From contig NZ_JACVZV010000010.1 in the NCBI RefSeq assembly GCF_014654725.1, positions 10,404 to 74,403 of the forward strand: a stretch of DNA of 64,000 nucleotides. Reading direction: 5' to 3'. Made by a program: the position numbers and the translations under genes. Positions 1 to 64,000 of this stretch are shown one piece after another. This DNA is from Vulcanococcus sp. Clear-D1. Its GTDB lineage: Bacteria > Cyanobacteriota > Cyanobacteriia > PCC-6307 > Cyanobiaceae. The notes beneath the pieces are model-generated. The model had not been told where the DNA came from and ran no database searches. It saw only the letters and a program-made list of their open reading frames with translations. How positions within the stretch are numbered: the stretch's first letter is position 1; every line of letters begins with the position of its first letter.

Positions 1-1
1 A

Positions 2-3000
2 GACGTGCAAGACGGAAGAAAAATTTCGGCCAGTGCAGCAGAAGATGCCATTCTCTCAATGGCACGGCAGGGGCAAACAGCTACGGGGATCTACAAACAT
101 CTCGTAGACGAGCACTCTGGCATCTACCAACTTGGATGGGTGACAGGAGCCACACGGAAAGGCACAGACGAAATCCGCTGGGACTGGTCTTCGGCCAAAA
201 CCATTGAAGGATCCGAGGGTTTCACGACAAAGGTTACATTGGTAGAAAGGCCGAATGGCGGGCTAGCTGTAGCAGCAAGTCATATCAATGAAAGCGATTC
301 ACTCCTTAAGCCACTGACACAAGTCGCGCCAGGTGTGATCCACCAAATCGATAGCGACGCGAAGACGAATCAGTCAATTACTTTGGGTCGAAGCACAGAA
401 AGGCTGAAGCTGCCTACAGATCAGTCCTGGGCACAGTTGGGGACAAGCCTTGCCGCCTCAACAGCTCTTCTTAGCGATTGGGAAGGGGAAAGCCTGGTCG
501 CAGGTGCAGATGGGAGTAACAATGGCGCAGGCTCTCTCTACATTCTAAATGGAGCATCGCTCAGCACGATCAACGACCTCTCAGAGTTAACCAACAACCA
601 AACACCAAAGCGCGGATTAGTTATCCAAGGTTCACGTCAAGCTGGCAGCAGGAGTGGACTCGGGAAGTTTGTTGTCAACGCTGGGGATACCAACCTCGAC
701 GGCTTCAACGAGATTCTCGCGTCAGCCCCTAACGATCTCGGGGGTGCTGGGCTCGTCTACATGCTTTATGGCGGACGATCCATGGAGTTACTAAGGGATG
801 TAGCGGGGCAAGCCAATGGGTCAATCGACCTTGACAGCCTCGATGCGCTTCAAAATTCCTGGCGCAAAGACCTGTTCCTACAGAGGTTCGAAGGCATCGG
901 CAATAGAGATGGATACGGCACGATCCTTGCCGGTGGCGGTGATCTCAATGGGGATGGCTTGTCAGATCCACTGATCGGCTACGCAGCCGGCAGTCTCAAT
1001 TCGGGTAGCGTCGAAATCTGGAGCAGTCGAGGTGAGCTCAAGTCTCGCGATTTCGATCCGGGGGCTGTTGAAAGCGAACAACAAGCTGTACCGCACTTCG
1101 ATCGCTCCCTCTGGGTCAGCAGTCGGATGGAAGATGCCAATCAGAGTAATCTTCCTATCCATAGTGCCAACTCTGTCGGCGATCTGAATAACGACGGGTA
1201 TGGAGACATCACAATCAATTCCGACAGCCAAGCTGTATTGGTATTCGGTGACAGCCTGATGCCCGTCTACTGGGAGGCTGCAAGTGTACTTGGCGATATC
1301 TCGTCCAGTGATGCTGCAAATGATCAAGGGTCACCCTCCAATACATGGACAGCTAGCTGGACTGATACAACCGGCGATACCGTGGTCCTTAGCCTCCATG
1401 GCCGCGACACCAACGGCGATGGCCTCCTCAGAACGGGCTCTGCTGAAGAGATCGACTGGATTGCGCTGCGGCTCGACCGTACTGAAGGCAAGCCGCTAGT
1501 GGCTCTGAGCGGCTCCATTGCCGACCGCTGGCAAGGTGCTCTGACGCTGAACAACGCATCACTGAGTTTCGATCTCAAAAACAGAAGCTTCACGGCTCCG
1601 ATACAACTCACCGCCTCCGGTGAGAGCAGCAGCTTCAGCTGGTCGAGCGATAACAAAGGGGTGCAAGTCGATGGCGAGGCCCGGACCCTTCGGGCACGTC
1701 TGATCACCAGTAACGCGCCAGGAGTTCTGAACGCCACGGGGATCGGCGATTTCGATGGCGATGGCCAAGTTGATCTGGCTCTTTCGCAGGCGGGCTATCG
1801 AACTATTGCCCTAGACGGTACCGGGCGGCCGGTTAAGCAGCCAGGTCAAAGTGCCGTGCTTTTCGGAAACACAAACCTGGCAGCCTCAGATGCACCGCTG
1901 GCGCTGATGCAAACCAGCGACGGCCGGACAGGACTAAAACTGAACAGCGGCGGGGAGGTGAGTTTCGTTGGCGACTGGAACAGCGATAACAAGGCAGATC
2001 TACTGATCAGTGATCCCGCCTCAAGCGGCGGTGCGGGCGAGGATCAGGCCGGACGCCAGGTGCTGCTGTTCGGAAGAGAAGCTGACGACATTGGAGAACT
2101 GGACCTTGATGAGGAGCTGGCGGCAGGTCGCGCCCAACTCATCCAGGGAAGCACTGCCTATGGCCGAAGTGGAACGGGTGTGGCCGCTGGTGACTTTGCA
2201 GGCAACGGCCGTCGAAGCTTGTTCATCGGTTCCCCAAACACAATCAGCGAAACTGATCTCCGCCAAGCGGCGGATGGGGTCCGCGTCTACACAGCCATCC
2301 AGAACGCCGATGGCATCTGGCAAACACCGGAGCGGATTCCGCTGCCAGAAGCTGCCGGTGTGCAACAGCTCGGCACCTTTACAGCTGTGGGGCATCAGAT
2401 CCTCGCCACCTGGGTGCGATCTACGAGCGATGACAAGGGCAACCAGAAGGATGAACTCTGGGCAGCATTCCAGAACCCGGACGGTCAGTGGCTTCCCGCC
2501 ATATTGCTGCAAACAAGCCTGCATCAAGAAACAGAAACGGTGACAATCGGCGAAGTCAATGCGCTGGCGCTCACCGATAGCCATGGCAAACATAACGGCG
2601 AGGTGCTACTGGCCTGGACCTGCCTTGATCCGAGCACAGATCGCAGCTTTCTGTTCCAGAGCATGTATGCTCAGGCCACGGGCTGGAGCCAGGCGGAACA
2701 GAAGGATCTACAGGCTCTACTAACAGCAAATCTGGATGCACTCAGTGGCTCTCAGTTGAAGCTACAGCTGAATCCAGGAACCGTGGAGCAACGCAGCCAG
2801 ATTTCGGCTGTCAGCGGCATCAACTCCGAGGGAGATCCGAGCGCAAGGATCACATTGATACGCTCAGGAGATCTAAGTCAGCCGCTAACTTTAAATTACA
2901 CAACGCGGGACCAATCTGCCTCAGCGGGCTCACAATACCAGCACAGCAGCGGCAGAGTTCGTTTTGCAGCCGGCGAAGGCAGCCTTAGGCTGGACATCCC

Positions 3001-6000
3001 TCTGCTCGACACAGAAAATCTCGAATATCGGAACACTAACTTCGCCGTAGATTTCAGCCTACCTCCCAAGAAAGCTAAATCCACTCGACCGCAGCTTCTT
3101 CTGGGGAAAACTCCCGTTTCCTATGCCGGAGACACCCCGATCTTGAGTGTCGTTGCCGGTGTGCAGGATAACGAAACAATCCGCATGCGGGCTATCGATG
3201 CCGGCATCAGCCTGCTAGGCCCTCTGACCGGCAGCACGGGCACGTCATCGACGGCCGGCAGGGGTGCCGACGCCAAGACGAATTACAACATCACAATGGT
3301 TGGCGATCCAGGCGCAGACCGGGGTCTGGGTCAAGTGTACGCCGTCTTTGTGGCGTCCACCGTCAGCGATCCAGGCAACGAGGGAATGGACTGGAAGCAG
3401 CTCAACGACATTGCATCACTGGATCAACCCACCTCCGCAAAAGCAGGGAACAAACGCCAACTCAATGTGCTGCTCAAGCCGGAGGAAGCCCTCATGGATC
3501 TCGACCCGCATGCCGGATTCGGGACAGCAATGGTGACACTCCGCCTTGACAAGGGTGACTTCTTCGCAATCAGCGCACCAGGCAATCTCCTTGATCCGAG
3601 CAAAACCGGACGCGTATATGTAGTGGCCGCTGATGTGGTTCAGAACTGGGCTAAAGATCCAAAGACTGCCGATAGGCCTCTCGTCCTGAACGAAGACAAC
3701 AGTCTGATTATCGAGCAAAAGGCGGGCGGGCTGTTCGGCTCGGAGCTCACCACTGCCGATCTCAATGCCGACAATAAACAAGAATTGATTGTTGGCTCCC
3801 CAGGCTCAGAAACCGTATTCGTCTTCGATGGTGCAACCTTAACCCAGACCGGACGCCGATCCCTAGGCTCCATGAAGCCCAAGGTGATCCAGAGTGCGAA
3901 CCGCGGTGGCGAGCGCGAGAGCACCGGCTTCGGATCAGCAATTACAGCGCTTGATCTAGACGGCGACGGAAATCTTGACCTGGCGATTGGCGCGCCTCAG
4001 GCGCTGCCTGTACAGGCCAGGAGCCAGTTAAATCCGGCTCCTGTAGTCGGCAATGCAGGTGAGGTTTATGTCATCAAAGGTGGCGGTAGCCTGAATTCCT
4101 TCGAGGGTGATATCGCGAGTCTGAAGAACAGCAAAACAGCGCTCTCCTTTAAGGGATACTCCCATGTCAACGAACGGGGCAGCGAAGATGAGCTACGGCT
4201 TGCAAGCGAAGAACCTCTGCCACCAGGCAGCTTTGGATTCGGCGAAGCACTGGGATCTGATCTGGCGGCAGTGGATCTCAATAGTGATGGGCTTCTAGAT
4301 CTCGCCATCGGTGCTCCGGAGTTCACCCCGGACAACACGCGGATTACGGGGCGTGTTTTAACATGGTTTGCTAATAAAACATCTCCTCGCTGGGGAGCTT
4401 CTATTGATCTCGCTAACCTCAAGAACCCGAATGCAAGTGACGGCGTTAGCTTCTTGGGGCAGCAGGATTATGGGCGAGTTGGTACTAGCCTGGCTGCAGC
4501 AGGTGATCTCAATGACGACGGACATCCTGATCTGGCCATCGGCGCACCCCTCGAGGACGGTGGCGCGGGAAGAATCTACGTGGCCTTTGGGAGCGCAAAC
4601 CGCTACGGTCCCGAAGCACTGAAAACAACCGGCAACAGCTTCAACCTCGATGCCACATCGCCAGACAGCCCCTTCCAGACATTCGAAGCACCAATCGGCT
4701 ACGAACTGGGCCGCGCTGTTTCAGCACTTGGCGATGTCAACAACGACCAAAACACCGGAATCGGCGGTGATGACCTGTTTCTTGGTAGCCCCTCAGCCAT
4801 CGCGCCACAAAAGGTTGCGAATGACAAGGGCGATCTGCAGTACACCGAAGCTGGCCAGACTCACATGGCCTGGGGGCGCCCTTGGCTCGGTCCAAATCAG
4901 TCATCCGATGTGCCATTCACTCAGGGGCTGGGTTATCTGCTGCCCTTTGGCGGAATTCCTCTGGCCCTTGGTGATCTCAACGGCGATGGCTATGAAGATT
5001 ACGCCCTGCTAGGAAGTTCCGAAGATGCCGGTGGTGCAACCCCATCCGAAGACGCCAACAAACTACGCATCCGCTTTGGCGCCGCTCTGGAGTACGAACA
5101 GCAGCAAGTACTGCTCAGTAACTTCAGCCTCAGTGAGTCGACAACACCTCTGACGAAAGACGGCTATCCATTGGTGACAACCGGGGATATTGATGGCGAC
5201 GGTTTTGGGGATTTGGTGGCCCTTACCCAGGCAGGTCTACGGCTGTTGCAGGGTGGACCCAACCTGAGCAGCCAGGGCAACAGCAAGGGACGGTGGGATG
5301 TAGCGGGCGAGCCACTCAGCATCAGCGGGCCCACCACGCCCATCTCATTGCTGACAAGTGGCGACTTTGACGGTGACGGATTTGATGATCTAGCAGTAGT
5401 CAATCAAGATATAGGCAGAGGTGTTTCGCAAACACCGCCAACTCTCAATATTTTCTGGGGCAGCAGCACTGGTCTCAAGCCCGGCTTTAATACAAAGCTA
5501 CCGAAACCACCTACCATTGGCTATGTCGATACTGCCATCAGTAACATGATCGCAATCGACGCCAATGGCGATGGGGTAGATGAACTTGCTGTCTACGGAA
5601 AAGATATCAGCACGTTTGGATGGGGCCTAAAGCTCTTGTCTGCTAATCGCACGAGCAAGTCTATTGTTCAGTTAGCAAGCAAGGCGATAGACAGTGTTGA
5701 AGACAAGTATGCAGCTATCGAATTAAGCCATGGCGATCTCAACGGCGATGGCTTCAGTGATCTACTGATTGACCAAGGTGGCAGCACTCTCTCGCTGCTT
5801 CACGGCGACAGGCATGCATACCTCAAGGAATCCAGCCTGTCTTTCAGCCGAACTCAAGCTCCAACGCCAGAAAACCCAATTCAGCGCAGCCAGCTGGCAC
5901 GCTTCATTGGCGACACCAATGCAGATGGTCACGACGACCTTCTGTTTTCACCAACCAGCTCCGCCCCACTGATAAAAAATCGACCTCCAAAGCACGGACA

Positions 6001-9000
6001 CTTCAGCTACATCTATCTCGGAAATACTTCGCCTATCAGCAGCAAGAGCGTTAAGATACCAGCGTTTTGGAGCGATAAAGACAATTTAGGCGACCCATCC
6101 CCGCGACCTGACATCATCGATTGGGAGAGAAACTACGGATACGCAATTGAATCACTGCCCGGCGAGGCCAAGCCATACCGCACTGGTGGCATTGGCGATA
6201 TAAATGGTGATGGCTTTGATGAGGTGCTGTTCTCAGGCAACAGCCTCTATGTAGGGGATCCAGCAGTCGCAGAACAACGCCCTCACTCGATTGCGCTGTA
6301 TGGCAGACCACATCTAACTCCCGCCAATCTCAGCACCACAACCAACAATGATGGATCAAGATCAGACGACGTTCTCCATCAATTGGGATCGGCCGGCAAG
6401 AAAGAGTTGCTGCTGCGGGGCAAGGCCGGCAGTGATCTACTGCAGGTGCACGCTGACCCCTATGGAACCACTGTATCCATACCCAACGACGGCATCAATG
6501 CCGGGCGCCTCACCGTTAGCGCCAGCAGTGGCAAGACCCTTTGGAGTCAGCCTCAGAATGCCTATGAGCTGGCATTGAAGGACGGAAAACTCCAAGTCAT
6601 TCGAACCCATGACAACACCACGGTGAAATCATGGGGAGACGGCAACATTGGACGGCTCCATCTATCAAGCGATGGCTGGCTGTACCTTCTCGATACAAAT
6701 AGCAAAATCCTAAGTCAACCTGACAATGCCTACTATGAATTGAATGATAACCGATCTCATGGAGCGGGTCTGCCTGGCCTAGGAGTACAAGGCATTGCAG
6801 GGTGGTTTGAAAATGCTGGCTGGGCTTCAGCACGTGAGGCCCCAACAACGACAGTAAAACAGAGCCAGCTAGTTTTCTCCCCTGAAACGGGCGCGCTTTA
6901 CCTTGTCAATAGGCAAGACAAATCTAAGAACGGCCAAAAAAGTAGCGACAACGGCAATGATCTCTGGGTTTATAACGGGCTTGAGGGGTACGCGACAGGC
7001 TTTGACGGCTCAGGCAAAACCCCTATCTCCTATCTTGACAACGGACAAGAATATAGCCGCGGAAGCCACATCACGTTGTTCAAAGGAGACGATCAAGCTC
7101 TATCGTCAACTCCCAGGGCAATACTAACGCAAGTATTAAACCCTGGCGAATCACTGATCAGCAAAAATGGCGCAGCTTTGCTGAAGCAATCGGCTATTGA
7201 ATCGATGGATTCGTTGCAAACTTCACGCCAGGATCTGCAAACTTCGGTTGGTAGTGACAAGACTATTCCCTTCAGCGTACGCCGTGTCAGCGCTGTTGTG
7301 CACGATCGACCTCTGGAGCAAGTCTTGGCAAACACCAACATGGCAACCGCCATAGACGACCTCGCTTGGTCTGCTCCTGCCGTGCAGGAGAAGGGCCCAT
7401 ATGTCGTCTCCATGGACGGCAACGGCCGACTTACGATCAATGGCCAAAAGGATGTGGAAGGCCAGATCAAACCGGGCAGCGAGCTTGCGGTGCTACATGA
7501 AGGCAATCCTGATCCTTTCCTGCCTCCGATTGGCAGCGAACCTGTACTGCTGCGACCCGGCAGGGAGTTCATCAATGATCAGATCAGCCAGGCTGTAGGG
7601 GGCAGTCGCAGCACCAACAACAACTTCACAGCTGTTCTTAAGGGCGGCCTGGATGACGATCGGCTGGGCATTGATTCCCTGCAGCGCCTGACTCCTTCAA
7701 GCCCAGATATCGCGGCAGGCCAGGTCGGCAGCGTGGATGGCGGCCCAGGTGTCGACACCCTCTTCTTCTCCACACAGCGCAGCAACAGCTCCGACACGGG
7801 TATCAACTTGGTGGGATTGGGCAGCCGCATCCGAAATATCGAAGCGATCGAAATCCCAATCAACAACACGCTGATCCTCGATGAGGCCTTGCTGCTCAAC
7901 ACACCCTTGCACAGGCTCAAACTCGAAAGCCGTGGGGCCGCCCAGGTGACCCTGCACACTCGCAGCATTTACGAGTACATCGGCGATCAAATGGATGCCG
8001 GCAAGTCCTATAGCGTCTTTACCAAATCCGCTAGCAACTTACAGCTTTGGCTTGAGCAAGGGCGAGTCAGCATGAACCAGACACTCAACAACGTTGGCAG
8101 CAGCGCCTCTATCAAACTAAGCAACATGGAGGGGAGGTTGGCCCTGAGCTCGGAAGATCCAATTGATTCAGACGGGTTAGCCGCAGACCCGTCTTACGCC
8201 TATCGCTGGTATCGCGATGGCGATTTGATCGTCGGGGCTTCTGAAGCTACCTATGGCGCGGAAGTACAGCAGGCCTTGTCCCCCGGCAGCTACGTACGTG
8301 TGACCGATTACACCGACCGACATGGCTTGAGAGACAGCGTTACATCCGAACCCATCGTGATCGATCCGGCTCGATCCGTTGCCGGCGGAACTTTGTGGAT
8401 TGGACGCACAAAGCTCGGTAAAGGCCAGAAAGCACGTTTAGGGACAAGTGCGACAGGATGGCAGCCAAGTACAGATCTGCTTCTTGCCAATTTCACCGCT
8501 GGAGAGGCGACCGAAGCAGGAGTACATAGGCTGAATCTACCAACGTCCAGTTCCAACAGCACACATGTTGGCCTTGTGGCCATGGTCAACGGAGATGGGC
8601 AAAACCTCCTGAAGAGCCAAGCTGGCCTGACAGATTCCACCGAACCCAGCCCCTACGACCTTAACGGGGATGGCCGCATCGACAGCCTGATTTGGCAGCC
8701 CGACGTGAATAGCGGCTCACTGGACACTGTCCTACTGACCACCGATAGCCCCACAGCTTTGGTTGGCAAGGCCAACGGCCTGCTGCGATTCACCCAGCAG
8801 CGACGCAGCTCCATCGCGGGGGTGCAATCGGTCAGTGTCTCCTTGCTGAAAGCACCAAGGACAATGGTGTCCATCATTGGCATCCCGTTAGGGGAAGGCG
8901 AAAGCCTTAAAGCGCTCACAGCTGGTGAAAGAAGCGCACGTGCTTTGACACTGCTCAGCAGCGCAAGCCGTAACACCCAATGGCCGCACTCAACACACGA

Positions 9001-9724
9001 TCGTCGGCGTTCCTTCGGACTGCGCACAGATCAGAAGCTTGCGCTCTTAGAGCTCAGAGGGACGTCACCTGAAAACTGGGATGGGACTAGCAATTGGAGG
9101 TCGGTCACGCTGCGGCCTTCTTCGATGGAAAAGAGCCAATCCTCCGAGCTGAAGTTCCGCTCACCCTCAGGGCTCAGATTCAGGATGAGCAGTGAGACCA
9201 CTCCTCAGAATATCGATGACTTAGTGGCACGCACCCAAATAGGCGGCACCCCTGTGCTCGATTTTCGTGGCCTGCATGACCTCAAAGTCAGTGGTACCAC
9301 TAGGCTCCATAACAACGTCAATTCCCGAACTCGCATAGGCTTTTACCCCGTCGAAACGCTGGAAGGCGAAATTCGGGACCCGCTAACCAATCAGCTGGTG
9401 GCCCCAGGCGATCCCAACTATGGATCCATTGCGAAAGAAATACGAACCAAGAAACTTGACTACCACAACAACACCAGCAGTGGCACAAGCTCTAGGCCAA
9501 TCAAGCTTGCATCAGATCAGCTACTTGCCCCCTTTGTCATCACAAACAATGAGCTGCACGGCAAGAATGCTTACTTCGCTTTTCAAGCAGCGAATCAAAA
9601 TGAGCTCAATCATTTCACCAGTCTTGGAACCAACACCATTGGCTTTGAAAAACATCCTTTTGGGCGTGGCAGATCCTTTACGGATCTAATCTTCGATCTT
9701 CAATTGGAAGCCACAGATAGCTGA
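2..9724 (+). CDS. giant secreted/cell-surface repeat protein (at least 3,240 aa, 5' partial) with FG-GAP repeats, a Calx-beta domain, a lectin-like segment and a DUF4114-like C-terminus
   Basis: One uninterrupted frame runs from nt 2 to TGA at 9722-9724, with no in-frame stop before the window edge. The GTG at nt 5 is only the ORF caller's start. At least 18 'GDLNGDGxxDLxIGAP'-type calcium loops are present. 'RITLIRSGDLSQPLTLNYTTRDQSASAGSQYQHSSGRVRFAAGEGSLRLDIPLLD' is a Calx-beta-type signature. The tail 'AYFAFQAANQNELNHFTSLGTNTIGFE..FTDLIFDL' resembles DUF4114. Confidence 0.85.
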   Translation, partial: DVQDGRKISASAAEDAILSMARQGQTATGIYKHLVDEHSGIYQLGWVTGATRKGTDEIRWDWSSAKTIEGSEGFTTKVTLVERPNGGLAVAASHINESDSLLKPLTQVAPGVIHQIDSDAKTNQSITLGRSTERLKLPTDQSWAQLGTSLAASTALLSDWEGESLVAGADGSNNGAGSLYILNGASLSTINDLSELTNNQTPKRGLVIQGSRQAGSRSGLGKFVVNAGDTNLDGFNEILASAPNDLGGAGLVYMLYGGRSMELLRDVAGQANGSIDLDSLDALQNSWRKDLFLQRFEGIGNRDGYGTILAGGGDLNGDGLSDPLIGYAAGSLNSGSVEIWSSRGELKSRDFDPGAVESEQQAVPHFDRSLWVSSRMEDANQSNLPIHSANSVGDLNNDGYGDITINSDSQAVLVFGDSLMPVYWEAASVLGDISSSDAANDQGSPSNTWTASWTDTTGDTVVLSLHGRDTNGDGLLRTGSAEEIDWIALRLDRTEGKPLVALSGSIADRWQGALTLNNASLSFDLKNRSFTAPIQLTASGESSSFSWSSDNKGVQVDGEARTLRARLITSNAPGVLNATGIGDFDGDGQVDLALSQAGYRTIALDGTGRPVKQPGQSAVLFGNTNLAASDAPLALMQTSDGRTGLKLNSGGEVSFVGDWNSDNKADLLISDPASSGGAGEDQAGRQVLLFGREADDIGELDLDEELAAGRAQLIQGSTAYGRSGTGVAAGDFAGNGRRSLFIGSPNTISETDLRQAADGVRVYTAIQNADGIWQTPERIPLPEAAGVQQLGTFTAVGHQILATWVRSTSDDKGNQKDELWAAFQNPDGQWLPAILLQTSLHQETETVTIGEVNALALTDSHGKHNGEVLLAWTCLDPSTDRSFLFQSMYAQATGWSQAEQKDLQALLTANLDALSGSQLKLQLNPGTVEQRSQISAVSGINSEGDPSARITLIRSGDLSQPLTLNYTTRDQSASAGSQYQHSSGRVRFAAGEGSLRLDIPLLDTENLEYRNTNFAVDFSLPPKKAKSTRPQLLLGKTPVSYAGDTPILSVVAGVQDNETIRMRAIDAGISLLGPLTGSTGTSSTAGRGADAKTNYNITMVGDPGADRGLGQVYAVFVASTVSDPGNEGMDWKQLNDIASLDQPTSAKAGNKRQLNVLLKPEEALMDLDPHAGFGTAMVTLRLDKGDFFAISAPGNLLDPSKTGRVYVVAADVVQNWAKDPKTADRPLVLNEDNSLIIEQKAGGLFGSELTTADLNADNKQELIVGSPGSETVFVFDGATLTQTGRRSLGSMKPKVIQSANRGGERESTGFGSAITALDLDGDGNLDLAIGAPQALPVQARSQLNPAPVVGNAGEVYVIKGGGSLNSFEGDIASLKNSKTALSFKGYSHVNERGSEDELRLASEEPLPPGSFGFGEALGSDLAAVDLNSDGLLDLAIGAPEFTPDNTRITGRVLTWFANKTSPRWGASIDLANLKNPNASDGVSFLGQQDYGRVGTSLAAAGDLNDDGHPDLAIGAPLEDGGAGRIYVAFGSANRYGPEALKTTGNSFNLDATSPDSPFQTFEAPIGYELGRAVSALGDVNNDQNTGIGGDDLFLGSPSAIAPQKVANDKGDLQYTEAGQTHMAWGRPWLGPNQSSDVPFTQGLGYLLPFGGIPLALGDLNGDGYEDYALLGSSEDAGGATPSEDANKLRIRFGAALEYEQQQVLLSNFSLSESTTPLTKDGYPLVTTGDIDGDGFGDLVALTQAGLRLLQGGPNLSSQGNSKGRWDVAGEPLSISGPTTPISLLTSGDFDGDGFDDLAVVNQDIGRGVSQTPPTLNIFWGSSTGLKPGFNTKLPKPPTIGYVDTAISNMIAIDANGDGVDELAVYGKDISTFGWGLKLLSANRTSKSIVQLASKAIDSVEDKYAAIELSHGDLNGDGFSDLLIDQGGSTLSLLHGDRHAYLKESSLSFSRTQAPTPENPIQRSQLARFIGDTNADGHDDLLFSPTSSAPLIKNRPPKHGHFSYIYLGNTSPISSKSVKIPAFWSDKDNLGDPSPRPDIIDWERNYGYAIESLPGEAKPYRTGGIGDINGDGFDEVLFSGNSLYVGDPAVAEQRPHSIALYGRPHLTPANLSTTTNNDGSRSDDVLHQLGSAGKKELLLRGKAGSDLLQVHADPYGTTVSIPNDGINAGRLTVSASSGKTLWSQPQNAYELALKDGKLQVIRTHDNTTVKSWGDGNIGRLHLSSDGWLYLLDTNSKILSQPDNAYYELNDNRSHGAGLPGLGVQGIAGWFENAGWASAREAPTTTVKQSQLVFSPETGALYLVNRQDKSKNGQKSSDNGNDLWVYNGLEGYATGFDGSGKTPISYLDNGQEYSRGSHITLFKGDDQALSSTPRAILTQVLNPGESLISKNGAALLKQSAIESMDSLQTSRQDLQTSVGSDKTIPFSVRRVSAVVHDRPLEQVLANTNMATAIDDLAWSAPAVQEKGPYVVSMDGNGRLTINGQKDVEGQIKPGSELAVLHEGNPDPFLPPIGSEPVLLRPGREFINDQISQAVGGSRSTNNNFTAVLKGGLDDDRLGIDSLQRLTPSSPDIAAGQVGSVDGGPGVDTLFFSTQRSNSSDTGINLVGLGSRIRNIEAIEIPINNTLILDEALLLNTPLHRLKLESRGAAQVTLHTRSIYEYIGDQMDAGKSYSVFTKSASNLQLWLEQGRVSMNQTLNNVGSSASIKLSNMEGRLALSSEDPIDSDGLAADPSYAYRWYRDGDLIVGASEATYGAEVQQALSPGSYVRVTDYTDRHGLRDSVTSEPIVIDPARSVAGGTLWIGRTKLGKGQKARLGTSATGWQPSTDLLLANFTAGEATEAGVHRLNLPTSSSNSTHVGLVAMVNGDGQNLLKSQAGLTDSTEPSPYDLNGDGRIDSLIWQPDVNSGSLDTVLLTTDSPTALVGKANGLLRFTQQRRSSIAGVQSVSVSLLKAPRTMVSIIGIPLGEGESLKALTAGERSARALTLLSSASRNTQWPHSTHDRRRSFGLRTDQKLALLELRGTSPENWDGTSNWRSVTLRPSSMEKSQSSELKFRSPSGLRFRMSSETTPQNIDDLVARTQIGGTPVLDFRGLHDLKVSGTTRLHNNVNSRTRIGFYPVETLEGEIRDPLTNQLVAPGDPNYGSIAKEIRTKKLDYHNNTSSGTSSRPIKLASDQLLAPFVITNNELHGKNAYFAFQAANQNELNHFTSLGTNTIGFEKHPFGRGRSFTDLIFDLQLEATDS
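675..6240 (+). repeat. array of FG-GAP (integrin-alpha-type) repeats inside the giant CDS
   Basis: The motifs recur from NAGDTNLDGFNEILASAP to IGDINGDGFDEVLFSG. Examples are GGDLNGDGLSDPLIGYA, IGDFDGDGQVDLALSQ, ALDLDGDGNLDLAIGAP, AGDLNDDGHPDLAIGAP, TGDIDGDGFGDLVALT and HGDLNGDGFSDLLIDQ. Confidence 0.8.
2790..3060 (+). other. Calx-beta domain within the giant CDS
   Basis: The translated segment ISAVSGINSEGDPSARITLIRSGDLSQPLTLNYTTRDQSASAGSQYQHSSGRVRFAAGEGSLRLDIPLLDTENLEYRNTNFAVDFS follows the Calx-beta pattern (V.R.G...... V.Y.T.dgtA.ag.DY....G.l.F..ge....i.i.i.dD). This is recall of the family pattern, not a search result. Confidence 0.6.
6500..6750 (+). other. possible bulb-type (beta-prism II) lectin-like segment within the giant CDS
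   Basis: 'LWSQPQNAYELALKDGKLQVIRTHDNTTVKSWGDGNIGRLHLSSDGWLYLLDTNSKILSQP' shows repeated 'L.L..DG.L.l......lW' units like B-lectin subdomains. This is a weak pattern-level call only. Confidence 0.3.
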
Positions 9725-9766
9725 CACGCGCAACAGCTAACCACCCTTTTCGTAGCGCGGCATCAG

Positions 9767-9828
9767 TGCACTGCACTGGTCCGTGCTACTTGGGGCTTCC
9801 TGAATAAGGCCGGATCCACTGCAGTGCA
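9767..9828. repeat. 13-bp inverted repeat (12/13 match) with a 36-nt spacer, just downstream of the giant gene
   Basis: TGCACTGCACTGG (9767-9779) pairs with CCACTGCAGTGCA (9816-9828). It could be a terminator-like stem or an IS terminal structure. Function is unknown. Confidence 0.5.
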
Positions 9829-9907
9829 AAGGATCTGACCAGTTTTTGACGGTAAAATGTGCGTGAACGGGCTGATCTGAGCCCAAAAGCGATCCGGAGT
9901 TTTCCAC

Positions 9908-10327
9908 ATGTACCGGCGTGAGCATCGTCATCAGCTCTCGTTCGAAGACTTTTTTCTGCCGTTTGGCAGCAAAATCCCTGGTGATAATCGCTGGATCAAG
10001 CTGGCTGAGCTGATTCCGTGGGATGAGCTGGAGGATGATTACGCGGCGCAATTCTGCAAGGGCTTTGGAGCACCGGCAAAGCCTTTCCGCATGGCACTGG
10101 GCGCATTGATCATCAAGGCTCGTCTCGGTCTCACGGACGAAGAACTGATCGAGCAGATCAAAGAAAACCCTTACCTGCAGTTCTTCATCGGCCTGGAAGG
10201 ATTCCAGTATTCGGCGCCATTTGATCTATCGATGATGGTCTATTTCCGCAAGCGCCTGCCGGAAGCGGCTGTGAATGACTGCAATGAACGGATTGTGAGC
10301 CATGGCCTGACAGTGATTCGCTCATAA
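9908..10327 (+). pseudogene. N-terminal fragment of an IS5/IS1182-type transposase (InsH N-terminal/DUF772-like region only)
   Basis: The 139-aa product 'SFEDFFLPFGSKIPGDNRWIKLAELIPWDELEDDYAAQFCKGFGAPAKPFRMALGALIIKARLGLTDEELIEQIKENPYLQFFIGLEGF' matches the conserved N-terminus of this family. No DDE catalytic part follows. The homology is cut at about 10320-10330 by IS21-type sequence. Confidence 0.7.
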
Positions 10328-10328
10328 A

Positions 10329-10772
10329 ATCCCCAAGGCCCAGGCGGTGCATGGCACCACGGGTGAGGCGCCGCTGGAGGCCAAGCCGTCCTTCCTGGCG
10401 GAGCGGGAGCTGGTGCGGATCGTCCACAGCGACTGCTGCGTGGAGGTCGAGGCGAACTGGTATTCGGCGCCGCAGGTGCTGATCCGCCAGCGGGTGAGCG
10501 TGCTGGTGCGCGATCAACAGGTTCTGATCCTCTATGGCGGCAGGATCGTCGCTGAGCACAGGCGCCAGCGGCCCGGTAGCCGCAGCCGCCAGGTGATCGA
10601 TGGGCATTGGGCTGGCCTGGTGCCACAACAGCAGCAGCGCGAGGCGGTGCGATCCCTGAGGGACGCCGGCGCCAGTTGTGATCAGGACTGCGAGCAGCGC
10701 ACGGTCCGCAGCTCTGAACTGGCCCGGCCTCTGGGCGTCTATGCCGAGCTGATCGGTGAGGTGGCGGCATGA
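10329..10772 (+). pseudogene. istA: C-terminal fragment of an IS21-family IstA transposase
   Basis: '..AVHGTTGEAPLEAKPSFLAERELVRIVHSDCCVEVEANWYSAPQVLIRQRVSVLVRDQQVLILYGGRIVAEHRR' is the typical post-catalytic C-terminal region of IstA. The stop overlaps the next start (ATGA at 10769-10772), as in istA-istB junctions. The N-terminal two-thirds are absent. Confidence 0.65.
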
Positions 10773-11026
10773 GCACGAACCCACGCAACCGATCAACACC
10801 CATCACGCCACCGGCGGCGGTCCTGGAGCGGTTGCGGCACTACCGGATGGGCGTGATTGGTGTTTGCAGCGTGATTGCCGCGGAACTGGCCTACGGCGTG
10901 GCCGCCGCCAACGCCCAGGTGGCGGCACTAAGAAGCCTTGGTTTGCAGGCACGTTTCCGGACCGATGGCTGCGTTGAGAATCTGGTCCGGCAGATCCCCG
11001 CTGGCGGAGTGGACGAAGAGGAGTGA
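10769..11026 (+). pseudogene. possible short IstB N-terminal remnant that drifts into non-homologous sequence
   Basis: It is translationally coupled to the istA fragment. 'AAVLERLRHYRM' resembles the 'EELEAMLTRLRL' start of the IstB copy at 13424. No Walker motifs follow. Confidence 0.3.
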
Positions 11027-11473
11027 TCAACTACTTGCTGACGCTGAGCAACATTGATCAACTCTCAAGCAATCCAGGTGCATGAGAATATTCTTAATTA
11101 GGGCGATGGCGACAGAGCTCAGCGTCAGGCGATCTTAGCGAGTTTGAATGAACACCAAGCAACCTCAGATCTGCTGATGGACCGAGCTCTGACTGCTGCT
11201 GACGCATATTAGGTTTTTATGGTCACGGGATAGCTTATCGCAACCCCAAGGCATACGCCCATCAAAAGCGCCCATGGGAGCACTGCTATACGACCGACCA
11301 AACGAAGTGAGGATGCGGACAAAAATGGCGAGGGGCACTCAGCTTCTAATTGGCTGCCTACATCAACGTATTGTTTATTTGCTCACAATACATATCAAAT
11401 GACTTGCACTTCTGAGGAGCGTTGTCGTGAGAAAGTAAAAACGTCGAACCATCTGCAGCGCACCTATGCCCAA

Positions 11474-12592
11474 TCAGCTCGCAATGCTATCTAAGGTTTC
11501 AGATATCGGCTGGCTGAATAGGGAATGCAAGCCATCTGTCTTGCCAAAGTCTTCGCTGAGGACGGATGTCAAAAGGGATTCGAAACGTGAGACGTCAGCC
11601 TGGAACACGACTTTCACATCTTGACCGGCAGAATCACGCTTCGTCCAACCTGACTTGAATGGATCAAGAGGAGAGCGGGGACGCCCCTTCCAATTAAGAC
11701 GGCTAAAATCACTAGTGTCACCGAACGGTGAGTCTTGCTCAGGTGCGATGTCATCGCGAGCCTTTGCATTGACCTTGATTTTTACTCCTTGTGAATTTGT
11801 GATCAGATCGGGAGATACCGCAATTGCCGCGGCTAGAGGATCCCAGTGATAATATTCGCCTAGAGGATTCACAATAGCATCTTTCCACCAGGTGGCTGCT
11901 AGGTTAGCCACTCTCCCAGTTGCATTCTTTTGAAAGTTTGCAAGAAAGTCTTCGGTCAGTGGGGCCTGATTGGTTGCATCAAGAGGAACGATCGTTATGG
12001 GTATCCCTAGATCAAAGACGGTCTTAGCTGCGACAGGATCGATCCAGAAATTGAACTCAGCACGCTCGTTAGGAGTGTTATGAATGTTGCCTTTGACGTC
12101 AACTGCGCCACCCATAGAGACTATATGATCAATCTTACCTGCAAGCTTGGGAGATTTAGCTAAGACCTTAGCGAGTGTCGTGAACGTGCCCAACTCTAGA
12201 ATGGAAATCTCGCTCGGGCTTGTCAGGAGAACTTTTCGGAGAATGTCCACAGACTTTCCGTTTTGCCGCTTTGCAGCTTTGGTGTAGTCAGGAATTTTCA
12301 ATCCTCTGAGATTGTCTTCTGTGTACCGCCATTCAGAGGGATATTGATGGAAGCCCTGAAGGGTATTCTTGCCGCCTTCTCCTATGATGGGAAGTTGATC
12401 CGAAGGGATTCCTGCATACCTCAGAAGCCGGACTGCGTTGTTTTTCGCAGGAAGTGAGTGTGCAAGACCGGTTCCTTGAGTTAGAATGGCTTTGATGTTA
12501 AACTTGCTTTCGGGCTGTTTCGAGATTTGAGCCAAATAGAGGAGTGCGATTCGGTCGTCTAGCCCCATGTCTGTGTCGATAATCCAGTCCAT
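11474..12592 (-). CDS. inosine-uridine-preferring nucleoside hydrolase family protein (low-GC cargo gene)
   Basis: It has the N-terminal aspartate cluster 'MDWIIDTDMGLDDRIALLYL' (DxDxxxDD). Later motifs are 'IVSMGGAVDVKGNI..NERAEFNFWIDPVAAKTVF' and 'YHWDPLAAA'. The start is placed at the ATG at 12590-12592. The ORF is open up to 12724, so a longer N-terminus is possible. Confidence 0.8.
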   Translation of the reverse strand: MDWIIDTDMGLDDRIALLYLAQISKQPESKFNIKAILTQGTGLAHSLPAKNNAVRLLRYAGIPSDQLPIIGEGGKNTLQGFHQYPSEWRYTEDNLRGLKIPDYTKAAKRQNGKSVDILRKVLLTSPSEISILELGTFTTLAKVLAKSPKLAGKIDHIVSMGGAVDVKGNIHNTPNERAEFNFWIDPVAAKTVFDLGIPITIVPLDATNQAPLTEDFLANFQKNATGRVANLAATWWKDAIVNPLGEYYHWDPLAAAIAVSPDLITNSQGVKIKVNAKARDDIAPEQDSPFGDTSDFSRLNWKGRPRSPLDPFKSGWTKRDSAGQDVKVVFQADVSRFESLLTSVLSEDFGKTDGLHSLFSQPISETLDSIAS

Positions 12593-13423
12593 TGAATTAA
12601 TTCGCGTTGATTTTGATTTGATTTTTGTTTTTCGATCAAGGAAGCTGTGTTGCTCAGACCTTGAAGCTACAGCCTCGTGGAGCCTGTCAACTTGATGGCC
12701 TGCAAACACGGCGCTCATGAACATAAGCGTTAGGATCCCTCGCGAAAGAGAACGAGGACTGCAATTGAAGAATTCACAAGATTTCCCTTATCATAACTTG
12801 GTTGCTGAGGGGTGTCAATGTTTCAAGCGGCGACACCCCAGCTTCTGGAAAGGGCCGTTGGCGGTATTTATTTGGTTGCAAATCACGCAACAACGAGTCG
12901 ATTCAGCATCTTGCTGCAAGAGTGGTTAGATGCCCGATCCAAACCAATAGCGATAGCTGATTATGCGATTGCATAAGAGATTGGAGCATGCCGCGGGACT
13001 GACCCTGGAATCCCACCTGATCATTATCCACCCTGAACTGACCAGGTGGCGGGGCGAAGCAAAGGGAGACGGTTCACGTTACTTCGATACGCCAAGTGAT
13101 GACTTAACTACTCGAGCGGTTGGTTTTGACGGGGGAAAGTTCATGTTGTAGAACAAACGTGAGTTGTAGACCATCGGTGTCAACTTGAAGATAAGCCGAT
13201 CGGTGGTGACGGGAATCCCTTCATTGGACCGGACGCAATGAGAATGAATTCGAGGCCTATTAAAAGTCTGTACCAAACGGCCTTCTGGCCTGGCCCTGAC
13301 GGGGTTCTCCAGGATGCGTATCGCTCCAGATCCTTACACACGCCACCGCTCTCCAGAACCCTGCTGGTTCCACCGATATGCTCAGCTTCCTCAAGGTGCT
13401 GCCGCCCCGAGGAGCTTGAGGCG

Positions 13424-14217
13424 ATGCTCACCCGCCTGCGGCTGCCGGCGATCCGCGATCACCTTGATGCGCTGCTGGAGGAAGCGGCCAGACGTGAGAT
13501 GAACCTGCGTGAGGCGCTGACCTGGCTCTGCACAGCTGAGGTGGCTCGCAAGGACCATCTGCGGATGGGAATGGCGCTGCGGCTGGCGCGCTTTCCGTAT
13601 GTGCGGACGCTGGAGGCATTTGATTTCGAGGCTCAGCCGTCGATCGATCCGGCCCAAATCCGCGAGCTGGCCACCTGCCGTTGGGTGGCCAACGGCGACA
13701 CCTTGCTGCTGCTCGGACCGCCGGGTGTGGGGAAGACCCACTTGGCGGTGGCACTGGGCCGGGAGGCGGTGGGACTCGGTCACAGCGTCCAGCACGTCGG
13801 TGCGATGGAGCTGATCACAGCCCTGGCCAAAGCCCAGGCGCAGCACGCTCTGGAAGCAAGGCTGACGCAGTACGCCAAAACCCGGCTGCTGATCATCGAT
13901 GAGCTCGGCTACCTGCCGCTTGAGCCGAACGCGGCCTATCTGTTCTTCCAGCTGATCTCCCGCTGCTACAAGCGCGGCAGCGTGTTGATCACCTCCAACC
14001 GCCCCGTCATGGAGTGGGGCGAGGTGTTTGGTGATCAGGTGGTTGCCACGGCAATTCTCGATCGGCTGCTGCACCACAGCCACGTGCTGACGATCCGGGG
14101 CGACACTACCGGCTCAAAGAGAAACGTCGCAGCGGCCTCATCCGCCCGCAGGCGGGCGGTTCCTCCTCACAGGGCAGCGCTGGCCTACAGCCACCGCCGC
14201 CCAGTGAGGAGGCCTGA
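13424..14217 (+). pseudogene. istB: IS21-family IstB helper ATPase, frameshifted near its 3' end
   Basis: 'MLTRLRLPAIRDHLDALLEEAARREMNLREALTWL..RLARFPYVRTLEAFDFEAQPSID' is followed by Walker A 'LLGPPGVGKTHLAVALG' and Walker B 'LLIIDELGY'. At about 14104-14107 the frame breaks. The family-typical ending 'YRLKEKRRSGLIRPQAGG...EEA*' continues in the +2 frame to TGA at 14215-14217. The annotated ORF instead runs on to 14383. Confidence 0.8.
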
Positions 14218-14289
14218 GGGAAAACTCGAATCAGGCAGCACAGGTTCCGCAGCCCACAACAACAACGTCACGACACACACCGATGAGAC

Positions 14290-15399
14290 AACGATCGAAA
14301 AGGCACCGGAAGGACTCCATCAGCAGACCATCAGCTGGGCCAGATTTCGTGTCGGCGGAGGACCAAAAGCAGATGTCGCTTGACACGGGATCCTGAGTAA
14401 ATGCGAGAGCCTCCGGGATTTGGAGCGTTTTGCCCGGCGCCATCACGATGTGCTCACAGAGTCGCTTGGCCTTGGGCTCAAGCGTCCTCCATCAGATTCC
14501 GCCTTCCGTTACTTCTTCCTGCAGGTGGATGTCGATGGCGTCTGCGCCGCCATCCGTGACTGGACCATCGCCCAGATCCCAGGTGGGGCAACGGTTCTTG
14601 ATCAGTTGGTCTGTGACGGCAAGACCCTGCGAGGTTCGATCGTGCCCACCAGTGGTGGCGGTTCGGCGTTCATCGCCCAGGTGACGCTGTACTCCGCAGC
14701 TTTGGGTATCGCGATCGCTCAGGCTTGCTACGCCACAAGTGATAACCACGAGCGTGCGGTACTCCAAAGGTTGCTTGGTGAGTTCGATCTGGAGGGTGTG
14801 CTCATCCAGGCGGATGCGCTCCACACACAGCAGGCGTTTTTCGGCAGCTCACGGAGCAGGGGGCCGACTTCCTGCTGACGGTCAAAGCCAACCAGAAGAC
14901 TCTCTACCGCCAGATCGCCAGCCAGCTGGTTGGAAAGCGCAAGATCCCTTTCATCGCAAGTGATCACGAAGTCGGCCATGGGCGCGACATCACCTGGGAT
15001 CTCAGGGCCAAGGAGGCACCAACCCACATCAAGGAGAACTGGCACGGCGCCTGCTGGATTGCGGAAGTGATTGCAACAGGCATGCGCGATGGCAAGCCGT
15101 TCAACGCCACCCATCGGTTCATCACGAGCCTGCGCACTACCCCAGAAGCCCTGCTGCGTCTGGTGAGAGAGCGCTGGAGCCTGGAGAGCTGGCACTGGAT
15201 CCGGGACACCCAGTTCCGGGAAGACGCACACCGTTACCGCGGAAATGGCGCCGGTGCCATGGCCACACTGCGAACCGCAGCCATGAACCTGCTGCGCCTG
15301 GCTGGATTCGGCTCAATCCGCGAGGGCCTGCAAGCGGTGATGCATAACATCACGGCGCTGCTGGCGCTGGCGCGACGACAACCAGAGCTCAAGCCATGA
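14290..15399 (+). pseudogene. ISAs1-family (H-repeat-associated) transposase with at least two frameshifts
   Basis: 'GILSKCESLRDLERFARRHHDVLTESLGLGLKRPPSDSAFRYFFLQVD..DGKTLRGS..HERAVLQRLLGEFDLEGVLIQADALHTQQAFF' breaks at the T5 run 14837-14841. It then continues in another frame as 'RQLTEQGADFLLTVKANQKTLYRQI...RERWSLESWHWIRDTQFREDAHRYRGNGAGAMATLRTAAMNLLRL' to TGA at 15399. The N-terminal part ('QLGQISCRRRTKSR') lies in a third frame upstream of 14384. The left boundary is approximate. Confidence 0.75.
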
Positions 15400-15790
15400 C
15401 CTGACTTTGAATCAACCCTGTCAGCAGCCCAAAGTGCTGCTCCAGTTCAACCCGCTCAAACAGGTAGAGGAAGGTGGAGTTGCAGGGTGCCTTGGGCAGC
15501 TCCAGGCCCACCCAGCGCCGCGCCGAATGCCTGGTGATGGCGTTTAGCACAACGCTCCTGATCCATGGCGCTGCGGCAGCCACTCAGGATGCCCAGGATC
15601 GCCATCAACAGCAGTAACCACTACGAGTAACAGACACCTCGACGCTTGCGGCCTTCCGGTAGGGCCTGCAAGAACGCGATCAGATCAGCAGTGGCAGCGG
15701 GGTCGGCCAACAGACGGGAGCAGTCCCGACAAAATCGGCTCCAGCATGGCCGCGCCAGCTGCCTTGTGCCTTACTTTCAGTCGGCCCTGT
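15400..15790 (-). pseudogene. N-terminal remnant of a second ISAs1-family transposase, tail-to-tail with the first
   Basis: The minus strand reads 'LADPAATADLIAFLQALPEGRKRRGVCYS*WLLLLMAILGILSGCRSAMDQERCAKRHHQA', with an in-frame stop. After a frameshift it reads 'LELPKAPCNSTFLYLFERVELEQHFGLL'. Only about 110 codons of the family N-terminus remain. Confidence 0.65.
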
Positions 15791-15874
15791 AGACCACCCC
15801 GCATCCGCGTATCCGTGATCGACTTGACATAAACATCAAAAGATGCTAGGAAAGATAAAGAGTCTGTATCACCT

Positions 15875-16777
15875 ATGGCTGACGCGCTTTTCACAATTCA
15901 TGGTGGCAGCGGCAGGATCAAAAGAGGCGCAAACGGCAAATACAAATTAATCATTAGCGACCTTGACGCAACACATTCCTGGTTCACTAACCGCCCCAAT
16001 CGTCTGCAAGGGACACTCTCGACGCAAGAGATAACAGAAGGATGGGAGGGCTACTTTGGGAAGAATCCACCAAATTCTGTCGTCTCATTCCACGACGACA
16101 ATGGCGCATTTAAGCGGATCGCTTTTGAGCAACTGAAACCAAGACTCAAAGACGAAGGCACCAAAATGGTGTCCCGCATGAAAATGCTCCCGAGCACAGC
16201 AGCACCAGAAGCCGAAGGCCAATCTCCATCCATGAATGGCCTTGACTATGATCCCGTAACAGGATTCAAGCTCAAGCGAGGCGAATCAGTCTCAATCAAC
16301 GACCCCTCAGTCGTGGTAGACGATTTTACGCTAAGCCAAATCACGATCGTCAATAATTCATCTCAAAAGATGCAGGTTGATTACGTGATAGGCGAAATGA
16401 AGGCTGGCGCAATTCTGACATCGAGAGATCTTCCGGCTGGCACGAGTGTTGTGCTTACGGGCACAACACATGATAAGTGGGATGTATCGGCGAATGTCAT
16501 GGTCTGGGAAAAGACCAGCTGGAAGAAAGGCTTGATCATTCAAGCTGACAATCCATGGTACGAAACGCCTCAAATTGAGATCAATATGACAGGCCGGTAT
16601 TACAACTCAAGCCAATTCAAAAAAGATGTGTGGTATAAGCCAGGAGCCGGTGAAGATTGGCTGCTTCAGTCACCAAACCCTGTGCTCGACTTCAAATACC
16701 ACAATGACAATCCAGGCGATGGAGACGGCAATAAGGCATGGACATTTGTATTCACGAATCAAAACCCATCCATTTAG
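15875..16777 (+). CDS. hypothetical protein (300 aa) with an N-terminal domain shared with the next gene and a beta-rich C-terminal half
   Basis: It is a clean ATG-started ORF in very AT-rich DNA. The N-terminus 'WFTNRPNRLQGTLSTQEITEGWEGYFGKNPPNSVVS' aligns with 'WFEDRPLRGYGHFSFDEITGKAAWKKLFNGDKPNSVLS' of the downstream protein. I recognise no family. Confidence 0.6.
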   Translation: MADALFTIHGGSGRIKRGANGKYKLIISDLDATHSWFTNRPNRLQGTLSTQEITEGWEGYFGKNPPNSVVSFHDDNGAFKRIAFEQLKPRLKDEGTKMVSRMKMLPSTAAPEAEGQSPSMNGLDYDPVTGFKLKRGESVSINDPSVVVDDFTLSQITIVNNSSQKMQVDYVIGEMKAGAILTSRDLPAGTSVVLTGTTHDKWDVSANVMVWEKTSWKKGLIIQADNPWYETPQIEINMTGRYYNSSQFKKDVWYKPGAGEDWLLQSPNPVLDFKYHNDNPGDGDGNKAWTFVFTNQNPSI

Positions 16778-16847
16778 CGCCGAGTAGCGGTAGAAGTCTA
16801 ATTTTTGCTTCATTCACGAGCAGTTCACCCTCTCATTCATCGCAATC

Positions 16848-18503
16848 ATGGCCAACACCAAGATCCCAGCCAACTCCCTTCTCCTCGCTCAGTTTTCTCA
16901 ATTTCGGGTCAAGCAGCGCAAGCCAGATTCACGCAACTTCATGCTTGTTGCCAAGGGCGAGGAGATCAATACCGTCTGGTTTGAGGATCGCCCCCTACGG
17001 GGTTACGGCCATTTTAGTTTTGATGAAATTACCGGCAAAGCTGCGTGGAAAAAACTATTCAACGGCGACAAACCTAACAGTGTTCTTAGCGGACAAGGCA
17101 GGAGCCTTGTTTTTGAAACTGGGCACTTTCAGACGAGAGCCAACGGAACATACGCCTCTAGGATAAAATTGATTGGTGATCAAGCCAATCAGGATGTTAT
17201 TACTGGGCAATGGAAGAAATCATCTCTATTGATTGATTCAACCTCTGCTTCCGAAGAAGACAGCAGTAACACCATTGTGGAAGGTCTTGCGGGCCTACTT
17301 GTTGTTGGCGGCGGCCTTGTACTTTACAAGAAGATTCGCGCCAATCGAGTACAAGAGGCCGCAGAAGAACAAATCAATGAATTAGATCAAAACATTGCTA
17401 ACGCCGAAGACAATCTTGCCGACATGAAAGGCCAATTTGAAATCAATGAAGCAATTATAAAGGAAAATACGGCTAAGCTCAATAAGTTACAAGAACAGCT
17501 TAGTGCCTACCAAAAAGAGTTGGCCAATGCTGAAAAGCAGCTTGAATTAGCCAAACAATTTGGCGGCAACGAAGAAATCATTAAACTGTGGCAAGACGAA
17601 GTTAATGAGTGGCAAATGGATATTATGAGAATTCAAGAAAAGATAGAGCCAGTCAGTTCTGCGAACGAAGAGCTAATAGCTAAATCTTCGGACTTGCTGC
17701 AAGACATAAAAGACATCAGAGGCAATATTAAGATACTTGAAAACCAAAAAGAGGGGGTGCAAAAATTACAGACTATCATCGAAGAAGAACTTGAAGAAGA
17801 TCTCGATGATGTGGCCAACGATGCGAAGCCCTTCGAAACCGAGGCCTTCAAAGACAATCAAGCGGCTATTGAGGGGGGAGAAATGCCAGAAGTGAGGCTT
17901 TTGGATCAGATGATTCTTGAAGACGCAAATGAATACGAAGCACAGCTAATAAAAGCCATAAAAGACCCTTTTGGCAGTAACTACACTGAAAGCATCGAAA
18001 ACATCCTTAAGGACGTCATCTCCGAAGGACAAAATGAAGCATATGACGCACTTGCAAAAGCTACTTGCTCTGTGCCAGTTCTAGCAATGGGTGCCAAGCA
18101 AAAAGTCGCTGTAGGTGGTGGCTTTTGTACAGAGATTGAAGGTATTGATCCAGTCGTTGATCTCTATGCCGAGGAGTTCACAATCGAAGAAAATATGATC
18201 TTCAAAGGAAGTCATGTTTTCACCGAGTTTAGATCAGACTTGGCTGAAATAGGATATGAGGCAGAGATTGCTGAGCTTACCGAATTCGTAGCTGGTCCAG
18301 AATTTGCTGGTCAAGCCGGTGAGCTCATCGGCGCTTTCACAGAGGGAACTCTTGTAGCCGAAGAAGCAGTTGGTGCCCTCGACATCGCATCTATCGGCCT
18401 GGGTGGTGAGGCTTTTGTGGATGGCCTAGCATTGGAAGTTGGAGGGGATGCATTACTCGGCGAAATCGCGCTTGATATCCTTGAGATTGCTGTTATATTC
18501 TAA
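16848..18503 (+). CDS. hypothetical membrane-anchored coiled-coil protein (551 aa) with a paralogous N-terminal domain, one TM helix, a long heptad-rich region and an acidic C-terminal half
   Basis: The TM candidate is 'IVEGLAGLLVVGGGLVLYKKI'. A region of roughly 160 aa rich in E/K/Q/L follows ('EQINELDQNIANAEDNLADMKGQFEINEAIIKENTAKLNKLQEQLSAYQKELANAEKQLELAK'). The remainder is strongly acidic and ends in the hydrophobic 'LGEIALDILEIAVIF'. Confidence 0.6.
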   Translation: MANTKIPANSLLLAQFSQFRVKQRKPDSRNFMLVAKGEEINTVWFEDRPLRGYGHFSFDEITGKAAWKKLFNGDKPNSVLSGQGRSLVFETGHFQTRANGTYASRIKLIGDQANQDVITGQWKKSSLLIDSTSASEEDSSNTIVEGLAGLLVVGGGLVLYKKIRANRVQEAAEEQINELDQNIANAEDNLADMKGQFEINEAIIKENTAKLNKLQEQLSAYQKELANAEKQLELAKQFGGNEEIIKLWQDEVNEWQMDIMRIQEKIEPVSSANEELIAKSSDLLQDIKDIRGNIKILENQKEGVQKLQTIIEEELEEDLDDVANDAKPFETEAFKDNQAAIEGGEMPEVRLLDQMILEDANEYEAQLIKAIKDPFGSNYTESIENILKDVISEGQNEAYDALAKATCSVPVLAMGAKQKVAVGGGFCTEIEGIDPVVDLYAEEFTIEENMIFKGSHVFTEFRSDLAEIGYEAEIAELTEFVAGPEFAGQAGELIGAFTEGTLVAEEAVGALDIASIGLGGEAFVDGLALEVGGDALLGEIALDILEIAVIF

Positions 18504-18690
18504 CGATGCAACTCATTGTTAAGTGATGCCCAAGGGAAGCCTTTATTAATATTAATAGTGCATTTCACCAAGTAACAGTCTGGCAAGACTGCATTTCCTG
18601 CGTGTTCATTATGGTATCGCCTGCGATTTTAACTCTCCAATGGATAATGGCATCGTAGACGCATCGCTGATCGTCCCCGCCGCCGATGAG

Positions 18691-20871
18691 CTAGCTCTTG
18701 CTCTCCTTTAAAAGTATCCAATAATTAAACAAACGGTCAACACCTCCTCGCGCAACCTCGCGGGTCAACCAGCCATTGATGTAACGGCGAAGAGAGGAAT
18801 CAGCACCTCCAACTAAAACAACTAATTCCGATGTTAAATCCCTGCCAAATGGTGTAATCAGGGTGGTGCGTGGATACATCACGGCCCAGGCCGCTCCCGA
18901 TTCAGCCGATGTCAGCAAGCCATCAAATCGACGTTGACCTTCTGGCGAGAAGAAGTCTTCCTTACTCGAATTCGGCACCAGTGACACCTGCACAGGCCTG
19001 GACGGTCCCCCCAAATAGCGACCTAATTCCTGTTCAAGACCGCTGCTAATGATATCGGGGTCACGCACAGCAAGCACAACAGGCCGTTGCAGCTGCACAG
19101 CTTGGCCGTTCTGGAGCAACTTCACCTTCTCGTCTGGCACCACCAGTGCCAAATGCACCGGTAAATACCCACGGCTGAGCTCAAAGCGAATGGCACGTTG
19201 CGGGCTTGATTGAATACCCCCAGCCACAAGGTCGAGCCGCCCTTGCTTCAGCCATAACTCCAGTGTGCTGATGGGTGCCTGCAGCACCTCAAGCTTCACG
19301 CCCAGATCACGGGCGAGCATGCCCATTAAATCCATGTCAAAACCCACCAAACGTCCCTGTCGGTTGCGGTAAGCCCAAGGCAAGCCATCACTACGAATCC
19401 CAACCCGCAGTACTCGACGCTGCTTGATCGCTTCAAGGCTGACAGTCTCGATCGGTTGCTGTCCCGTGAGCTCAACCGGCGCACCGCCGCTGAGAGTGGT
19501 CGTCAGCGCCAGCAGACGCTGATCATTGCGATAAGTATCCCTCAGCGCAGCATTCAGAATCATGCGATTGGCAGAGCCAAGGCCAGCACACAGTCCAACC
19601 AAGGCAACCAATCCACACAGAAGCCGCTTGAAACGGGGTGCCCAGGCCCCAACACCTGAGGCATACACCAGTACAGCCAGAACCACCAGGCCTTCCAGGG
19701 AGAGCACTTTCTCAAAGCGATAAAGCCACTCACCATTGATATACACCAACTGCAAGAGGTCGATCGGCAACCCCAATTGCAGCAACTCCTGACGAACAAC
19801 GGCTTTAATCCCAGACACGGAGGCTGGAATCGCCCGCAACAACATGCTCACCGTTGAGGCCGGCTCCAATGGTTGATCCACATACCAAGCCGCAAAGGGA
19901 ATAAAGATCAGACTGGCCACCTGGCCCAACGTTGGCAAGGAATATCCCAAGGACACCAACGGCGCCAGCTCCTCACCCATGGCAACAGCAAGCCCGGCAT
20001 CGGCGCGAGTTGCTTTTGGCAGAATCTCCTGAAGATTCGTCACCAACATGGGCAACGCAATCAGGAGATTAGCGCTACTGGCTGTTAAGGCCAAAGGCCC
20101 GCTGATCACACGCCAGAGCTGGGCTGGCGTCACCGGCGTCAAGGCCGTGACAGCCAGAAGAGCAGACAACGTGAGCAGAACAAAGGCAATCAAGCTAAGG
20201 CTCAGATACCCCTGCATGCGAATCAGATCATCAACGTCGAGGCTGGCGACATTGCGAGCGATCAACGCAAAGATCCCATAGGGGATCATCAAGACAACTA
20301 GCTTGTTCAAGCGCTTGAATAACGCCCTTATGACGGACAACGGCTTGAGAAGCTCATCTCGTTCAGGAACACCCTGAAGCAAGACGCCTAACAAGCTACT
20401 AAACAGAACAACGGCCGGAAAGTTATCCGCAGCGAGTGCTCCAAAGATATTCTCGGGTACATAGATTTTCAACAAGTCCGCCGATGCCGGCTTCTCAAAA
20501 AGACCGGCATGGAAAAACTCCGATGTCACCAACTGCGGCAGGAACAGTGGCAACACAACCACCAAGACCCCAGCCGCCAGCCACAGGCCCAGCAAAACCA
20601 AGCCACCACGCCGAGCGAGCAAAGGCAGTGTTCCGACCTGAAGTCGGCCGAAACCAACAATTAGCTCACAGATCAAGAAAGGCATCACAACAATCTGTGA
20701 TGCCTGCAAAAACACCGTACCCACAGGCGTGAGCCAACCCGTCTGCGAAGGAGCCAATAGGCCAAACGCCGTACCAGCCAGCAGCATCAACAGACACTGA
20801 TTACCAATCTGCTTCGGCCATAAAGCCAGAAGACGCGTCCATACGGGCTGAGCCGGTTGCTCGTTCAACAC
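18691..20871 (-). CDS. fusion protein with an N-terminal dicarboxylate/amino-acid:cation symporter (DAACS/SDF) domain and a C-terminal periplasmic solute-binding (SBP_bac_3-type) domain
   Basis: The N-terminal 430 aa or so are polytopic, with 'LQASQIVVMPFLICELIVG' and 'ALTASSANLLIALPMLV' like SDF signature regions. The C-terminus 'VLRVGIRSDGLPWAYRNRQGRLVGFDMDLMGMLARDLGVKLEVLQAPISTLELWLKQGRLDLVAGG' is typical of polar-amino-acid binding proteins. The start is the GTG at 20869-20871. Confidence 0.7.
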   Translation of the reverse strand: MLNEQPAQPVWTRLLALWPKQIGNQCLLMLLAGTAFGLLAPSQTGWLTPVGTVFLQASQIVVMPFLICELIVGFGRLQVGTLPLLARRGGLVLLGLWLAAGVLVVVLPLFLPQLVTSEFFHAGLFEKPASADLLKIYVPENIFGALAADNFPAVVLFSSLLGVLLQGVPERDELLKPLSVIRALFKRLNKLVVLMIPYGIFALIARNVASLDVDDLIRMQGYLSLSLIAFVLLTLSALLAVTALTPVTPAQLWRVISGPLALTASSANLLIALPMLVTNLQEILPKATRADAGLAVAMGEELAPLVSLGYSLPTLGQVASLIFIPFAAWYVDQPLEPASTVSMLLRAIPASVSGIKAVVRQELLQLGLPIDLLQLVYINGEWLYRFEKVLSLEGLVVLAVLVYASGVGAWAPRFKRLLCGLVALVGLCAGLGSANRMILNAALRDTYRNDQRLLALTTTLSGGAPVELTGQQPIETVSLEAIKQRRVLRVGIRSDGLPWAYRNRQGRLVGFDMDLMGMLARDLGVKLEVLQAPISTLELWLKQGRLDLVAGGIQSSPQRAIRFELSRGYLPVHLALVVPDEKVKLLQNGQAVQLQRPVVLAVRDPDIISSGLEQELGRYLGGPSRPVQVSLVPNSSKEDFFSPEGQRRFDGLLTSAESGAAWAVMYPRTTLITPFGRDLTSELVVLVGGADSSLRRYINGWLTREVARGGVDRLFNYWILLKESKS

Positions 20872-20913
20872 CTTCGGAAAATCTCACCGAAGGCCATGAT
20901 GCCTGCCCCGCTC

Positions 20914-20940
20914 AAAAAAAACCGGGGCAGAGCGCCCCGG
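20914..20940 (-). terminator. rho-independent terminator directly downstream of rplA
   Basis: The minus strand reads CCGGGGC-GCTCT-GCCCCGG followed by TTTTTTTT. It lies about 50 nt after the rplA stop. Confidence 0.8.
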
Positions 20941-20988
20941 CTACGCATTCTCAATGGAATGCGATCACAGCTACGGCAAAACGGCCGA

Positions 20989-21696
20989 TCAGGCTTCCTG
21001 CTTGATGTCCTGCAGAGCAGACACATCCACTTCCACCGAGGGGCCCATGGTGGAGGTGATGTAGAGGCTCTTCCAGTAGCGACCCTTCGCACCGCTGGGC
21101 TTGTTGCGGTCGATGGTCTCTTGGAGGGCCTTGAGGTTGTCGAGCAGCTTGGCGGCGTCGAAGCTGGCCTTACCGAAACGCACGTGCACGATGCCGGTGC
21201 GGTCGGCACGGAACTCGAGTTTGCCGGCCTTGAACTCGTTGATGGCGGAGGCCAAGTCGGTGGTGACGGTGCCGGCCTTGGGGTTCGGCATCAGACCACG
21301 GGGACCGAGCACCCGGCCCAGCTTGGCCACCTTGGGCATCATGTCCGGGGTGGCGATCAGCAGATCGAACTCCATCTCGCCCTTGGCGATGGTTTCAACC
21401 AGATCGTCGTCACCAGCCAGATCGGCGCCTGCGGCCTTGGCCTCGGCCACCTTTTCACCACGGGCGATCACGGCAATGCGGATGCTCTGGCCGGTGCCGT
21501 GGGGCAGCGCCACGGTGGTGCGCAGCTGCTGGTCGGTGTACTTGGGATCGATGCCGAGGCGGGCGTGGGCCTCAACGGTCTCGTCGAACTTGGCGGTGGC
21601 GTTGGCCTTCACCAGTTCCACCGCCTCCAGCGGGGAGTAGGTGCGGGTCTCAACCTTGCCAAAGGCGGCGGAATAACGCTTGGAAACTTTGGGCAT
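20989..21696 (-). CDS. rplA: 50S ribosomal protein L1
   Basis: '[54 protein letters not shown]' is full length at 235 aa. Confidence 0.97.
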
Positions 21697-21789
21697 GTCA
21701 GGCGTGGGGTGCAGGCGAGCCCAAGGGCTCTCCCCCGATAAGGGACAAGAAATGGAGTGGGATCAGGGTTGGGCAAGTGCCCGCTGATC

Positions 21790-22215
21790 TCAGTCCTTCA
21801 CGGCGACGCCCATGTTGCGGGCAGTGCCTTCGATGATGCGCATGGCCGAATCAACGCTGGTGCAGTTGAGGTCGGGCAGCTTGGTCTTGGCGATCTCCTC
21901 GAGCTGTGCGCGGCTGATGGCGCCCACGGAACCCTTGGAGGAGGTGGCAGCACCCTTCTCGATCCCGGCTGCCTTGGAGATCAGCACGGAAGCGGGAGGG
22001 GTCTTGGTGATGAAGGTGAAACTGCGGTCTTCAAAAACCGAAATTTCAACCGGGATCACATAGCCAGCCTTGTCCTGCGTCCGAGCGTTGTACTCCTTGC
22101 AGAACGCCATGATGTTGACGCCGTGCTGACCGAGGGCAGGGCCCACCGGCGGCGCGGGGTTGGCTTTGCCGGCCTGGAGGGCCAGCTTGATCACAGCTAC
22201 AACTTTTTTTGCCAT
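21790..22215 (-). CDS. rplK: 50S ribosomal protein L11
   Basis: '[44 protein letters not shown]' identifies it. The start is set at the ATG at 22213-22215. The longer ORF to 22389 is an upstream read-through. Confidence 0.97.
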
Positions 22216-22333
22216 CGTCCTGGCGGCTTGAGCAATCTGCGGATCCGCGACCCTAGGGCAGCGGGTGCGGCGGATCCCGGAAACCGGAACACCGCCTGTG
22301 GCCGCCCTCCGCAGGGAGACGGCCGCACCGGCA

Positions 22334-23020
22334 TCAGCTCTGTTTGCTGATCTGGGAGAACTCGAGTTCCACCGGGGTTTCCCGGCCAAAGATCGAGAGC
22401 AGGGCCTTGAGCTTGTTGCGCTCGCCCGACACTTCGATCACCTCGCCCTGGAAGTCCTTGAACGGACCAGCCGTCACGAGGATCTGATCGCCCTCGGTGA
22501 GGTCGACCTTCACCACAGGCTTCTTCTCGGCGGCACGCTTGAAGATGCGATCCACCTCCGAGCGGCTCAGGGGGCGGGGCTTGATGTGCCCGCGGGCTTT
22601 GCCGGTGGCGCGGCGATCTTCAGCGCCCACGAAGTTGATCACGTTCGGGGTGCTGCGCACCGCCATCATCGTGTCCTCATCCAACACCATCCGCACGAGC
22701 ACGTAGCCGGGAAACACCTTCTCTTCGGTGCTGGTGCGGCTGCCGTCTTTCTTGAGCTTCACCGCCGGGGTCTGGGGGATCTCGATTTCAAGGATGCGGT
22801 TGTCCACGCCCAGGGTCACGGCCCGCTGCTCGAGCGTGGCCTTCACCTTCTTTTCGCAGCTTGAGGCCACCTGCACGGCATACCAGCGGGCGATCGGCGC
22901 ACGGCCTTCGGCGGCGGGCACGCTGAGGATTTCCGGACCTTCAGCCGCTTCGGCACCAGCCAGGCCTTCAGCGCCCAGCTCTTCAGGGCTCAGATCAACG
23001 TCGGACACGGGCAACGGCAA
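22334..23020 (-). CDS. nusG: transcription termination/antitermination factor NusG
   Basis: The NGN motif '[22 protein letters not shown]' and the KOW motif '[21 protein letters not shown]' are both present. There is an acidic N-terminal extension. Confidence 0.95.
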
Positions 23021-23035
23021 AAGGGGAACGAGAAA

Positions 23036-23281
23036 TCAGCGGAACACCTGGGCATTCACCCAGCTGTAGAAGCGATCAATGGCGGCGATGGCGAAGGCCG
23101 AGAGGGTCACCATCAGAATCACGGCCACCGATTCGGCAAACAGCTGCTGGCGGCTGGGCCACACCACCTTGCGCAGCTCGGCCACGGTGCTGCCTACGAA
23201 ACCGGAGGCGGCAGGTGGGTTCTCCGCGGCGGGCGGAATGGCGGGCTGATCGGGTTGTGGCTCAGTCGGGGTTTCCACCAC
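23036..23281 (-). CDS. secE: preprotein translocase subunit SecE
   Basis: 'FVGSTVAELRKVVWPSRQQLFAESVAVILMVTLSAFAIAAIDRFYSWV' is a single C-terminal TM helix. The gene sits directly upstream of nusG. Confidence 0.9.
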   Translation of the reverse strand: MVETPTEPQPDQPAIPPAAENPPAASGFVGSTVAELRKVVWPSRQQLFAESVAVILMVTLSAFAIAAIDRFYSWVNAQVFR

Positions 23282-23350
23282 AGGGTCCAGAAGGTGTTCG
23301 CAGAGCGAGGGCGCGCGCTGTTGCGCAAACAGCCACCCTACCGGACGTGA

Positions 23351-26095
23351 TCAAGCCGTCCCGCCGATGGGGGTAAAGCGCAGCTCTCCTTCCGCCTCCA
23401 GCAGGCTCACTTGCACGGCAGCCGCCCCGAGGAAGCGCTCCTCGAGCAGCTCCGTGGCCAGGGGGTTTTCGATGCGGCGGCGCAACAAGCGGCGCAGGGG
23501 CCGTGCTCCGTATTCCGGCTCGTAGCCCTGTTGGGCCAGCCAAGGCACCACCGGTGCATCCACCTGCAGCTCCAGCCCCTGCTCCCGTAGCAGCGCCGCC
23601 AACTCGGCCAGCTGCAGGTGCACGATGCGCTGCAGCTGCTCGGGGCCGAGGGGCTGGAAGCGGATTACCTCATCAATGCGGTTGAGGAATTCCGGGCGGA
23701 ACTGGCTGGCCAGGGCCTGCTCCACCTGCTGCTCCAGCTGGGCCGGATCACCACCGCTCCGGGCGTTGTCGAGGATGGCGCGACTGGCCAGGTTGCTGGT
23801 CATCACCACCACGGTGTGGCGGAAATCCACCGTCCGGCCTTGGGAATCGGTGAGGCGCCCGTCGTCGAGCACCTGCAGCAGCACGTTGAACACATCCGGG
23901 TGGGCCTTCTCCACCTCATCGAGCAGCAGCACCGCGTAGGGCCCGCGCCGCACCGCCTCGGTGAGTTGGCCGCCCTCCTCATAGCCCACATAACCCGGAG
24001 GGGCACCAAGCAACCGCGCTACGGCGTTGCGCTCCATGAACTCGCTCATGTCGAGCCGCACCAGCGCCTCCTCCTCATCGAACAGCGCAGCTGCCAGGGC
24101 CTTGGCCAGCTCCGTTTTGCCCACGCCGGTGGGCCCAAGGAACAGAAACGAGCCCACGGGCCGGCGCGGATCCTTCATACCGGCCCGGGCCCGGCGGATC
24201 GCCGCGGCCACCGCCGCCACCGGCTCCCGCTGGCCGATCACCCGCTCTCCCAGCCGCTGCTCAAGCTCCAACAGCTTCTGACGTTCACCTGCCATCAGCC
24301 GCTGGACGGGGATCCCCGTCCAGCGGGCCACCACATCGGCGATATCGCCCTCCTCCACCTGCTCACGCAGGAGCGATTGGCCGGCTCGCTGCTGCTCCTG
24401 CAACTGCGCCTCCAGCTCACTGCGGCGCTGCTGCACCCCGTGCAGCTGGTCGTACTGCAGGCGGGCGGCTTCCTCCAAATCCCCATCGCGCTCGGCTTCG
24501 GCAATCTGCAGCCGCAGGCTCTCGTCGTCGGCCAGCAGCTGCCGGAGCTCGGCCAACTCCTCACGCTCCCCCTGCCAGCGCTGCTGCAGGTCCTGCAGTT
24601 GGGCACTGGCCTGGCGGCGCTGGTCCTGCAGGGCCAGCCGCTCCGCATCCGGGGCACTCTCCGCAGACAAGAGGGCCAGCTCTACCCGCCGCAATTCGCT
24701 TTCCGCCTCTTCCACCAAGCGCGGTTTGGAGGTCACCTCCATGCGCAGCTGGGCGGCGGCCTCATCGATCAGATCGATGGCGGAATCCGGCAGGCAGCGA
24801 TCGGCGATGTAGCGATCGGCCAGCCGCGCCGCCGCCACCACCGCGCCATCGGTGATCGCCACGCCGTGGTGCAGCTCGTAGCGCTCCTTCAGGCCGCGCA
24901 GGATCAGGGTGCTCTCCTCCAGCCCCGGCTCTTTGATCAGCACCTGCTGGAAGCGGCGGTTCAGGGCGGGGTCCTTCTCCACCGTGCGGCTGAAGTCCTC
25001 GGGGGTGGTGGCACCGATGCAGCGCAGATCACCCCGGGCCAGGGCTGGTTTCAGGATGCTGCCCGCATCACTGCTGGAGCGCTCCGGCCCCACCACGTTG
25101 TGGAGCTCGTCGATGAACAGGATCACGCCGGCCCCATCGCCTTCGGCGTCGCGCACCTCCTTGAGCACGCTGCGCAGGCGCTCTTCAAATTGCCCGCGGA
25201 ACTTCGCTCCGGCGATCAGAGCGCCGAGATCGAGGCTGATCAGCCGTTGCCCTTTGAGCGCATCGGGCACCTCCCCAGCCACGATCCGCTGGGCCAACAG
25301 TTCGGCGATCGCAGTTTTGCCCACGCCCGGCTCCCCGATCAGCACCGGGTTGTTTTTGCCGCGGCGGGAGAGCACCTGCATCAAGCGGCGGATCTCGGTG
25401 TCACGGCCGATCACTGGATCGAGCTCGCCCGCACGGGCGGCGGCGGTGAGATCACGGCCGAACTGATCAAGGGCGCTGGGTTCCTGCTCCAGGCGGAGTT
25501 CGGAATCCGAAGCGTCCGCCGCAGGCGGCCGGGGTGCAGCGGCAGAGGCGGCGGTGCCGGAGGCGGCTGGAGCGCCCCGATCAATCCAGCTGTCGCTGGG
25601 CTGGGCGACCCGCGGCGCGGGAGGCGACGGCCGTTCCGAGCGTTGCTGGCGGCGCAACAGGTCTTCGCTGAGGCCCTGATCCGCCAAAAGCCGCCGGCCG
25701 AGGCGGGGTTCATCCAGCAGTGCCAGCAGGATCTGGGGGATGTCGATCAGGGGCGCACCGGCGGCCTGGCGGCACCGATCAGCACTATCGAGCAACTCCT
25801 CGAGGGCCTCACCGATGTAAAGCTCTCGGCCCGAGCTGGTGGGCTGCTCCGCGCAGACATCGTCGAGCTGATCGAGCAGCGCCTCCGGATCCAGAGGCAG
25901 CGGATCCATCCAGCTGGCGTAGCGCGCGTCGCTGAACAGCACCTGCAACAGATGCTCCACATCCATGTCGCCGTGGCGCCAGCGGCGGGCCTGCTCCTGG
26001 CTGGCGAGCAGCAGATCCCAGGCGGCATCACTGAAGCGATCCGGCTCCGTGGTGAGGCTGGCGCCGGCGGCGGGATTGGCGAAATCAGGCCGCAT
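23351..26095 (-). CDS. clpB: ATP-dependent chaperone ClpB (two AAA+ modules plus a coiled-coil middle domain)
   Basis: There are two Walker A motifs, '[12 protein letters not shown]' and '[12 protein letters not shown]'. A long M-domain coiled coil separates them. The Clp_N-like N-terminus is '[21 protein letters not shown]'. Confidence 0.93.
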
Positions 26096-26486
26096 GGGCG
26101 CGGGAGCTCAGCTCGATCAGTTCCACCTTGTAGCCGTCGGGGTCTTCCACAAACGCAATCACCGTGCTGCCGTTCTTCATCGGGCCCGGCTCGCGCACCA
26201 CCCGGCCGCCCTTGGCGCGGATCTGATCACACACGCCAACGATGTCGTCCACGCCGAGGGCGATGTGGCCATAGCCCGTGCCGATGTCGTAGCTGGTGGT
26301 GTCCCAGTTGTGGGTGAGCTCGAGCACGGTGGTGTCGCTCTCCTCGCCATAGCCCACAAAGGCCAGGGTGAAGCGGCCGCCGGGATAGTCCTTACGGCGC
26401 AGCAGGCGCATGCCGAGCACCTCTGTATAGAAGGTGATCGAGCGCTCCAGGTCGCCGACCCGCAGCATCGTGTGGAGCAAGCGCAT
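26085..26486 (-). CDS. gloA: lactoylglutathione lyase (glyoxalase I)
   Basis: '[63 protein letters not shown]' identifies it. The start is chosen at the internal ATG at 26484-26486. Confidence 0.92.
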
Positions 26487-26606
26487 GGAAGCCGCATCAG
26501 CCAGGCGCATTCTGACCAGAGCTCACCATTCGGTGCCAACGGGCACAAGAGGGGCGGCAGGGGCGACCCATAGGATCCCCACCAAGGACCACTGAGACAC
26601 ACCTAG

Positions 26607-27905
<1,299 letters not shown>

Positions 27906-27930
27906 TCGGCCACGGGGCAACTAAGCCTGC

Positions 27931-29598
27931 TCAGGATTGCCCCAACTTGTCGATGCGGCCATCGCGCCGCAACCGGGCCTGAAGCTTCAACCAGCTCAGG
28001 CCCACCGGCGCTGAAAGCACGATCGGCACGGCCGTGAGCGCCGGCCGCGTGCTGGCCGCCAACAACGCAGCCGACACCAACAGAGCACCCAGCAACATCG
28101 CCTGACCCGCACTTTGTTGGCTCAAGGCCACCCGTCGCAGCAGACGATCGGTTTCACCGGCGCGGATCTGCACCTGAAGGTCGCCCTGCTCGATCCGCGA
28201 GAGGCTGTCTTCCAAGCGCTGCGGCAGGCCGAGGGCGCGGCTACCCACCTCCACCGCCTGGCGGCCCAGCTGATTGAAGAGATCGTTGGGACCGTTGCCG
28301 GAGGCGCTCATCAGGGGCAGTAGGTAGGGGCGGGCAATCGCCACGAGGCTAAAGCTGGGATCGAGGCTGCGGCCCACGCCTTCAAAGGTGGAGAGCGCCC
28401 GCATCACAAAGATCAGCTCGGGCGGCAAGCGGAACGGCTGGCCGTAGACCAGCTCATACAGATCACCCGAGAGCTTCTCGATCACATTGACGGAGAAGGG
28501 AGGCGTGAGCGCTTCGGTGAGCATCACCCGCACGAGGCGGCGCACCGGCCCTGGATCAATGTCCGCCGCGATCACACCGGCAGCTTGCAGTTCGCTCACC
28601 AGGCCGCCGGCATCGCGAGCCGCAGCGGCCGTGACCATGCGGCCCAGGCGACTGCGCAGCCGCTGCGAGAGGCTGCCCACCATGCCGAAGTCGTAGTAGA
28701 TCAGCGCGCCATCGCGGGCCACGGCCAGGTTGCCCGGGTGGGGATCGGCATGAAAGAAGCCGAAGCGCACGAGCTGCTGCAGGTAGCTGGCCGCTCCCTT
28801 TTCGGCCACCGCAGCCGGATCGATCCCGGCCTCGAGGATCGCCTCGCGATCGGTGATCTTGATCCCGGGCACGTAATCAAGGCAAAGCACACGGCGGGTG
28901 GTGAGCTCCCACACCACGGCCGGGATGCGAATGCCTGGATCATCCAGAAATTGCTGGCGGAAACGGGCCGCATGCTCGGCCTCCAGGCGGAAATCGAGCT
29001 CCCGCAACAACACGCGCCGGCACTCCTGGGCGATCGACACCCAATCGCGCCCAACCCCCCAGCTGGGATGGCGCTGCAACACCGCAGCCACCTGCTGCAT
29101 CACCTCGAGGTCGAGCCGGAACAGCCGCTCCAACCCCGGCCGTTGAATCTTCAGAACCACCTGGCGACCGCTGCGCAGGCTGGCGCGGTGCACCTGAGCC
29201 AGGCTGGCTGCCCCGAGCGGATCAGGATCGAGATCAATGATTTCGGCGCAGCGCTCACCCAGCTCCTGCTCCAACAGCGCCTGGGCCGTTTGGAACGAGA
29301 AGGCCGGAACGCTGTCCTGCAGGCGCGAGAGCTCCTCCACCCAGCTGGCGGGAAGCACATCGGGGCGCGCCGAGAGCAACTGGCCCAGCTTGATGAAGGC
29401 CGAGCCGAGCGTGAGCAACTCGGCGGTGAGCCAGCGGGCGCGGCGTCGCTGCCGCGCTGCGCGGCGCTCTGCGGTAGCCCCACCGGGATAGCTCCAATCG
29501 CGGGCATCGAGCCAGAGCCACAGCAGCAACTGCACAACGGCAGCCCAGATGCGCAGCACCCGCGTGGCGCTACGTACGCCCTGCATCAAGGCAGGCAT
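27931..29598 (-). CDS. ABC1/UbiB-family atypical kinase
   Basis: 'LGSAFIKLGQLLSARPDVLPASWVEELSRLQDSVP', 'AASLAQVHRA' and 'FFHADPHPGNL' are ABC1 signatures. C-terminal TM segments are present. Confidence 0.9.
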   Translation of the reverse strand: MPALMQGVRSATRVLRIWAAVVQLLLWLWLDARDWSYPGGATAERRAARQRRRARWLTAELLTLGSAFIKLGQLLSARPDVLPASWVEELSRLQDSVPAFSFQTAQALLEQELGERCAEIIDLDPDPLGAASLAQVHRASLRSGRQVVLKIQRPGLERLFRLDLEVMQQVAAVLQRHPSWGVGRDWVSIAQECRRVLLRELDFRLEAEHAARFRQQFLDDPGIRIPAVVWELTTRRVLCLDYVPGIKITDREAILEAGIDPAAVAEKGAASYLQQLVRFGFFHADPHPGNLAVARDGALIYYDFGMVGSLSQRLRSRLGRMVTAAAARDAGGLVSELQAAGVIAADIDPGPVRRLVRVMLTEALTPPFSVNVIEKLSGDLYELVYGQPFRLPPELIFVMRALSTFEGVGRSLDPSFSLVAIARPYLLPLMSASGNGPNDLFNQLGRQAVEVGSRALGLPQRLEDSLSRIEQGDLQVQIRAGETDRLLRRVALSQQSAGQAMLLGALLVSAALLAASTRPALTAVPIVLSAPVGLSWLKLQARLRRDGRIDKLGQS

Positions 29599-29906
29599 CA
29601 GGGCCTCTCCTCAAGCCGTCGTGCCACGCGCGCCACCTGAGCACGTAGCTGGTCGATTTGGTGTTGAGGATCCGCGGGCATGGGGTCTGAGGGAGGAGCG
29701 TCCGCAGGAGCCGCAGCCTCACCGCGCTCGAGGCGCTGGGCCTCGAGCTCCACCTCTTCACGGAACAGGTCCCATTCCTGGCGGAACCGTTCCGGCGCAT
29801 CCTGGGCCAACACCGCCAGGCCCGCTGCCGCATCGGCCAGGCCACTGCCCAGACGAGCCGATAGCCGGTTCAGTGCTGCCTGCACAAGGGTCTGGGGTGT
29901 GCTCAT
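29598..29906 (-). CDS. hypothetical protein (102 aa), translationally coupled to the ABC1 kinase gene
   Basis: There is an ATGA start/stop overlap at 29598. Codon third positions are GC-rich like the neighbouring genes. I recognise no family. Confidence 0.55.
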   Translation of the reverse strand: MSTPQTLVQAALNRLSARLGSGLADAAAGLAVLAQDAPERFRQEWDLFREEVELEAQRLERGEAAAPADAPPSDPMPADPQHQIDQLRAQVARVARRLEERP

Positions 29907-29956
29907 GGCGGCCGTCCGGGCCGAGGCCAGGCGTGATCTGCTGAAACTGTGGCAGA

Positions 29957-30394
29957 TCAGAGCTGGGGAGCGGGAGGCGGCGGGGGTGTGGATTGAGGCG
30001 GCGCTGTCGGTTCTGCCGCGGGAGCGACAGGCGCAGCCGGCAGCTCCGGCTCGCGCGGCGGTTCGATCTGATTCGCGCGTTGCAGCTCGGCTTCAGCCTG
30101 CTTGGCCGCTTCAGCGCGCTGCTTGGCCTCCTGCTCCTGTTGACGCTCTAGCTCTTGCAGCTCCCCACGGATTTCGGCCTGGGCATCGCCAAAGCGCAGC
30201 GTCAGGCTCTCCAGGCTGGTGCCGGGGAACACCTGCACATCAAACCCTGGGCCAAAGCGGATCAGCTCGGTGACGTTGAAGCTGAGCAGCCGCTGGGCGA
30301 CGCCATAGGCGAGGCCAAAACACAGCCCAGCGATCAGAGGACCCTTCCAGATCTGCTGGGGGCGAGGCTGGGTTGGCTGCGACACTCTTGCCAT
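29957..30394 (-). CDS. hypothetical membrane protein with a coiled-coil segment and a Pro-rich tail
   Basis: The TM candidate is 'GPLIAGLCFGLAYGVAQRLL'. It is followed by 'ELQELERQQEQEAKQRAEAAKQAEAELQRA' and a 'PPPPPAPQL' tail. Confidence 0.55.
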   Translation of the reverse strand: MARVSQPTQPRPQQIWKGPLIAGLCFGLAYGVAQRLLSFNVTELIRFGPGFDVQVFPGTSLESLTLRFGDAQAEIRGELQELERQQEQEAKQRAEAAKQAEAELQRANQIEPPREPELPAAPVAPAAEPTAPPQSTPPPPPAPQL

Positions 30395-30564
30395 GCGCGG
30401 CCCACATCAAGCCTGCAACTCTAAGCAGCGAAAGCCGCATTGGCCCGGGCGGCGAGCCGCGGGATGAACTAGCCCATGCAGGTTTTGCATCAACGCGGCC
30501 GGTCTGTGTGGGTGCCAAGAACTCAACAGAGCCAGCCGATCTCAAGGCTTAATTTCAGCATCGC

Positions 30565-31476
30565 GTGTTGGGGAAGGCAGTTGTGATCTCGCTGGACAAC
30601 CTCGCCGCGCTTGATCACCTCATCTGGCTGCGCACCGGCCAACGGGCAGCCGAAGCGCTGGCCTGCGCACAGCCCACCGTGAGCCGCAACAGCCGCCGTT
30701 GCCTGGAGGTCTTCGGCCTGGAGCTGGCCCGCAGCCGCGGCGAATGGCGACTGGTCGGCGATACGGAGCTGCTCAACCTGGAGCGCTCCGTGCATCAGCA
30801 GTGGCGCTGGAGCCGCCGCTGCACCCTACGGCTCGAAGCCCAGCACTGGTCAGCACCAGGGCTGGATGGCCTAGACCTCACCAACTGGCAACGCGGCAAC
30901 TTCAACCAGCTCGAGTACGAACAGCCCCACGCCCTCCTGAAAGACGGGGTGATCGATGCCTGGATCTGCTCAGCACCGGATGCACCGGTGCGTGACGGAC
31001 TCACCGCCCTGCGGCTCACCACCATGCCGATGCATCTGATGGTGCCGGTGGGTCACCCACTGGTTGATCGGCGCGATCCGATCGCCTGGGATGACCTGTT
31101 GCCCTACCCGGTACTGCCTCTGCCCAATGGCAGCTTCCCGGTCTTTGAAGGCGTGCTGCGCCGATGCGGCCTCTTGCCCAGTGCAGAACGGGAACAGGCG
31201 ATGAAACAAGCCCCCTGGTTTGGGCAGGTGCCGGTGGAGTCGATGCTGATCGGCTACTCGTCGCCGCTCACCCTGCATCTGTTTGGCGACGAGTGGGTAC
31301 GCCTTCCGCAGCGTTTACCCGTAGACGTTGGCGATGTGCTGATGGTGCGTGATGCCTACCGCGATCACCCGCGCACCAAGGGCTTGTTCAACCTGCTGAT
31401 TGATCACCTCAGCCGCCTGGCTGCCCCGCACCCTGAGGTGACCGTGCACCGCAGCCCCGTGGCTTACGTCGTGTAG
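30565..31476 (+). CDS. LysR-type transcriptional regulator
   Basis: The N-terminal wHTH is 'LDHLIWLRTGQRAAEALACAQPTVSRNSRRCLEVFGLELARSRGEW', followed by a roughly 200-aa effector-binding-like domain. The start is GTG. The TAG stop at 31474-31476 lies inside the left att repeat. Confidence 0.7.
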   Translation: MLGKAVVISLDNLAALDHLIWLRTGQRAAEALACAQPTVSRNSRRCLEVFGLELARSRGEWRLVGDTELLNLERSVHQQWRWSRRCTLRLEAQHWSAPGLDGLDLTNWQRGNFNQLEYEQPHALLKDGVIDAWICSAPDAPVRDGLTALRLTTMPMHLMVPVGHPLVDRRDPIAWDDLLPYPVLPLPNGSFPVFEGVLRRCGLLPSAEREQAMKQAPWFGQVPVESMLIGYSSPLTLHLFGDEWVRLPQRLPVDVGDVLMVRDAYRDHPRTKGLFNLLIDHLSRLAAPHPEVTVHRSPVAYVV

Positions 31477-31487
31477 TCGGCGTTGAT
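31468..31487. repeat. left direct repeat (attL core) of the integrative element, an orphan copy of the argJ 3' end
   Basis: GTCGTGTAGTCGGCGTTGAT matches 36681-36700 at 18/20 positions. Its reverse complement encodes INADYTT plus a TAA stop at 31464-31466. Confidence 0.8.
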
Positions 31488-31541
31488 ATAGCACATTGCT
31501 CAGAACAGCTGCTATCATTGGAGTTTTGCATTCCTGAAAAG

Positions 31542-31599
31542 TGACACAGCCGTGACACAAGGCCTGTTGCCGCCCATCCCCTGACACAAACTTGACACA
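31542..31599 (+). promoter_or_regulatory. four direct TGACACA repeats (putative integrase arm-type sites, left arm)
   Basis: TGACACA occurs at 31542, 31553, 31582 and 31593, as two pairs with 11-bp spacing. They lie between attL and the integrase start. Confidence 0.6.
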
Positions 31600-31617
31600 C
31601 TCCTGCGTCGACCCACC

Positions 31618-32916
31618 GTGACCAAAAGCGAGGACGGAACACTTGTACTGAACAAGACAAAGATATTCAACGCCGAAAATTGCTATATCTACCAACGTGG
31701 AGGAACCAAGTCAAAATACTGGCAGTTTTATTATTGGGATTCAGAGGGAAGGGAAGGGTTCAGAATTAGAAGATCACTAAGGACCAAAGACTTTCTAACC
31801 GCCCAATCACTTGCCCAGAAAGAATATATCAACATCAAAGCAAAAATCCAGAACGAAGAGTCACTGCAAACGCTAACAGTCGGAGAAATGGCGAGGATAT
31901 TTCTTGCCAAGAAGAAGTCTACAATAAGCTCGGCACCACACGCAGGGGTGACACCAGAAACTTATCGAGTGCTGAAGAATAAATGCAGGAAGTTAATTGA
32001 CTACCTTGGAGAAAACACAAGAGTTGATCACCTCAAACGAAATGCATTTGAAGGCTATGAGCAGTGGCGAAGAGATGGACACGGAGGCAAGATACCTAAA
32101 ACAAAAACAACAATCAAGGCTGAACTATCTACCTTTAAATCTGTTATTCAGAATATCGCAGTCAAAGATAAGAGAGTAATTAGCAATTCCCCAGACATCC
32201 CTGAGATCAAGGTACCTCGCACCGAAGCACGACACAGGAGGAATCACTTTAGAGACGACGAACTAAAAATACTACTTAGAACAATACATGAATGGAAAGA
32301 AGAAGATGTAATCAGGAAAACAGCAGGGCTTCACAGGAAAATAATTGCTTGCGCCATAGAGTTAATGCTGAATAGCGGAATTCGTGTTGGCGCAGCAAAG
32401 AAAATCAGATGGCGTGACATAAGAATTAATTCTAGAGACAGCCGAGAGCAGCAGAGGCTCTACAGAATTATTACGGTGCCGCCAGAGAATAACAAGACCG
32501 GCAAGGAATATGAATGCAATTGCGAGGTAGCACTTGTGCTGAATCGGCTGAGGACAGTTTCTAGCTTCACCAAGTCAAGTGACCTACTATTCTGCAATCA
32601 GAAAGACGGAAAATCTTTTTCTTCTAGGATTTGGGCAGATGCCTGGAACCAAATAATTGCTAAAAGCAAGCTTGAAAACGATACAGGCAGAAAGTTTTCG
32701 TACTACTCTTTAAGACACACCTATGCAACCATATCACTAGCAAACAAAGTTCCACTGCAACTTCTTGCATCAAACATGGACACAAGCACTAAGTATATTC
32801 AAGACCATTATTATCACCATGAGCCCGAAGGATTGACGGCGGAACTTAATCCTATAAAAAGAACGAGAAAACTAACAGGGGGCGAAATGTACAGCACATA
32901 TGTTACGCCACAATGA
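31618..32916 (+). CDS. int: tyrosine site-specific recombinase (phage-type integrase)
   Basis: The C-terminal catalytic region contains 'NSGIRVGAAKKIRWRDI' (Arg I), 'YSLRHTYATISL' (HxxR) and 'STKYIQDHYYHH' (Tyr nucleophile region). The start is GTG. Confidence 0.85.
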   Translation: MTKSEDGTLVLNKTKIFNAENCYIYQRGGTKSKYWQFYYWDSEGREGFRIRRSLRTKDFLTAQSLAQKEYINIKAKIQNEESLQTLTVGEMARIFLAKKKSTISSAPHAGVTPETYRVLKNKCRKLIDYLGENTRVDHLKRNAFEGYEQWRRDGHGGKIPKTKTTIKAELSTFKSVIQNIAVKDKRVISNSPDIPEIKVPRTEARHRRNHFRDDELKILLRTIHEWKEEDVIRKTAGLHRKIIACAIELMLNSGIRVGAAKKIRWRDIRINSRDSREQQRLYRIITVPPENNKTGKEYECNCEVALVLNRLRTVSSFTKSSDLLFCNQKDGKSFSSRIWADAWNQIIAKSKLENDTGRKFSYYSLRHTYATISLANKVPLQLLASNMDTSTKYIQDHYYHHEPEGLTAELNPIKRTRKLTGGEMYSTYVTPQ

Positions 32917-33006
32917 ATTCAATAAAAGGATGGAAATACGAGGGAAGGGAAAGCGATCAACTATTAGTATAAAAGATGACTGATATAGATTTGCGAACTC
33001 AAAAGA

Positions 33007-33399
33007 TCATTCCTCCTCATACTTAGAGAATGAGGTGAGATAACTTTTTGAAGGTTCAACATTTTCATCCTCTGAGTATGATACAGCATAGACCACAGCT
33101 GTCTGAGAGCCCGAGGCACCGAAGTCCTGATTAATTGTTGAGGCTTCAGTTTCTCCAAGGTGCTTACCCAGCCACAGTATATCCTCAGGAGTTAATGAGC
33201 CAAATGGATTATCTTCATCTTGACGGTTAACCCAGCAAATAGGATCAAGAGAATCCCAATTGCAAGCCTGCACATCATCAACATCTATTTCGTACACTAC
33301 AACTTTTGCAAAGTCAAAATTCATATCAAGCTCATCATCAAGCTTTGCCCAAAGAGACTCTTTATCATCATCCTCAAGGGAATCAAAAAGGCTTTCCAT
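33007..33399 (-). CDS. small, extremely acidic hypothetical protein (130 aa)
   Basis: The sequence starts 'MESLFDSLEDDDKESLWAKLDDELDMNFDF..' and ends '..SYSEDENVEPSKSYLTSFSKYEEE'. Roughly one residue in four is D or E and very few are K or R. I recognise no family. Confidence 0.5.
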   Translation of the reverse strand: MESLFDSLEDDDKESLWAKLDDELDMNFDFAKVVVYEIDVDDVQACNWDSLDPICWVNRQDEDNPFGSLTPEDILWLGKHLGETEASTINQDFGASGSQTAVVYAVSYSEDENVEPSKSYLTSFSKYEEE

Positions 33400-33533
33400 G
33401 CAAAAAGGCGGTATTCTCTACTTCTCCATCATAGCGCCTACCGCTAGAACAGGCAACCTACTAGAGAAACGGTCAACGATGCAGACAAACTCAAGAATAA
33501 ATCAAATATAATAGAATTGCCAGAAAGAATGAG

Positions 33534-34160
33534 TCAGCCCCTAGAGTGAATGGCAGCTGCCAATTTCTCCCAAGACGCATGAGCCCCTTTGTAGTTACAT
33601 CCAGGAGGTGCTGCCGAAAACGCACTTACATACTGATTAAATCCAACTTTACGCAACCTTCTTTGAGACTTTCCACCTAATGCGCATACAACAGCATTTG
33701 GAAACAACTTGATCTCCTCTAAGAGGTAATTTGTAACGCAAGCTTTTTCTATGCCAATAGGAATAGTGCCACTCTCCTTCTCTGCTGAGCAAAGGACAGA
33801 ATCAGTCAAGAGAGACTTGCAGAGTTGCTGATCGAAAGTTAAGCCTGGAAAACACATATCTAGAATTAATCGTACCCTTTTATGAAACAGATCAGTCTGA
33901 GAGCGATAGCATTCTTCGGTATATCTTATTGAATCATCAAGAGAAGAAAACGACTCAGATTCATGCGGGTCTCCAGGCTCTGCAAAAATCAAAATCAGCT
34001 CAACTTCTTCTGGTTTTCCATTGGCACCACATATGCCTCTTGGAGCAAAACCCTTGGACGGACAGAATTTTATACTTTTGCATGATGACTCTAGGAGAGG
34101 GCAAGGAGACCAGGCTTGCTGCAAAAGCTTCAGCAGAGAGCTATTCATGCTAGACAGCAA
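33534..34160 (-). CDS. uracil-DNA-glycosylase-superfamily-like protein (divergent)
   Basis: The layout resembles family 4/5 UDGs. N-terminal Cys residues come first ('CPLLESSCKSIKFCPS'). 'ELILIFAEPGDPHE' matches the motif A region (GE.PG). 'VLCSAEK..ACVTNYLLEEIKLFPNAVVCALGGKSQRRL' follows. 'FSAAPPGCNY' occupies the place of the HPS motif B. This is pattern recall only and has not been searched. Confidence 0.4.
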   Translation of the reverse strand: MLSSMNSSLLKLLQQAWSPCPLLESSCKSIKFCPSKGFAPRGICGANGKPEEVELILIFAEPGDPHESESFSSLDDSIRYTEECYRSQTDLFHKRVRLILDMCFPGLTFDQQLCKSLLTDSVLCSAEKESGTIPIGIEKACVTNYLLEEIKLFPNAVVCALGGKSQRRLRKVGFNQYVSAFSAAPPGCNYKGAHASWEKLAAAIHSRG

Positions 34161-34273
34161 TAACTTAGTTTGAAGTATATCCCATCTGCTCTTTTCGTCA
34201 AGCGACAGGGTTGACAGCGCAAGGGACTAGCGCTATAATAAGTCTGCCAGGCTTCAGACATATTAACTAAAAC

Positions 34274-34292
34274 CTATATAAATAGTATTGAC
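34274..34292 (+). promoter_or_regulatory. 19-bp repeat copy 1 (CTATATAAATAGTATTGAC), a putative operator/promoter
   Basis: It matches 35364-35382 at 18/19 positions. It contains the near-palindrome CTAT-ATAA-ATAG and runs into a TTGAC(G) -35-like hexamer, with TATTCA 17 nt downstream. Confidence 0.5.
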
Positions 34293-34532
34293 GCAATGCT
34301 GTCAGGCCAATATTCACATATTCTATCCAATTTGGGTCAAGCAGATGCCGCTCAGTTTGTTTAGAAGTAAATATTTTCCTTGCCAGGACAGGGATTACCT
34401 GGAGGTTATTGGTGTCTCCAATGAAACAGAGGATAACTCCAGAATCAATCATTAAGCCTTTTTCAGGTAAGTCTCCAGCATCCCCTCCTATTATAATACA
34501 TAAAGAATTAATGTTATATCCTCAATTGCAGT

Positions 34533-35168
34533 ATGACCCAAATGAAAACCAACAGCAAAGGAAAAATAGCCAGAAATTGGCTTTTGGGTAGCCAGTCATT
34601 AAATCAACACTTAAGAAGCTTATCGTCAAAAGGATTTTGGAGCCAGGTATTCAAAGAATACATCTCCTACCAATTCGATTCGGTTTTTAAACCATCATAC
34701 TTTGGGACTATCTGCTGGACACCATTCTTATTTGAATTTAATGAAGCAGTGAAGGAGACAAGCCACTTTAAGAATAAGTTTCTTACGGCTTTATGCGACT
34801 GCAAGTTGTATCAGATACCACATTTACCAGACAGGCCTAGAATAATCTTTTTCCATGAGACAAAAGAAACTCTAGTCAATCCAACATCTTCTAATCCGAA
34901 GTACAAACGTGCCCTGCATACCCATTTTCACCTAGAGGGCTCTGACAAGATTCCCGATGTTCATTATCTCAATATGCTTATCCAGGCCAAAGTAAGGCCA
35001 GGATTTGACAGGCTAAAACGGAGAGATACTGCCTTACATAAGGCTATTGTCATCCAAGATTGGATTAGAGATTTTCATGCAGACTATAATCTGAAGGACT
35101 TCTGCTCTAATAGATATCGCCAAGATGGTGACTTAGTGATCGACTACAAGAACTCCGATCTGGGATAA
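34533..35168 (+). CDS. hypothetical protein with HUH-endonuclease-like motifs (possible rolling-circle Rep/relaxase-type protein)
   Basis: The ordered motifs are 'KFLTAL' (FLTLT-like motif 1), 'ALHTHFHLEG' (HUH motif 2) and 'FHADYNLKDF' (YxxK motif 3). Spacing is about 47 and 55 aa, like the pC194/pUB110-type Rep layout. Motif-level only. Confidence 0.35.
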   Translation: MTQMKTNSKGKIARNWLLGSQSLNQHLRSLSSKGFWSQVFKEYISYQFDSVFKPSYFGTICWTPFLFEFNEAVKETSHFKNKFLTALCDCKLYQIPHLPDRPRIIFFHETKETLVNPTSSNPKYKRALHTHFHLEGSDKIPDVHYLNMLIQAKVRPGFDRLKRRDTALHKAIVIQDWIRDFHADYNLKDFCSNRYRQDGDLVIDYKNSDLG

Positions 35169-35363
35169 GTACTCAGATGCAGAATCAATGAATTTATTTG
35201 ACTTTTAGGTTTCCAAGGCCTCATATAGCCAATCTTGGATTACAGGTTCAGTTTCTAGGGTTTTTCTGGTATTTTCACTGGAGTTTAGTGGGGTTCTGAT
35301 TCATGTACCTGCGGAATGCCCTTTGGCCTAGTTTCCGCATCATCTCTAGAGCAAGGCGGGAAG

Positions 35364-35382
35364 CTATATAAATAGTAGTGAC
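35364..35382 (+). promoter_or_regulatory. 19-bp repeat copy 2 (CTATATAAATAGTAGTGAC), a putative operator/promoter
   Basis: It is 18/19 identical to copy 1. It lies about 70 nt upstream of the RHH-like ORF at 35450. Confidence 0.5.
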
Positions 35383-35449
35383 TTCAGGATATTTACGCCT
35401 ATAGCATAGTTCTGCAGTCGTCAAAGAATTCAATCTATCGAAATCCAGT

Positions 35450-35632
35450 ATGCAAACTATCTATCGCAAGGGATTGGTATTTCAGGTAAGTTTAAAGTGC
35501 AGGGAATCCGAGAGACTTCTCCAGCAAAGGAATGAGTTGATGGACTACTATAAAATGGATTGCTCTGGCTTGATAAAGCATTTGATCTCAAAGGAGCATT
35601 ATTCAATAAGAAGGCAACTTAACTTGGTCTGA
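35450..35632 (+). CDS. small ribbon-helix-helix (CopG/Arc-like) DNA-binding protein candidate
   Basis: 'GLVFQVSLKCRESERLLQQRNELMDYYKMDCSGLIKHLISKEH' fits a beta-strand/helix/helix pattern. A further 46-codon ORF (35635-35775) follows 2 nt later. Confidence 0.35.
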   Translation: MQTIYRKGLVFQVSLKCRESERLLQQRNELMDYYKMDCSGLIKHLISKEHYSIRRQLNLV

Positions 35633-35761
35633 TTATGCTGAGCTCAGAAACCAGAAAGATCATCAGGAAGATCAGGGAGACCTGCAAAGATCCATTGACC
35701 AAGAAGCCAAGCTTTAAGTCAGACGATGAAGTTATTGAATTTGCAATAATGAGCCTAGATC

Positions 35762-36340
35762 TCAAGATGCGTTGACGTGATCCTTGAGAATCCTCTGGAC
35801 AGTGGCCAGAGACAGACCTGTTTGATCACGAATAGATCTGTAAGACTCACCTTCATCACGCAGTCGGACCACAAGGCGTTCCTTTTTGTCTGAGGTCTTT
35901 GGACGGCCACCAAGGTTGCCACCAGTTCGTCTGCGGTGCTCTACAGATTCTCTGGTGCGCTCCTGGATCAGAGAGCGTTCAACCTCTGCAAGGCCCGTTA
36001 GCAGGCCAATGACCAATGGCGCCAGCTTTCCAAGACCACTGGTATTGATCAAGCCATCCAAGGTGCGGACATAGACCCCTTGGATCTGAAGCTCGTTGAG
36101 TCGGTTGATTACTTCGACTTGTGATCTCCCAAGTCGATCCAGCTTTGACACGACTAATTCATCACCTTTCTGCAAGAAGTCAAGACACTTTCGTAACTGG
36201 CTGCGCTTTTCCAGTGGTGCTCTTGACGAGACCTTCTCAGCAAACACCTCGCTGCATCCTGCGGCCCTTAACTCTGCGATCTGGGCCTCAGTGTCTTGAT
36301 GGGCTGTTGAGCACCTTGCGTAGCCAATGGATTGCCCCAT
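35762..36340 (-). CDS. serine recombinase (resolvase/invertase family)
   Basis: 'IGYARCSTAHQDTEAQIAEL', 'LVVSKLDRLGRS' and 'GLAEVERSLIQERT' are catalytic-domain signatures. The C-terminal HTH is 'SYRSIRDQTGLSLATVQRIL'. Confidence 0.9.
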   Translation of the reverse strand: MGQSIGYARCSTAHQDTEAQIAELRAAGCSEVFAEKVSSRAPLEKRSQLRKCLDFLQKGDELVVSKLDRLGRSQVEVINRLNELQIQGVYVRTLDGLINTSGLGKLAPLVIGLLTGLAEVERSLIQERTRESVEHRRRTGGNLGGRPKTSDKKERLVVRLRDEGESYRSIRDQTGLSLATVQRILKDHVNAS

Positions 36341-36374
36341 AGCTCAAAACCCAGTGGGTATCCGAACAGAGCAA

Positions 36375-36572
36375 TCATACAGTGTTTCTGGTACGCATTT
36401 TTCTTTGTATGCACTTGCATTTAGATCGTGCTAAGAACCCCTGCGTTTTCATACACGGCTGGACACTCAGCGCAGCCAAAAGGCCGCCAAGCCCCAGGAG
36501 CTCTCCACTCGCAATGGCCATAAAGCCGCTTAGCGAGCCCATCGGCCAGCCAATCCCCACGCCCCAGAACAA
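36375..36572 (-). CDS. possible small hydrophobic protein with a basic tail (65 aa)
   Basis: 'MFWGVGIGWPMGSLSGFMAIASGELLGLGGLLAALSV' is followed by 'KCKCIQRKMRTRNTV'. Codons are GC3-rich. It lies directly upstream of, and co-oriented with, the serine recombinase. An overlapping plus-strand ORF (36382-36609) cannot be excluded. Confidence 0.3.
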   Translation of the reverse strand: MFWGVGIGWPMGSLSGFMAIASGELLGLGGLLAALSVQPCMKTQGFLARSKCKCIQRKMRTRNTV

Positions 36573-36613
36573 AAAGACCGCTATCGAGCAGCCCAGAGAA
36601 TGGGCATAATCGG

Positions 36614-36631
36614 TGACACAGCTGTGACACA
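36614..36631 (+). promoter_or_regulatory. two direct TGACACA repeats (putative arm-type sites, right arm)
   Basis: GTGACACAGCTGTGACACA (36613-36631) is 18/19 identical to GTGACACAGCCGTGACACA (31541-31559), with the same orientation and the same 11-bp spacing. Confidence 0.6.
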
Positions 36632-36676
36632 GAGATTTTCAGGCTCTTAGAAGCACTGCAGCACAAGGGATCTTGA

Positions 36677-37906
36677 CTAGGTAGTGTAATCGGCGTTGAT
36701 CCGCACGTATTGATCGGAGAGGTCGCATCCCCAGGCGCAGCCGCTGCTGGAGCCAGCGCCAACCTGAATGCGAATCAGCACCGTGTCGTCTTTGAGGTAG
36801 GCACCAGCCGCCCGATCGCGCATGTAAGCCGAAGCCGAGGGGCGATCGAAGGCGAGGGGTTGGCCAGCCGCCATCAGCTGGTGCTCACCGAGCCACAGCG
36901 CTACCGCATCAGGATCCATCGGCACGCCGGCGCGGCCGGCGGCGGCCACGATGCGGCCCCAGTTGGGATCGCGGCCGTGCACGGCGCACTTCACCAGGGA
37001 GGAGCCACAGATCGTACGGGCGATGGCACGGGCAGCGGCGTCATCGCTGGCGCCCTCCACCTGCACCTCGATCAGACAGGTGGCACCTTCGCCATCCCGA
37101 GCGATGGCTTGAGCCAGGTGTTGCGACACCGCTGTCAGGCCGGCCTCCAACGCCTCGTAATGCTCGGGGTTCAGGGGCTCACCGGCTGCAAACGCCAGGT
37201 ACGTGTCGTTGGTGCTGGTGTCGCCATCCACCGTGATCGCATTGAAGGAGCGATCCACCGCCCGCTTCACCATCGCCTGCCACACATCGGCCGGCACGCC
37301 GGCGTCGCAACTGAGATAGCCGAGCATGGTGGCCATGTTCGGGTGAATCATTCCCGAGCCCTTGGCCATGCCGCCGATGCGCACGCGGCGGCCACCCAGC
37401 TCGGCCTCAAGAGCGATTTGCTTGTCGATGAGGTCGGTGGTGAGGATTGCCGTAGCGGCAGCGGAACCACCCTCAGGGCTGAGCGCTTCAACCAAGGGAT
37501 CAATCCCCGCCAAGAGGGTGTCCATCGGGATCGGCACGCCGATCACACCCGTGGAGCAGATCAGCACCTCCTCGGCCGTTAGCCCCAGACGATCCGCCAT
37601 GGCCTGGGTGGCGCGCTGGCTATCGATCAGGCCCCGATCACCGGTGCAGGCATTGGCCTGGCCGGAATTGGTGAGCACCGCCCGGGCCCGGCCTCCGCTG
37701 GCCTGCAGCCGCTCGGCGCACAGATCCACGCAGGCGGCTCGCACCAGTGAGGTGGTGAAGGTACCGGCGCAAACGGCGCCTTCCGGCGCCAGCACGAGGG
37801 AGAGATCAGGCTTGCCGGAGGCCTTCAGGCCCGCCGTGATGCCGGCGGCGAGAAAGCCTTGCGGGGCCGTGACGCCGCCGGAGATGGGCTGCCAGGGATG
37901 CGTCAC
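36677..37906 (-). CDS. argJ: bifunctional ornithine acetyltransferase / N-acetylglutamate synthase
   Basis: The autoprocessing site context 'PNMATMLGYLSCDA' is present, along with 'GMAKGSGMIHP' and the C-terminal 'YVRINADYTT'. Confidence 0.93.
   Translation of the reverse strand: MTHPWQPISGGVTAPQGFLAAGITAGLKASGKPDLSLVLAPEGAVCAGTFTTSLVRAACVDLCAERLQASGGRARAVLTNSGQANACTGDRGLIDSQRATQAMADRLGLTAEEVLICSTGVIGVPIPMDTLLAGIDPLVEALSPEGGSAAATAILTTDLIDKQIALEAELGGRRVRIGGMAKGSGMIHPNMATMLGYLSCDAGVPADVWQAMVKRAVDRSFNAITVDGDTSTNDTYLAFAAGEPLNPEHYEALEAGLTAVSQHLAQAIARDGEGATCLIEVQVEGASDDAAARAIARTICGSSLVKCAVHGRDPNWGRIVAAAGRAGVPMDPDAVALWLGEHQLMAAGQPLAFDRPSASAYMRDRAAGAYLKDDTVLIRIQVGAGSSSGCAWGCDLSDQYVRINADYTT
36681..36700. 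repeat. right direct repeat (attR core), the functional 3' end of argJ
   Basis: GTAGTGTAATCGGCGTTGAT is the repeat. Its reverse complement encodes INADYTT, followed by the TAG stop at 36677-36679. Confidence 0.8.
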
Positions 37907-37947
37907 GGCGGGCGCTGCTTACTCGAATCCTGCGATTCTGAGCGCTG

Positions 37948-38610
37948 ATGGCCCACTCGCCTGTGGCAGAGATGCCCGCCTCACCGCGCTGGAGCGGTCC
38001 ACAACGCCGCATTGGTCTCACCGGCGGCATTGCCAGCGGCAAAAGCACCGTGGCCCGCTGGCTAGCCGAGCAAGGGCTACCGGTGCTGGATGCGGATGTA
38101 TTTGCGCGGGAAACGCTGGCGCCGGGAAGCGCTGGGGCCAAGGCCGTGATCGATCGCTACGGCGAGGCGGCTCAAACAGCGGGGAGCGCACCAGCTGCAG
38201 CTGTGATCGATCGCGCTGCACTCGGGCGAATCGTGTTTCGCGATCCGCTGGAACGGCAATGGCTAGAGGACTTAGTGCATCCGCTGGTGCGCGAGCGATT
38301 CGACAGGGAGCTTGCAGCGCTCAAGGCAGCTCCGGCGGTGGCACTGGTCATCCCACTGCTCTTCGAGGCGGGCCTCGAAGGCATGTGCAGTGAGGTGTGG
38401 CTGGTGGACTGTGAAGCGGAACAGCAGCTGCAGCGCCTGATGGAACGCGATGGCCTCAGCGCCGAGGAGGCCCAGACCCGCATCGATGCTCAATGGCCAC
38501 TGCAGTGCAAACGTGCACTGGCAGATCGCTTGATCGACAACCGGAACAACGTCAAGGTGCTCAACAGTCAGCTCATGCAACTGCTCAACACACCGTTGGA
38601 GTACCTGTGA
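37948..38610 (+). CDS. coaE: dephospho-CoA kinase
   Basis: The P-loop is 'IGLTGGIASGKSTVARWL', followed by 'VLDADVFARE' and 'VIPLLFEAGLE'. The start is ambiguous between 37948 and 37972. Confidence 0.88.
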   Translation: MAHSPVAEMPASPRWSGPQRRIGLTGGIASGKSTVARWLAEQGLPVLDADVFARETLAPGSAGAKAVIDRYGEAAQTAGSAPAAAVIDRAALGRIVFRDPLERQWLEDLVHPLVRERFDRELAALKAAPAVALVIPLLFEAGLEGMCSEVWLVDCEAEQQLQRLMERDGLSAEEAQTRIDAQWPLQCKRALADRLIDNRNNVKVLNSQLMQLLNTPLEYL

Positions 38611-38621
38611 TCAACATCACA
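38606..38621. promoter_or_regulatory. perfect CRP-type palindrome TGTGA-N6-TCACA
   Basis: TGTGATCAACATCACA overlaps the coaE stop codon. Its centre is about 108 nt upstream of the ATG at 38722. Confidence 0.55.
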
Positions 38622-38679
38622 GCCAGCCTTGTGCCCAGTCATCAAGAGATCCTCTGATTTTGGCGAGGTTGTGTTCATC

Positions 38680-38697
38680 GAGAGGGGAACACCTCTC
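38680..38697 (+). promoter_or_regulatory. conserved hairpin or palindrome in the leader of the secreted-protein gene (copy 1)
   Basis: GAGAGG-GGAACA-CCTCTC is the element. The paralogous copy at 39661 carries a compensatory A>G / T>C double change that keeps the stem. Confidence 0.5.
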
Positions 38698-38721
38698 CAC
38701 ACTCCTCACCAAATAACCGTC

Positions 38722-39192
38722 ATGTCTGCTCTCTTCGCTCAAAAAACCATCACCGGTTACGCTGCTCTCGCCGTTGCGGCTGCTGGCACTGCCCTGCCTG
38801 GCTCTGATGCCAAGGCTGCTCCGCTGATCTTTGATTGCTACAGCCGCAGCACCAGCGATCTACTGGTGAAATCAGCCCTGGATCTGAGCAACGAAAATCT
38901 GGCTTGCGTTCAGAACGGTGTTGGCACTCCAGTCTCCTATGTGCCGGCCGCTCCTCAGCAGGTCTATGTGACTCCCGCACCCGCTCCTGCTCCGTCAGCT
39001 GGTTCCTCCTTCTTTGGCAGCATGCTCGGTGGCGCCATTGGCGGCGTGATCGGGAATGCCATCAACGGTGGCAACCGCACGACTGAAGTTCACCACCATC
39101 ACCAACAACGGCCAGCGGCTGAGGCGTCTCCAGCGAAGTCCCAGGTCGATATCTGCAGGATGAATCCCAAGCTCTGCATGATCGTGCGCTGA
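38722..39192 (+). CDS. secreted Gly-zipper / His-rich small protein, paralog 1 (156 aa)
   Basis: The signal peptide is 'MSALFAQKTITGYAALAVAAAGTALPGSDAKA'. The glycine zipper is 'GSMLGGAIGGVIGNAINGG', followed by 'EVHHHHQQ'. There are two Cys pairs. The start is set at the ATG shared with the paralog. Confidence 0.7.
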   Translation: MSALFAQKTITGYAALAVAAAGTALPGSDAKAAPLIFDCYSRSTSDLLVKSALDLSNENLACVQNGVGTPVSYVPAAPQQVYVTPAPAPAPSAGSSFFGSMLGGAIGGVIGNAINGGNRTTEVHHHHQQRPAAEASPAKSQVDICRMNPKLCMIVR

Positions 39193-39210
39193 TCCTCGGA
39201 AAGGTCATGA

Positions 39211-39245
39211 AGCCCTCGAGCCTTTGGCTCGAGGGCTTTGTGTTG
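39211..39245 (+). terminator. rho-independent terminator
   Basis: AGCCCTCGAGCC-TTT-GGCTCGAGGGCT is followed by TTGTGTT. It lies about 20 nt after the stop. Confidence 0.7.
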
Positions 39246-39586
39246 CTGGCGGGCTCATCGTTTGATGAGGGAGCCGTGGTCAAAACCAGTCAAGCGGAGT
39301 GCACTGAGCTGACGACGCCGAGAGGGTGGTGGTGCAGCCTGAGATGGTTGGAATGAAGAGATGGGTCCGCAGCGTGGCGGATCTCCCGGCCCAGCAGGGC
39401 TATGCGGCCTTGACGATCAATCCCGTCTGGTGAATGGCTCCCGACCCGAGGGCAGTGATGACGATGAAGGCTTGGCCTTAGGCCAAGAGCTTTGTGGCCA
39501 AGTCAGGGCTGAACCATGCCTCTCTGATGTGGCTGCGGCGGCGATCGAGATCCGTTGATGCCACGCATGCGCTATTCGGGGGGCGC

Positions 39587-39602
39587 TGTGAGCAAGATCA
39601 CA
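39587..39602. promoter_or_regulatory. perfect CRP-type palindrome TGTGA-N6-TCACA
   Basis: TGTGAGCAAGATCACA has its centre about 110 nt upstream of the ATG at 39705. This is the same geometry as the box at 38606. Confidence 0.55.
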
Positions 39603-39660
39603 GCTGCGAACGAGGTGGGTCAACAAGTCGGCCGTTGAACCGGGCGAGGGTGTGCACATC

Positions 39661-39678
39661 GGGAGGGGAACACCTCCC
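39661..39678 (+). promoter_or_regulatory. conserved hairpin or palindrome in the leader of the secreted-protein gene (copy 2)
   Basis: GGGAGG-GGAACA-CCTCCC is the element. Confidence 0.5.
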
Positions 39679-39704
39679 CCTCAACTCCTCACCCCTTAAC
39701 CGTC

Positions 39705-40421
39705 ATGTCTGCTCTCTTCGCTCAAAAAACCATCACCGGTTTCGCCGCTCTCGCCCTTGCCGCTGCCGGCACTGCCCTGCCTGGTTCTGATGCCAAGGCT
39801 GCTCCGCTGATCTTTGATTGCTACAGCCGCAGCACCAGCGACCTGCTGATGAAATCAGCCCTGGATCTGAGCAACGAAAACCTCGCCTGCGTTCAAAACG
39901 GCGTGGGCGCTCAGGTGTCGTATGTGCCGGCTGCTCCTCAGCAGGTGTATGTCACCCCAGCTCCTGCCCCTGCTCCTTCTGCTGGTGAGTCGTTTTTCGG
40001 CAGCATGCTTGGCGGCGCCATCGGCGGCGTGCTCGGCAATGCCATCAACGGTGGCAATCGGACCACCGAAGTGCATCACCACTACGACCGAGGCCAAGAC
40101 CAACTTCAAGACACCATGGATCGTGGTGGTGCGACCTCTGAGCCACAAAAGACCGCCAGGAATTTTCTCCCTCGCGGCATGCACGCCCATAACCCCGTTC
40201 AGCGCAAGTCGATTGCTCTCCCTGATGGCTTGAAGCCATCAGGAAAACTGACCCTGCCTGGGAACAAGAATCTCGAACGCCAGAGCAATCCTTCTGGCGC
40301 TTCCATTTCCAACAACCCCTCCAACTCCTCCAAGCCTTCTGGAGTCGTGTTGCCCGGTGGCACGAAGATTGGTGGCCTTAACCCTTCCCTGGGCAAGCTC
40401 GGCAGTCGTCTTCCGTTCTGA
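39705..40421 (+). CDS. secreted Gly-zipper / His-rich protein, paralog 2 (238 aa) with a divergent extended C-terminus
   Basis: The first 126 residues differ from paralog 1 at only 7 positions. After 'EVHHH' the sequence is unrelated and rich in Pro, Ser, Gly and Asn. Confidence 0.7.
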   Translation: MSALFAQKTITGFAALALAAAGTALPGSDAKAAPLIFDCYSRSTSDLLMKSALDLSNENLACVQNGVGAQVSYVPAAPQQVYVTPAPAPAPSAGESFFGSMLGGAIGGVLGNAINGGNRTTEVHHHYDRGQDQLQDTMDRGGATSEPQKTARNFLPRGMHAHNPVQRKSIALPDGLKPSGKLTLPGNKNLERQSNPSGASISNNPSNSSKPSGVVLPGGTKIGGLNPSLGKLGSRLPF

Positions 40422-40441
40422 TTCAGCGAGAGCTACTGATC

Positions 40442-40470
40442 CCCCAGGTCGTAACGACCTGGGGCTTTTG
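40442..40470 (+). terminator. rho-independent terminator
   Basis: CCCCAGGTCG-TAA-CGACCTGGGG is followed by CTTTTG. Confidence 0.7.
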
Positions 40471-40757
40471 ATTGGTTCGAGGCTGCGTCACCCAGAGAGA
40501 CAGTGAAACTGACCTTTGACAAGCAGACGCGAGCTAGGGATTGAGCCCATCACTCTCGGGAAGAACACCTCGTCCTCTATTGGCAATCTCGGCAACATTG
40601 CATTCCAGGAAGCGGAGATCTGGGAGGAGCCAAGCAGCCCATGCCTGGCATTGTGGATGGTCGACGGCCCTTCTGATGAACAGGACCACCCACGTTCTGC
40701 CCCTCATGACAAAAGCAAGAGGGGGTTGTATCCCGAAAGTCAGGTTGGATTCTGAGG

Positions 40758-42230
40758 TCAGCCCTTCAACTTCTGATTGAGGATCTGGTTGGCCAGCTTC
40801 GGATCGGCTTTGCCGCCGGTCTTCTTCATCAGCTGACCCACGAAGAAGCCCTGCAGCTTGGTTTTGCCGCCGCGGAAGGCCTCCACCTCTTCAGGATGGG
40901 CCGCCAGCAGCTCCTCCACGATCGCGGTGATCGCCGCCGGATCGCTGATCATGCCCAGGCCTTTGGCCTCCACGATCGCGGCCGGTGAACCACCCTTCTC
41001 CAGCAGCTCCGGCAGGATCTCCTTCGCGATCTTGCCGCTGATCTTGCCGCCGTCGATCAGTTGCACCATCTCCGCCAGCTGCTCGGGGCGGAAGGGCAGA
41101 TCGGCATAGGAAAGCCGGTTGGCATTCATATAGGCGGCGATGTCACCCGTGATCCAGTTAGCCAGGCCCTTGGCATCAGCGCCGGCGGCCACGGCAGCCT
41201 CGAAGTATTCGGCCATAGGGCGCTCATCGGTGAGCACGCGGGCGTCGTATTGCGACAGGCCCAGCTCCTCGGCATAGCGATTGCGCTTAGCGGCGGGCAG
41301 CTCGGGCAGCTCAGCACGCCAGCCTTCCCGGCGCTCCACGCTTACCTCGATCGGGCCGAGATCGGGGTCAGGGAAATAGCGGTAATCGCTGGCTCCTTCC
41401 TTGCCACGCATGCTCTTGGTGAGCTGCTTGCCCTCATCCCAGAGGCGCGTTTCCTGCACGACAGGCTCACCGGCCTCATAGGCCTTGATCTGGCGTTGGA
41501 TCTCGTATTCGCACGCCTTCTGGATCGCCGAGAAGGAGTTCATGTTTTTGATCTCCACCTTCGTGCCGAAGGGTGCGTCGGGCCCGCGGCGCACGGAGAT
41601 GTTCACGTCGCAGCGCAGGGAGCCTTCCTGCATGTTGCCGTCGCTCACGCCCAGATACCGCATGATGCGGCGAATTTCAGAGGCATATTCCGCGGCCTCA
41701 CGGCCGGTGCGGAGATCGGGCTTGCTCACGATCTCCGCGAGAGCCACACCGGCACGGTTGTAATCCACGAGGGAATGGGTGGACCCCGCTAAGCGATCGC
41801 TGCCGGCATGCACCAGCTTGCCGGCGTCCTCCTCCATGTGCAGGCGTTCGATGCCGATGCGCTTGAGGTAGGTATCTTTCCCTTTTTCCGCCACTTCCAC
41901 GTCGATCCAGCCGTCTTCGGCGATTGGTTCGTCGTATTGGGAGATCTGGTAGTTCTTCGGCAGATCGGGATAGAAATACTGCTTGCGATCAAACTTGCTG
42001 TGCTCAGCGATGTTGAGGTTGAGCGCCATCGCCGCCTTCACCGCATACTCGAGCACCTTCTGGTTGAGCACCGGCAGCGTGCCGGGCAACCCGCACACCA
42101 CCGGATCAATGTGGGTGTTGGGGTCGTCGCCGAAGGCCGTGGAGGCACTGGTGAAGATCTTGCTGTTGGTTCCCAGCTGAACGTGGGTCTCCAGGCCGAT
42201 CACGGCTTCCCAGGCGGCCTCAGCAGCCAT
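40758..42230 (-). CDS. gatB: Asp-tRNA(Asn)/Glu-tRNA(Gln) amidotransferase subunit B
   Basis: 'WEAVIGLETHVQLGTNSKIFTSAS..DPVVCGLPGTLPVLN' identifies a 490-aa protein starting at the ATG at 42228-42230. The upstream 409 codons of the 899-aa ORF run antisense through thiO and are rejected. Confidence 0.95.
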   Translation of the reverse strand: MAAEAAWEAVIGLETHVQLGTNSKIFTSASTAFGDDPNTHIDPVVCGLPGTLPVLNQKVLEYAVKAAMALNLNIAEHSKFDRKQYFYPDLPKNYQISQYDEPIAEDGWIDVEVAEKGKDTYLKRIGIERLHMEEDAGKLVHAGSDRLAGSTHSLVDYNRAGVALAEIVSKPDLRTGREAAEYASEIRRIMRYLGVSDGNMQEGSLRCDVNISVRRGPDAPFGTKVEIKNMNSFSAIQKACEYEIQRQIKAYEAGEPVVQETRLWDEGKQLTKSMRGKEGASDYRYFPDPDLGPIEVSVERREGWRAELPELPAAKRNRYAEELGLSQYDARVLTDERPMAEYFEAAVAAGADAKGLANWITGDIAAYMNANRLSYADLPFRPEQLAEMVQLIDGGKISGKIAKEILPELLEKGGSPAAIVEAKGLGMISDPAAITAIVEELLAAHPEEVEAFRGGKTKLQGFFVGQLMKKTGGKADPKLANQILNQKLKG

Positions 42231-42332
42231 GTGTGTTCTCCATGCGTGGGCCGATCCTATGGAAGGGCGCCAGTGGCCATCGGCGGGGCCGGGCTGAAAC
42301 ACTGAGGAGCTGTCTGCAGCTGTCCGCGAGCC

Positions 42333-43442
42333 ATGGCCGCCTCCAGCGAGTCGCCGGTGTTGGTCCTGGGCGGAGGGCTGATGGGCCTGGCGGTTGCTCA
42401 CCAACTGGCGCGCGCAGGCCAGGCCGTGGAAGTGCTCAGCCGGCGCCGCAGCGAAGCCGCGGGGTTCGTGGCCGCAGGGATGTTGGCGCCCCACGCGGAA
42501 GGGCTGAGCGGCGCCCTGCTGCAACTCGGCCAGCTCAGCCTGGAGCGGGTGCCGGCCTGGGTGGCCCAGATCGAAGCCGATAGCGGCCTCAGCTGCGGCC
42601 TGCGGCCCTGCGGAATCGTGGTGCCGTTCGCCACGGCTGCCGAACGGGATGTGTATCCCACCGCCGCCTGGGGGGAGGCCCTCACTCGCGAGGGGCTGGA
42701 GCGGGAGCTGCCGGGAATCGGGCCGGGTTGGCAGGCGGGCTTGCTGTTCCGCCAGGACGGGCAGATCGACAACCGCCGCCAGCTGATGCGCGCCCTGGAG
42801 CGGGCCTGCGTGGAACTGGGGGTGCGCTTCCAGGAGGGCGTGGAGGTGCTGGAGCTCCTGCAGGAGGGTGATCGCCTCAGGGGCGTGCGGGTGCGCGATG
42901 CCGCAGCCACGGTGCAAACCCTGGAGGCCGCCACCGCCGTGCTCTGCAGCGGCGCCTGGAGTGCCCAACTGCTGCCGCAGCTGCCCGTGTTCCCGGTGAA
43001 GGGGCAGATGCTTTCGCTGCAAGGGCCGCGCGAGGCACTGCAACGAGTGATCTTTGGCCCCGGCACCTATCTGGTGCCCAGGGAAGACGGGCTGCTGGTG
43101 GTGGGTGCCACCAGTGAACGGGAAGCCGGTTTCACCGAAGGGCTCACCCCCTTCGGCCAGCGGCAACTCCAGGCGGGGATCGAAGCGCTGCTGCCCGAAG
43201 CCAGCCAATGGCCACCGATGGAGCGCTGGTGGGGCTTCCGGCCCTGCACGCCTGATGAGGGGCCCCTGCTGGGGCCCAGTGCAGTCACCGGGCTGTGGCT
43301 GGCCACCGGGCATCACCGCAATGGCGTGCTGTTGGCCGCGATCACGGCAGAACTTCTGGGGGCCTGTCTGCAGCCGGGCGGTTGCTCTCCTGCTCAGCAA
43401 GCGCTGCTCAACAGCTTCCGCTGGGATCGCTTCAACGGCTAA
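42333..43442 (+). CDS. thiO: FAD-dependent glycine oxidase (thiamine biosynthesis)
   Basis: The dinucleotide fold is 'VLVLGGGLMGLAVAHQLARAG'. 'GMLAPHAE' and 'GHHRNGVLLA' are typical of ThiO/DAO-family enzymes. Confidence 0.8.
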   Translation: MAASSESPVLVLGGGLMGLAVAHQLARAGQAVEVLSRRRSEAAGFVAAGMLAPHAEGLSGALLQLGQLSLERVPAWVAQIEADSGLSCGLRPCGIVVPFATAAERDVYPTAAWGEALTREGLERELPGIGPGWQAGLLFRQDGQIDNRRQLMRALERACVELGVRFQEGVEVLELLQEGDRLRGVRVRDAAATVQTLEAATAVLCSGAWSAQLLPQLPVFPVKGQMLSLQGPREALQRVIFGPGTYLVPREDGLLVVGATSEREAGFTEGLTPFGQRQLQAGIEALLPEASQWPPMERWWGFRPCTPDEGPLLGPSAVTGLWLATGHHRNGVLLAAITAELLGACLQPGGCSPAQQALLNSFRWDRFNG

Positions 43443-43549
43443 CCCCGCCGCGGCCAACTGCTGCGCAACGGTTCACCTCAGCTGCCAACCCAGTCGCGGA
43501 ATCGTGTTCAGCATGGCTGCATCGCTGCTGAGCCGTTTCAACCTGCGCG

Positions 43550-43879
43550 ATGGAGCCGCTGCCCTTCCTCAACCTGCTGGCCCTGCTCTGCATGGGCCAT
43601 TTCCTGGGGGATTTCGGTCTGCAGAACGACCGCATGGCCCAGGAGAAATGCCCGGGTTGCTCAGGCGCGGTGTCGTGGCGCTGGTGGCTCACCGGCCATG
43701 GCGCCATCCATGGGCTGCTGGTGGGGCTGATCACCGGCCAACCGCTACTGGGCCTGGCGGAATGGGGCCTGCACACCCTGATCGATCTGGGCAAATGCCA
43801 GCGGCGCTACGGCATGGGTGCCGACCAGGGCCTGCATCTGCTCTGCAAGGGGATTTGGGCAGCGCTGGCGCTGGCCTGA
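43550..43879 (+). CDS. DUF3307-family small membrane protein
   Basis: 'LLCMGHFLGDFGLQNDRMAQEK' matches the HxxxDFxLQ signature. There are 3 predicted TM helices. Confidence 0.6.
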   Translation: MEPLPFLNLLALLCMGHFLGDFGLQNDRMAQEKCPGCSGAVSWRWWLTGHGAIHGLLVGLITGQPLLGLAEWGLHTLIDLGKCQRRYGMGADQGLHLLCKGIWAALALA

Positions 43880-43913
43880 GCTGGACAGCGCTGCCCGGAG
43901 GCGATCCGAAGGA

Positions 43914-44369
43914 TCAGCCCTCCACGCGCCAGGTCTGATCGGCGGGGGTCCAGTCGCTCAGCTCGGAGGGCTGGAACCAGAGGCCGATTTCGAACTGGGC
44001 GGTTTCGGGAGCGTCGGAACCGTGGATCACGTTGCGGCCGATGTTCACGGCCAGGTCGCCACGAATGGTGCCGGGCTCAGCCTCGAGGGGCTTGGTGGCA
44101 CCGATCAGTTTGCGGGCGCTGGCGATCACGCCGTCGCCTTCCCACACCATCGCCACCACGGGGCCGGAGGTGATGAAGTCGACCAGGCCAGCAAAGAAGG
44201 GACGTTCGCGGTGCACGCCGTAGTGGCTCTCGGCCAGTTCACGGCTGGGGGTGAGCTGCTTGAGGCCCACCAGCTTGAAACCCTTGCGCTCGAAGCGGCC
44301 GAGGATCTCGCCCACCAGGCCGCGCTGCACGCCATCGGGCTTGATGGCAACAAAAGTGCGTTCGGCCAT
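43914..44369 (-). CDS. ndk: nucleoside diphosphate kinase
   Basis: '[37 protein letters not shown]' and 'NVIHGSDA' identify it. Confidence 0.97.
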
Positions 44370-44497
44370 GGAAGAGAAAACGTCAGATCCGGCCCATCGT
44401 CCGCGGCGGGGCTGCCGCTTGGCAAGCACAGCGCCACAACAACGCCATGCATCGATCCGCCCTTTTGAGAGCCAGCAGCCATCCAGGCATTTCTGAC

Positions 44498-44515
44498 CCT
44501 AGTTATGTGACTAGG
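44498..44515. promoter_or_regulatory. inverted repeat CCTAGT-N6-ACTAGG upstream of the antitoxin gene (putative operator)
   Basis: It is a perfect 6-bp-arm palindrome that ends 18 nt before the antitoxin ATG at 44533. Confidence 0.45.
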
Positions 44516-44532
44516 CTCAAGCTCTACCGACG

Positions 44533-44790
44533 ATGACCATGGCCACCGCTCCCCGTCAGGTCTCCAAGTCGCAATTCAAGGCCCAGGCTCTGGCCCTCTT
44601 CCGCGAGATCGAAACCAGTGGGGAACCTCTGGTGATCACGGATCACGGCCGACCGGCCCTCGAAGTCCGTCCCTATCGGCCCCAGCAGAGCGATGCAACC
44701 GATCCTCTGGAGGCACTGCGCGGGTCGGTGACCCACTACGACCAACCGTTTGAACCCATTGCCGAAGCTGACTGGGAGGCCCTGGCGTGA
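44533..44790 (+). CDS. type II antitoxin, Phd/YefM family
   Basis: 'VSKSQFKAQALALFREIETSGEPLVITDHGRPALEVRPY' identifies it. The stop overlaps the toxin start (GTGA). Confidence 0.8.
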   Translation: MTMATAPRQVSKSQFKAQALALFREIETSGEPLVITDHGRPALEVRPYRPQQSDATDPLEALRGSVTHYDQPFEPIAEADWEALA

Positions 44791-45179
44791 TCCTGCTCGA
44801 CACGCACGTGTTGATCTGGTGGGCCAACGGTGAGCAGGACAGGCTCTCCAATACAGCGATCGCGGCGATCGAAGCGGAGGAACAGCAACGCCTGGTGTCG
44901 GCCATCAGCTGCTGGGAAGTGGCGATGCTGGTGGATCGAGGGCGACTCGGCCTGAGCGTCGACGTTGAACGCTGGCTCCACTTGGTGGCATCGATACCCA
45001 GGCTGCAGCTGCTGCCCCTGAGCCCCACGGTCGCCGTGGCCTCCACCCGACTCCCCGGCACCTTCCATGCCGACCCCGCCGATCGGTTCCTCGTGGCGCA
45101 GGCCCGCGATCTGAACATCCCCCTGGTGACGGCAGACTCCAAAATCAGGGCCTACCCGCACGTCCGCAGCCTGTGGTGA
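44787..45179 (+). CDS. vapC: PIN-domain ribonuclease toxin (VapC-like)
   Basis: 'ILLDTHVLIWW' carries the first acidic residue. 'SAISCWEVAML', 'HADPADRFLVAQA' and 'LVTADSKI' follow. Confidence 0.85.
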   Translation: MILLDTHVLIWWANGEQDRLSNTAIAAIEAEEQQRLVSAISCWEVAMLVDRGRLGLSVDVERWLHLVASIPRLQLLPLSPTVAVASTRLPGTFHADPADRFLVAQARDLNIPLVTADSKIRAYPHVRSLW

Positions 45180-47125
45180 TCGCCCCCTCCGCCATCGCAG
45201 GCCAGCAGCAGGGCTGGACCCCCGCCGCCAGCGCCGAGCTCTACGGCCTCAGCCGCTGGGGAGAGCCCTACTTCTCTGTGAATGCCCGCGGGCACATCAG
45301 CGTGCAGCCCCAGGGCGATCGGGGCGGCAGCCTCGATCTGATGGAGCTCGTGCAGGGGCTGGAGGGCCGCAACCTGGGCCTGCCGCTGCTGATCCGCTTC
45401 GACGACATCCTCGAAGACCGGCTTGAGCGCCTGCACGCCGCTTTTGAGCGCGCCATTGCTCAATACGGCTACGCCGGCCGCTATCAGGGCGTGTTCCCGG
45501 TGAAGTGCAACCAGCAGCGCCACGTGGTGGAGGAGCTGGTGAGCTGCGGGCGCCGCTGGCATTTCGGTCTGGAAGCCGGCAGCAAGGCCGAGCTCCTGAT
45601 CGCCCTCTCGTTGATCGACGACCCTGAGGCGCTGTTGATCTGCAACGGCTACAAAGACCAGCGCTACATCGAAACGGCGATCCTGGCCCGCCGCCTTGGC
45701 CGCCAGCCCGTGGTGGTGATCGAGCAGGCCGATGAGGTGGAGCGCATCATCAGCGCAAGCCGCGCCCTTGGGGCCGCCCCCTTCATCGGCGTGCGCGCCA
45801 AGCTCTCCAGCCGCAGCACCGGCCGCTGGGGCAGCTCCGTGGGCGACAAGGCCAAGTTCGGCCTCTCGATTCCGGATCTGCTCGCCACCGTGGAGGCGCT
45901 GCGCCAGGCCGACCTGCTGGGGGATCTGCGCCTGCTCCACTTCCACGTGGGCAGCCAGATCAACGACATTGCCGTGCTCAAGGACGCGCTGCAGGAAGCC
46001 GGCCAGATCTATGTGGAGCTCACCAAACAGGGGGCCCCGATGGGCTTCCTCGATGTGGGCGGCGGATTAGGGATCGACTACGACGGCAGCCGCACCGCCA
46101 CGGCGGCCTCCACCAACTACTCCCTGCAGAACTACGCCAACGACGTGGTGGCCACGGTGCGCGAGTGCTGCGAACCCCATGGGGTGGCGGTGCCCACCCT
46201 GGTGAGCGAAAGCGGCCGCGCCATCGCCAGCCACTTCTCGGTGTTGCTGTTCAACGTGCTGGGCACCGCAGCCATGCCAGGCGCTGTGCCTGCCGAGGAG
46301 GAGAGCGAACCCCTCACGGTTCGCAACCTGCGGGAGACGTTGAAGGGGATCACCGCGACAGCCCCCGAAGAGGAGGGCGTGCTCTCACGCCTACAGGAGG
46401 CCTGGAACGACGCGATCAAGTTCAAAGACGACGCGCTCGCGGCCTTCCGCTTGGGCTACATCTCGCTGCCGCAACGGGCCATGGCCGAACAGCTCACCTG
46501 GGCCTGCGCTGAAGCGATCGTGGCACGTCTGCCCCGCGGCAGCGGCATCCCCGACGACCTGCGCCAACTGCGGGCCGCCATGGCCGGCACCTACTACGCC
46601 AATCTCTCGGTGTTCCGCTCCGCCCCCGACACCTGGGCGATCGAGCAGCTTTTCCCGCTGATGCCGATCCACCGGCTGGATGAGGAGCCGACGGAGCTGG
46701 GCCATTTCGCCGACCTCACCTGCGATTCCGACGGCAAGCTCGCCCGCTTCATCGGCGATGGCCAGGCCAAGCCCCTGCTGGAGCTGCATGCCCTGAGGCC
46801 CGGGGAGCCGTATCTGATCGGGATGTTCCTGGGGGGCGCCTATCAGGAGGTGATGGGCAACCTGCACAACCTGTTCGGCAGCACCAATGCGGTGCACATC
46901 CGCCTCGCCCCCGGTGGCGGCTATCAGCTCGATCACGTGGTGCGCGGCAACACCAACGCCCAGGTGCTGGAAGCGATGGAGCACGATCCGGAGCTGCTGC
47001 TGGAACGGCTGCGGGTGGCCAGCGAAGCCGCCATTCAGCGCGGTCAGCTGAAGATCAGCGAAGCCCGCCGGCTGATGGATCACCTGGAAACCAGCTTGCG
47101 GCAAACCACCTATCTGCAGGAGTGA
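45173..47125 (+). CDS. speA: biosynthetic arginine decarboxylase
   Basis: 'LYGLSRWGEPYFSVNARGHISV', 'YQGVFPVKCNQQRHVVEEL' and 'HFHVGSQI' identify it. The GTG start overlaps the vapC stop. Confidence 0.93.
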   Translation: MVIAPSAIAGQQQGWTPAASAELYGLSRWGEPYFSVNARGHISVQPQGDRGGSLDLMELVQGLEGRNLGLPLLIRFDDILEDRLERLHAAFERAIAQYGYAGRYQGVFPVKCNQQRHVVEELVSCGRRWHFGLEAGSKAELLIALSLIDDPEALLICNGYKDQRYIETAILARRLGRQPVVVIEQADEVERIISASRALGAAPFIGVRAKLSSRSTGRWGSSVGDKAKFGLSIPDLLATVEALRQADLLGDLRLLHFHVGSQINDIAVLKDALQEAGQIYVELTKQGAPMGFLDVGGGLGIDYDGSRTATAASTNYSLQNYANDVVATVRECCEPHGVAVPTLVSESGRAIASHFSVLLFNVLGTAAMPGAVPAEEESEPLTVRNLRETLKGITATAPEEEGVLSRLQEAWNDAIKFKDDALAAFRLGYISLPQRAMAEQLTWACAEAIVARLPRGSGIPDDLRQLRAAMAGTYYANLSVFRSAPDTWAIEQLFPLMPIHRLDEEPTELGHFADLTCDSDGKLARFIGDGQAKPLLELHALRPGEPYLIGMFLGGAYQEVMGNLHNLFGSTNAVHIRLAPGGGYQLDHVVRGNTNAQVLEAMEHDPELLLERLRVASEAAIQRGQLKISEARRLMDHLETSLRQTTYLQE

Positions 47126-47134
47126 GCCACGGGC

Positions 47135-47150
47135 TGTGAGCAAGATCACG
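47135..47150. promoter_or_regulatory. near-perfect CRP-type box TGTGA-N6-TCACg
   Basis: TGTGAGCAAGATCACG shares 15 of 16 nt with the box at 39587. It lies about 80 nt upstream of the ATG at 47222. Confidence 0.5.
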
Positions 47151-47221
47151 GCGGCGGCCGCCGGGGATCACCGGGCCATCCCGCCAGAGCGGTGAGGGTG
47201 AATCCAGTTCCCCCAACGGCC

Positions 47222-47413
47222 ATGACCTTCTCCCTCCCCGGCTTCGATCAGTGGACCTTCCAGATCGTGATGTTCGGCAGCCTGCTGGTGCTGGAAGCCC
47301 TCAGCGGTGACCAGAAGCTGAGCACCGTGCTCGAGCCGATGGACTCCACCCGGGCCCGCGCCCACGAGCTGATCAACCGCCCTTGCTGTGCGCTGGCATC
47401 AGCCCACGCTTGA
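47222..47413 (+). CDS. small hypothetical protein A (63 aa) with a Cys-Cys tail, paralog of 49674-49877
   Basis: 'QWTFQIVMFGSLLVLEA' and 'AHELINRPCCA' align with 'HWTFQLVLLGSRLRLEG' and 'AHELMAHPSCCV' of the other copy. The 3' end overlaps the convergent crp-like gene by 41 nt. Confidence 0.5.
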   Translation: MTFSLPGFDQWTFQIVMFGSLLVLEALSGDQKLSTVLEPMDSTRARAHELINRPCCALASAHA

Positions 47414-48083
47414 TCAGTGGCTGCAGGTCTGCGATCCGCAGACCACCCTCCAGCTCTTCCACCGTGCCGCGACTGCGCAATTTGCTCAGGGTGCGCGACG
47501 CCGTCTCCCGCGCCAAGCCGGCTAAGAGGGCCAGCTCCCGTTGGGCCAGCGCAGGGATCAGCGCCTGCGGATCATTGGCGACGCTGCTGCGCCGGGCCAA
47601 GTAGGCCAGGGCATCGAGCAACCGGGTGGTGGCATCACCGCTTTGAATCGCGAAGCGCTGGTTGAGATCCCGCAGCCGTGAGGCCTCCAGCCGCGCCAAG
47701 GACAGCGCAAAGCCGGCGTCTTGCTGCAGCAAGGCCGCAAACGGCGCAGCCCGCAGTTTCACCAAGGTCACTGGCGTGAGGGCCACCACATCGGCTGATC
47801 GGGCTGCACCATCAAGCGCCGCCATCTCCCCGAACACATCACCCTCCCCCAGCACCGACATCACCACCTCATCGCCATCGGCGGTGTAAGTGCGCACCTT
47901 GGCCATGCCGCTCCGCAACAGAAACAGCGACTCCCCCCAGTCCTGCTCCATCACAAACACCTGCTCCGGCCCATGGCTGCTCTGCAGGTGGCGATCGAGC
48001 AGCTGCGTGCACTGCTCTGCGCTGAGCGATGCAAACAGCGGCCAGGCCTGGAGCTGATCAGGGGTGAAATCGGCCATGACCAT
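47373..48083 (-). CDS. Crp/Fnr-family transcriptional regulator (CRP-like)
   Basis: The cNMP pocket is 'FGEMAALDGAARSADVVA' (Glu ... Arg-Ser-Ala, as in E. coli CRP). The HTH is 'LAGLARETASRTLSKL', with the R-E-x-x-x-R recognition triad. The start is set at the ATG at 48081-48083. The ORF caller's TTG at 48128 is rejected. Confidence 0.85.
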   Translation of the reverse strand: MVMADFTPDQLQAWPLFASLSAEQCTQLLDRHLQSSHGPEQVFVMEQDWGESLFLLRSGMAKVRTYTADGDEVVMSVLGEGDVFGEMAALDGAARSADVVALTPVTLVKLRAAPFAALLQQDAGFALSLARLEASRLRDLNQRFAIQSGDATTRLLDALAYLARRSSVANDPQALIPALAQRELALLAGLARETASRTLSKLRSRGTVEELEGGLRIADLQPLIKRGLMPAHSKGG

Positions 48084-48229
48084 GCAGAGGAGCGGCACCA
48101 CCCAAGCCCAGTTGAAGCGCCACGGCAATAGCCGTGGCCAGGCGGGGGCAACCCCACCAGGATGAGCACAAGCCGCAGGGCAGCCGATGGGGGGGGATCG
48201 AAACGCAACGCAGCATCGTGCGGGAGCGG

Positions 48230-48745
48230 ATGAAACTGCTCCTGGCGGCTCACGACAGTGAAATCGTGCCGGTGGAGTTCCGCGCCGAGCCCGGTGAACT
48301 GTTACTCCGGCAGGGCGCCCCAGCCGAGCGGGTGCTGCTGCTCACCGAAGGCACTGTCGCCATCCAGGTGCGGCAGAGCGATGGCCAACCCCACACCCTG
48401 GCGATCGTGGAAGCGGAAGAGCTGTTGGGGGAGATGGGCCTGTTCGGCAACGGCGTGCATTCCGCCGATGTGCGGGTGCTCGACGAGCCCGCGCAGCTGA
48501 TCGCCGTGGATGGCAATCAGCTTCTCAAAGCGATGCTGTTCGACGCCGACCTCTCGATTGAACTGCTCAGCCTGATCAGCCAGCGCTGCCTGCAGGGCAA
48601 CGAATTGGTGGGATTGCTGCTCGATGGGATCAAGGCCGCCCACAGCGGGGATGGCGCCCTCTTGCAGGACAGTTGCATGGCCCTACGCCACCGCGGCCAT
48701 TCCATCGCCGCAGCGGCGGATCAATTGGAGGGCTTGCTGCGATGA
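48230..48745 (+). CDS. stand-alone cyclic-nucleotide-binding-domain protein
   Basis: 'LLRQGAPAERVLLLTEGTVAI..LLGEMGLFGNGVHSADVRV' has a CAP-type beta-roll. The phosphate-binding Arg is replaced by His. Confidence 0.7.
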   Translation: MKLLLAAHDSEIVPVEFRAEPGELLLRQGAPAERVLLLTEGTVAIQVRQSDGQPHTLAIVEAEELLGEMGLFGNGVHSADVRVLDEPAQLIAVDGNQLLKAMLFDADLSIELLSLISQRCLQGNELVGLLLDGIKAAHSGDGALLQDSCMALRHRGHSIAAAADQLEGLLR

Positions 48746-49677
48746 CAGGCGGCCCCGAGCTTCTGGAGCGCGTGCTGCAGCTGCAATCCCCCCTGTTTTC
48801 CGGGATCGATCCAACACTGCTGACCGAATGGCTGGACGCAAGCGAGCTGCGCTGCCTCGCCGGGGAGGCCACGGTCCTGTCGGCTGATCAAGCCAACAGC
48901 CAAACCTTCTTGGTAATTGCAGGGCGCCTGCTGGTGACCCTGCAGCAGGGGGATGCAGCACCCCTGGCAACCATCGGCCCCGGTGAATGCGTGGGCGAGG
49001 TGTCGACCCTCAGCTTGGGCGAGACCACCGCCTGGGTGCGCTGTGAGCAAACCAGCGAGCTGTTGGTGATCGAACGGCAGGAGCTCCTGGCCTGGGCCCA
49101 GCAATCCCACCAACTGGCCCTCAACCTGCTGCAGCTGATGGGCGAGCGTCTGCGGCGCTCCAACCTGCATGCCCGTGGTGCCCAGTCGCTGAACCAACAG
49201 CTACAGACCCGTGCCCTCAGCGATGCCCTCACAGGCGCCCTGAACCGCCATTGGCTGGACCAACACCTTGAGGCCCTGCGGGCCTACCCGGAGCTGGCCT
49301 TGCTGATGGTCGACATCGATCACTTCAAAGCGATCAATGACACCCACGGCCACAGCTGCGGCGATGCCGTGCTCCGAGCCGTCGCCACGACCCTGCTCCA
49401 TTCGCTGCGGCCCAGCGATGCGCTGGTGCGGCTGGGGGGCGAGGAATTCCTGGTGATCTGTCAACGAGAAGCCAGCCCGGCAGCAGCCGAGGGGCTGGGA
49501 GAGCGGCTACGCCAGACGGTGCAGCAGCTCCAGGTCGACGATCTGCCGCCAGTCACCGTATCGATCGGCGTGGCGTTGCGGACCCCGGGCGAGGCCTGGG
49601 AGGCCCAGCTGGAGCGGGCCGATACCGCCCTCTACCGGGCCAAACGCGGGGGCCGCAATCGGGTGGAGCTGGGTTAG
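48742..49677 (+). CDS. cNMP-binding-domain / GGDEF diguanylate cyclase fusion
   Basis: The N-terminal CAP-like domain is 'VGEVSTLSLGETTAWVRC'. The C-terminal part is 'ALLMVDIDHFKAINDTHGHSCGD' plus 'RPSDALVRLGGEEFLV', which gives an RxxD I-site and a GGEEF active site. An ATGA overlap joins it to the upstream gene. Confidence 0.88.
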   Translation: MTGGPELLERVLQLQSPLFSGIDPTLLTEWLDASELRCLAGEATVLSADQANSQTFLVIAGRLLVTLQQGDAAPLATIGPGECVGEVSTLSLGETTAWVRCEQTSELLVIERQELLAWAQQSHQLALNLLQLMGERLRRSNLHARGAQSLNQQLQTRALSDALTGALNRHWLDQHLEALRAYPELALLMVDIDHFKAINDTHGHSCGDAVLRAVATTLLHSLRPSDALVRLGGEEFLVICQREASPAAAEGLGERLRQTVQQLQVDDLPPVTVSIGVALRTPGEAWEAQLERADTALYRAKRGGRNRVELG

Positions 49678-49877
49678 ACGCAGCAGCTCGGATGCGCCAT
49701 CAGCTCATGCGCCGCGTCGTAGGGCGTGTCCTGCGGCTGCAGCCAGGTGGAGCAGTGCAGGGGCTCGTCACCAGGGCCATTGGCGGCACGACAGCCCTCC
49801 AGCCTCAGGCGACTGCCCAACAACACCAGCTGGAAGGTCCAGTGCTGGCGGGCCTGGATGGAAAAGCTGCTGGCCAT
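49674..49877 (-). CDS. small hypothetical protein B (67 aa) with a Cys-Cys tail, paralog of 47222-47413
   Basis: See protein A. Its stop overlaps the stop of the convergent GGDEF gene by 4 nt. Confidence 0.5.
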   Translation of the reverse strand: MASSFSIQARQHWTFQLVLLGSRLRLEGCRAANGPGDEPLHCSTWLQPQDTPYDAAHELMAHPSCCV

Positions 49878-49971
49878 GGCTTGCAGCTCCTAACGATGGA
49901 TACCTGAAGGATTCCCCCGTTGTTTCAAGGCGCCAGCCACTAGGAGCGGTTCGCCATCCGGCTGGCTCGCC

Positions 49972-52611
49972 TCAGCCCAGCGCCGCCGTGAGCTCGGTGC
50001 GGGCCTGCTCCAACGCCCCATCAAGGGCTGCGCCATCGCGGCCACCGGCCTGGGCCAGGTTGGGCCGGCCGCCACCGCCGCCGCCGCAGGCCTTGGCGAT
50101 GCCGCCGATGAAGGCTCCGGCCTTGGGGCCGGCCGCGATCACCGTCTTGCCGAAAGCCGCCACCAGGATCACTTTGCCCAAATCAGCGGGGTCGGGCAGG
50201 CCGCCCAGCACCACGGCCGCGCCGTCACCCAACTGATCCGCCAGGCCCTGGGCAGCGCTCTGCAAACCGCCGCCCTCCACACCATCAAGGCGCGCCACCA
50301 AGAGCTGGTGCTCACCCACCGCCAACGCCTGCCCGGCCAGCGCCGCCGACTTCGCCAGGGCCAACTCTTCGCGCGCCGCAGCCAGAGCCTTCTGGCTGGC
50401 CTTGAGCTCATCAGCCAGCTGCGCCACACGATCCACGATCTCGGCGGGCTGGGCCTTGAAGCGCTCGCCCAGCTGCTTCACCACCCCATCACGCTCGTTC
50501 AGATACGCGAGCACGGCAGGGCCGGCCACAGCCTCGATCCGGCGGATACCAGCGGCCACACCGCTCTCGCTCACGATCTTGAACAGGCCGATCTCAGCGG
50601 TGTTGGCCACATGGGTGCCGCCGCAGAGCTCCATCGACACACCGGGCACATCCACCACCCGCACCACATCGGCGTACTTCTCACCGAACATCGCCACGGC
50701 ACCGGCGGCCTTGGCCTTCTCGATCGCCATCTCCTGCACCTCAAGGCTGTGGGCCTCGCTGATCCAGCCGTTGATGAGCACTTCGATTTGCTCGAGCTCC
50801 GATGCGCTCACGGCACGGGGGCAGTGGAAGTCGAAACGGAGGCGATCGAAGTCGACTAGCGAACCGGCCTGGCCGATGCCCGGATCCACCACCTGCTTCA
50901 GCGCCGCCTGCAGCAGGTGCGTGGCGGTGTGGTTCGCCTGGGCGCGGCGGCGGCAGGCGCGGTCCACCTGGCCATGCACCACATCCCCCAGGCTGAGCAC
51001 ACCGCGCTCGATGCGACCGCTGTGAACAAACACGCTGCGGTTCCGGCTCACGGCGTCGATCGCCACGATCAGCTCGTCGCCGCTGAGCACGCCGCGATCG
51101 CCCACCTGGCCGCCGCCTTCGCCATAGAAGGGGGTGGTGTCGAGCACCACCTGCACGCTGTCGCCGGCCACGGCGCGTTGGGCCGGCTCGCCGTTCACCA
51201 CCAACGCCAACACGCAGCTGCTCTGCTCGAGCAGTTCGTAGCCGCGGAAGGCCGTGGCCTCCAGGTCAGCGGCCACTTGATCAATGGCCTCCTGCAGGGT
51301 GAGATCGATGCTCACCGCCGCGGCCTTGGCCCGCTGACGCTGGGCCTCCATCGCCGCTTCAAATCCCTCGAGATCCACCGTGAGACCGTGTTCCTCGGCG
51401 ATCTCCTCGGTGAGCTCCAGCGGGAAGCCGTAGGTGTCGTAGAGCTCGAAGGCCTGATCGCCTGAGATCTGCGTGGGCTTGGCCGCCAGCACATCGGCCA
51501 GCAGCTTCTCGCCGCGCTCCAGGGTTTCCAGGAATCGGGCTTCCTCGCGCTGGAGCTCCGCCAGGATCACCTCACGCCGCTCCACCAGCTGCGGGTAGGC
51601 GCTTTGCATCAGCGCGATCGACGCCTCACCCATCGCCGTGAGGAAGGGCTTGTCGATACCGAGGAGACGTCCGTGGCGCACCACGCGGCGCAGCAACCGG
51701 CGCAGGATGTAGCCACGGCCCAGGTTGCTGGCGGTGACGCCATCGCAGATCAATTGGGTGATGGCACGGCTGTGGTCGCCGATCACCTTCAGGCTGGTTT
51801 TGCCCTTCTCATCGAGGGCGGGATAGGCCACGCCGGCCAGCTGCGCCGCCGTTTCGATCAGCGGATAGATGAGGTCGGTTTCGTAGTTGTTGGGAACGGC
51901 CTGGAGGATCTGGGCCATCCGCTCGAGGCCCATGCCGGTGTCGATGTTGCGGTTGGCCAGCGGCGTGAGGGTGCCCTCCGCGTCGCGGTTGTACTGCATG
52001 AACACCAAGTTGTAGAACTCGATGAAGCGGGAGTCGTCTTCGAGGTCGATGCCGTCGTCGCCGAGTTCAGGCTTGAAGTCGTAATAGATCTCCGAGCAGG
52101 GGCCGCAGGGGCCCGTGGGGCCGGAGGCCCAGAAGTTGTCGGCTTCATCCATGCGGATGATCCGCTTGGGGTTCACCCCCACCACGTCACGCCAGATCTG
52201 TTCTGCCTCGTCGTCTTCGCGGAACACGCTCACCACGAGGTTCTTCGGGGAGAGGCCGAACACACCGGTGCTCAGCTCCCAGGCCCACTGAATCGCCTGC
52301 TCCTTGAAGTAGTCGCCAAAGGAGAAGTTGCCGAGCATCTCGAAAAACGTGTGATGCCGCGCTGTGCGACCCACGTTTTCGATGTCGTTGGTGCGGATGC
52401 ACTTCTGGGAGCTGGTGGCGCGGGGCGCCGGCCGTTGCTGCTGTCCCAGGAACACCGGCTTAAACGGCAGCATGCCGGCGATAGTGAGCAAAACCGTGGG
52501 GTCTTCCGGCACCAGCGAGGCGCTGGCCATGGGCTTGTGGCCGCGCTCTTCGTAGAAATCGAGAAACGCCGCGCGGATCTCAGCACCGGTGCGAGGGGCG
52601 GCGGCAGCCAT
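49972..52611 (-). CDS. alaS: alanine--tRNA ligase
   Basis: '[41 protein letters not shown]' and '[18 protein letters not shown]' identify it. The start is set at the ATG at 52609-52611. Confidence 0.96.
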
Positions 52612-52652
52612 GGCGAAGCAAGAAAAGCCTGAACCGGGCATGATCGCGCAGC

Positions 52653-53084
52653 ATGAGCGCCCCCACCGACTCTTCCCGCGCGCAGCTGCGCCTGCGCTCG
52701 ATCGCCTGGGCCCTGGGTGCCGGCCTGAGCGCGCTGGTGTTCGGCCTGCCGTTCGGCGTGGAGGCAGCGCTGCGGGCCGGCGGCTGCGGCTTCTTCTATG
52801 GCTTGCTGGCCTTCCACCTGCAACGCGTCGACCCCGACGACAGCCACCTGCAGGCGGGCTTGGTGGGCGCCGTGTGCGGCATCCACAGCCTGGCGCTGCC
52901 GCCCCTCAGCCCCTGGCCCTTGCCCTCTCCCTGGCTGCAGAACTTGGCGTTGGTGGCGCCAACTGTGATGATGGAACTCGTTCGTGCCTGGCTGCCGCTG
53001 ATCGGCGCCGCACTGGTGCTGCACGGATCGCAGGTTCTGCCGCGAGTTTTCGCTGCACGGGCCACCGTGATCCGGCGGCCCTGA
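52653..53084 (+). CDS. hypothetical membrane protein (143 aa)
   Basis: It has four hydrophobic segments and coding-like GC3-rich codons. I recognise no family. Confidence 0.5.
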
Positions 53085-53103
53085 CTCCCCAGGCCCCGCC
53101 TCC

Positions 53104-56100
53104 ATGAGCCTGCTGCATGCCACCTGGCTGCCCGTCGTTCCGCGGGGCAGCTTCGCCAAGGGCAAGGCCCCCAGCGCGGGCCTGTTCATCTGGGCGGACA
53201 CCTGGCGTGTAGCCGAGCCGGTGAGCCCCAGCGGCGAAGCACCGTTCCACCCCCTCAGCCTCAACCTCGACGATCTGGCCACCTGGCTCGACGACAACCA
53301 CTTCTGGTCGGAAGACCTGCGCCAGGCCACCATCACCCTCACCCTGCCCAGCCGCCAGCAGCTCAGCCGCGGCCAGAAAAGCGAGAGCGCTGGCGCCTGG
53401 AGCGGCATGCCCCTGCAGGCAGGTGAACCGCTCCCCAAAGACCTCACCTGGTGGCCCTGGCAGCTGGAGGGCTGGTTCCTCAAGCCCGGCCCCGCTGCGG
53501 AATGGCTCAATCAACTGCCCCTCTCCGGCACCGCAGAGGCGGGCCTGGGCGACGACCTGCTCTGGTGGTGCCATCTGCAGCGCTGGTGCCTGAGCCTGAT
53601 CGCGCGCGGCCGCTGGCTGCCCGATGCGGCCGAGGGCAAAGCCAGCTGGCTGCCCCTGCTCAACCGCGAAGACGACCGCCGCCGCCTCGAAGACCTCGCC
53701 ACCCGCATGCCCCAGGTGGTGGCCGCCTCCAGCGCCGAACCGCACCTGGCCTGCGGCCGGCCCCGCTCCAACCGCCTGCTGGTAGCCAGCATCGTGGAAA
53801 AGCTGGTGGACGGCCAGCTGCGCTCCGCCTTTGCCCCCGGCGGCGAGGGTCTTGATCCGCTGCTGGCGGCCTGGGAAGAGGGCCTCGCCAGCCACGACGG
53901 CCGCATCCAGATCGAGGAAGAAGACCAGGAACGCCTGGCGATCGCCAGCCACCACTGGCGCGAAACCGTGGCCGGCAAGGTGGAACCCGCCCGCGCCTGC
54001 CTGGAGCTGTTCACCCCGCCGGAGGGGGAAGAGCTCTGGGAGCTGCGCTTTGGGCTGCAGGCCGAAGCCGACCCCACCCTGCGGGTGCCCGCCGGGATCG
54101 TGTGGGGCGCCGGCGACGGCAGCTTGGCCCTGGGCGAGATCCAGCTGGATCAACCCGGCGCGCTGCTGCTGGAAGGCCTGGGCCGAGCGCTGCTGGCATT
54201 TGAGCCAATCGAGCGGGGGCTCAATGCCGCCACCCCAGAAGCGATGCAGCTCACCCCAGCGGAGGCCTTCGTGCTGGTGCGCACCGCCGCCAGCCGGCTG
54301 CGGGATGTGGGTGTGGGCGTGGTGCTGCCCGCCAGCCTCTCCGGAGGCCTGGCCTCGCGCCTAGGCCTGGCCATCACCGCCGAGCTGCCCGAGAAATCGC
54401 GCGGCTTCACCCTCGGCGAAACGCTCGAGTGGCGCTGGGAATTCATGATCGGCGGCGTCACCCTCACCCTCAAAGACCTCGAGAAGCTGGCGGCCAAACG
54501 CAGCCCCTTGGTGCAGCACAAGGGTGCCTGGATCGAACTGCGCCCCCTCGATCTCAAAAACGCCGAGAAGTTCTGCGCCGCCGAACCTCCCTTCAGCCTC
54601 GACGACGCCCTGCGCATCACCGGCAACGAAGGCGAAACGCTGCAACGCTTGCCAGTGCATGCCTTCACCGCCGGTCCGCGCCTGCAGGCGGTGCTCGAGC
54701 AATACCACCAGCAGAAAGCCCCCGATCCCCTGCCGGCGCCCCCCGGCTTCGCCGGACAGCTGCGCCCTTATCAGGAGCGCGGCCTGGGCTGGCTCGCCTT
54801 CCTGCATCGCTTCGATCAGGGCGCCTGCCTGGCCGACGACATGGGTCTCGGCAAAACGATTCAGCTGCTGGCGTTCATCCAGCACCTCAAGGCCGAAGAC
54901 GAGCTGAAACGCCCCGTGCTGCTGGTGGCGCCCACCTCGGTGCTCACCAACTGGAAGCGGGAGGCGGCGGCCTTCACCCCCGACCTAGTGGTGAATGAGC
55001 ACTACGGCCCGCGCCGCCCCAACAGCCCCGAGGCGATCAAGAAAGCCCTCAAGGGCGTGGATCTGGTGCTCACCACCTATGGCCTGCTCCAGCGCGACAG
55101 CGAACTGCTGGAGGCGATCGATTGGCAGGGCGTGGTGATCGATGAAGCCCAGGCGATCAAAAACCACAACGCCAAACAGTCGATGGCGGCGCGGGATCTG
55201 GGCCGCCCCGGCCGGGGCAGCAAATGCGGCCCACGCTTCCGCATCGCCCTCACCGGCACGCCGGTGGAAAACCGCGTCAGCGAACTGTGGGCGCTGATGG
55301 ATTTCCTCAACCCCAAGGTGCTCGGCGATGAACCTTTCTTCCGCCAGCGCTATCGCCTACCGATCGAGCGCTACGGCGACATGTCGTCGCTGCGCGACCT
55401 CAAGAGCCGCGTCAGCCCCTTCATCCTGCGGCGCCTCAAAACCGACAAATCGATCATTTCCGACCTGCCTGAGAAGGTGGAACTGAGCGAATGGGTGGGG
55501 CTCGCCCCCGAGCAGAAGAAGCTTTACAACCAAACCGTGGAGGAGAGCCTCGATGCGATCGCCCGGGCGCCGCTGGGGCAAAAGCACGGCCAGGTGCTGG
55601 CGCTGCTCACCAAGCTCAAGCAGATCTGCAACCACCCGGCCCTGGCCCTCAAGCAGGATCCCGACCCCAGCGATGTGGGCTTCTTCAAGGAGTTCGCCGC
55701 CCGCAGCGCCAAGGTGCAGCGCCTTGAAGAGATCCTCGAGGAGGTGATCGAGGCGGGCGATCGCGCCTTGCTGTTCACCCAATTCGCCGAATGGGGGCAC
55801 CTGCTCAAGGCCCACCTCGAGCAGAAGTGGAAGCAACCGGTGCCCTTCCTCTACGGCAACACCAGCAAAGCCGAACGCCAGGCGATGGTGGATCGCTTCC
55901 AGGACGACCCCCGCGGTCCGCAGCTGTTCCTGCTCTCCCTCAAGGCCGGCGGCGTCGGCCTCAACCTCACCCGCGCCAGCCACGTGTTCCACATCGATCG
56001 CTGGTGGAACCCCGCCGTGGAAAACCAAGCCACCGACCGTGCCTACCGGATCGGCCAGCAAAACCGCGTGATGGTGCACAAGTTCATCACCAGCGGTTCG

Positions 56101-56235
56101 GTGGAGGAACGCATCGACCGGATGATCAAGGAGAAGTCGAAGCTCGCCGAAGACATCGTGGGCTCCGGCGAAGACTGGCTCGGCGGCATGGACGTGCGCC
56201 AGCTCAAGGACCTGGTGACCCTCAGCGAGGACTGA
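53104..56235 (+). CDS. SNF2-family helicase with a long bacterial SNF2-associated N-terminal region
   Basis: 'LADDMGLGKTIQLLAF' is motif I and 'VVIDEAQAIKN' is motif II. 'LTGTPVENRVSELWALMDFLNP' and 'LSLKAGGVGLNLTRASHVFHIDRWWNPAVENQATDRAYRIGQ' (motifs V-VI) follow. Confidence 0.9.
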   Translation: MSLLHATWLPVVPRGSFAKGKAPSAGLFIWADTWRVAEPVSPSGEAPFHPLSLNLDDLATWLDDNHFWSEDLRQATITLTLPSRQQLSRGQKSESAGAWSGMPLQAGEPLPKDLTWWPWQLEGWFLKPGPAAEWLNQLPLSGTAEAGLGDDLLWWCHLQRWCLSLIARGRWLPDAAEGKASWLPLLNREDDRRRLEDLATRMPQVVAASSAEPHLACGRPRSNRLLVASIVEKLVDGQLRSAFAPGGEGLDPLLAAWEEGLASHDGRIQIEEEDQERLAIASHHWRETVAGKVEPARACLELFTPPEGEELWELRFGLQAEADPTLRVPAGIVWGAGDGSLALGEIQLDQPGALLLEGLGRALLAFEPIERGLNAATPEAMQLTPAEAFVLVRTAASRLRDVGVGVVLPASLSGGLASRLGLAITAELPEKSRGFTLGETLEWRWEFMIGGVTLTLKDLEKLAAKRSPLVQHKGAWIELRPLDLKNAEKFCAAEPPFSLDDALRITGNEGETLQRLPVHAFTAGPRLQAVLEQYHQQKAPDPLPAPPGFAGQLRPYQERGLGWLAFLHRFDQGACLADDMGLGKTIQLLAFIQHLKAEDELKRPVLLVAPTSVLTNWKREAAAFTPDLVVNEHYGPRRPNSPEAIKKALKGVDLVLTTYGLLQRDSELLEAIDWQGVVIDEAQAIKNHNAKQSMAARDLGRPGRGSKCGPRFRIALTGTPVENRVSELWALMDFLNPKVLGDEPFFRQRYRLPIERYGDMSSLRDLKSRVSPFILRRLKTDKSIISDLPEKVELSEWVGLAPEQKKLYNQTVEESLDAIARAPLGQKHGQVLALLTKLKQICNHPALALKQDPDPSDVGFFKEFAARSAKVQRLEEILEEVIEAGDRALLFTQFAEWGHLLKAHLEQKWKQPVPFLYGNTSKAERQAMVDRFQDDPRGPQLFLLSLKAGGVGLNLTRASHVFHIDRWWNPAVENQATDRAYRIGQQNRVMVHKFITSGSVEERIDRMIKEKSKLAEDIVGSGEDWLGGMDVRQLKDLVTLSED

Positions 56236-56239
56236 CGCG

Positions 56240-56731
56240 ATGCAGACCTCCCTGCCAGTCGCCAGCCGCAGCCCGGAACGCTGGCTACAGCGCTTCGAGA
56301 ATTTCGAATCGGTGCTCCGCCGCCTGGAAGGGCACCTGGAGGGCCGGGCGGAGTTCCGCGACCCCGACCTGCTGGCCGGCCTGGTGCTCCGCCATTACGC
56401 CTTCTGCCTGGAGCTGGGCTGGAAGTGCCTGCGGGATCTGCTGGCCTGGAACGGCATCGACGCCCGGCTGCCCCGGCAGGTGATCAAACAGGCGTTCGCT
56501 ACCGGGGTGATCGAGAACGGTCAGCTCTGGATCGACATGCTGGAAAGCCGCCCCCTCTTCACAGCGGATGGCGACCTCGAAGGCGATGACGGCAGCCCCG
56601 AAGCTTGTGCGGTCCTGGCGGCAGCCGCGCGGATGGTCGCCGAGTCGTACGCCCCGGAGCTGCAGGCTCTGCAACGCAACCTGGCGGCGCGCCGGCTGGA
56701 GGAGCAAGGGCTGAGCGAGGCAACGGCATGA
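56240..56731 (+). CDS. HI0074-family nucleotidyltransferase substrate-binding (HEPN-like) protein
   Basis: 'RWLQRFENFESVLRRLEGHL' and 'LAGLVLRHYAFCLELGWKCLRDLLAWNGI..PRQVIKQAFATGVIENGQLWIDMLESR' follow the family pattern. The expected R-x4-6-H motif reads 'SRPLFTADG', with no His. Confidence 0.65.
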   Translation: MQTSLPVASRSPERWLQRFENFESVLRRLEGHLEGRAEFRDPDLLAGLVLRHYAFCLELGWKCLRDLLAWNGIDARLPRQVIKQAFATGVIENGQLWIDMLESRPLFTADGDLEGDDGSPEACAVLAAAARMVAESYAPELQALQRNLAARRLEEQGLSEATA

Positions 56732-57102
56732 CACCAACTCGCCAACGAGAGGCACTTCCGGGTTCCGTACAGCTGGTACAGAACCCTGAAGAGTCGCGGC
56801 AACACCTGCGCCACATCCATGGCCTGCCCGCTCGCACCGTCAGCGAGATCCGTCACTGCCTGAAGCACCAGTTTCCGCAGCTCCACTGGGTGAAGCTCTA
56901 CGGCTCTAGGGCCAGTGGCCAGCACTGGCGCGGCTCCGACATCGACCTCGCCTACAGCGCCGACGAGAATTGCACAGCAGCCCTATGCGAAGCCCTCGAT
57001 CAGCTGCCCACTCCCTACCTCTTTGATGTGACCCACTGGGATTCCCTGCGCCATCCCGGCCTGCAGCAGCACATCGAACGCATTGGCATCCCCTTCCCAT
57101 GA
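56728..57102 (+). CDS. minimal nucleotidyltransferase (MNT) domain protein
   Basis: 'VKLYGSRASGQHWRGSDIDLAYS' carries the GS...DxD signature. ATGA overlaps occur on both sides. Confidence 0.75.
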   Translation: MTPTRQREALPGSVQLVQNPEESRQHLRHIHGLPARTVSEIRHCLKHQFPQLHWVKLYGSRASGQHWRGSDIDLAYSADENCTAALCEALDQLPTPYLFDVTHWDSLRHPGLQQHIERIGIPFP

Positions 57103-58031
57103 CCATCACCCCCAACGGCATCACCACCCAACTGGGCGATCAAGGCCTGGGCCAGCAGCCCTGGTGGGTCGAGCAGTGGATGGAGCTGATCAATGGCTAT
57201 CGGTTCAAGAAACGGCTCGAGCGCGCCTGGGAGTACGCCCGCAGCGGCAACGTGCTCTCAATCCGCTTTGAAGGGCGCCGCGTCCACGCCCGCGTTCAGG
57301 GCAGCGGCGAAGACCCCTACAAGGTGAAGCTCTGGCTCGATGTGCTCAGCGACGACGACTGGGGCTACGTACTCGAGGCTCTCGGCCAGAAGGCACGTTG
57401 GTCGGCCCAGCTGCTGGCGGGCGTGATGCCCCAAGACATCGAACGCGCCTTCGCCGCCAGCGGCCGGCGGCTGTTTCCGTTCAAGTTGCAGGAGGTGCGC
57501 AGCGAATGCACCTGCCCGGACAAGATCAACCCCTGCAAACACGTGAGCGCCGTCTACTACCTGATGGGCGAGCGCTTCAGCGAAGACCCCTTCGTGCTCT
57601 TCCAGCTGCGGGGGCGCACCCGCGCCCAGTTGCTCAGCGATCTGGCGGTGCAGCGGCGGGCGTTGCTGGCGAAGAAAGCCAAAGAAGCGAAAGAGGCGGC
57701 TCCAGCCGCTGCGCCCCCGCAGCCAGCCGCCGAAGGCTCCCTCAATCCCGCTCCCGCAGCCATCCGCGATCCAAACCGCTGGTGGAATTACGGCGCAGCC
57801 CTCGATCCGGGGCTCGTGGTGATCACCCCGGCCATGGAGGGCGATACGGGCCTGGATGAAGCCGGCCCATTGCCCTTGGCGGAAGACGGCCGCTTCCCCG
57901 AAGCCGGCAAACTGTTTGTGGAGCAGCTCAAAGCCCATGGGGCCGCCTGCGGCACTGCGGCGATGGCTACCGCCATGGCGGCCGGCAGCAACAATGGTGA
58001 AGGCGACGTGGGCAGCAGCGGCCAAGCCTGA
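57099..58031 (+). CDS. SWIM zinc-finger protein
   Basis: 'CTCPDKINPCKHVSAVYYLM' gives the CxC-x(n)-CxH motif. The N-terminal 'WWVEQWMELI' region is typical of partners of bacterial SNF2 helicases. Confidence 0.8.
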   Translation: MTITPNGITTQLGDQGLGQQPWWVEQWMELINGYRFKKRLERAWEYARSGNVLSIRFEGRRVHARVQGSGEDPYKVKLWLDVLSDDDWGYVLEALGQKARWSAQLLAGVMPQDIERAFAASGRRLFPFKLQEVRSECTCPDKINPCKHVSAVYYLMGERFSEDPFVLFQLRGRTRAQLLSDLAVQRRALLAKKAKEAKEAAPAAAPPQPAAEGSLNPAPAAIRDPNRWWNYGAALDPGLVVITPAMEGDTGLDEAGPLPLAEDGRFPEAGKLFVEQLKAHGAACGTAAMATAMAAGSNNGEGDVGSSGQA

Positions 58032-58032
58032 G

Positions 58033-58554
58033 GTGATCAGCCCGCCCCGCCGCCGCCGCCTGCGGCGCCTGGCCGTGGCCCAGGCCCCAGCTCCCTGGCT
58101 CACACCCGGCAAGCAACACCTCGCGAGCTGCATCCTGCGCTCATTCGAGCGGGCTTTCGGCCGGCCGCTGCTTGCTGGCAGCACCACGCACGATGGCCTC
58201 CAGGCTTCTCAGCTGCTGTTCCGGGCCGACACCGTGGTGCTCGCCCACGACGGCGGCCCCGATCCCGCCCTGATCTACGCCAACGCCGCGGCCCTGCAGC
58301 TGTGGGAGCGCAACTGGGCCGACATGATCGGCATGCCCTCGCGGCTCACAGCGGAGCCACAGGAGCGAGCCAGTCGCGCCCAGATGCTCGCCAACGCTCT
58401 GCAGCGGCACGCCAGCGAGGGCTACAGCGGCGTGCGCATCAGCCAGAGCGGCCGCCGCTTCCAGATCCACAACGCCCGCCTCTGGACCCTCTGGGGCCCG
58501 GGCAATCAGCCCTGCGGCCAAGCCGCAGCGTTCAGCAGCTGGTGGTGGCTGTAA
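58033..58554 (+). CDS. MEKHLA-domain (PAS-like) protein
   Basis: 'ALIYANAAALQLWERNWADMIGMPSRLTAEPQERASRAQMLANALQRHASEGYSGVRISQSGRRFQIHNARLWTLW..CGQAAAFSSW' identifies it. The start is uncertain: GTG at 58033, right after the SWIM stop, or ATG at 57994, which overlaps the SWIM gene. Confidence 0.7.
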   Translation: MISPPRRRRLRRLAVAQAPAPWLTPGKQHLASCILRSFERAFGRPLLAGSTTHDGLQASQLLFRADTVVLAHDGGPDPALIYANAAALQLWERNWADMIGMPSRLTAEPQERASRAQMLANALQRHASEGYSGVRISQSGRRFQIHNARLWTLWGPGNQPCGQAAAFSSWWWL

Positions 58555-58716
58555 GCATCTGTTCGGCTCTCCCGAAAACCCTGGCGTAGCAGCCGAACCG
58601 CGGGTGTGAACACCGCACCGGAAGGGTCGGTTCTTGCACTCTGCGCGATCAATCAAGCCAAGCACATTGGCGTTGCGGGTGAACACCCCGCACCCGCACA
58701 TTCAGGAGACACAGCC

Positions 58717-59148
58717 ATGCTGACTCTGCGCCAATCCGCTTTCGATCGCCTCGAGTCCGACCTGTTCAAGCGCCTCGAGCAACAGATCCAAACCGCCGAG
58801 CGCGTGCCCGCCGCTGAAGTACACGAAACCGCAACCGCCTACAGCATCTGCCTGGAACTGCCCGGCGTCGTCCGCGACTCCATCGACGTGAAAGCCACCG
58901 ATCGCAACCTGGTGATCAGCGCCGAACGCCGCGCCCCCCAGCCCGAGAACAGCGAAGCGACCGAAGCCGCCCAAACACCCGCCAAGCTGCTAAGCGAGAT
59001 CCGCTACGGCACGTGGAGCCGCAGCTTCCGCTTCCCCTCGGGCATTGATCGCGAAGCCGTCCAGGCCGTCTACCGCGACGGACTCCTCACGGTGGAGGTA
59101 CCCAAAGCCCAGACCCTCACCAGCGTGACCGTGAAGGTGGAGGGCTGA
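58717..59148 (+). CDS. small heat-shock protein (Hsp20/alpha-crystallin family)
   Basis: 'PAAEVHETATAYSICLELPGV..IDVKATDRNLVISAER' and 'GTWSRSFRFPSGIDREAVQAVYRDGLLTVEVPK' identify it. An AGGAG Shine-Dalgarno sequence lies 8 nt upstream of the ATG. Confidence 0.9.
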   Translation: MLTLRQSAFDRLESDLFKRLEQQIQTAERVPAAEVHETATAYSICLELPGVVRDSIDVKATDRNLVISAERRAPQPENSEATEAAQTPAKLLSEIRYGTWSRSFRFPSGIDREAVQAVYRDGLLTVEVPKAQTLTSVTVKVEG

Positions 59149-59201
59149 ATCAGACAAGGCGGCACGCCGCCGCCAAGATCACACCAAACGAGACGGGACC
59201 C

Positions 59202-59230
59202 AGCCTCGGCCTCAGGGCCGGGGCTTTTTT
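59202..59230 (+). terminator. rho-independent terminator after hsp20
   Basis: AGCCTCGGCC-TCAG-GGCCGGGGCT (one G-U pair) is followed by TTTTT. Confidence 0.7.
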
Positions 59231-59311
59231 GCGGGCAGTCAAGCGGCCGAAAGGCCCGAACCCTGATTCCCAGAGCCCTTCCTACAGTTGCCGCCAACCG
59301 CGCGCGGAACC

Positions 59312-61054
59312 ATGGCTGAGACGGCTGTAGCGAGCACACCCCGCCTGAGCCTGCAGTGCGAGGCGATCGGGGCCGACACCACCACGATCCGCTCGCTCGA
59401 TTGGGACCGCAGCCGCTTCGACATTGAGTTCGGCCTGCGCAACGGCACCACCTACAACAGCTTCCTGGTGCGGGGCGAGCGCACCGCGCTGATCGACAGC
59501 AGCCACCTCAAGTTCGAAAGCACTTGGCTGCCGCTGCTGCAGGAGCAGATCGATCCCAAGGCGATCGATCACCTGATCGTGAGCCACACCGAGCCCGATC
59601 ATTCCGGGCTGATCGGACACCTGATCGACCTCAACCCGGACATCGAGATCGTGGGCTCCAAGGTGGCGATTCAGTTCCTGGAAAACCAGGTGCATCGCCC
59701 CTTCAAAAGCAGGGCGGTGAAAAGCGGTGAGGAGCTTGATCTCGGCACGAACCCCGAAAGCGGCGTGCAGCACCGCTTTGAGTTTCTGAGCGCACCCAAC
59801 CTGCACTGGCCGGACACGATCTTCTCGTTCGATCACGGCACCGGCATCCTCTACACCTGCGACGCCTTCGGCCTGCACTACTGCTCCGACGACGTCTTCG
59901 ATGTGGACCCGGGCGCCATCGCGCCGGACTTCCGCTTCTATTACGACTGCCTGATGGGCCCCAATGCCCGCAGCGTGCTCCAGGCGATGAAGCGCATGGA
60001 TGCGCTGCCGGCGATCAACACCATCGCCGTGGGCCATGGGCCTCTGCTGCGCGAGCACCTGAGCCTCTGGCTCTCCGACTACCGCGAGTGGAGCGAGGGC
60101 CGCAGCAAGGGCGAGGCCTATGCCGCCGTTTGCTACGTGAGCCAGTACGGCTTCTGTGATCGCCTCAGCCAGGCCATCGCCAGGGGCATTGGCAAGGCCG
60201 AAGCCCAGGTGCAACTCGTCGACCTGCGCGCCACCGATGCCCAGGAGCTGAGCGCCCTGATCGGCGAAGCCAGCGCCGTGGTGGTGCCCACATGGCCCGC
60301 CAATCCCGACGCCGAGCTGCAAGCCTCGGTCGGCACCCTGCTGGCGGCCCTGCAACCCAAGCAATGGGTGGCCACCTATGACGCCTACGGCGGCAACGAC
60401 GAACCGATCGACACCGTGGCGTCCCAGCTGCGGGGCCTGGGCCAGAAGGAGGCGTTTGAGCCCTTGCGGATCCGCCAGGTGCCCGATGGGAATGATTACC
60501 AGCGCTGCGAAGAAGCCGGCACCGACCTCGGCCAGCTGCTCACCCGCGCCAAAACGATCGCGGCGATGAAAGCCCTCGATGGCGACCTCGATAAAGCCCT
60601 CGGACGCCTCTCCGGTGGCCTGTATGTGGTGACAGCCCGGCAGGAGGAGCGGGCTTCAGCGATGGTGGCCAGCTGGGTGAGCCAGGCCAGCTTCGATCCG
60701 CCCGGAATCACAGTGGCCGTGGCGAAAGACCGCGCCATCGAAGCGCTGATGCAGGTGGGGGATCGCTTCGTGCTCAACATCCTGCGGGAAGACAACCATC
60801 AGCCGCTGCTGCGCCATTTCCTCAAGCGCTTCCCGCCCGGCGCTGATCGCTTCGCCGGTGTGGCCACCCTCGAGGGAGTGGCGGCAGGCGGGCCGGTGCT
60901 CGGCGATGCCTTGGCCTTCCTCGGCTGCCGCGTGCAGCAGCGCATGGAAGGTCCAGATCACTGGATCATCTACGCCGAAGTGGAGCAGGGCAACGTGGCC
61001 GACACCGAAGCCTCCACAGCCGTGCACCACCGCAAAGTGGGGAACCACTACTGA
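59312..61054 (+). CDS. flv3: flavodiiron protein with canonical di-iron ligands (Flv3-type) and a C-terminal flavin reductase domain
   Basis: The metallo-beta-lactamase motif is 'LIVSHTEPDHSGL' (H-x-E-x-D-H). A flavodoxin-like middle domain is present. The C-terminus 'LYVVTARQEERASAMVASWVSQASFDPPGITVAV' is flavin-reductase-like. The Flv3 versus Flv1 assignment rests on recall of ligand conservation. Confidence 0.8.
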   Translation: MAETAVASTPRLSLQCEAIGADTTTIRSLDWDRSRFDIEFGLRNGTTYNSFLVRGERTALIDSSHLKFESTWLPLLQEQIDPKAIDHLIVSHTEPDHSGLIGHLIDLNPDIEIVGSKVAIQFLENQVHRPFKSRAVKSGEELDLGTNPESGVQHRFEFLSAPNLHWPDTIFSFDHGTGILYTCDAFGLHYCSDDVFDVDPGAIAPDFRFYYDCLMGPNARSVLQAMKRMDALPAINTIAVGHGPLLREHLSLWLSDYREWSEGRSKGEAYAAVCYVSQYGFCDRLSQAIARGIGKAEAQVQLVDLRATDAQELSALIGEASAVVVPTWPANPDAELQASVGTLLAALQPKQWVATYDAYGGNDEPIDTVASQLRGLGQKEAFEPLRIRQVPDGNDYQRCEEAGTDLGQLLTRAKTIAAMKALDGDLDKALGRLSGGLYVVTARQEERASAMVASWVSQASFDPPGITVAVAKDRAIEALMQVGDRFVLNILREDNHQPLLRHFLKRFPPGADRFAGVATLEGVAAGGPVLGDALAFLGCRVQQRMEGPDHWIIYAEVEQGNVADTEASTAVHHRKVGNHY

Positions 61055-62877
61055 TGGCTGCTCCTACAGCCGTCGCCAACGACCGCCGGGTGATCCAGCT
61101 CCCGATCGAGCCTGGGCTGGTGTGCCTGCGGGGCCTGAGCCCGAAGCGGCTGCGCTTCGAGGTGGAGTACGGCCTGGAGCGAGGCACCACCGCCAACAGC
61201 TTCCTGTTTCTCCCCAGCGGCGATGACCCCGCCCTGCTGGTGCATCCACCGGGCAACACCTTCGCAGAGCCCTACCTGGAAGCGTTGGCCAGCCTGGTGC
61301 CACCCCACACCCGGCTGCAGGTGGTGGTGGGTCACACCAACCCCAACCGGGTGCAGCTGCTGCGGCAGCTGGCTCAGGGTTGGCCACGGTTGGAGCTGAT
61401 CAGCTCCAACCCCGGAGCCCAGCTGCTGCGCGAACTCTGGGACCAGCGCAAACCCACGCCACCCGGCGCCGCTGCGGCGGGCGAGCCGGAAGCGCTGCCG
61501 CCCCTACCGCCCCTCCAGGTGGTGCGGGGTGAGGCGGAACTGCAACGGGCGGACGGTCACAACATCCAGCTCCTGCCCACGCCCACGCCCCGCTGGCCCG
61601 GCGGCCTGATGGCCTTCGAAGACACCAGCGGCCTGCTGATGAGCGGCAAGTTCTTCGCCGCCCACCTGTGCAGCGAAGCCTGGGCGGAAGCCAACCGCAG
61701 CAGCACCGAGGAAGACCGGCGCTACTTCTACGACTGCCTGATGGCACCGATGGTGCGCCAGGTGGAAGCGGTGCTCGATCGCATCGATGAGCTGCCGATC
61801 CGCACCATTGCACCAGGCCATGGCCCGGCCATTGCTGAAAGCTGGCGCAGCCTGCTGGTGGACTATCGCCGCTGGGGCGAAACGCAGGAGCGCGCCAAGC
61901 TCTCGGTGGCCCTGCTGTACGCCAGCGCCTACGGCAACACCGCTGCCATCGCCGATGGACTGGCCCAGGGCGTGGCCCGCACCGGGGTACGGGTGGAGAG
62001 CATCAACTGCGAATTCACACCCACCGAGAAACTGCTCGAGGCCATTCGCGGTTGCGATGCCGTGCTGATTGGCTCACCCACCTTGGGAGGACACGCCCCC
62101 ACACCGATCGTGTCGGCCCTGGGCACGCTGCTGGCGGAGGGCGATCGGGCCAAGCCGGTGGGCGTGTTCGGCAGCTTCGGCTGGAGTGGTGAAGCCCTCG
62201 ATCTGCTGGAGAGCAAGTTGCGCGATGGCGGCTTCCGCTTCGCCTTCGAGCCGATCAAGGTGAAGTTCAGCCCCGATGCGGCCACCCTCAAAACGATCGA
62301 AGAAACAGGCACCGCGCTAGGCCGACAGCTGCAGAGCGAACAGCGCAAGGCCCAGCGCCGCGCCAGTGGCGGCGGCCTCAGCGAGAGCCGCAGCAATCCC
62401 GCCGTACTGGCCCTGGGCCGCGTGGTGGGCTCCCTCTGCGTCCTCACCACCGTGAAAGGCAGCGGCGAGAGCCAGCTCAGCGGCGCCATGGTGGCCAGCT
62501 GGGTGAGCCAGGCCAGCTTCTCTCCCCCTGGCCTCACGGTGGCCGTGGCCAAGGATCGGGCCGTGGAAGCGCTGCTGCACGTGGGCGATGCCTTTGCCAT
62601 CAACGTGTTGGCCTCGGGCCGTGAAACCGGACCGATGAAGCAGTTCCTGCAACCCTTCGCCCCGGGCGCCGATCGCTTTGCCGGTCTCGAACTGGAGCAA
62701 AGCCCCGGTGGCCTGCCGGTGCTGCCTGAGGCGCTGGCCTGGCTGGAGTGCACGGTGAAGCAGCGGATGGAATGCGGCGACCACTGGCTGCTCTACGCCG
62801 AAGCAAAGGCGGGTGCGGTGCTCGATGCTGCGGCCACCACGGCCGTACACCAGCGACGCAGCGGCGCCAACTACTAA
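61054..62877 (+). CDS. flv1: flavodiiron protein with non-canonical metal-site residues (Flv1-type)
   Basis: It has the same three-domain layout. The ligand motif reads 'VVVGHTNPNRVQL' (H-x-N-x-N-R). The start overlaps the upstream stop (TGATG). Confidence 0.8.
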   Translation: MAAPTAVANDRRVIQLPIEPGLVCLRGLSPKRLRFEVEYGLERGTTANSFLFLPSGDDPALLVHPPGNTFAEPYLEALASLVPPHTRLQVVVGHTNPNRVQLLRQLAQGWPRLELISSNPGAQLLRELWDQRKPTPPGAAAAGEPEALPPLPPLQVVRGEAELQRADGHNIQLLPTPTPRWPGGLMAFEDTSGLLMSGKFFAAHLCSEAWAEANRSSTEEDRRYFYDCLMAPMVRQVEAVLDRIDELPIRTIAPGHGPAIAESWRSLLVDYRRWGETQERAKLSVALLYASAYGNTAAIADGLAQGVARTGVRVESINCEFTPTEKLLEAIRGCDAVLIGSPTLGGHAPTPIVSALGTLLAEGDRAKPVGVFGSFGWSGEALDLLESKLRDGGFRFAFEPIKVKFSPDAATLKTIEETGTALGRQLQSEQRKAQRRASGGGLSESRSNPAVLALGRVVGSLCVLTTVKGSGESQLSGAMVASWVSQASFSPPGLTVAVAKDRAVEALLHVGDAFAINVLASGRETGPMKQFLQPFAPGADRFAGLELEQSPGGLPVLPEALAWLECTVKQRMECGDHWLLYAEAKAGAVLDAAATTAVHQRRSGANY

Positions 62878-63111
62878 GGCCCCCGCTCTACAGCTCCAGC
62901 ACAAATCAGACCCCAAGGCTGTAACGCAGACAACAAACCAGCCCTCTGGCAATCAACGGCCAGAAATCGGCAAAACCCAATGCCAACAATGGTTTTGGGC
63001 GGCCGATTGTTTAAGCCTGTAAGGCTCGTTCATCTCAGCCTGAAGAAAAACCGAACTCCCGCAGGAAGCGAGTCGATCTCGCTCAAATGATGAGGTCAGC
63101 CATCGAGATCA

Positions 63112-63315
63112 ATGCAGGCGGCCATCGACCCCAACCCCGCTCACCAGCGCTGGGTGGTGCGTTATCGCGGCTTTGTGTTGATTCCCCAGAGCGATCTCAG
63201 CTGGCTGGTGCGACCGGAACGCAGCCCGATGAGCCTGCTGCCCTTCCGCACACCGGCCAGCTCCGTGGACGACGTGAAGGCCTTGATCGACTGGCGCCTG
63301 AATCAGGCGGCCTGA
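63112..63315 (+). CDS. hypothetical protein (67 aa)
   Basis: It is ATG-started with GC3-rich codon usage like the neighbouring genes. I recognise no family. Confidence 0.45.
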   Translation: MQAAIDPNPAHQRWVVRYRGFVLIPQSDLSWLVRPERSPMSLLPFRTPASSVDDVKALIDWRLNQAA

Positions 63316-63557
63316 GGGGGCGGCGGGGTCGAACCACCCGCCACAAAGGGCAGCACCACGGTGGCCCAACGCTCCGGACGAGCCGGACGGCTGCGGCGCG
63401 GACGACGCACGCCGAAGGGAACCCGCACCACATTGGTGCCTTCCACGCGCAGGGTTTCTCCGCTGGCCAGGGTGGGCAGCGATAGATCGGCGTGACCTTT
63501 GCCTCCCGCCGTGAGCGACGTGGTGATCAGCGTGGTTCCGTGGTCGTCAGCGCTCAT
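63303..63557 (-). CDS. hypothetical protein (84 aa)
   Basis: It is ATG-started with GC3-rich codons. It converges on the previous ORF with a 13-nt overlap. I recognise no family. Confidence 0.4.
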   Translation of the reverse strand: MSADDHGTTLITTSLTAGGKGHADLSLPTLASGETLRVEGTNVVRVPFGVRRPRRSRPARPERWATVVLPFVAGGSTPPPPQAA

Positions 63558-63698
63558 GGTTGCTCCCCGATACCGGTGTCACCCGATCCGCAGTGATCCC
63601 TGCAGTTGCAGCAGATCCTGCTGGAAAAGCAAGGGTGGTTGCGAAAAGAAATTCCGCATTTTTCGTTCCGACGAAATCTAAACGCAAACCCGCCACAA

Positions 63699-64000
63699 TC
63701 AAGCCCTGCTCAAACTTGGTGCCGCCAGTTCATCCACCGACGGGCAGGTGCACACCAAATTGCGATCGCCGAAGGCGTTATCAATGCGCGCCACGGCCGG
63801 CCAGAGCTTGCTAGCGAGCTGGTGTTCGCCAGCGGGATAACCAGCTTGAGCGCGGCTGTAGGAGCGATCCCATTGCTCGGCCATCACCGCCGCCAGGGTG
63901 TGGGGCGCCCGCTTGAGGGGGTTATCGGCCGGGTCGGCATCTCCGGCTTCAATGGCCGCGGCCTCAGCACGAATAGCCGTCATGGCCTCAGCGAAGCGCT
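63699..64000 (-). CDS. gcvP: glycine dehydrogenase (decarboxylating), C-terminal end; the gene continues beyond the window
   Basis: '[32 protein letters not shown]...[27 protein letters not shown]' is the conserved GcvP C-terminus. The frame stays open to nt 64000. Confidence 0.85.

Follow-up and report, generated by a model that had tools for sequence, protein, structure and literature searches.

How a 5.2-kb block of foreign-looking DNA came to lie between a LysR-type regulator gene and argJ, without damage to either gene, is the question raised by this locus. Within the window, the whole 64-kb stretch of DNA analysed here, GC content is 0.43 in the 5,213-bp interval 31477-36689 versus 0.62-0.67 in its flanks, in agreement with the AT-rich interior between GC-rich flanks noted in a first-pass annotation, which had proposed site-specific integration into the 3′ end of argJ by an element supplying a replacement gene tail. 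We conclude, with a probability of roughly 0.9, that a small element, integrated site-specifically in the genome of a freshwater Cyanobium-like picocyanobacterium, makes up this interval. Its features and the adjoining host genes are listed in Table 1.

Table 1. Coordinates of the element and of the adjoining host genes in the window
Feature	Coordinates	Strand	Description
LysR-type regulator gene, host	30583..31476	+	297 aa as called; longest ORF starts at 30565 (303 aa); PF03466 match
attL	31464..31487	-	orphaned original argJ tail, INADYTT + TAA, GC-rich codons; includes the shared core
core identity, left copy TCGGCGTTGAT	31477..31487	.	same 11 nt in both repeats
P′ arm	31542..31599	+	two TGACACA pairs, 11 nt apart within a pair; presumed arm-type integrase binding sites
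tyrosine integrase (int)	31618..32916	+	432 aa; PF00589 E 2.3e-12; PHROG 1 integrase E 5.7e-33
acidic ORF, presumed cargo	33007..33399	-	130 aa as longest ORF; called as 105 aa, 33007-33324
ORF of 204-208 aa (orf208), presumed cargo	33534..34160	-	uracil-DNA-glycosylase superfamily PF03167 E 0.0087, below curated cutoff
orf211	34533..35168	+	conserved backbone gene of the element family; HTHxH and YNxKD motifs
small serine recombinase	35762..36340	-	192 aa, resolvase/invertase type; PF00239 E 1.4e-32, HTH_7; conserved backbone gene
P arm	36614..36631	+	one TGACACA pair, 11 nt apart, 58 nt from the core
attR	36677..36700	-	element-supplied argJ tail, INADYTT + TAG, AT-richer codons; joins the argJ body at core 36690-36700
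argJ	36677..37906	-	409 aa, intact; PF01960 E 5.5e-142 over residues 20-409; last codons now element DNA

The interval is bounded by two short repeats, GTCGTGTAGTCGGCGTTGAT on the left (31468-31487) and GTAGTGTAATCGGCGTTGAT on the right (36681-36700), which start 5,213 nt apart and are identical at 18/20 positions, or at 20/23 once extended to 31465-31487 and 36678-36700. Read on the minus strand, both follow ATC AAC GCC GAY TAC ACN ACN stop and thus encode INADYTT* in synonymous codons, ending in TAA at 31464-31466 in the left copy and in TAG at 36677-36679 in the right. The copy on the right ends the working argJ gene, and the one on the left is an orphan that contains the TAG stop (31474-31476) of the convergent LysR-type ORF; spacing, shared peptide end and overlap were all as the first-pass annotation had described them. 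The degenerate pattern ATHAAYGCNGAYTAYACNAC occurs twice in the window, exactly at the two repeats, against a shuffle expectation of 0.04, with two or more matches in 0/100 shuffles. The borders had also been described as free of tRNA genes, which was borne out by ARAGORN, with 0 tRNA or tmRNA genes in the whole 64-kb window, and by Rfam, with no match over 31000-37200.

Unoccupied versions of the site were found at six loci, one in an NCBI metagenome-assembled genome (L090, GCA_041176325.1), three from JGI (L091-L093), and two from ENA (L095-L096). In all six, a LysR ortholog (70-86% identity) and argJ (90-94%) are convergent and overlap by exactly 13 nt, the overlap that had been predicted for an empty site. 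In-silico deletion of 31477-36689 produced a sequence that aligned with L090 in one ungapped 600-nt block at 85.8% identity, and the same LysR protein, P0058, is found beside the empty site (L095, L096) and beside the occupied one (L094). The empty sites and the ungapped alignment already refute the reading in which the repeats match by chance, or are ancestral, within 5.2 kb of conserved core synteny; nothing was found in its favor, the shuffle expectation and the GC contrast both weigh against it, as does the recurrence of the same tail with this integrase family where the flanks are unrelated, and we give it practically no weight. For the window's own copy, exact-protein look-ups with LysR (the 303-aa ORF and the 297-aa call), ArgJ, and the integrase gave nothing or only Logan contig SRR12467541_457, and no second or empty-site allele was obtained from them.

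The LysR gene adjoins argJ only in the window's sub-lineage, and in more distant relatives (L002, L003, L032, L008) orf145/orf102/UbiB genes lie directly after argJ. An explanation in which LysR was itself the cargo of an older element, with the left tail belonging to that element, was rejected, as no third tail copy is present in the window or between LysR and orf145, LysR is at host GC, and the LysR/argJ overlap is found in several unoccupied lineages. A distant LysR-like gene is carried by the L001 island.

Comparison of the junctions with the empty sites places the point of exchange. The attL sequence equals the tail of the empty sites L090-L096 save for one base, a G at 31476 where they have A; since all unoccupied sites of relatives have A, this G is private to the window's left copy, and the 31476/36689 mismatch (G vs A), one of three in the 23-nt repeat, is not a difference between host and element. 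Strand exchange probably falls within TCGGCGTT, and in a related element, L085, attL reads GTTAAT (element side) and attR GTTGAT (host side), a contrast that bounds the exchange region on the right. The last four codons and stop of LysR lie to the left of this crossover, leaving that gene intact, and the ArgJ C-terminus is the same as in 10 related picocyanobacteria. Both host genes, argJ and LysR, stay intact.

The tyrosine integrase gene starts 131 nt past the left repeat, matching the roughly 130 nt given in the first-pass annotation. In an alignment of 22 family members, R256, K293, R366, Y393, and Y398 are invariant, and this integrase family has Tyr (YSLRH) in place of the usual His in the HxxR box, for which reason activity of the enzyme is assumed from conservation. 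A search of solved structures with the integrase gave no match. The motif TGACACAN4TGACACA occurs three times in the 64-kb window, each time at one of the element's two ends, against an expectation of 0.02, and these pairs are the presumed arm-type binding sites of the integrase. The P′ arm repeats keep their position in L083-L089, L097, L099, L100, L102-L104, and L109, the P arm pair is also present in attR of L085, L086, and L099 and in attP of L097, and the attR of L085, an element with 76% identity in the integrase, shares the 28 nt TTGACTAGGTAGTGTAATCGGCGTTGAT exactly with that of the window. Lambda-type intasomes are built on core sites plus arm-type sites on the P and P′ arms. The argJ element resembles them in having a core flanked on both arms by direct short repeats 60-120 nt away, an extended N-terminal region before the integrase catalytic domain, and an int gene adjoining attP; it differs in that the TGACACA pairs, with their 11-nt spacing, one on P and two on P′, are specific to the argJ family, and in that a Xis gene and accessory-factor sites were not identified in it.

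The serine recombinase reported at the right end was recovered there, and homologs (62-64% identity) in L085, L086, L097, L099, L100, and L108 agree with it in position and orientation. Its conservation at the right end of most family members is what would speak for this enzyme, rather than the tyrosine integrase, carrying out integration and excision. Against this, it consists of a resolvase N-terminal domain and HTH_7 only and lacks the features of large serine integrases (>400 aa, with recombinase and zinc-ribbon domain in a large C-terminal part), the tail and arm repeats sit at a fixed distance from int and not from the serine recombinase gene, other integrase lineages at the argJ site have other arm repeats, and an imperfect 20/23 repeat with an 11-nt core and arm sites is the hallmark of tyrosine integrases. 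We regard such a role as very improbable, and the serine recombinase probably resolves multimers of the circle.

By analogy with lambda-type integrases, the tyrosine integrase would assemble on attP, where the core lies between TGACACA pairs, one pair on one side and two on the other, and would recombine the attP core with the identical TCGGCGTT(GAT) within the last codons of argJ. The sequence itself shows that attP brings its own stop and, in synonymous form, the last seven codons of argJ, so that the ArgJ protein sequence is unchanged by integration. The original argJ tail is orphaned at the far end, where it still gives LysR its last codons and stop.

Homologs of the integrase, at 60-83% identity, fall into ~40 protein clusters. 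For 12 distinct loci the sequence upstream of int was available, and in 9 of these an argJ tail lies ~130 nt upstream and is followed by the TGACACA arms; the tail is decayed in two more and the arms alone are recognizable in one. Homologous elements at other argJ loci, for which the first-pass annotation had suggested a search, include three complete ones with a tail at each border and an argJ C-terminus at the end (L085, L086, L099) and a different family member beside the same LysR 3′ end (L100). The proposal that the element supplies the tail is likewise upheld, in that attR of L085 and attP of the L097 circle both encode INADYTT-stop. L097 is a circular metagenome contig whose ends overlap by 127 nt, leaving 4,643 bp of unique sequence; it encodes an integrase 82% identical to that of the window and has the order P arm, tail, core, P′ arm, collinear with the attP reconstructed from the window. 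The suggestion of a circular form with a single repeat copy thus holds for this relative; for the window's own copy, no such form was found in the look-ups and attP scans. A circular-looking contig such as L097 could also come from a tandem array. The exact element-type attP pattern TAGGTAGTGTAATCGGCGTTRATAYANCAY had 0 matches in IMG/VR viral and JGI metagenome contigs, a scan that missed L097 because the circle has another tail variant (CTTACGTCG...).

Given these relatives, the element might have arrived by site-specific integration and be a fixed, non-excising relic today, retained only because argJ depends on it for its functional end. Searches of Pfam, PHROGs, NCBIfam, and PADLOC with the five larger ORFs of the element found no excisionase (Xis/HTH_17-type); among ORFs of <100 aa the search covered one of 65 aa (36375-36572), which had no Pfam match, and small excisionases are easily missed. 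A relic is also consistent with the G/A mismatch directly beside the core, with the failure of the look-ups and of the IMG/VR and JGI scans to return an attP or empty allele of the exact window copy, and with the decayed left tails of L099 and L104, a sign that some copies have become fixed as relics. In the window, however, the ORFs of the integrase, serine recombinase, and orf211 are full length with every invariant family residue, the 11-nt core is perfect in both copies, 6/6 arm repeats are intact, the GC contrast with the flanks implies little amelioration, and the relative L097 is circular. We therefore consider a relic unlikely, and the state of the genes and sites suggests that the window's copy may be active at present.

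The family backbone consists of the integrase, the small serine recombinase, and orf211, and the other two ORFs are presumably variable cargo. The acidic ORF had no match in Pfam, PHROGs, NCBIfam, or PADLOC, and orf208 had no match to solved structures by sequence. Homologs of orf211 are present in L084-L086 (37% identity), with a divergent one in the L097 circle, and amount to 65 representative proteins among 1.84 billion. Its HTHxH and YNxKD motifs, kept in most of 27 relatives and not invariant, raise the possibility that orf211 is a HUH-type nuclease or replication initiator, which is speculative. The order of predicted secondary structure fits a HUH fold, in an AlphaFold2 model whose pLDDT of 54 is of low confidence. 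Searches of Pfam, PHROGs, NCBIfam, PADLOC, PDB (sequence and profile), and, with this low-pLDDT model, Foldseek gave nothing usable. A perfect TTGACA-17-TATAAT lies upstream of orf211 at 34211-34239, and a promoter and terminator scan gave counts not above shuffles.

The route of transfer is a separate matter. Neither capsid, conjugation, nor packaging genes were found in the 5.2-kb element (Pfam, PHROGs), and an element of this size and content may be incapable of self-transfer, traveling as a satellite-like or vesicle-borne hitcher in need of a helper cyanophage or vesicles, as proposed for the tycheposons. One relative, L083, encodes a 556-aa protein with a DUF5906 match (E 2.3e-05, 25.4 bits, just under Pfam's 27.6-bit cutoff), a domain that we take to be typical of primase-helicase proteins of satellite-type elements. 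The tycheposon preprint reports that such elements are enriched in vesicles and capsids (10.1101/2020.12.28.424599). Weighing against this route, a scan of IMG/VR with the integrase found no relative among the viral contigs, and BLAST gave only integrases at 20-25% identity among phages and no match among plasmids. We hold such dependence to be quite possible, at a little short of even odds; it bears on the transfer route alone and is compatible with the integration mechanism proposed above.

The 3′ end of argJ is a shared target. At least three further element types, each with its own arm repeats, occupy the same argJ position in Cyanobium and Prochlorococcus, giving at least four arm-repeat types at this site (TGACACA, CGTAAGCG, GGCTGTTCTGGCCAG, and TGTTACC). 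The description of the target as unusual thus stands in comparison with the published tRNA-only tycheposon sites, but the site is not rare. The last argJ codons are almost invariant in DNA from Prochlorococcus to Cyanobium, and the tail is conserved across hosts with local GC of 35% to 68%; with DNA that barely varies across the group, it offers a target as broad and stable as a tRNA gene. No paper linking argJ to integration was found in the searched literature. These observations lead us to a broader and tentative proposal, one that we lean against at present, in which the argJ 3′ end would seed islands throughout the picocyanobacteria, as a protein-coding equivalent of the tycheposon tRNA sites, and be used by a diversified integrase superfamily from marine Prochlorococcus to freshwater Cyanobium, and in which members of minimal size, 4.6-5.7 kb, would replicate themselves as circles, with orf211 as an unrecognized HUH-type replication initiator.

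The nearest published elements are the tycheposons or "cryptic elements" of Prochlorococcus and marine Synechococcus, described by Hackl et al. (10.1101/2020.12.28.424599) and Grebert et al. (PMC8995045), and the work on these mobile islands names only tRNA/tmRNA attachment sites, seven in Prochlorococcus and tRNA-Phe in Synechococcus. Shared with them are a picocyanobacterial host, small size, a phage-type tyrosine recombinase, in many cases together with a small serine recombinase or TnpR-like resolvase, variable cargo, site-specific integration with a duplicated att motif, repeated re-use of one site, and larger islands beyond the site. In tycheposons the hallmark recombinase is a site-specific enzyme of the tyrosine or large serine kind. 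The hallmark tRNA/tmRNA site with partial tRNA copies is absent, its place being taken by the protein-coding argJ 3′ end, and the primase, helicase, and polymerase genes of many tycheposons have no recognizable counterpart in the window copy (Pfam, PHROGs, NCBIfam). Hosts of the argJ-site family are mostly of freshwater Cyanobium type, unlike the published tycheposon hosts, and the only Prochlorococcus link of the integrase is a fragment in L009, 37% identical over 119 aa.

The manner of integration has a precedent outside the cyanobacteria. Phage 21, a prophage, and e14, a defective prophage, both tens of kilobases long, insert at the 3′ end of the Escherichia coli icd gene by means of a lambda-family tyrosine integrase and bring a near-synonymous icd 3′ end, so that the protein is functional and the original end is orphaned at the far junction, with a duplicated icd segment of about 160 nt. 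The likeness lies in the targeting of the 3′ end of a conserved metabolic gene, with the displaced tail replaced and the original orphaned. The argJ elements differ in their size of 4.6-5.7 kb, in having no phage structural genes, in a duplicated segment of only ~23 nt, and in host phylum and target gene. The principle is therefore already known, and what is new is the target, the family, and the conserved orf211 gene.

Taken together, the argJ elements are a new family of lambda-type integrative elements with tycheposon-like gene content, set apart by their protein-coding 3′-end target. A protein-coding 3′ end is here re-used in the manner of tRNA sites by several element lineages in hosts of very different GC, a class that surveys using tRNAs as anchors to detect islands or tycheposons will overlook. 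The target of 23 nt, the clear arm repeats, a set of only five genes, and the circular relative make the family well suited to studies of gene flow in freshwater Cyanobium, and it is a candidate site-specific integration tool for picocyanobacteria, hosts that are difficult to engineer.

Two 20-nt direct repeats flank the insertion exactly where the first-pass annotation had placed them, and a repeat search extended them to 23 nt (20/23 identical), with an 11-nt core, TCGGCGTTGAT, that is perfect in both copies and a spacing of 5,213 nt between the repeats. As had been proposed, both copies code on the minus strand for INADYTT and a stop; the right copy forms the end of the 409-aa ArgJ ORF (PF01960, E 5.5e-142), and the left copy is an orphan tail that includes the TAG with which the convergent LysR-type gene ends. 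A degenerate back-translation of this tail matched at the two repeat sites only in 64 kb, where 0.04 matches were expected. The other border features were also confirmed, with a GC content of 0.43 between the repeats compared to 0.62-0.67 in the flanks, a 432-aa tyrosine integrase (int) starting 131 nt from the left repeat (130 nt had been claimed), a 192-aa resolvase-type serine recombinase at the right end, and zero tRNA or tmRNA genes in the entire window. An Rfam search of the element returned no match. Within the element, ~85 nt past the rebuilt stop of argJ, is a terminator-like hairpin with a T run, and the element may supply the argJ terminator in addition to the tail.

The predicted empty site, with LysR and argJ convergent and overlapping by exactly 13 nt, was present at loci L090, L091, L092, L093, L095, and L096 from other genomes or metagenomes. 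The junction at these sites reads ...GCTTACGTCGTGTAATCGGCGTTGATGCGGACGTATTGATC..., with the left and right flanks of the window meeting at the core, and when positions 31477-36689 are removed from the window, 600 nt align to L090 as a single ungapped block with 85.8% identity. LysR orthologs were recovered by protein search at 70-96% identity, and one LysR protein (P0058) is found beside empty sites in L095 and L096 and beside an occupied site in L094. The host, a picocyanobacterium of the Cyanobium/Synechococcus subcluster 5.2 type, has an ArgJ that shares 77-93% identity with the ArgJ proteins of Cyanobium, Vulcanococcus, and Synechococcus genomes. Among more distant species (L002, L003, L032, and L008), homologs of the window genes orf145, orf102, and UbiB lie within ~80 nt after argJ and no LysR is present. 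In L001, the closest species-level relative, the island downstream of argJ contains a distant LysR-like gene in the opposite orientation, with 38% identity to the window LysR over the first 90 aa. The records for L001 (CALRQW020000003.1) and L032 (CALRKZ020000004.1) are titled Asaia bogorensis and Mesorhizobium carmichaelinearum; both loci contain a picocyanobacterial ArgJ (93% and 79% identical) in Cyanobium-type synteny, and the labels of both MAG records are apparently wrong.

Of seven TGACACA heptamers in the window, six lie within the element ends and on one shared strand, arranged as pairs with copies 11 nt apart, a pattern for which the chance expectation in the 64-kb window is 0.02. 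In a circularised element, these repeats would lie on both sides of the core, as do the arm-type integrase sites of a lambda-type attP, and the pairs presumably act as arm sites. In the related element of L085, the core differs by one base between the left and right junctions (attL GTTAAT vs attR GTTGAT); this difference, together with mismatches to the left, would confine strand exchange to GTGTAATCGGCGTT, and combining these limits with the window sequence suggests that the exchange region lies within TCGGCGTT. A 65-aa hydrophobic ORF with two membrane-like segments and a basic tail separates the serine recombinase gene from the P arm, in a higher-GC part of the element (~0.55); this ORF had no Pfam match and is absent from the gene calls of the public contig.

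Features of the window and of argJ-linked loci in other genomes or metagenomes
Feature	Location	Remarks
Left direct repeat	31465-31487	
Right direct repeat	36678-36700	
argJ	36677-37906	
Two TGACACA pairs	31542-31599	between left core and int
One TGACACA pair	36614-36631	58 nt from right core
65-aa ORF	36375-36572 (-)	
Hairpin and T run	36575-36594 (-)	
Sigma-70 consensus	34211-34239 (+)	TTGACA-17 nt-TATAAT
Higher-GC part of element	35800-36600	
Giant FG-GAP/Calx-beta repeat protein ORF	5-9724	>3,239 aa, may extend past the window start
Nucleoside hydrolase	11474-12724	
IS21-type IstB ATPase	13238-14383	
Two low-GC ORFs without assignment	15875-18503	
Integrase 34% identical to that of the window, beside the same orphan tail	L094:8940-10221	CGTAAGCG-type arm pairs, 11 nt apart
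Matching opposite CGTAAGCG arm	L001:11227-11420; L004:4073-4270	directly after argJ stop
GGCTGTTCTGGCCAG, present twice	L007:11215-11420	
TGTTACC twice, 11-nt spacing, then island	L009:11215-17626	Prochlorococcus
LysR-like gene	L001:14835-15674	
Repeated GGCTGGCTGA/T motifs	L088:330-447	

Homologs of the integrase form ~40 clusters at 60-83% identity, nearly all from short metagenome contigs, and the DNA upstream of int was readable in 12 distinct loci (L083, L084-87, L088-89, L097, L098, L099, L100, L102, L103, L104, L106, and L109). In nine of the 12, an argJ tail in the same orientation precedes int by ~130 nt, and TGACACA pairs come after the tail at conserved positions. L099 and L104 have a decayed tail copy, L102 shows recognisable arms only, and the contigs of L098 and L106 stop inside the arm, short of the tail position. 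Homologous elements at other argJ loci had been anticipated, and whole ones (5.7 and 4.5 kb) ending in the argJ C-terminus were found in L085, L086, and L099. A different family member, with an integrase 76% identical, is found in L100 beside a LysR 3′ end closely resembling that of the window. The window and L085 agree at all 28 nt around the tail supplied by the element, which shows that the element carries its replacement tail along. Directly outside the orphan tail in L088 and L089, which share the same sequence, are repeated motifs (Table) that may be the arm of another element in tandem. The empty sites, the family, and the shared tail DNA support site-specific integration into a protein-coding 3′ end with an element-supplied tail, and we put the probability of a tyrosine-integrase integrative element having inserted in the argJ tail at about 0.9.

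An excised circular form with a single repeat copy was also foreseen, and the evidence for one comes from a relative and not from the window copy. Contig L097 (Ga0214917_10024578) is 4,770 nt long and bears the usual mark of a circular assembly, a direct overlap of 127 nt between its ends; its unique sequence amounts to 4,643 bp at a GC of 0.405. Its integrase is 82% identical and its serine recombinase 64%, and the contig also carries a divergent orf211-like gene and a methyltransferase fragment and no host gene. Its attachment region runs from a P-arm TGACACA pair through CTTACGTCGTGTAATCGGCGTTAAT and the P′ arm repeats to int. This order matches that of the attP rebuilt from the window sequence, and the L097 attP codes for INADYTT and a stop. 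Since a tandem array might assemble in the same way, the case for L097 as the excised circle of a relative is strong but not final. The window copy itself would presumably still be mobile.

The conserved backbone of the family consists of int, the small serine recombinase (62-64% identity, in the same place and orientation), for which a role is presumed, and orf211 (37-77% identity). The right-hand 0.9 kb of the element, which spans the serine recombinase gene and the region upstream of it, has a GC of 0.51-0.55 compared to ~0.41 elsewhere in the element, which is probably gene-specific composition rather than a second insertion, since the gene is kept in place across the family. The orf211 product belongs to a small family of ~200-aa proteins (65 representatives in 1.84 billion) and had no match in Pfam or PHROGs, nor in the PDB by sequence or fold. 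Its conserved motifs (FHE, HTHxH, and YNxKD) and the beta-alpha-beta-beta-alpha-beta order predicted by a poor model (pLDDT 54) resemble HUH nucleases, and the motif histidines vary in distant members; a replication role is hypothesized. At ~300 nt upstream of orf211, the divergent intergenic region contains a perfect sigma-70 consensus; promoter-like sites overall were not enriched over shuffles. The orf130 and orf208 genes are cargo without assigned function; in their place, relatives encode methyltransferases or a protein whose DUF5906 match is near threshold. Elsewhere in the window, positions 1-21000 are a large stretch of lower, uneven GC (0.42-0.63 vs ~0.66 elsewhere) that is probably a separate flexible island.

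Elements that insert at the 3′ end of a protein gene and bring a replacement end are known already, as with phage 21 and e14 in icd. The mechanism of the argJ elements is therefore not new; what is new, within a known kind, is the family and its target. No report linking argJ to an attachment site was found in the searchable literature. The preprint describing tycheposons, the published picocyanobacterial elements, lists seven tRNA/tmRNA sites only, and typical tycheposon genes include tyrosine recombinases and small serine recombinases (bioRxiv 10.1101/2020.12.28.424599). A Synechococcus study gives tRNA-Phe as a further site (PMC8995045). The argJ element shares with tycheposons a tyrosine recombinase and a small serine recombinase but differs in its target, the 3′ end of a protein-coding gene rather than a tRNA or tmRNA gene.

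The argJ 3′ end is also occupied by other element lineages, each with its own paired arm repeats (Table). Islands of lower or mixed GC extend beyond argJ for >10 kb in L001 and L007 and for at least 6.5 kb, to the contig end, in L009, where the island contains an integrase fragment and a small serine recombinase. Across these hosts, with local GC ranging from 35% to 68%, the argJ tail DNA is nearly invariant, which plausibly accounts for the use of argJ as a target in the manner of a tRNA gene.

Follow-up and report, generated by a model that had tools for sequence, protein, structure and literature searches.

We found that a 64-kb stretch of the genome of Vulcanococcus sp. Clear-D1 (the whole of the DNA analysed, hereafter the window) harbours a small integrative element that very likely encodes, judging from conserved motifs and a predicted structure, a rolling-circle replication initiator (Rep) of the HUH superfamily. 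The element occupies positions 31477–36689 (5,213 bp) and was inserted via site-specific recombination where the 3′ ends of argJ and a LysR-type gene overlap. The initial annotation had pictured a plasmid-like tyrosine-integrase element in a marine picocyanobacterium; the element proved to be excisable, and the host, like its named relatives, comes from fresh water rather than the sea. The features of the locus are, in order:

31477–31487, no strand: left att core, 11 bp, TCGGCGTTGAT, inside a 23-nt duplication of the argJ tail
31541–31599, no strand: two TGACACA-type 19-nt repeats (31541–31559 and 31581–31599), with a third copy at 36613–36631; 79–95% identity
31618–32916, plus: tyrosine integrase, 432 aa (PF00589, E 2.3e-12; phrog_1 integrase, E 5.7e-33)
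33007–33399, minus: acidic ORF, 130 aa, cargo, no known family
33534–34160, minus: 208-aa ORF, cargo, resembling the uracil-DNA glycosylase superfamily weakly and below threshold
34211–34239, plus: perfect sigma-70 promoter, TTGACA-17-TATAAT, 12 of 12 matches, facing the Rep gene
34274–34292, plus: 19-bp repeat, copy 1, containing a -10-like TATAAA/TATAAAT, 259 nt upstream of the Rep ATG
34397–34441, plus: leader hairpin with ACAGAGG in its loop
34533–35168, plus: HUH-superfamily Rep-like protein, 211 aa, with motif I at F57–W62, HUH histidines H129/H131/H133, Y185 and K188, and the tail DGDLVIDYKNSDL
35364–35382, plus: 19-bp repeat, copy 2, 67 nt upstream of the orf60 ATG (86 nt start to start)
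35450–35632, plus: orf60, conserved small protein of 60 aa, predicted homodimer, candidate ribbon-helix-helix (RHH) regulator
35635–35775, plus: orf46, conserved small ORF of 46 aa (homologues with 61% identity at related locus L047 and 76% at L113)
35762–36340, minus: small serine recombinase of resolvase/invertase type, 192 aa, with a C-terminal helix-turn-helix (PF00239, E 1.4e-32; HTH_7; phrog_125 DNA invertase, E 7.2e-48)
36690–36700, no strand: right att core, 11 bp, the second copy of the duplicated core

The two copies of the argJ tail (31465–31487 and 36678–36700) match at 20 of 23 nucleotides, and the last argJ codons and stop are rebuilt by an element-borne stretch at 36678–36689. 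Empty argJ/LysR sites were found in three of 11 same-genus loci and in one contig of run X3. ARAGORN detected 0 tRNA genes across the window, and an Rfam search over 30000–38000 returned a single sub-threshold chance match. In an independent metagenome (run X2), a 420-nt contig of depth 3.68 carries the joined attP-type form, running with 0 mismatches from 36689 to 31477 with 11 letters shared; it is a circle or a tandem copy, as contigs give neither that distinction nor a copy number. Two relatives are themselves circular, being contigs with 123-nt terminal overlaps that each encode a tyrosine integrase and a Rep homologue. The three TGACACA-type repeats neighbour each other in the circular form and are candidate recombinase arm or accessory sites. 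With respect to cargo, the 130-aa ORF had no tblastn match in any related locus searched and no family in the libraries scanned, and the 208-aa ORF matched PF03167 at E 0.0087 and 16.6 bits, below the cut-off of 24.3. The element's genes lie on both strands, a layout that is unusual in small rolling-circle plasmids.

The HUH assignment of the 211-aa protein had been made in the initial annotation on the basis of three motifs, KFLTAL, ALHTHFHLEG and ADYNLK, which we located at residues 82–87, 127–136 and 183–188, respectively. The His and Tyr motifs stand; KFLTAL sits in helix α1 of the predicted structure, and motif I is instead F57-G-T59-I-C-W62 on strand β1 (residues 54–66), with the family consensus F-x-T-x-x-W. 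Across 42 aligned relatives Y185 is invariant and P54, R101, F107, E109, H129, H182, N186 and K188 show conservation of 90% or more, and in a 35-sequence alignment the same threshold is reached by H129, H131, H133 and W62, such that both the His triad and Y185-N-x-K188 are kept in relatives. H131-F-H133 lies on the strand spanning residues 124–135, and Y185 lies downstream of it on helix 185–192, the order seen in Reps. We propose, from alignment and model, a divergent, helicase-less Rep with Y185 as its single catalytic tyrosine and a metal site formed by H131 and H133 together with H129 or E109.

An AlphaFold2 model built from 42 sequences (pLDDT 85.6, pTM 0.81) has the topology β54–66, α69–88, β104–114, β124–135 carrying HTHFH, α143–157, β172–176 and the helix with Y185. 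When this model was compared with 48,161 PDB chains using VIA-align, the AAV5 Rep nuclease ranked first (Z 7.7 over 119 residues, 3.1 Å) and MVM NS1 second (Z 7.1), and HUH proteins held these two ranks with both models that we used. Ten of the 50 matches listed are HUH or Rep-origin-binding folds, every Z being below 8, a range the tool terms common, and generic ferredoxin-like proteins such as ribosomal S6 and SEA domains score nearly as high; the RepB structures 3dkx and 8amu were at Z 5.6. In BFVD the best match was a Microvirus replication initiator (E 2.3e-3, probability 0.99), and six of the ten named rows were replication proteins. Foldseek against the PDB yielded no match at E ≤ 1e-3 with either model.

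Sequence libraries place the protein only by way of an intermediate. Pfam, PHROGs, NCBIfam and PADLOC contained nothing for the 211-aa protein; it has no match to PF23343 (REP_ORF2-G2P; curated cut-off 27.8 bits) at E ≤ 1, none of the 42 family members matched a Rep family in Pfam even at E ≤ 10, and a PDB sequence search with the family profile gave chance matches only (E > 1). A sister family from the same bacterial family, with the motif I YFLTLSF, aligned to it by hhalign with 95.5% probability (E 1.6e-8, 163 columns). In that alignment H131-F-H133 falls on HLH of the sister family, and the Tyr and Lys of the 211-aa family fall on its invariant Tyr and Lys. All 22 sister-family members matched PF23343 at E ≤ 0.01 (best 4.8e-8); as only the sister family matches the model, the relation of the 211-aa family to PF23343 is indirect. 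The genome of Clear-D1 itself has 0 matches to the PF23343 model and no sister-family member. PF23343 was also found in 14% of the members of an ESM Atlas neighbour cluster, which we treat as a lead only. The conserved C-terminal tail, DGDLVLDYxNSDL, is common only to the 211-aa family and the sister family. A Rep_1-like protein of the classical kind, encoded on a 3-kb cyanobacterial contig, was compared as well and proved unrelated (hhalign probability 0.2%).

Searches returned 17 homologues for the 211-aa protein and 14 for the 60-aa one; these two genes and orf46 are conserved elsewhere, and all three are real genes rather than chance ORFs. The 211-aa family comprises 65 clusters at 50% identity among 1.84 billion representatives and occurs in 34 of the 401 genomes searched of the host's bacterial family; in-frame stops interrupt five of the 15 strongest matches in genomes.

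The 19-bp direct repeat reported in the initial annotation was confirmed: the two plus-strand copies match at 18 of 19 positions, with 0 matches in 100 shuffles, and the similarity extends to 22 nt at 20 of 22. No further copy exists in the 64 kb at up to three mismatches. It is also conserved in homologous elements, being kept upstream of the Rep gene in most related loci, including L113 and L011; the two-copy arrangement recurs in L011 and L113, and the repeat precedes orf60 homologues in L011, L047 and L113. Each copy had been described as fused to a -35-like hexamer. The copies do end in TTGAC or GTGAC, but the part conserved in relatives is a -10 box, and a -35-like hexamer (at least four of six matches) lies 16–18 nt upstream of the repeat's TATAAT in 23 of 32 distinct contexts, so the terminal TTGAC is probably not a -35 element. 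The perfect sigma-70 promoter is situated 35 nt upstream of copy 1, is also found upstream of the Rep homologue in L113, and sits within a DNA double hairpin (34197–34246; -10.0 kcal/mol, z -3.7) that is the element's most stable local structure. The leader hairpin between copy 1 and the Rep gene has counterparts in relatives, namely hairpins with a conserved CAGAGG at an equal distance from the start codon, and shows compensatory changes in eight of 17 predicted pairs, with many G-U pairs. An inverted repeat is also present at 35048–35063 and 35229–35244.

Downstream of the Rep gene, the 60-aa ORF was present as originally annotated, with orf46 following on the same strand. Pfam, PHROGs, NCBIfam and PADLOC returned nothing for either ORF, and searches of the 60-aa protein against the PDB gave nothing meaningful. 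An RHH fold for this protein is a lead only: its nearest family-bearing Atlas clusters all belong to the RHH clan (RHH_1 26%, RHH_3 92%, NikA-like 40%, TacA1 77%), at lead-level scores of 0.89–0.90. It is predicted to form a homodimer, with a median ipSAE of 0.50 over three runs against 0.00 for the best control, contact agreement of at least 62% and pLDDT of at least 63; among proteins of solved structure, 20 of 30 homodimers and one of 23 single chains reach this mark, and passing it may reflect resemblance to dimers already solved. Confident contacts involve residues 23–33 and 42–53, two helices, and do not include the N-terminal strand. The gene order departs from that of the copG-rep control circuit suggested in the initial annotation, as orf60 begins 281 nt downstream of the rep stop and behind its own copy of the repeat; the order rep then orf60 is likewise found in L011, L047 and L113.

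Taken as a whole, we consider it probable that this is an integrative element with an HUH Rep that is excised as a circle and copied by the rolling-circle route, with the repeats serving as shared promoter regions. The tyrosine integrase would be the enzyme that excises the element, for which the junction and the empty sites are the observed products; the Rep would then nick one strand at an origin and prime rolling-circle copying by host enzymes, and the small serine recombinase would resolve multimers. The two 19-bp repeats would provide a common -10/start region to two transcription units, one for rep and one for orf60-orf46, so that one factor could control both, most likely the dimeric 60-aa protein. 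A broader proposal, which we advance tentatively, is that cluster-5 picocyanobacteria have their own family of self-replicating rolling-circle episomes, in which an integrating plasmid of 5 kb would switch between residence in the chromosome and a free circle amplified by the Rep. The promoter-leader-rep-orf60-orf46 module could then supply the autonomous replicon that genetic work on these organisms lacks, and the NSDL tail would recruit a host helicase or clamp for the two Rep families.

The alternative that survives best, though we think it unlikely, holds that the 211-aa protein has an HUH-like DNA-binding fold and no role in self-replication, that the circles are short-lived intermediates in the excision of an ordinary integrative island, and that the protein is an accessory factor in regulation or recombination directionality. 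It draws on the search for an origin, which identified none: folding of the sequence that surrounds the repeats is no better than in shuffled controls (z -1.1, +0.2, +1.15 and -0.95). The Rep gene is also tightly linked to that of the serine recombinase, namely in 27 of 60 loci from metagenomes and six of 16 from genomes, and non-catalytic origin-binding domains share the fold, as in SV40 large T antigen (Z 5.7). Furthermore, neither the 211-aa family nor the sister Rep family had a match among 72,556 plasmid records (PLSDB) or 50,697 phage records (INPHARED), and no proven free replicon carrying the 211-aa family was found in PLSDB, INPHARED or IMG/VR. Against this, the His triad, E109 and Tyr-x-x-Lys are kept down to approximately 20% identity, as expected of a catalytic site and not of a pure binding domain. 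The depth of the X2 junction contig (3.68) also equals that of the element pieces (3.6–6), and none of the X2 contigs listed spans an element-host junction, a comparison that is weak evidence because the data are contigs.

Quite unlikely, in our estimation, is a relaxase-like initiator of single-strand DNA export, which would make this an integrative mobilisable element or a satellite of a single-stranded DNA phage. Both Rep-like relaxases and Rep-only satellites are established kinds, exemplified by the MOBT relaxases and by RS1 of the CTX phage, and phage proteins of the gene-II type fall within PF23343, the closest family that is recognised. The best viral fold matches are Microvirus Reps. 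However, the ORF list, Pfam and PHROGs revealed no coupling protein, secretion, capsid or morphogenesis gene within the 5.2 kb; pattern matching in IMG/VR viral contigs gave 66 candidate stretches and 0 relatives of the 211-aa family, and the phage records had no match; and the tyrosine follows the HUH motif as in Reps, while in classical relaxases it precedes the His motif.

We give little credence to a third possibility, in which the 19-bp repeats are recognition and nick sites for the Rep, an origin and a terminator flanking its gene, yielding a 1,090-nt rep minicircle or rolling-circle transposition. Both copies share one orientation and bracket the rep gene, their 18/19 match exceeds what a -10 box needs, the sequence is rich in A and T and includes a short CTAT/ATAG inverted repeat, and the bases that set the two copies apart are retained in both the window and L113 (TAGTAT in copy 1, TAGTAGTGA in copy 2). 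Most relatives, however, have a single copy, reading TATAAT 17 nt downstream of a -35-like hexamer, and a second copy is seen only where an orf60 homologue follows (L011, L047 and L113), which fits a promoter. The search for a nick-site hairpin called for in the initial annotation found none above shuffles that presents the repeats, and two working origins in direct repeat would be expected to delete the rep gene between them, as is known from plasmid genetics. Finally, convergence of motifs and fold in an unrelated ferredoxin-like protein that is no HUH enzyme is very improbable. In its favour are the sub-8 Z-scores, the many unrelated ferredoxin-like chains at 5–6.5, the empty Foldseek search and the lack of a direct match in curated libraries; against it are a profile-profile link to a PF23343-positive family that spans the whole domain, three motifs on the expected secondary-structure elements of the model, and the first two ranks among the PDB chains.

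Returning to the reading of an integrative element with an HUH Rep, we compared it with known systems. PF23343 describes the catalytic domain of rolling-circle initiators of the phage gene-II/ORF2 type, and the 211-aa family resembles it in a motif I of the form F-x-T-L-x, a His-hydrophobic-His on the third strand and a downstream helix with Tyr-x-x-Lys; it differs in its length of approximately 210 aa without a helicase or other domain, in its three histidines (HxHxH), and in ending in the conserved tail. Actinomycete elements of the pSAM2 type combine a site-specific integrase with a rolling-circle Rep, integrate at and restore the 3′ end of a gene, and replicate as an excised circle. The present element likewise pairs integrase and Rep, restores the gene end at a 3′ insertion and is excised to a circle-type form, but its target is the protein-coding argJ/LysR pair rather than a tRNA gene, no FtsK/SpoIIIE-like transfer protein was matched among the eight ORFs scanned, no excisionase was recognised, and it carries an extra small serine recombinase in only 5.2 kb and in a picocyanobacterial host.

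In the copG-repB pair of the pMV158 family, the small repressor is encoded immediately ahead of rep within a single operon. The two systems would have in common an HUH Rep with one tyrosine and no helicase, a tiny dimeric DNA-binding protein (here predicted) and a repeated promoter sequence. In contrast to pMV158, the small gene is here downstream of rep with its own promoter copy, its RHH fold is a candidate one, no antisense RNA was identified in the element, and the repeat is a direct repeat of the -10 region rather than a pseudo-palindromic operator.

Closer to the host, the tycheposons of Prochlorococcus target tRNA genes and have polymerases, primases and helicases as replication genes (bioRxiv 10.1101/2020.12.28.424599), and TnpR-like resolvases are noted in Synechococcus insertions in a second report (PMC8995045). 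From these descriptions, our element resembles a tycheposon in being a small picocyanobacterial integrative element in which a terminal tyrosine recombinase faces inward and a small replication module is located at the opposite end, and differs in its argJ target within a window devoid of tRNA genes. Neither the term "HUH" nor "rolling" appears in the text of these two sources, and no description of an HUH or rolling-circle element in picocyanobacteria was found in the literature searched.

Picocyanobacteria are described, in the same preprint, as being without plasmids and other classical gene-transfer vehicles (bioRxiv 10.1101/2020.12.28.424599). Approximately half of their integrase-bearing islands are termed cryptic because an integrase is the sole recognised hallmark gene. 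The data presented here would give a previously unannotated protein family a function class, rolling-circle Rep, and one element encoding it exists both integrated and in a joined, circle-type form. Should the element prove to replicate autonomously through this Rep, it would provide a mechanism for the amplification and spread of small islands, as well as a candidate native replicon for picocyanobacterial genetic tools.

The Rep-like module lies within an island whose G+C content is about 40%, against 65–70% in the surrounding DNA, and this island forms an integrative element of 5,213 bp (31477–36689) at the overlapping 3' ends of argJ and a LysR-type gene. Its genes are as follows:

31618–32916, tyrosine integrase (PF00589, E 2.3e-12)
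within the island, 130-aa acidic ORF
within the island, 208-aa ORF with a sub-threshold likeness to uracil-DNA-glycosylase
34533–35168, plus strand, 211-aa Rep-like ORF
35450–35632, plus strand as for the 211-aa ORF, 60-aa ORF (orf60)
35635–35775, plus strand as for the 211-aa ORF, 46-aa ORF (orf46)
35762–36340, minus strand, serine recombinase of 192 aa (PF00239, E 1.4e-32)

The gap separating the serine recombinase gene from the right att site contains a 65-aa hydrophobic ORF (36375–36572, minus strand; local G+C about 55%), for which family searches returned no match. Beyond the element, two neighbouring paralogous ORFs on the plus strand (38629–39192 and 39705–40421) are near-identical over their N-terminal 120 aa, with a signal-like start followed by a Gly-rich and His-rich segment.

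The last codons of argJ mark both ends of the element: a 23-nt stretch is duplicated there (31465–31487 and 36678–36700, 20/23 identical) and contains an identical 11-nt att core, TCGGCGTTGAT. Among 11 same-genus loci around argJ, three are empty sites, in which the LysR-type gene and argJ are convergent, with a 7-nt overlap located precisely at this duplicated sequence. Two others (L129 and L136) carry about 830 bp of other, unrelated DNA at the same att point, which suggests that the argJ/LysR overlap is a hot spot of repeated insertion; in the remaining six, the LysR-type gene was not found within the stretch examined. No tRNA genes were found in the window.

Contigs from sequencing runs show the site in different forms. 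X1, the probable source run, contains the integrated form, while a contig from X3 skips the element, passing from 31488 to 36762 at 96% identity. In X2, a run from a different study than X1, a 420-nt contig with no mismatches (depth 3.68) joins position 36689 back to 31477 with 11 letters in common, and the rest of the element is found as 100%-identical pieces at depths of 3.6–6. Such a joint would arise from a 5,213-bp circle or from a tandem copy; the circular-form check proposed in the initial annotation yielded a joined form, but as the run data are contigs, the X1–X3 matches do not distinguish circle from tandem and do not report copy number or absence of the integrated form. Among the relatives, two metagenome contigs (5,975 and 5,197 nt) overlap by 123 nt at their ends, as is typical of a circular assembly path, and each encodes a PF00589 integrase of 590–599 aa, a Rep homologue, and small ORFs without known family. 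The runs holding the element are freshwater metagenomes, and the marine setting assumed at the outset does not apply.

The assignment of the 211-aa protein to the HUH endonucleases was originally built on three motifs, KFLTAL (residues 82–87), ALHTHFHLEG (127–136), and ADYNLK (183–188), all of which are present in the ORF. We identified 17 close relatives, and a profile search of 1.84 billion representatives yielded 65 clusters at E ≤ 1e-3; these lack both Pfam domains and informative names. Y185 is invariant in an alignment of 42 sequences reaching down to about 20% identity, in which conservation is 90% or higher at P54, P96, R101, F107, E109, H129, W177, H182, N186, and K188 and at four Asp residues in the C-terminus; in a 35-sequence alignment the same holds for H131, H133, and W62. 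The His and Tyr residues are therefore conserved among homologues, as the original proposal required.

AlphaFold2 gave a weak model with the 17 sequences (pLDDT 64) and a confident one with the 42 (pLDDT 85.6, pTM 0.81). The model comprises two N-terminal helices, a strand (54–66), a helix (69–88), two strands (104–114 and 124–135), a helix (143–157), a strand (172–176), and a helix from residue 185, a predicted order that agrees with HUH Rep nuclease domains. The third strand bears the His triad, and Y185 lies at the start of the last helix. KFLTAL was mistaken for motif I: it belongs to the first helix, and its conservation is only partial. The place of motif I on the first strand is occupied by FGTICW (57–62; family consensus F-x-T-x-x-W), with which the three-motif argument stands.

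Foldseek found no match in the PDB at E ≤ 1e-3 with either model. VIA-align, run against 48,161 chains, placed the AAV5 Rep nuclease first with both (Z 7.1 with the weak model; Z 7.7 over 119 residues at 3.1 Å with the better one), followed for the better model by MVM NS1 (Z 7.1). HUH/Rep folds made up 10 of the 50 matches listed for that model, these two included, the others being B19 NS1 (twice), bocavirus NS1, geminivirus Rep, the SV40 T-antigen OBD, a Helitron transposase, and RepB of pMV158 (twice). No Z score reached 8, and values of 5–6.5 are obtained for ferredoxin-like proteins, ribosomal S6 among them, so that, taken alone, the ranking of the model is only suggestive of an HUH fold. 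BFVD gave as its best match a replication initiator from a Microvirus (E 2.3e-3, prob 0.99), and replication proteins accounted for six of the ten named entries among the top 50.

A lead to more distant homology came from the ESM Atlas, where PF23343 (REP_ORF2-G2P) was found in 14% of the members of a neighbouring cluster. Searching 401 genomes of the phylum with the PF23343 model gave a weak match in a same-genus genome to a 198-aa protein with YFLTLSF, HLHILLEG, and QYVNKS motifs and the C-terminal NSDL end of the window's family. This protein belongs to a sister family with 151 relatives, many bearing a precomputed PF23343 label, that is present in 9 of 401 genomes; all 22 aligned members match PF23343 at E ≤ 0.01 (best 4.8e-8). 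Aligned by hhalign, the two families match with 95.5% probability (E 1.6e-8) over 163 columns spanning motif I, helix 1, the Glu-ending second strand, the HUH strand, the Tyr-x-x-Lys helix, and the tail. This whole-domain link to a PF23343-positive family argues that the window's family belongs to the rolling-circle Rep superfamily as a divergent branch, one that current libraries do not detect directly as Rep. The 211-aa protein is conserved and combines the motifs and remote homology of an HUH Rep with a predicted fold of that kind. The tail ...D-x-x-N-S-D-L, which ends both of these otherwise distant picocyanobacterial families, may act as a peptide to which a host factor docks. A 2,963-nt contig of a different cyanobacterial genome (L112) encodes a 348-aa protein with classical FLTLT, HPHFHVL, and Y-x-x-K motifs and resembles small rolling-circle plasmids of the pC194/pUB110 type; by hhalign, this protein shows no relation to the window's family.

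Within the host's bacterial family, 34 of 401 genomes (the host's own included) gave a match to the window's Rep family, which has one copy in the host genome and was also matched in 6 of 29 other genomes of the genus. Named carriers are Synechococcus sp. UW140 (a MAG), Cyanobium sp. CH-040, Vulcanococcus limneticus LL, and a 1.8-kb contig binned as Verrucomicrobia. All 16 genome regions fetched have the low-GC island setting, and in-frame stops occur in 5 of the 15 strongest genome matches. A serine recombinase about 64–86% identical to that of the window lies upstream of the Rep gene in 27/60 metagenome and 6/16 genome loci, roughly 450–1,500 bp away on the same strand. Relatives of the window's tyrosine integrase are found at loci L011, L015, and L100, and also at L093, where tblastn did not recover the Rep-like match. 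The closest element, in Synechococcus sp. UW140 (L113), has the window's exact layout of Rep, orf60, orf46, and convergent serine recombinase followed by the argJ 3' end, with identities of 56%, 78%, 76%, and 94%, respectively; no relative of the window's integrase was found there. Such unequal identities show that these elements are mosaic and exchange modules with one another.

The 19-bp direct repeat and the 60-aa ORF are present as first described. The sequence at 34274–34292 (copy 1) recurs at 35364–35382 (copy 2) in the same orientation with one mismatch, the match extending to 20/22 nt; no third copy with up to three mismatches was found in the 64-kb window, nor any in 100 shuffles. In most relatives the Rep gene is preceded by a single related motif, typically CTATATAATTACTGGAGAC, and the repeat is therefore not absent from homologous elements, the finding named beforehand as evidence against it. 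L011 and L113 have two copies, the first upstream of Rep and the second ahead of the orf60 homologue at a start-to-start distance of 81–86 nt, and at L047 the orf60 copy was seen. The relatives' motif starts with a perfect TATAAT, preceded by a TTGACA-like hexamer (at least 4/6) at 16–18 nt, mostly 17, in 23 of 32 distinct contexts, these being the ones that fit a strict pattern by which L017-type loci are missed although they carry the motif. On these grounds the conserved part appears to be the −10 and start region of a promoter, and the terminal TTGAC, earlier read as a −35-like hexamer fused to the repeat, is probably not a −35. A perfect TTGACA-17-TATAAT promoter is located at 34211–34239, 35 nt upstream of copy 1, and at 3408–3436 in L113.

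That the repeats are Rep nick sites finds no support, as the DNA around them is no more prone to fold than shuffled sequence (z −1.1 to +1.15). This conserved, duplicated promoter-type motif is likely to be a shared regulator site, since the 18/19 agreement between the copies and the retention of their copy-specific bases in L113 exceed what a −10 box needs. Directly upstream of copy 2 is an inverted repeat, TTCCGC-N16/17-GCGG(G)AA (35333–35362; 4542–4569 in L113), which might serve as an operator or terminate the rep transcript.

orf60 is a genuine gene and is conserved, 14 relatives at 72–83% identity being present in databases. Profile and PDB sequence searches gave no match supporting its proposed ribbon-helix-helix (RHH) fold, but the nearest ESM Atlas clusters with any family all belong to the RHH clan (scores 0.89–0.90, lead grade), and a homodimer was predicted (ipSAE 0.52, 0.50, and 0.48 against 0.00 for the best control; contact agreement at least 62%, pLDDT at least 63), a mark reached by 20/30 solved homodimers and 1/23 single chains, where a pass can reflect likeness to solved dimers. 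The confident contacts involve residues 23–33 and 42–53, the two predicted helices, and not the beta ribbon; the modelled contacts would fit an RHH dimer. The rep-orf60 order here differs from the gene order of the copG-rep operon in pMV158-type plasmids.

The search for a nick-site hairpin found no replication origin and left only candidates:

34197–34246, double hairpin over divergent promoters
leader between promoter and rep
35048–63 / 35229–44, 16-nt inverted repeat

The leader is conserved, with hairpins carrying CAGAGG in or beside their loops, one of which the window retains (34397–34441). Compensatory changes affect 8 of 17 predicted leader pairs, and the many G-U pairs point to a structure that would act at the RNA level, on the coding strand. 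The subfamily linked to the serine recombinase (e.g., L002, L004, L064, and L100) has two adjacent hairpins in the first ~60 nt of the Rep coding region, with co-varying stems (GTTGC/GCAAC, GAACC/GGTTC, GTTCC/GGAAC) and conserved loops (GAACGAAGTGA and a second, GC-rich loop). This pair, absent from the window's subfamily, is a possible origin or regulatory structure. About 65 nt upstream of the promoter motif, between serine recombinase and Rep gene, relatives also have a short GC hairpin and, after it, the conserved sequence TCTTAG(A/G)C, at which recombination or nicking might occur.

With its defined att core, empty sites, and joined form, the element is integrative. On the excised circle, Rep would nick the origin and initiate rolling-circle replication, the serine recombinase would resolve multimers, and Orf60 would bind the repeats. 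Elements that combine an integrase with a rolling-circle Rep are of a known kind, exemplified by pSAM2-type AICEs and Rep-bearing mobilisable elements. Integrase-bearing picocyanobacterial islands at tRNA genes are described in the tycheposon preprint (bioRxiv 10.1101/2020.12.28.424599) and in a paper on a Synechococcus pigment island (PMC8995045); in the accessible portions of both, the genes named are polymerases, primases, helicases, and TnpR-like resolvases, and HUH or rolling-circle functions are not mentioned. The literature searched, with the accessible text of the tycheposon preprint, gave no description of the window's Rep family or of a picocyanobacterial rolling-circle element. What is new here is an undetected branch of Rep proteins and a new host group for integrase-plus-Rep elements.
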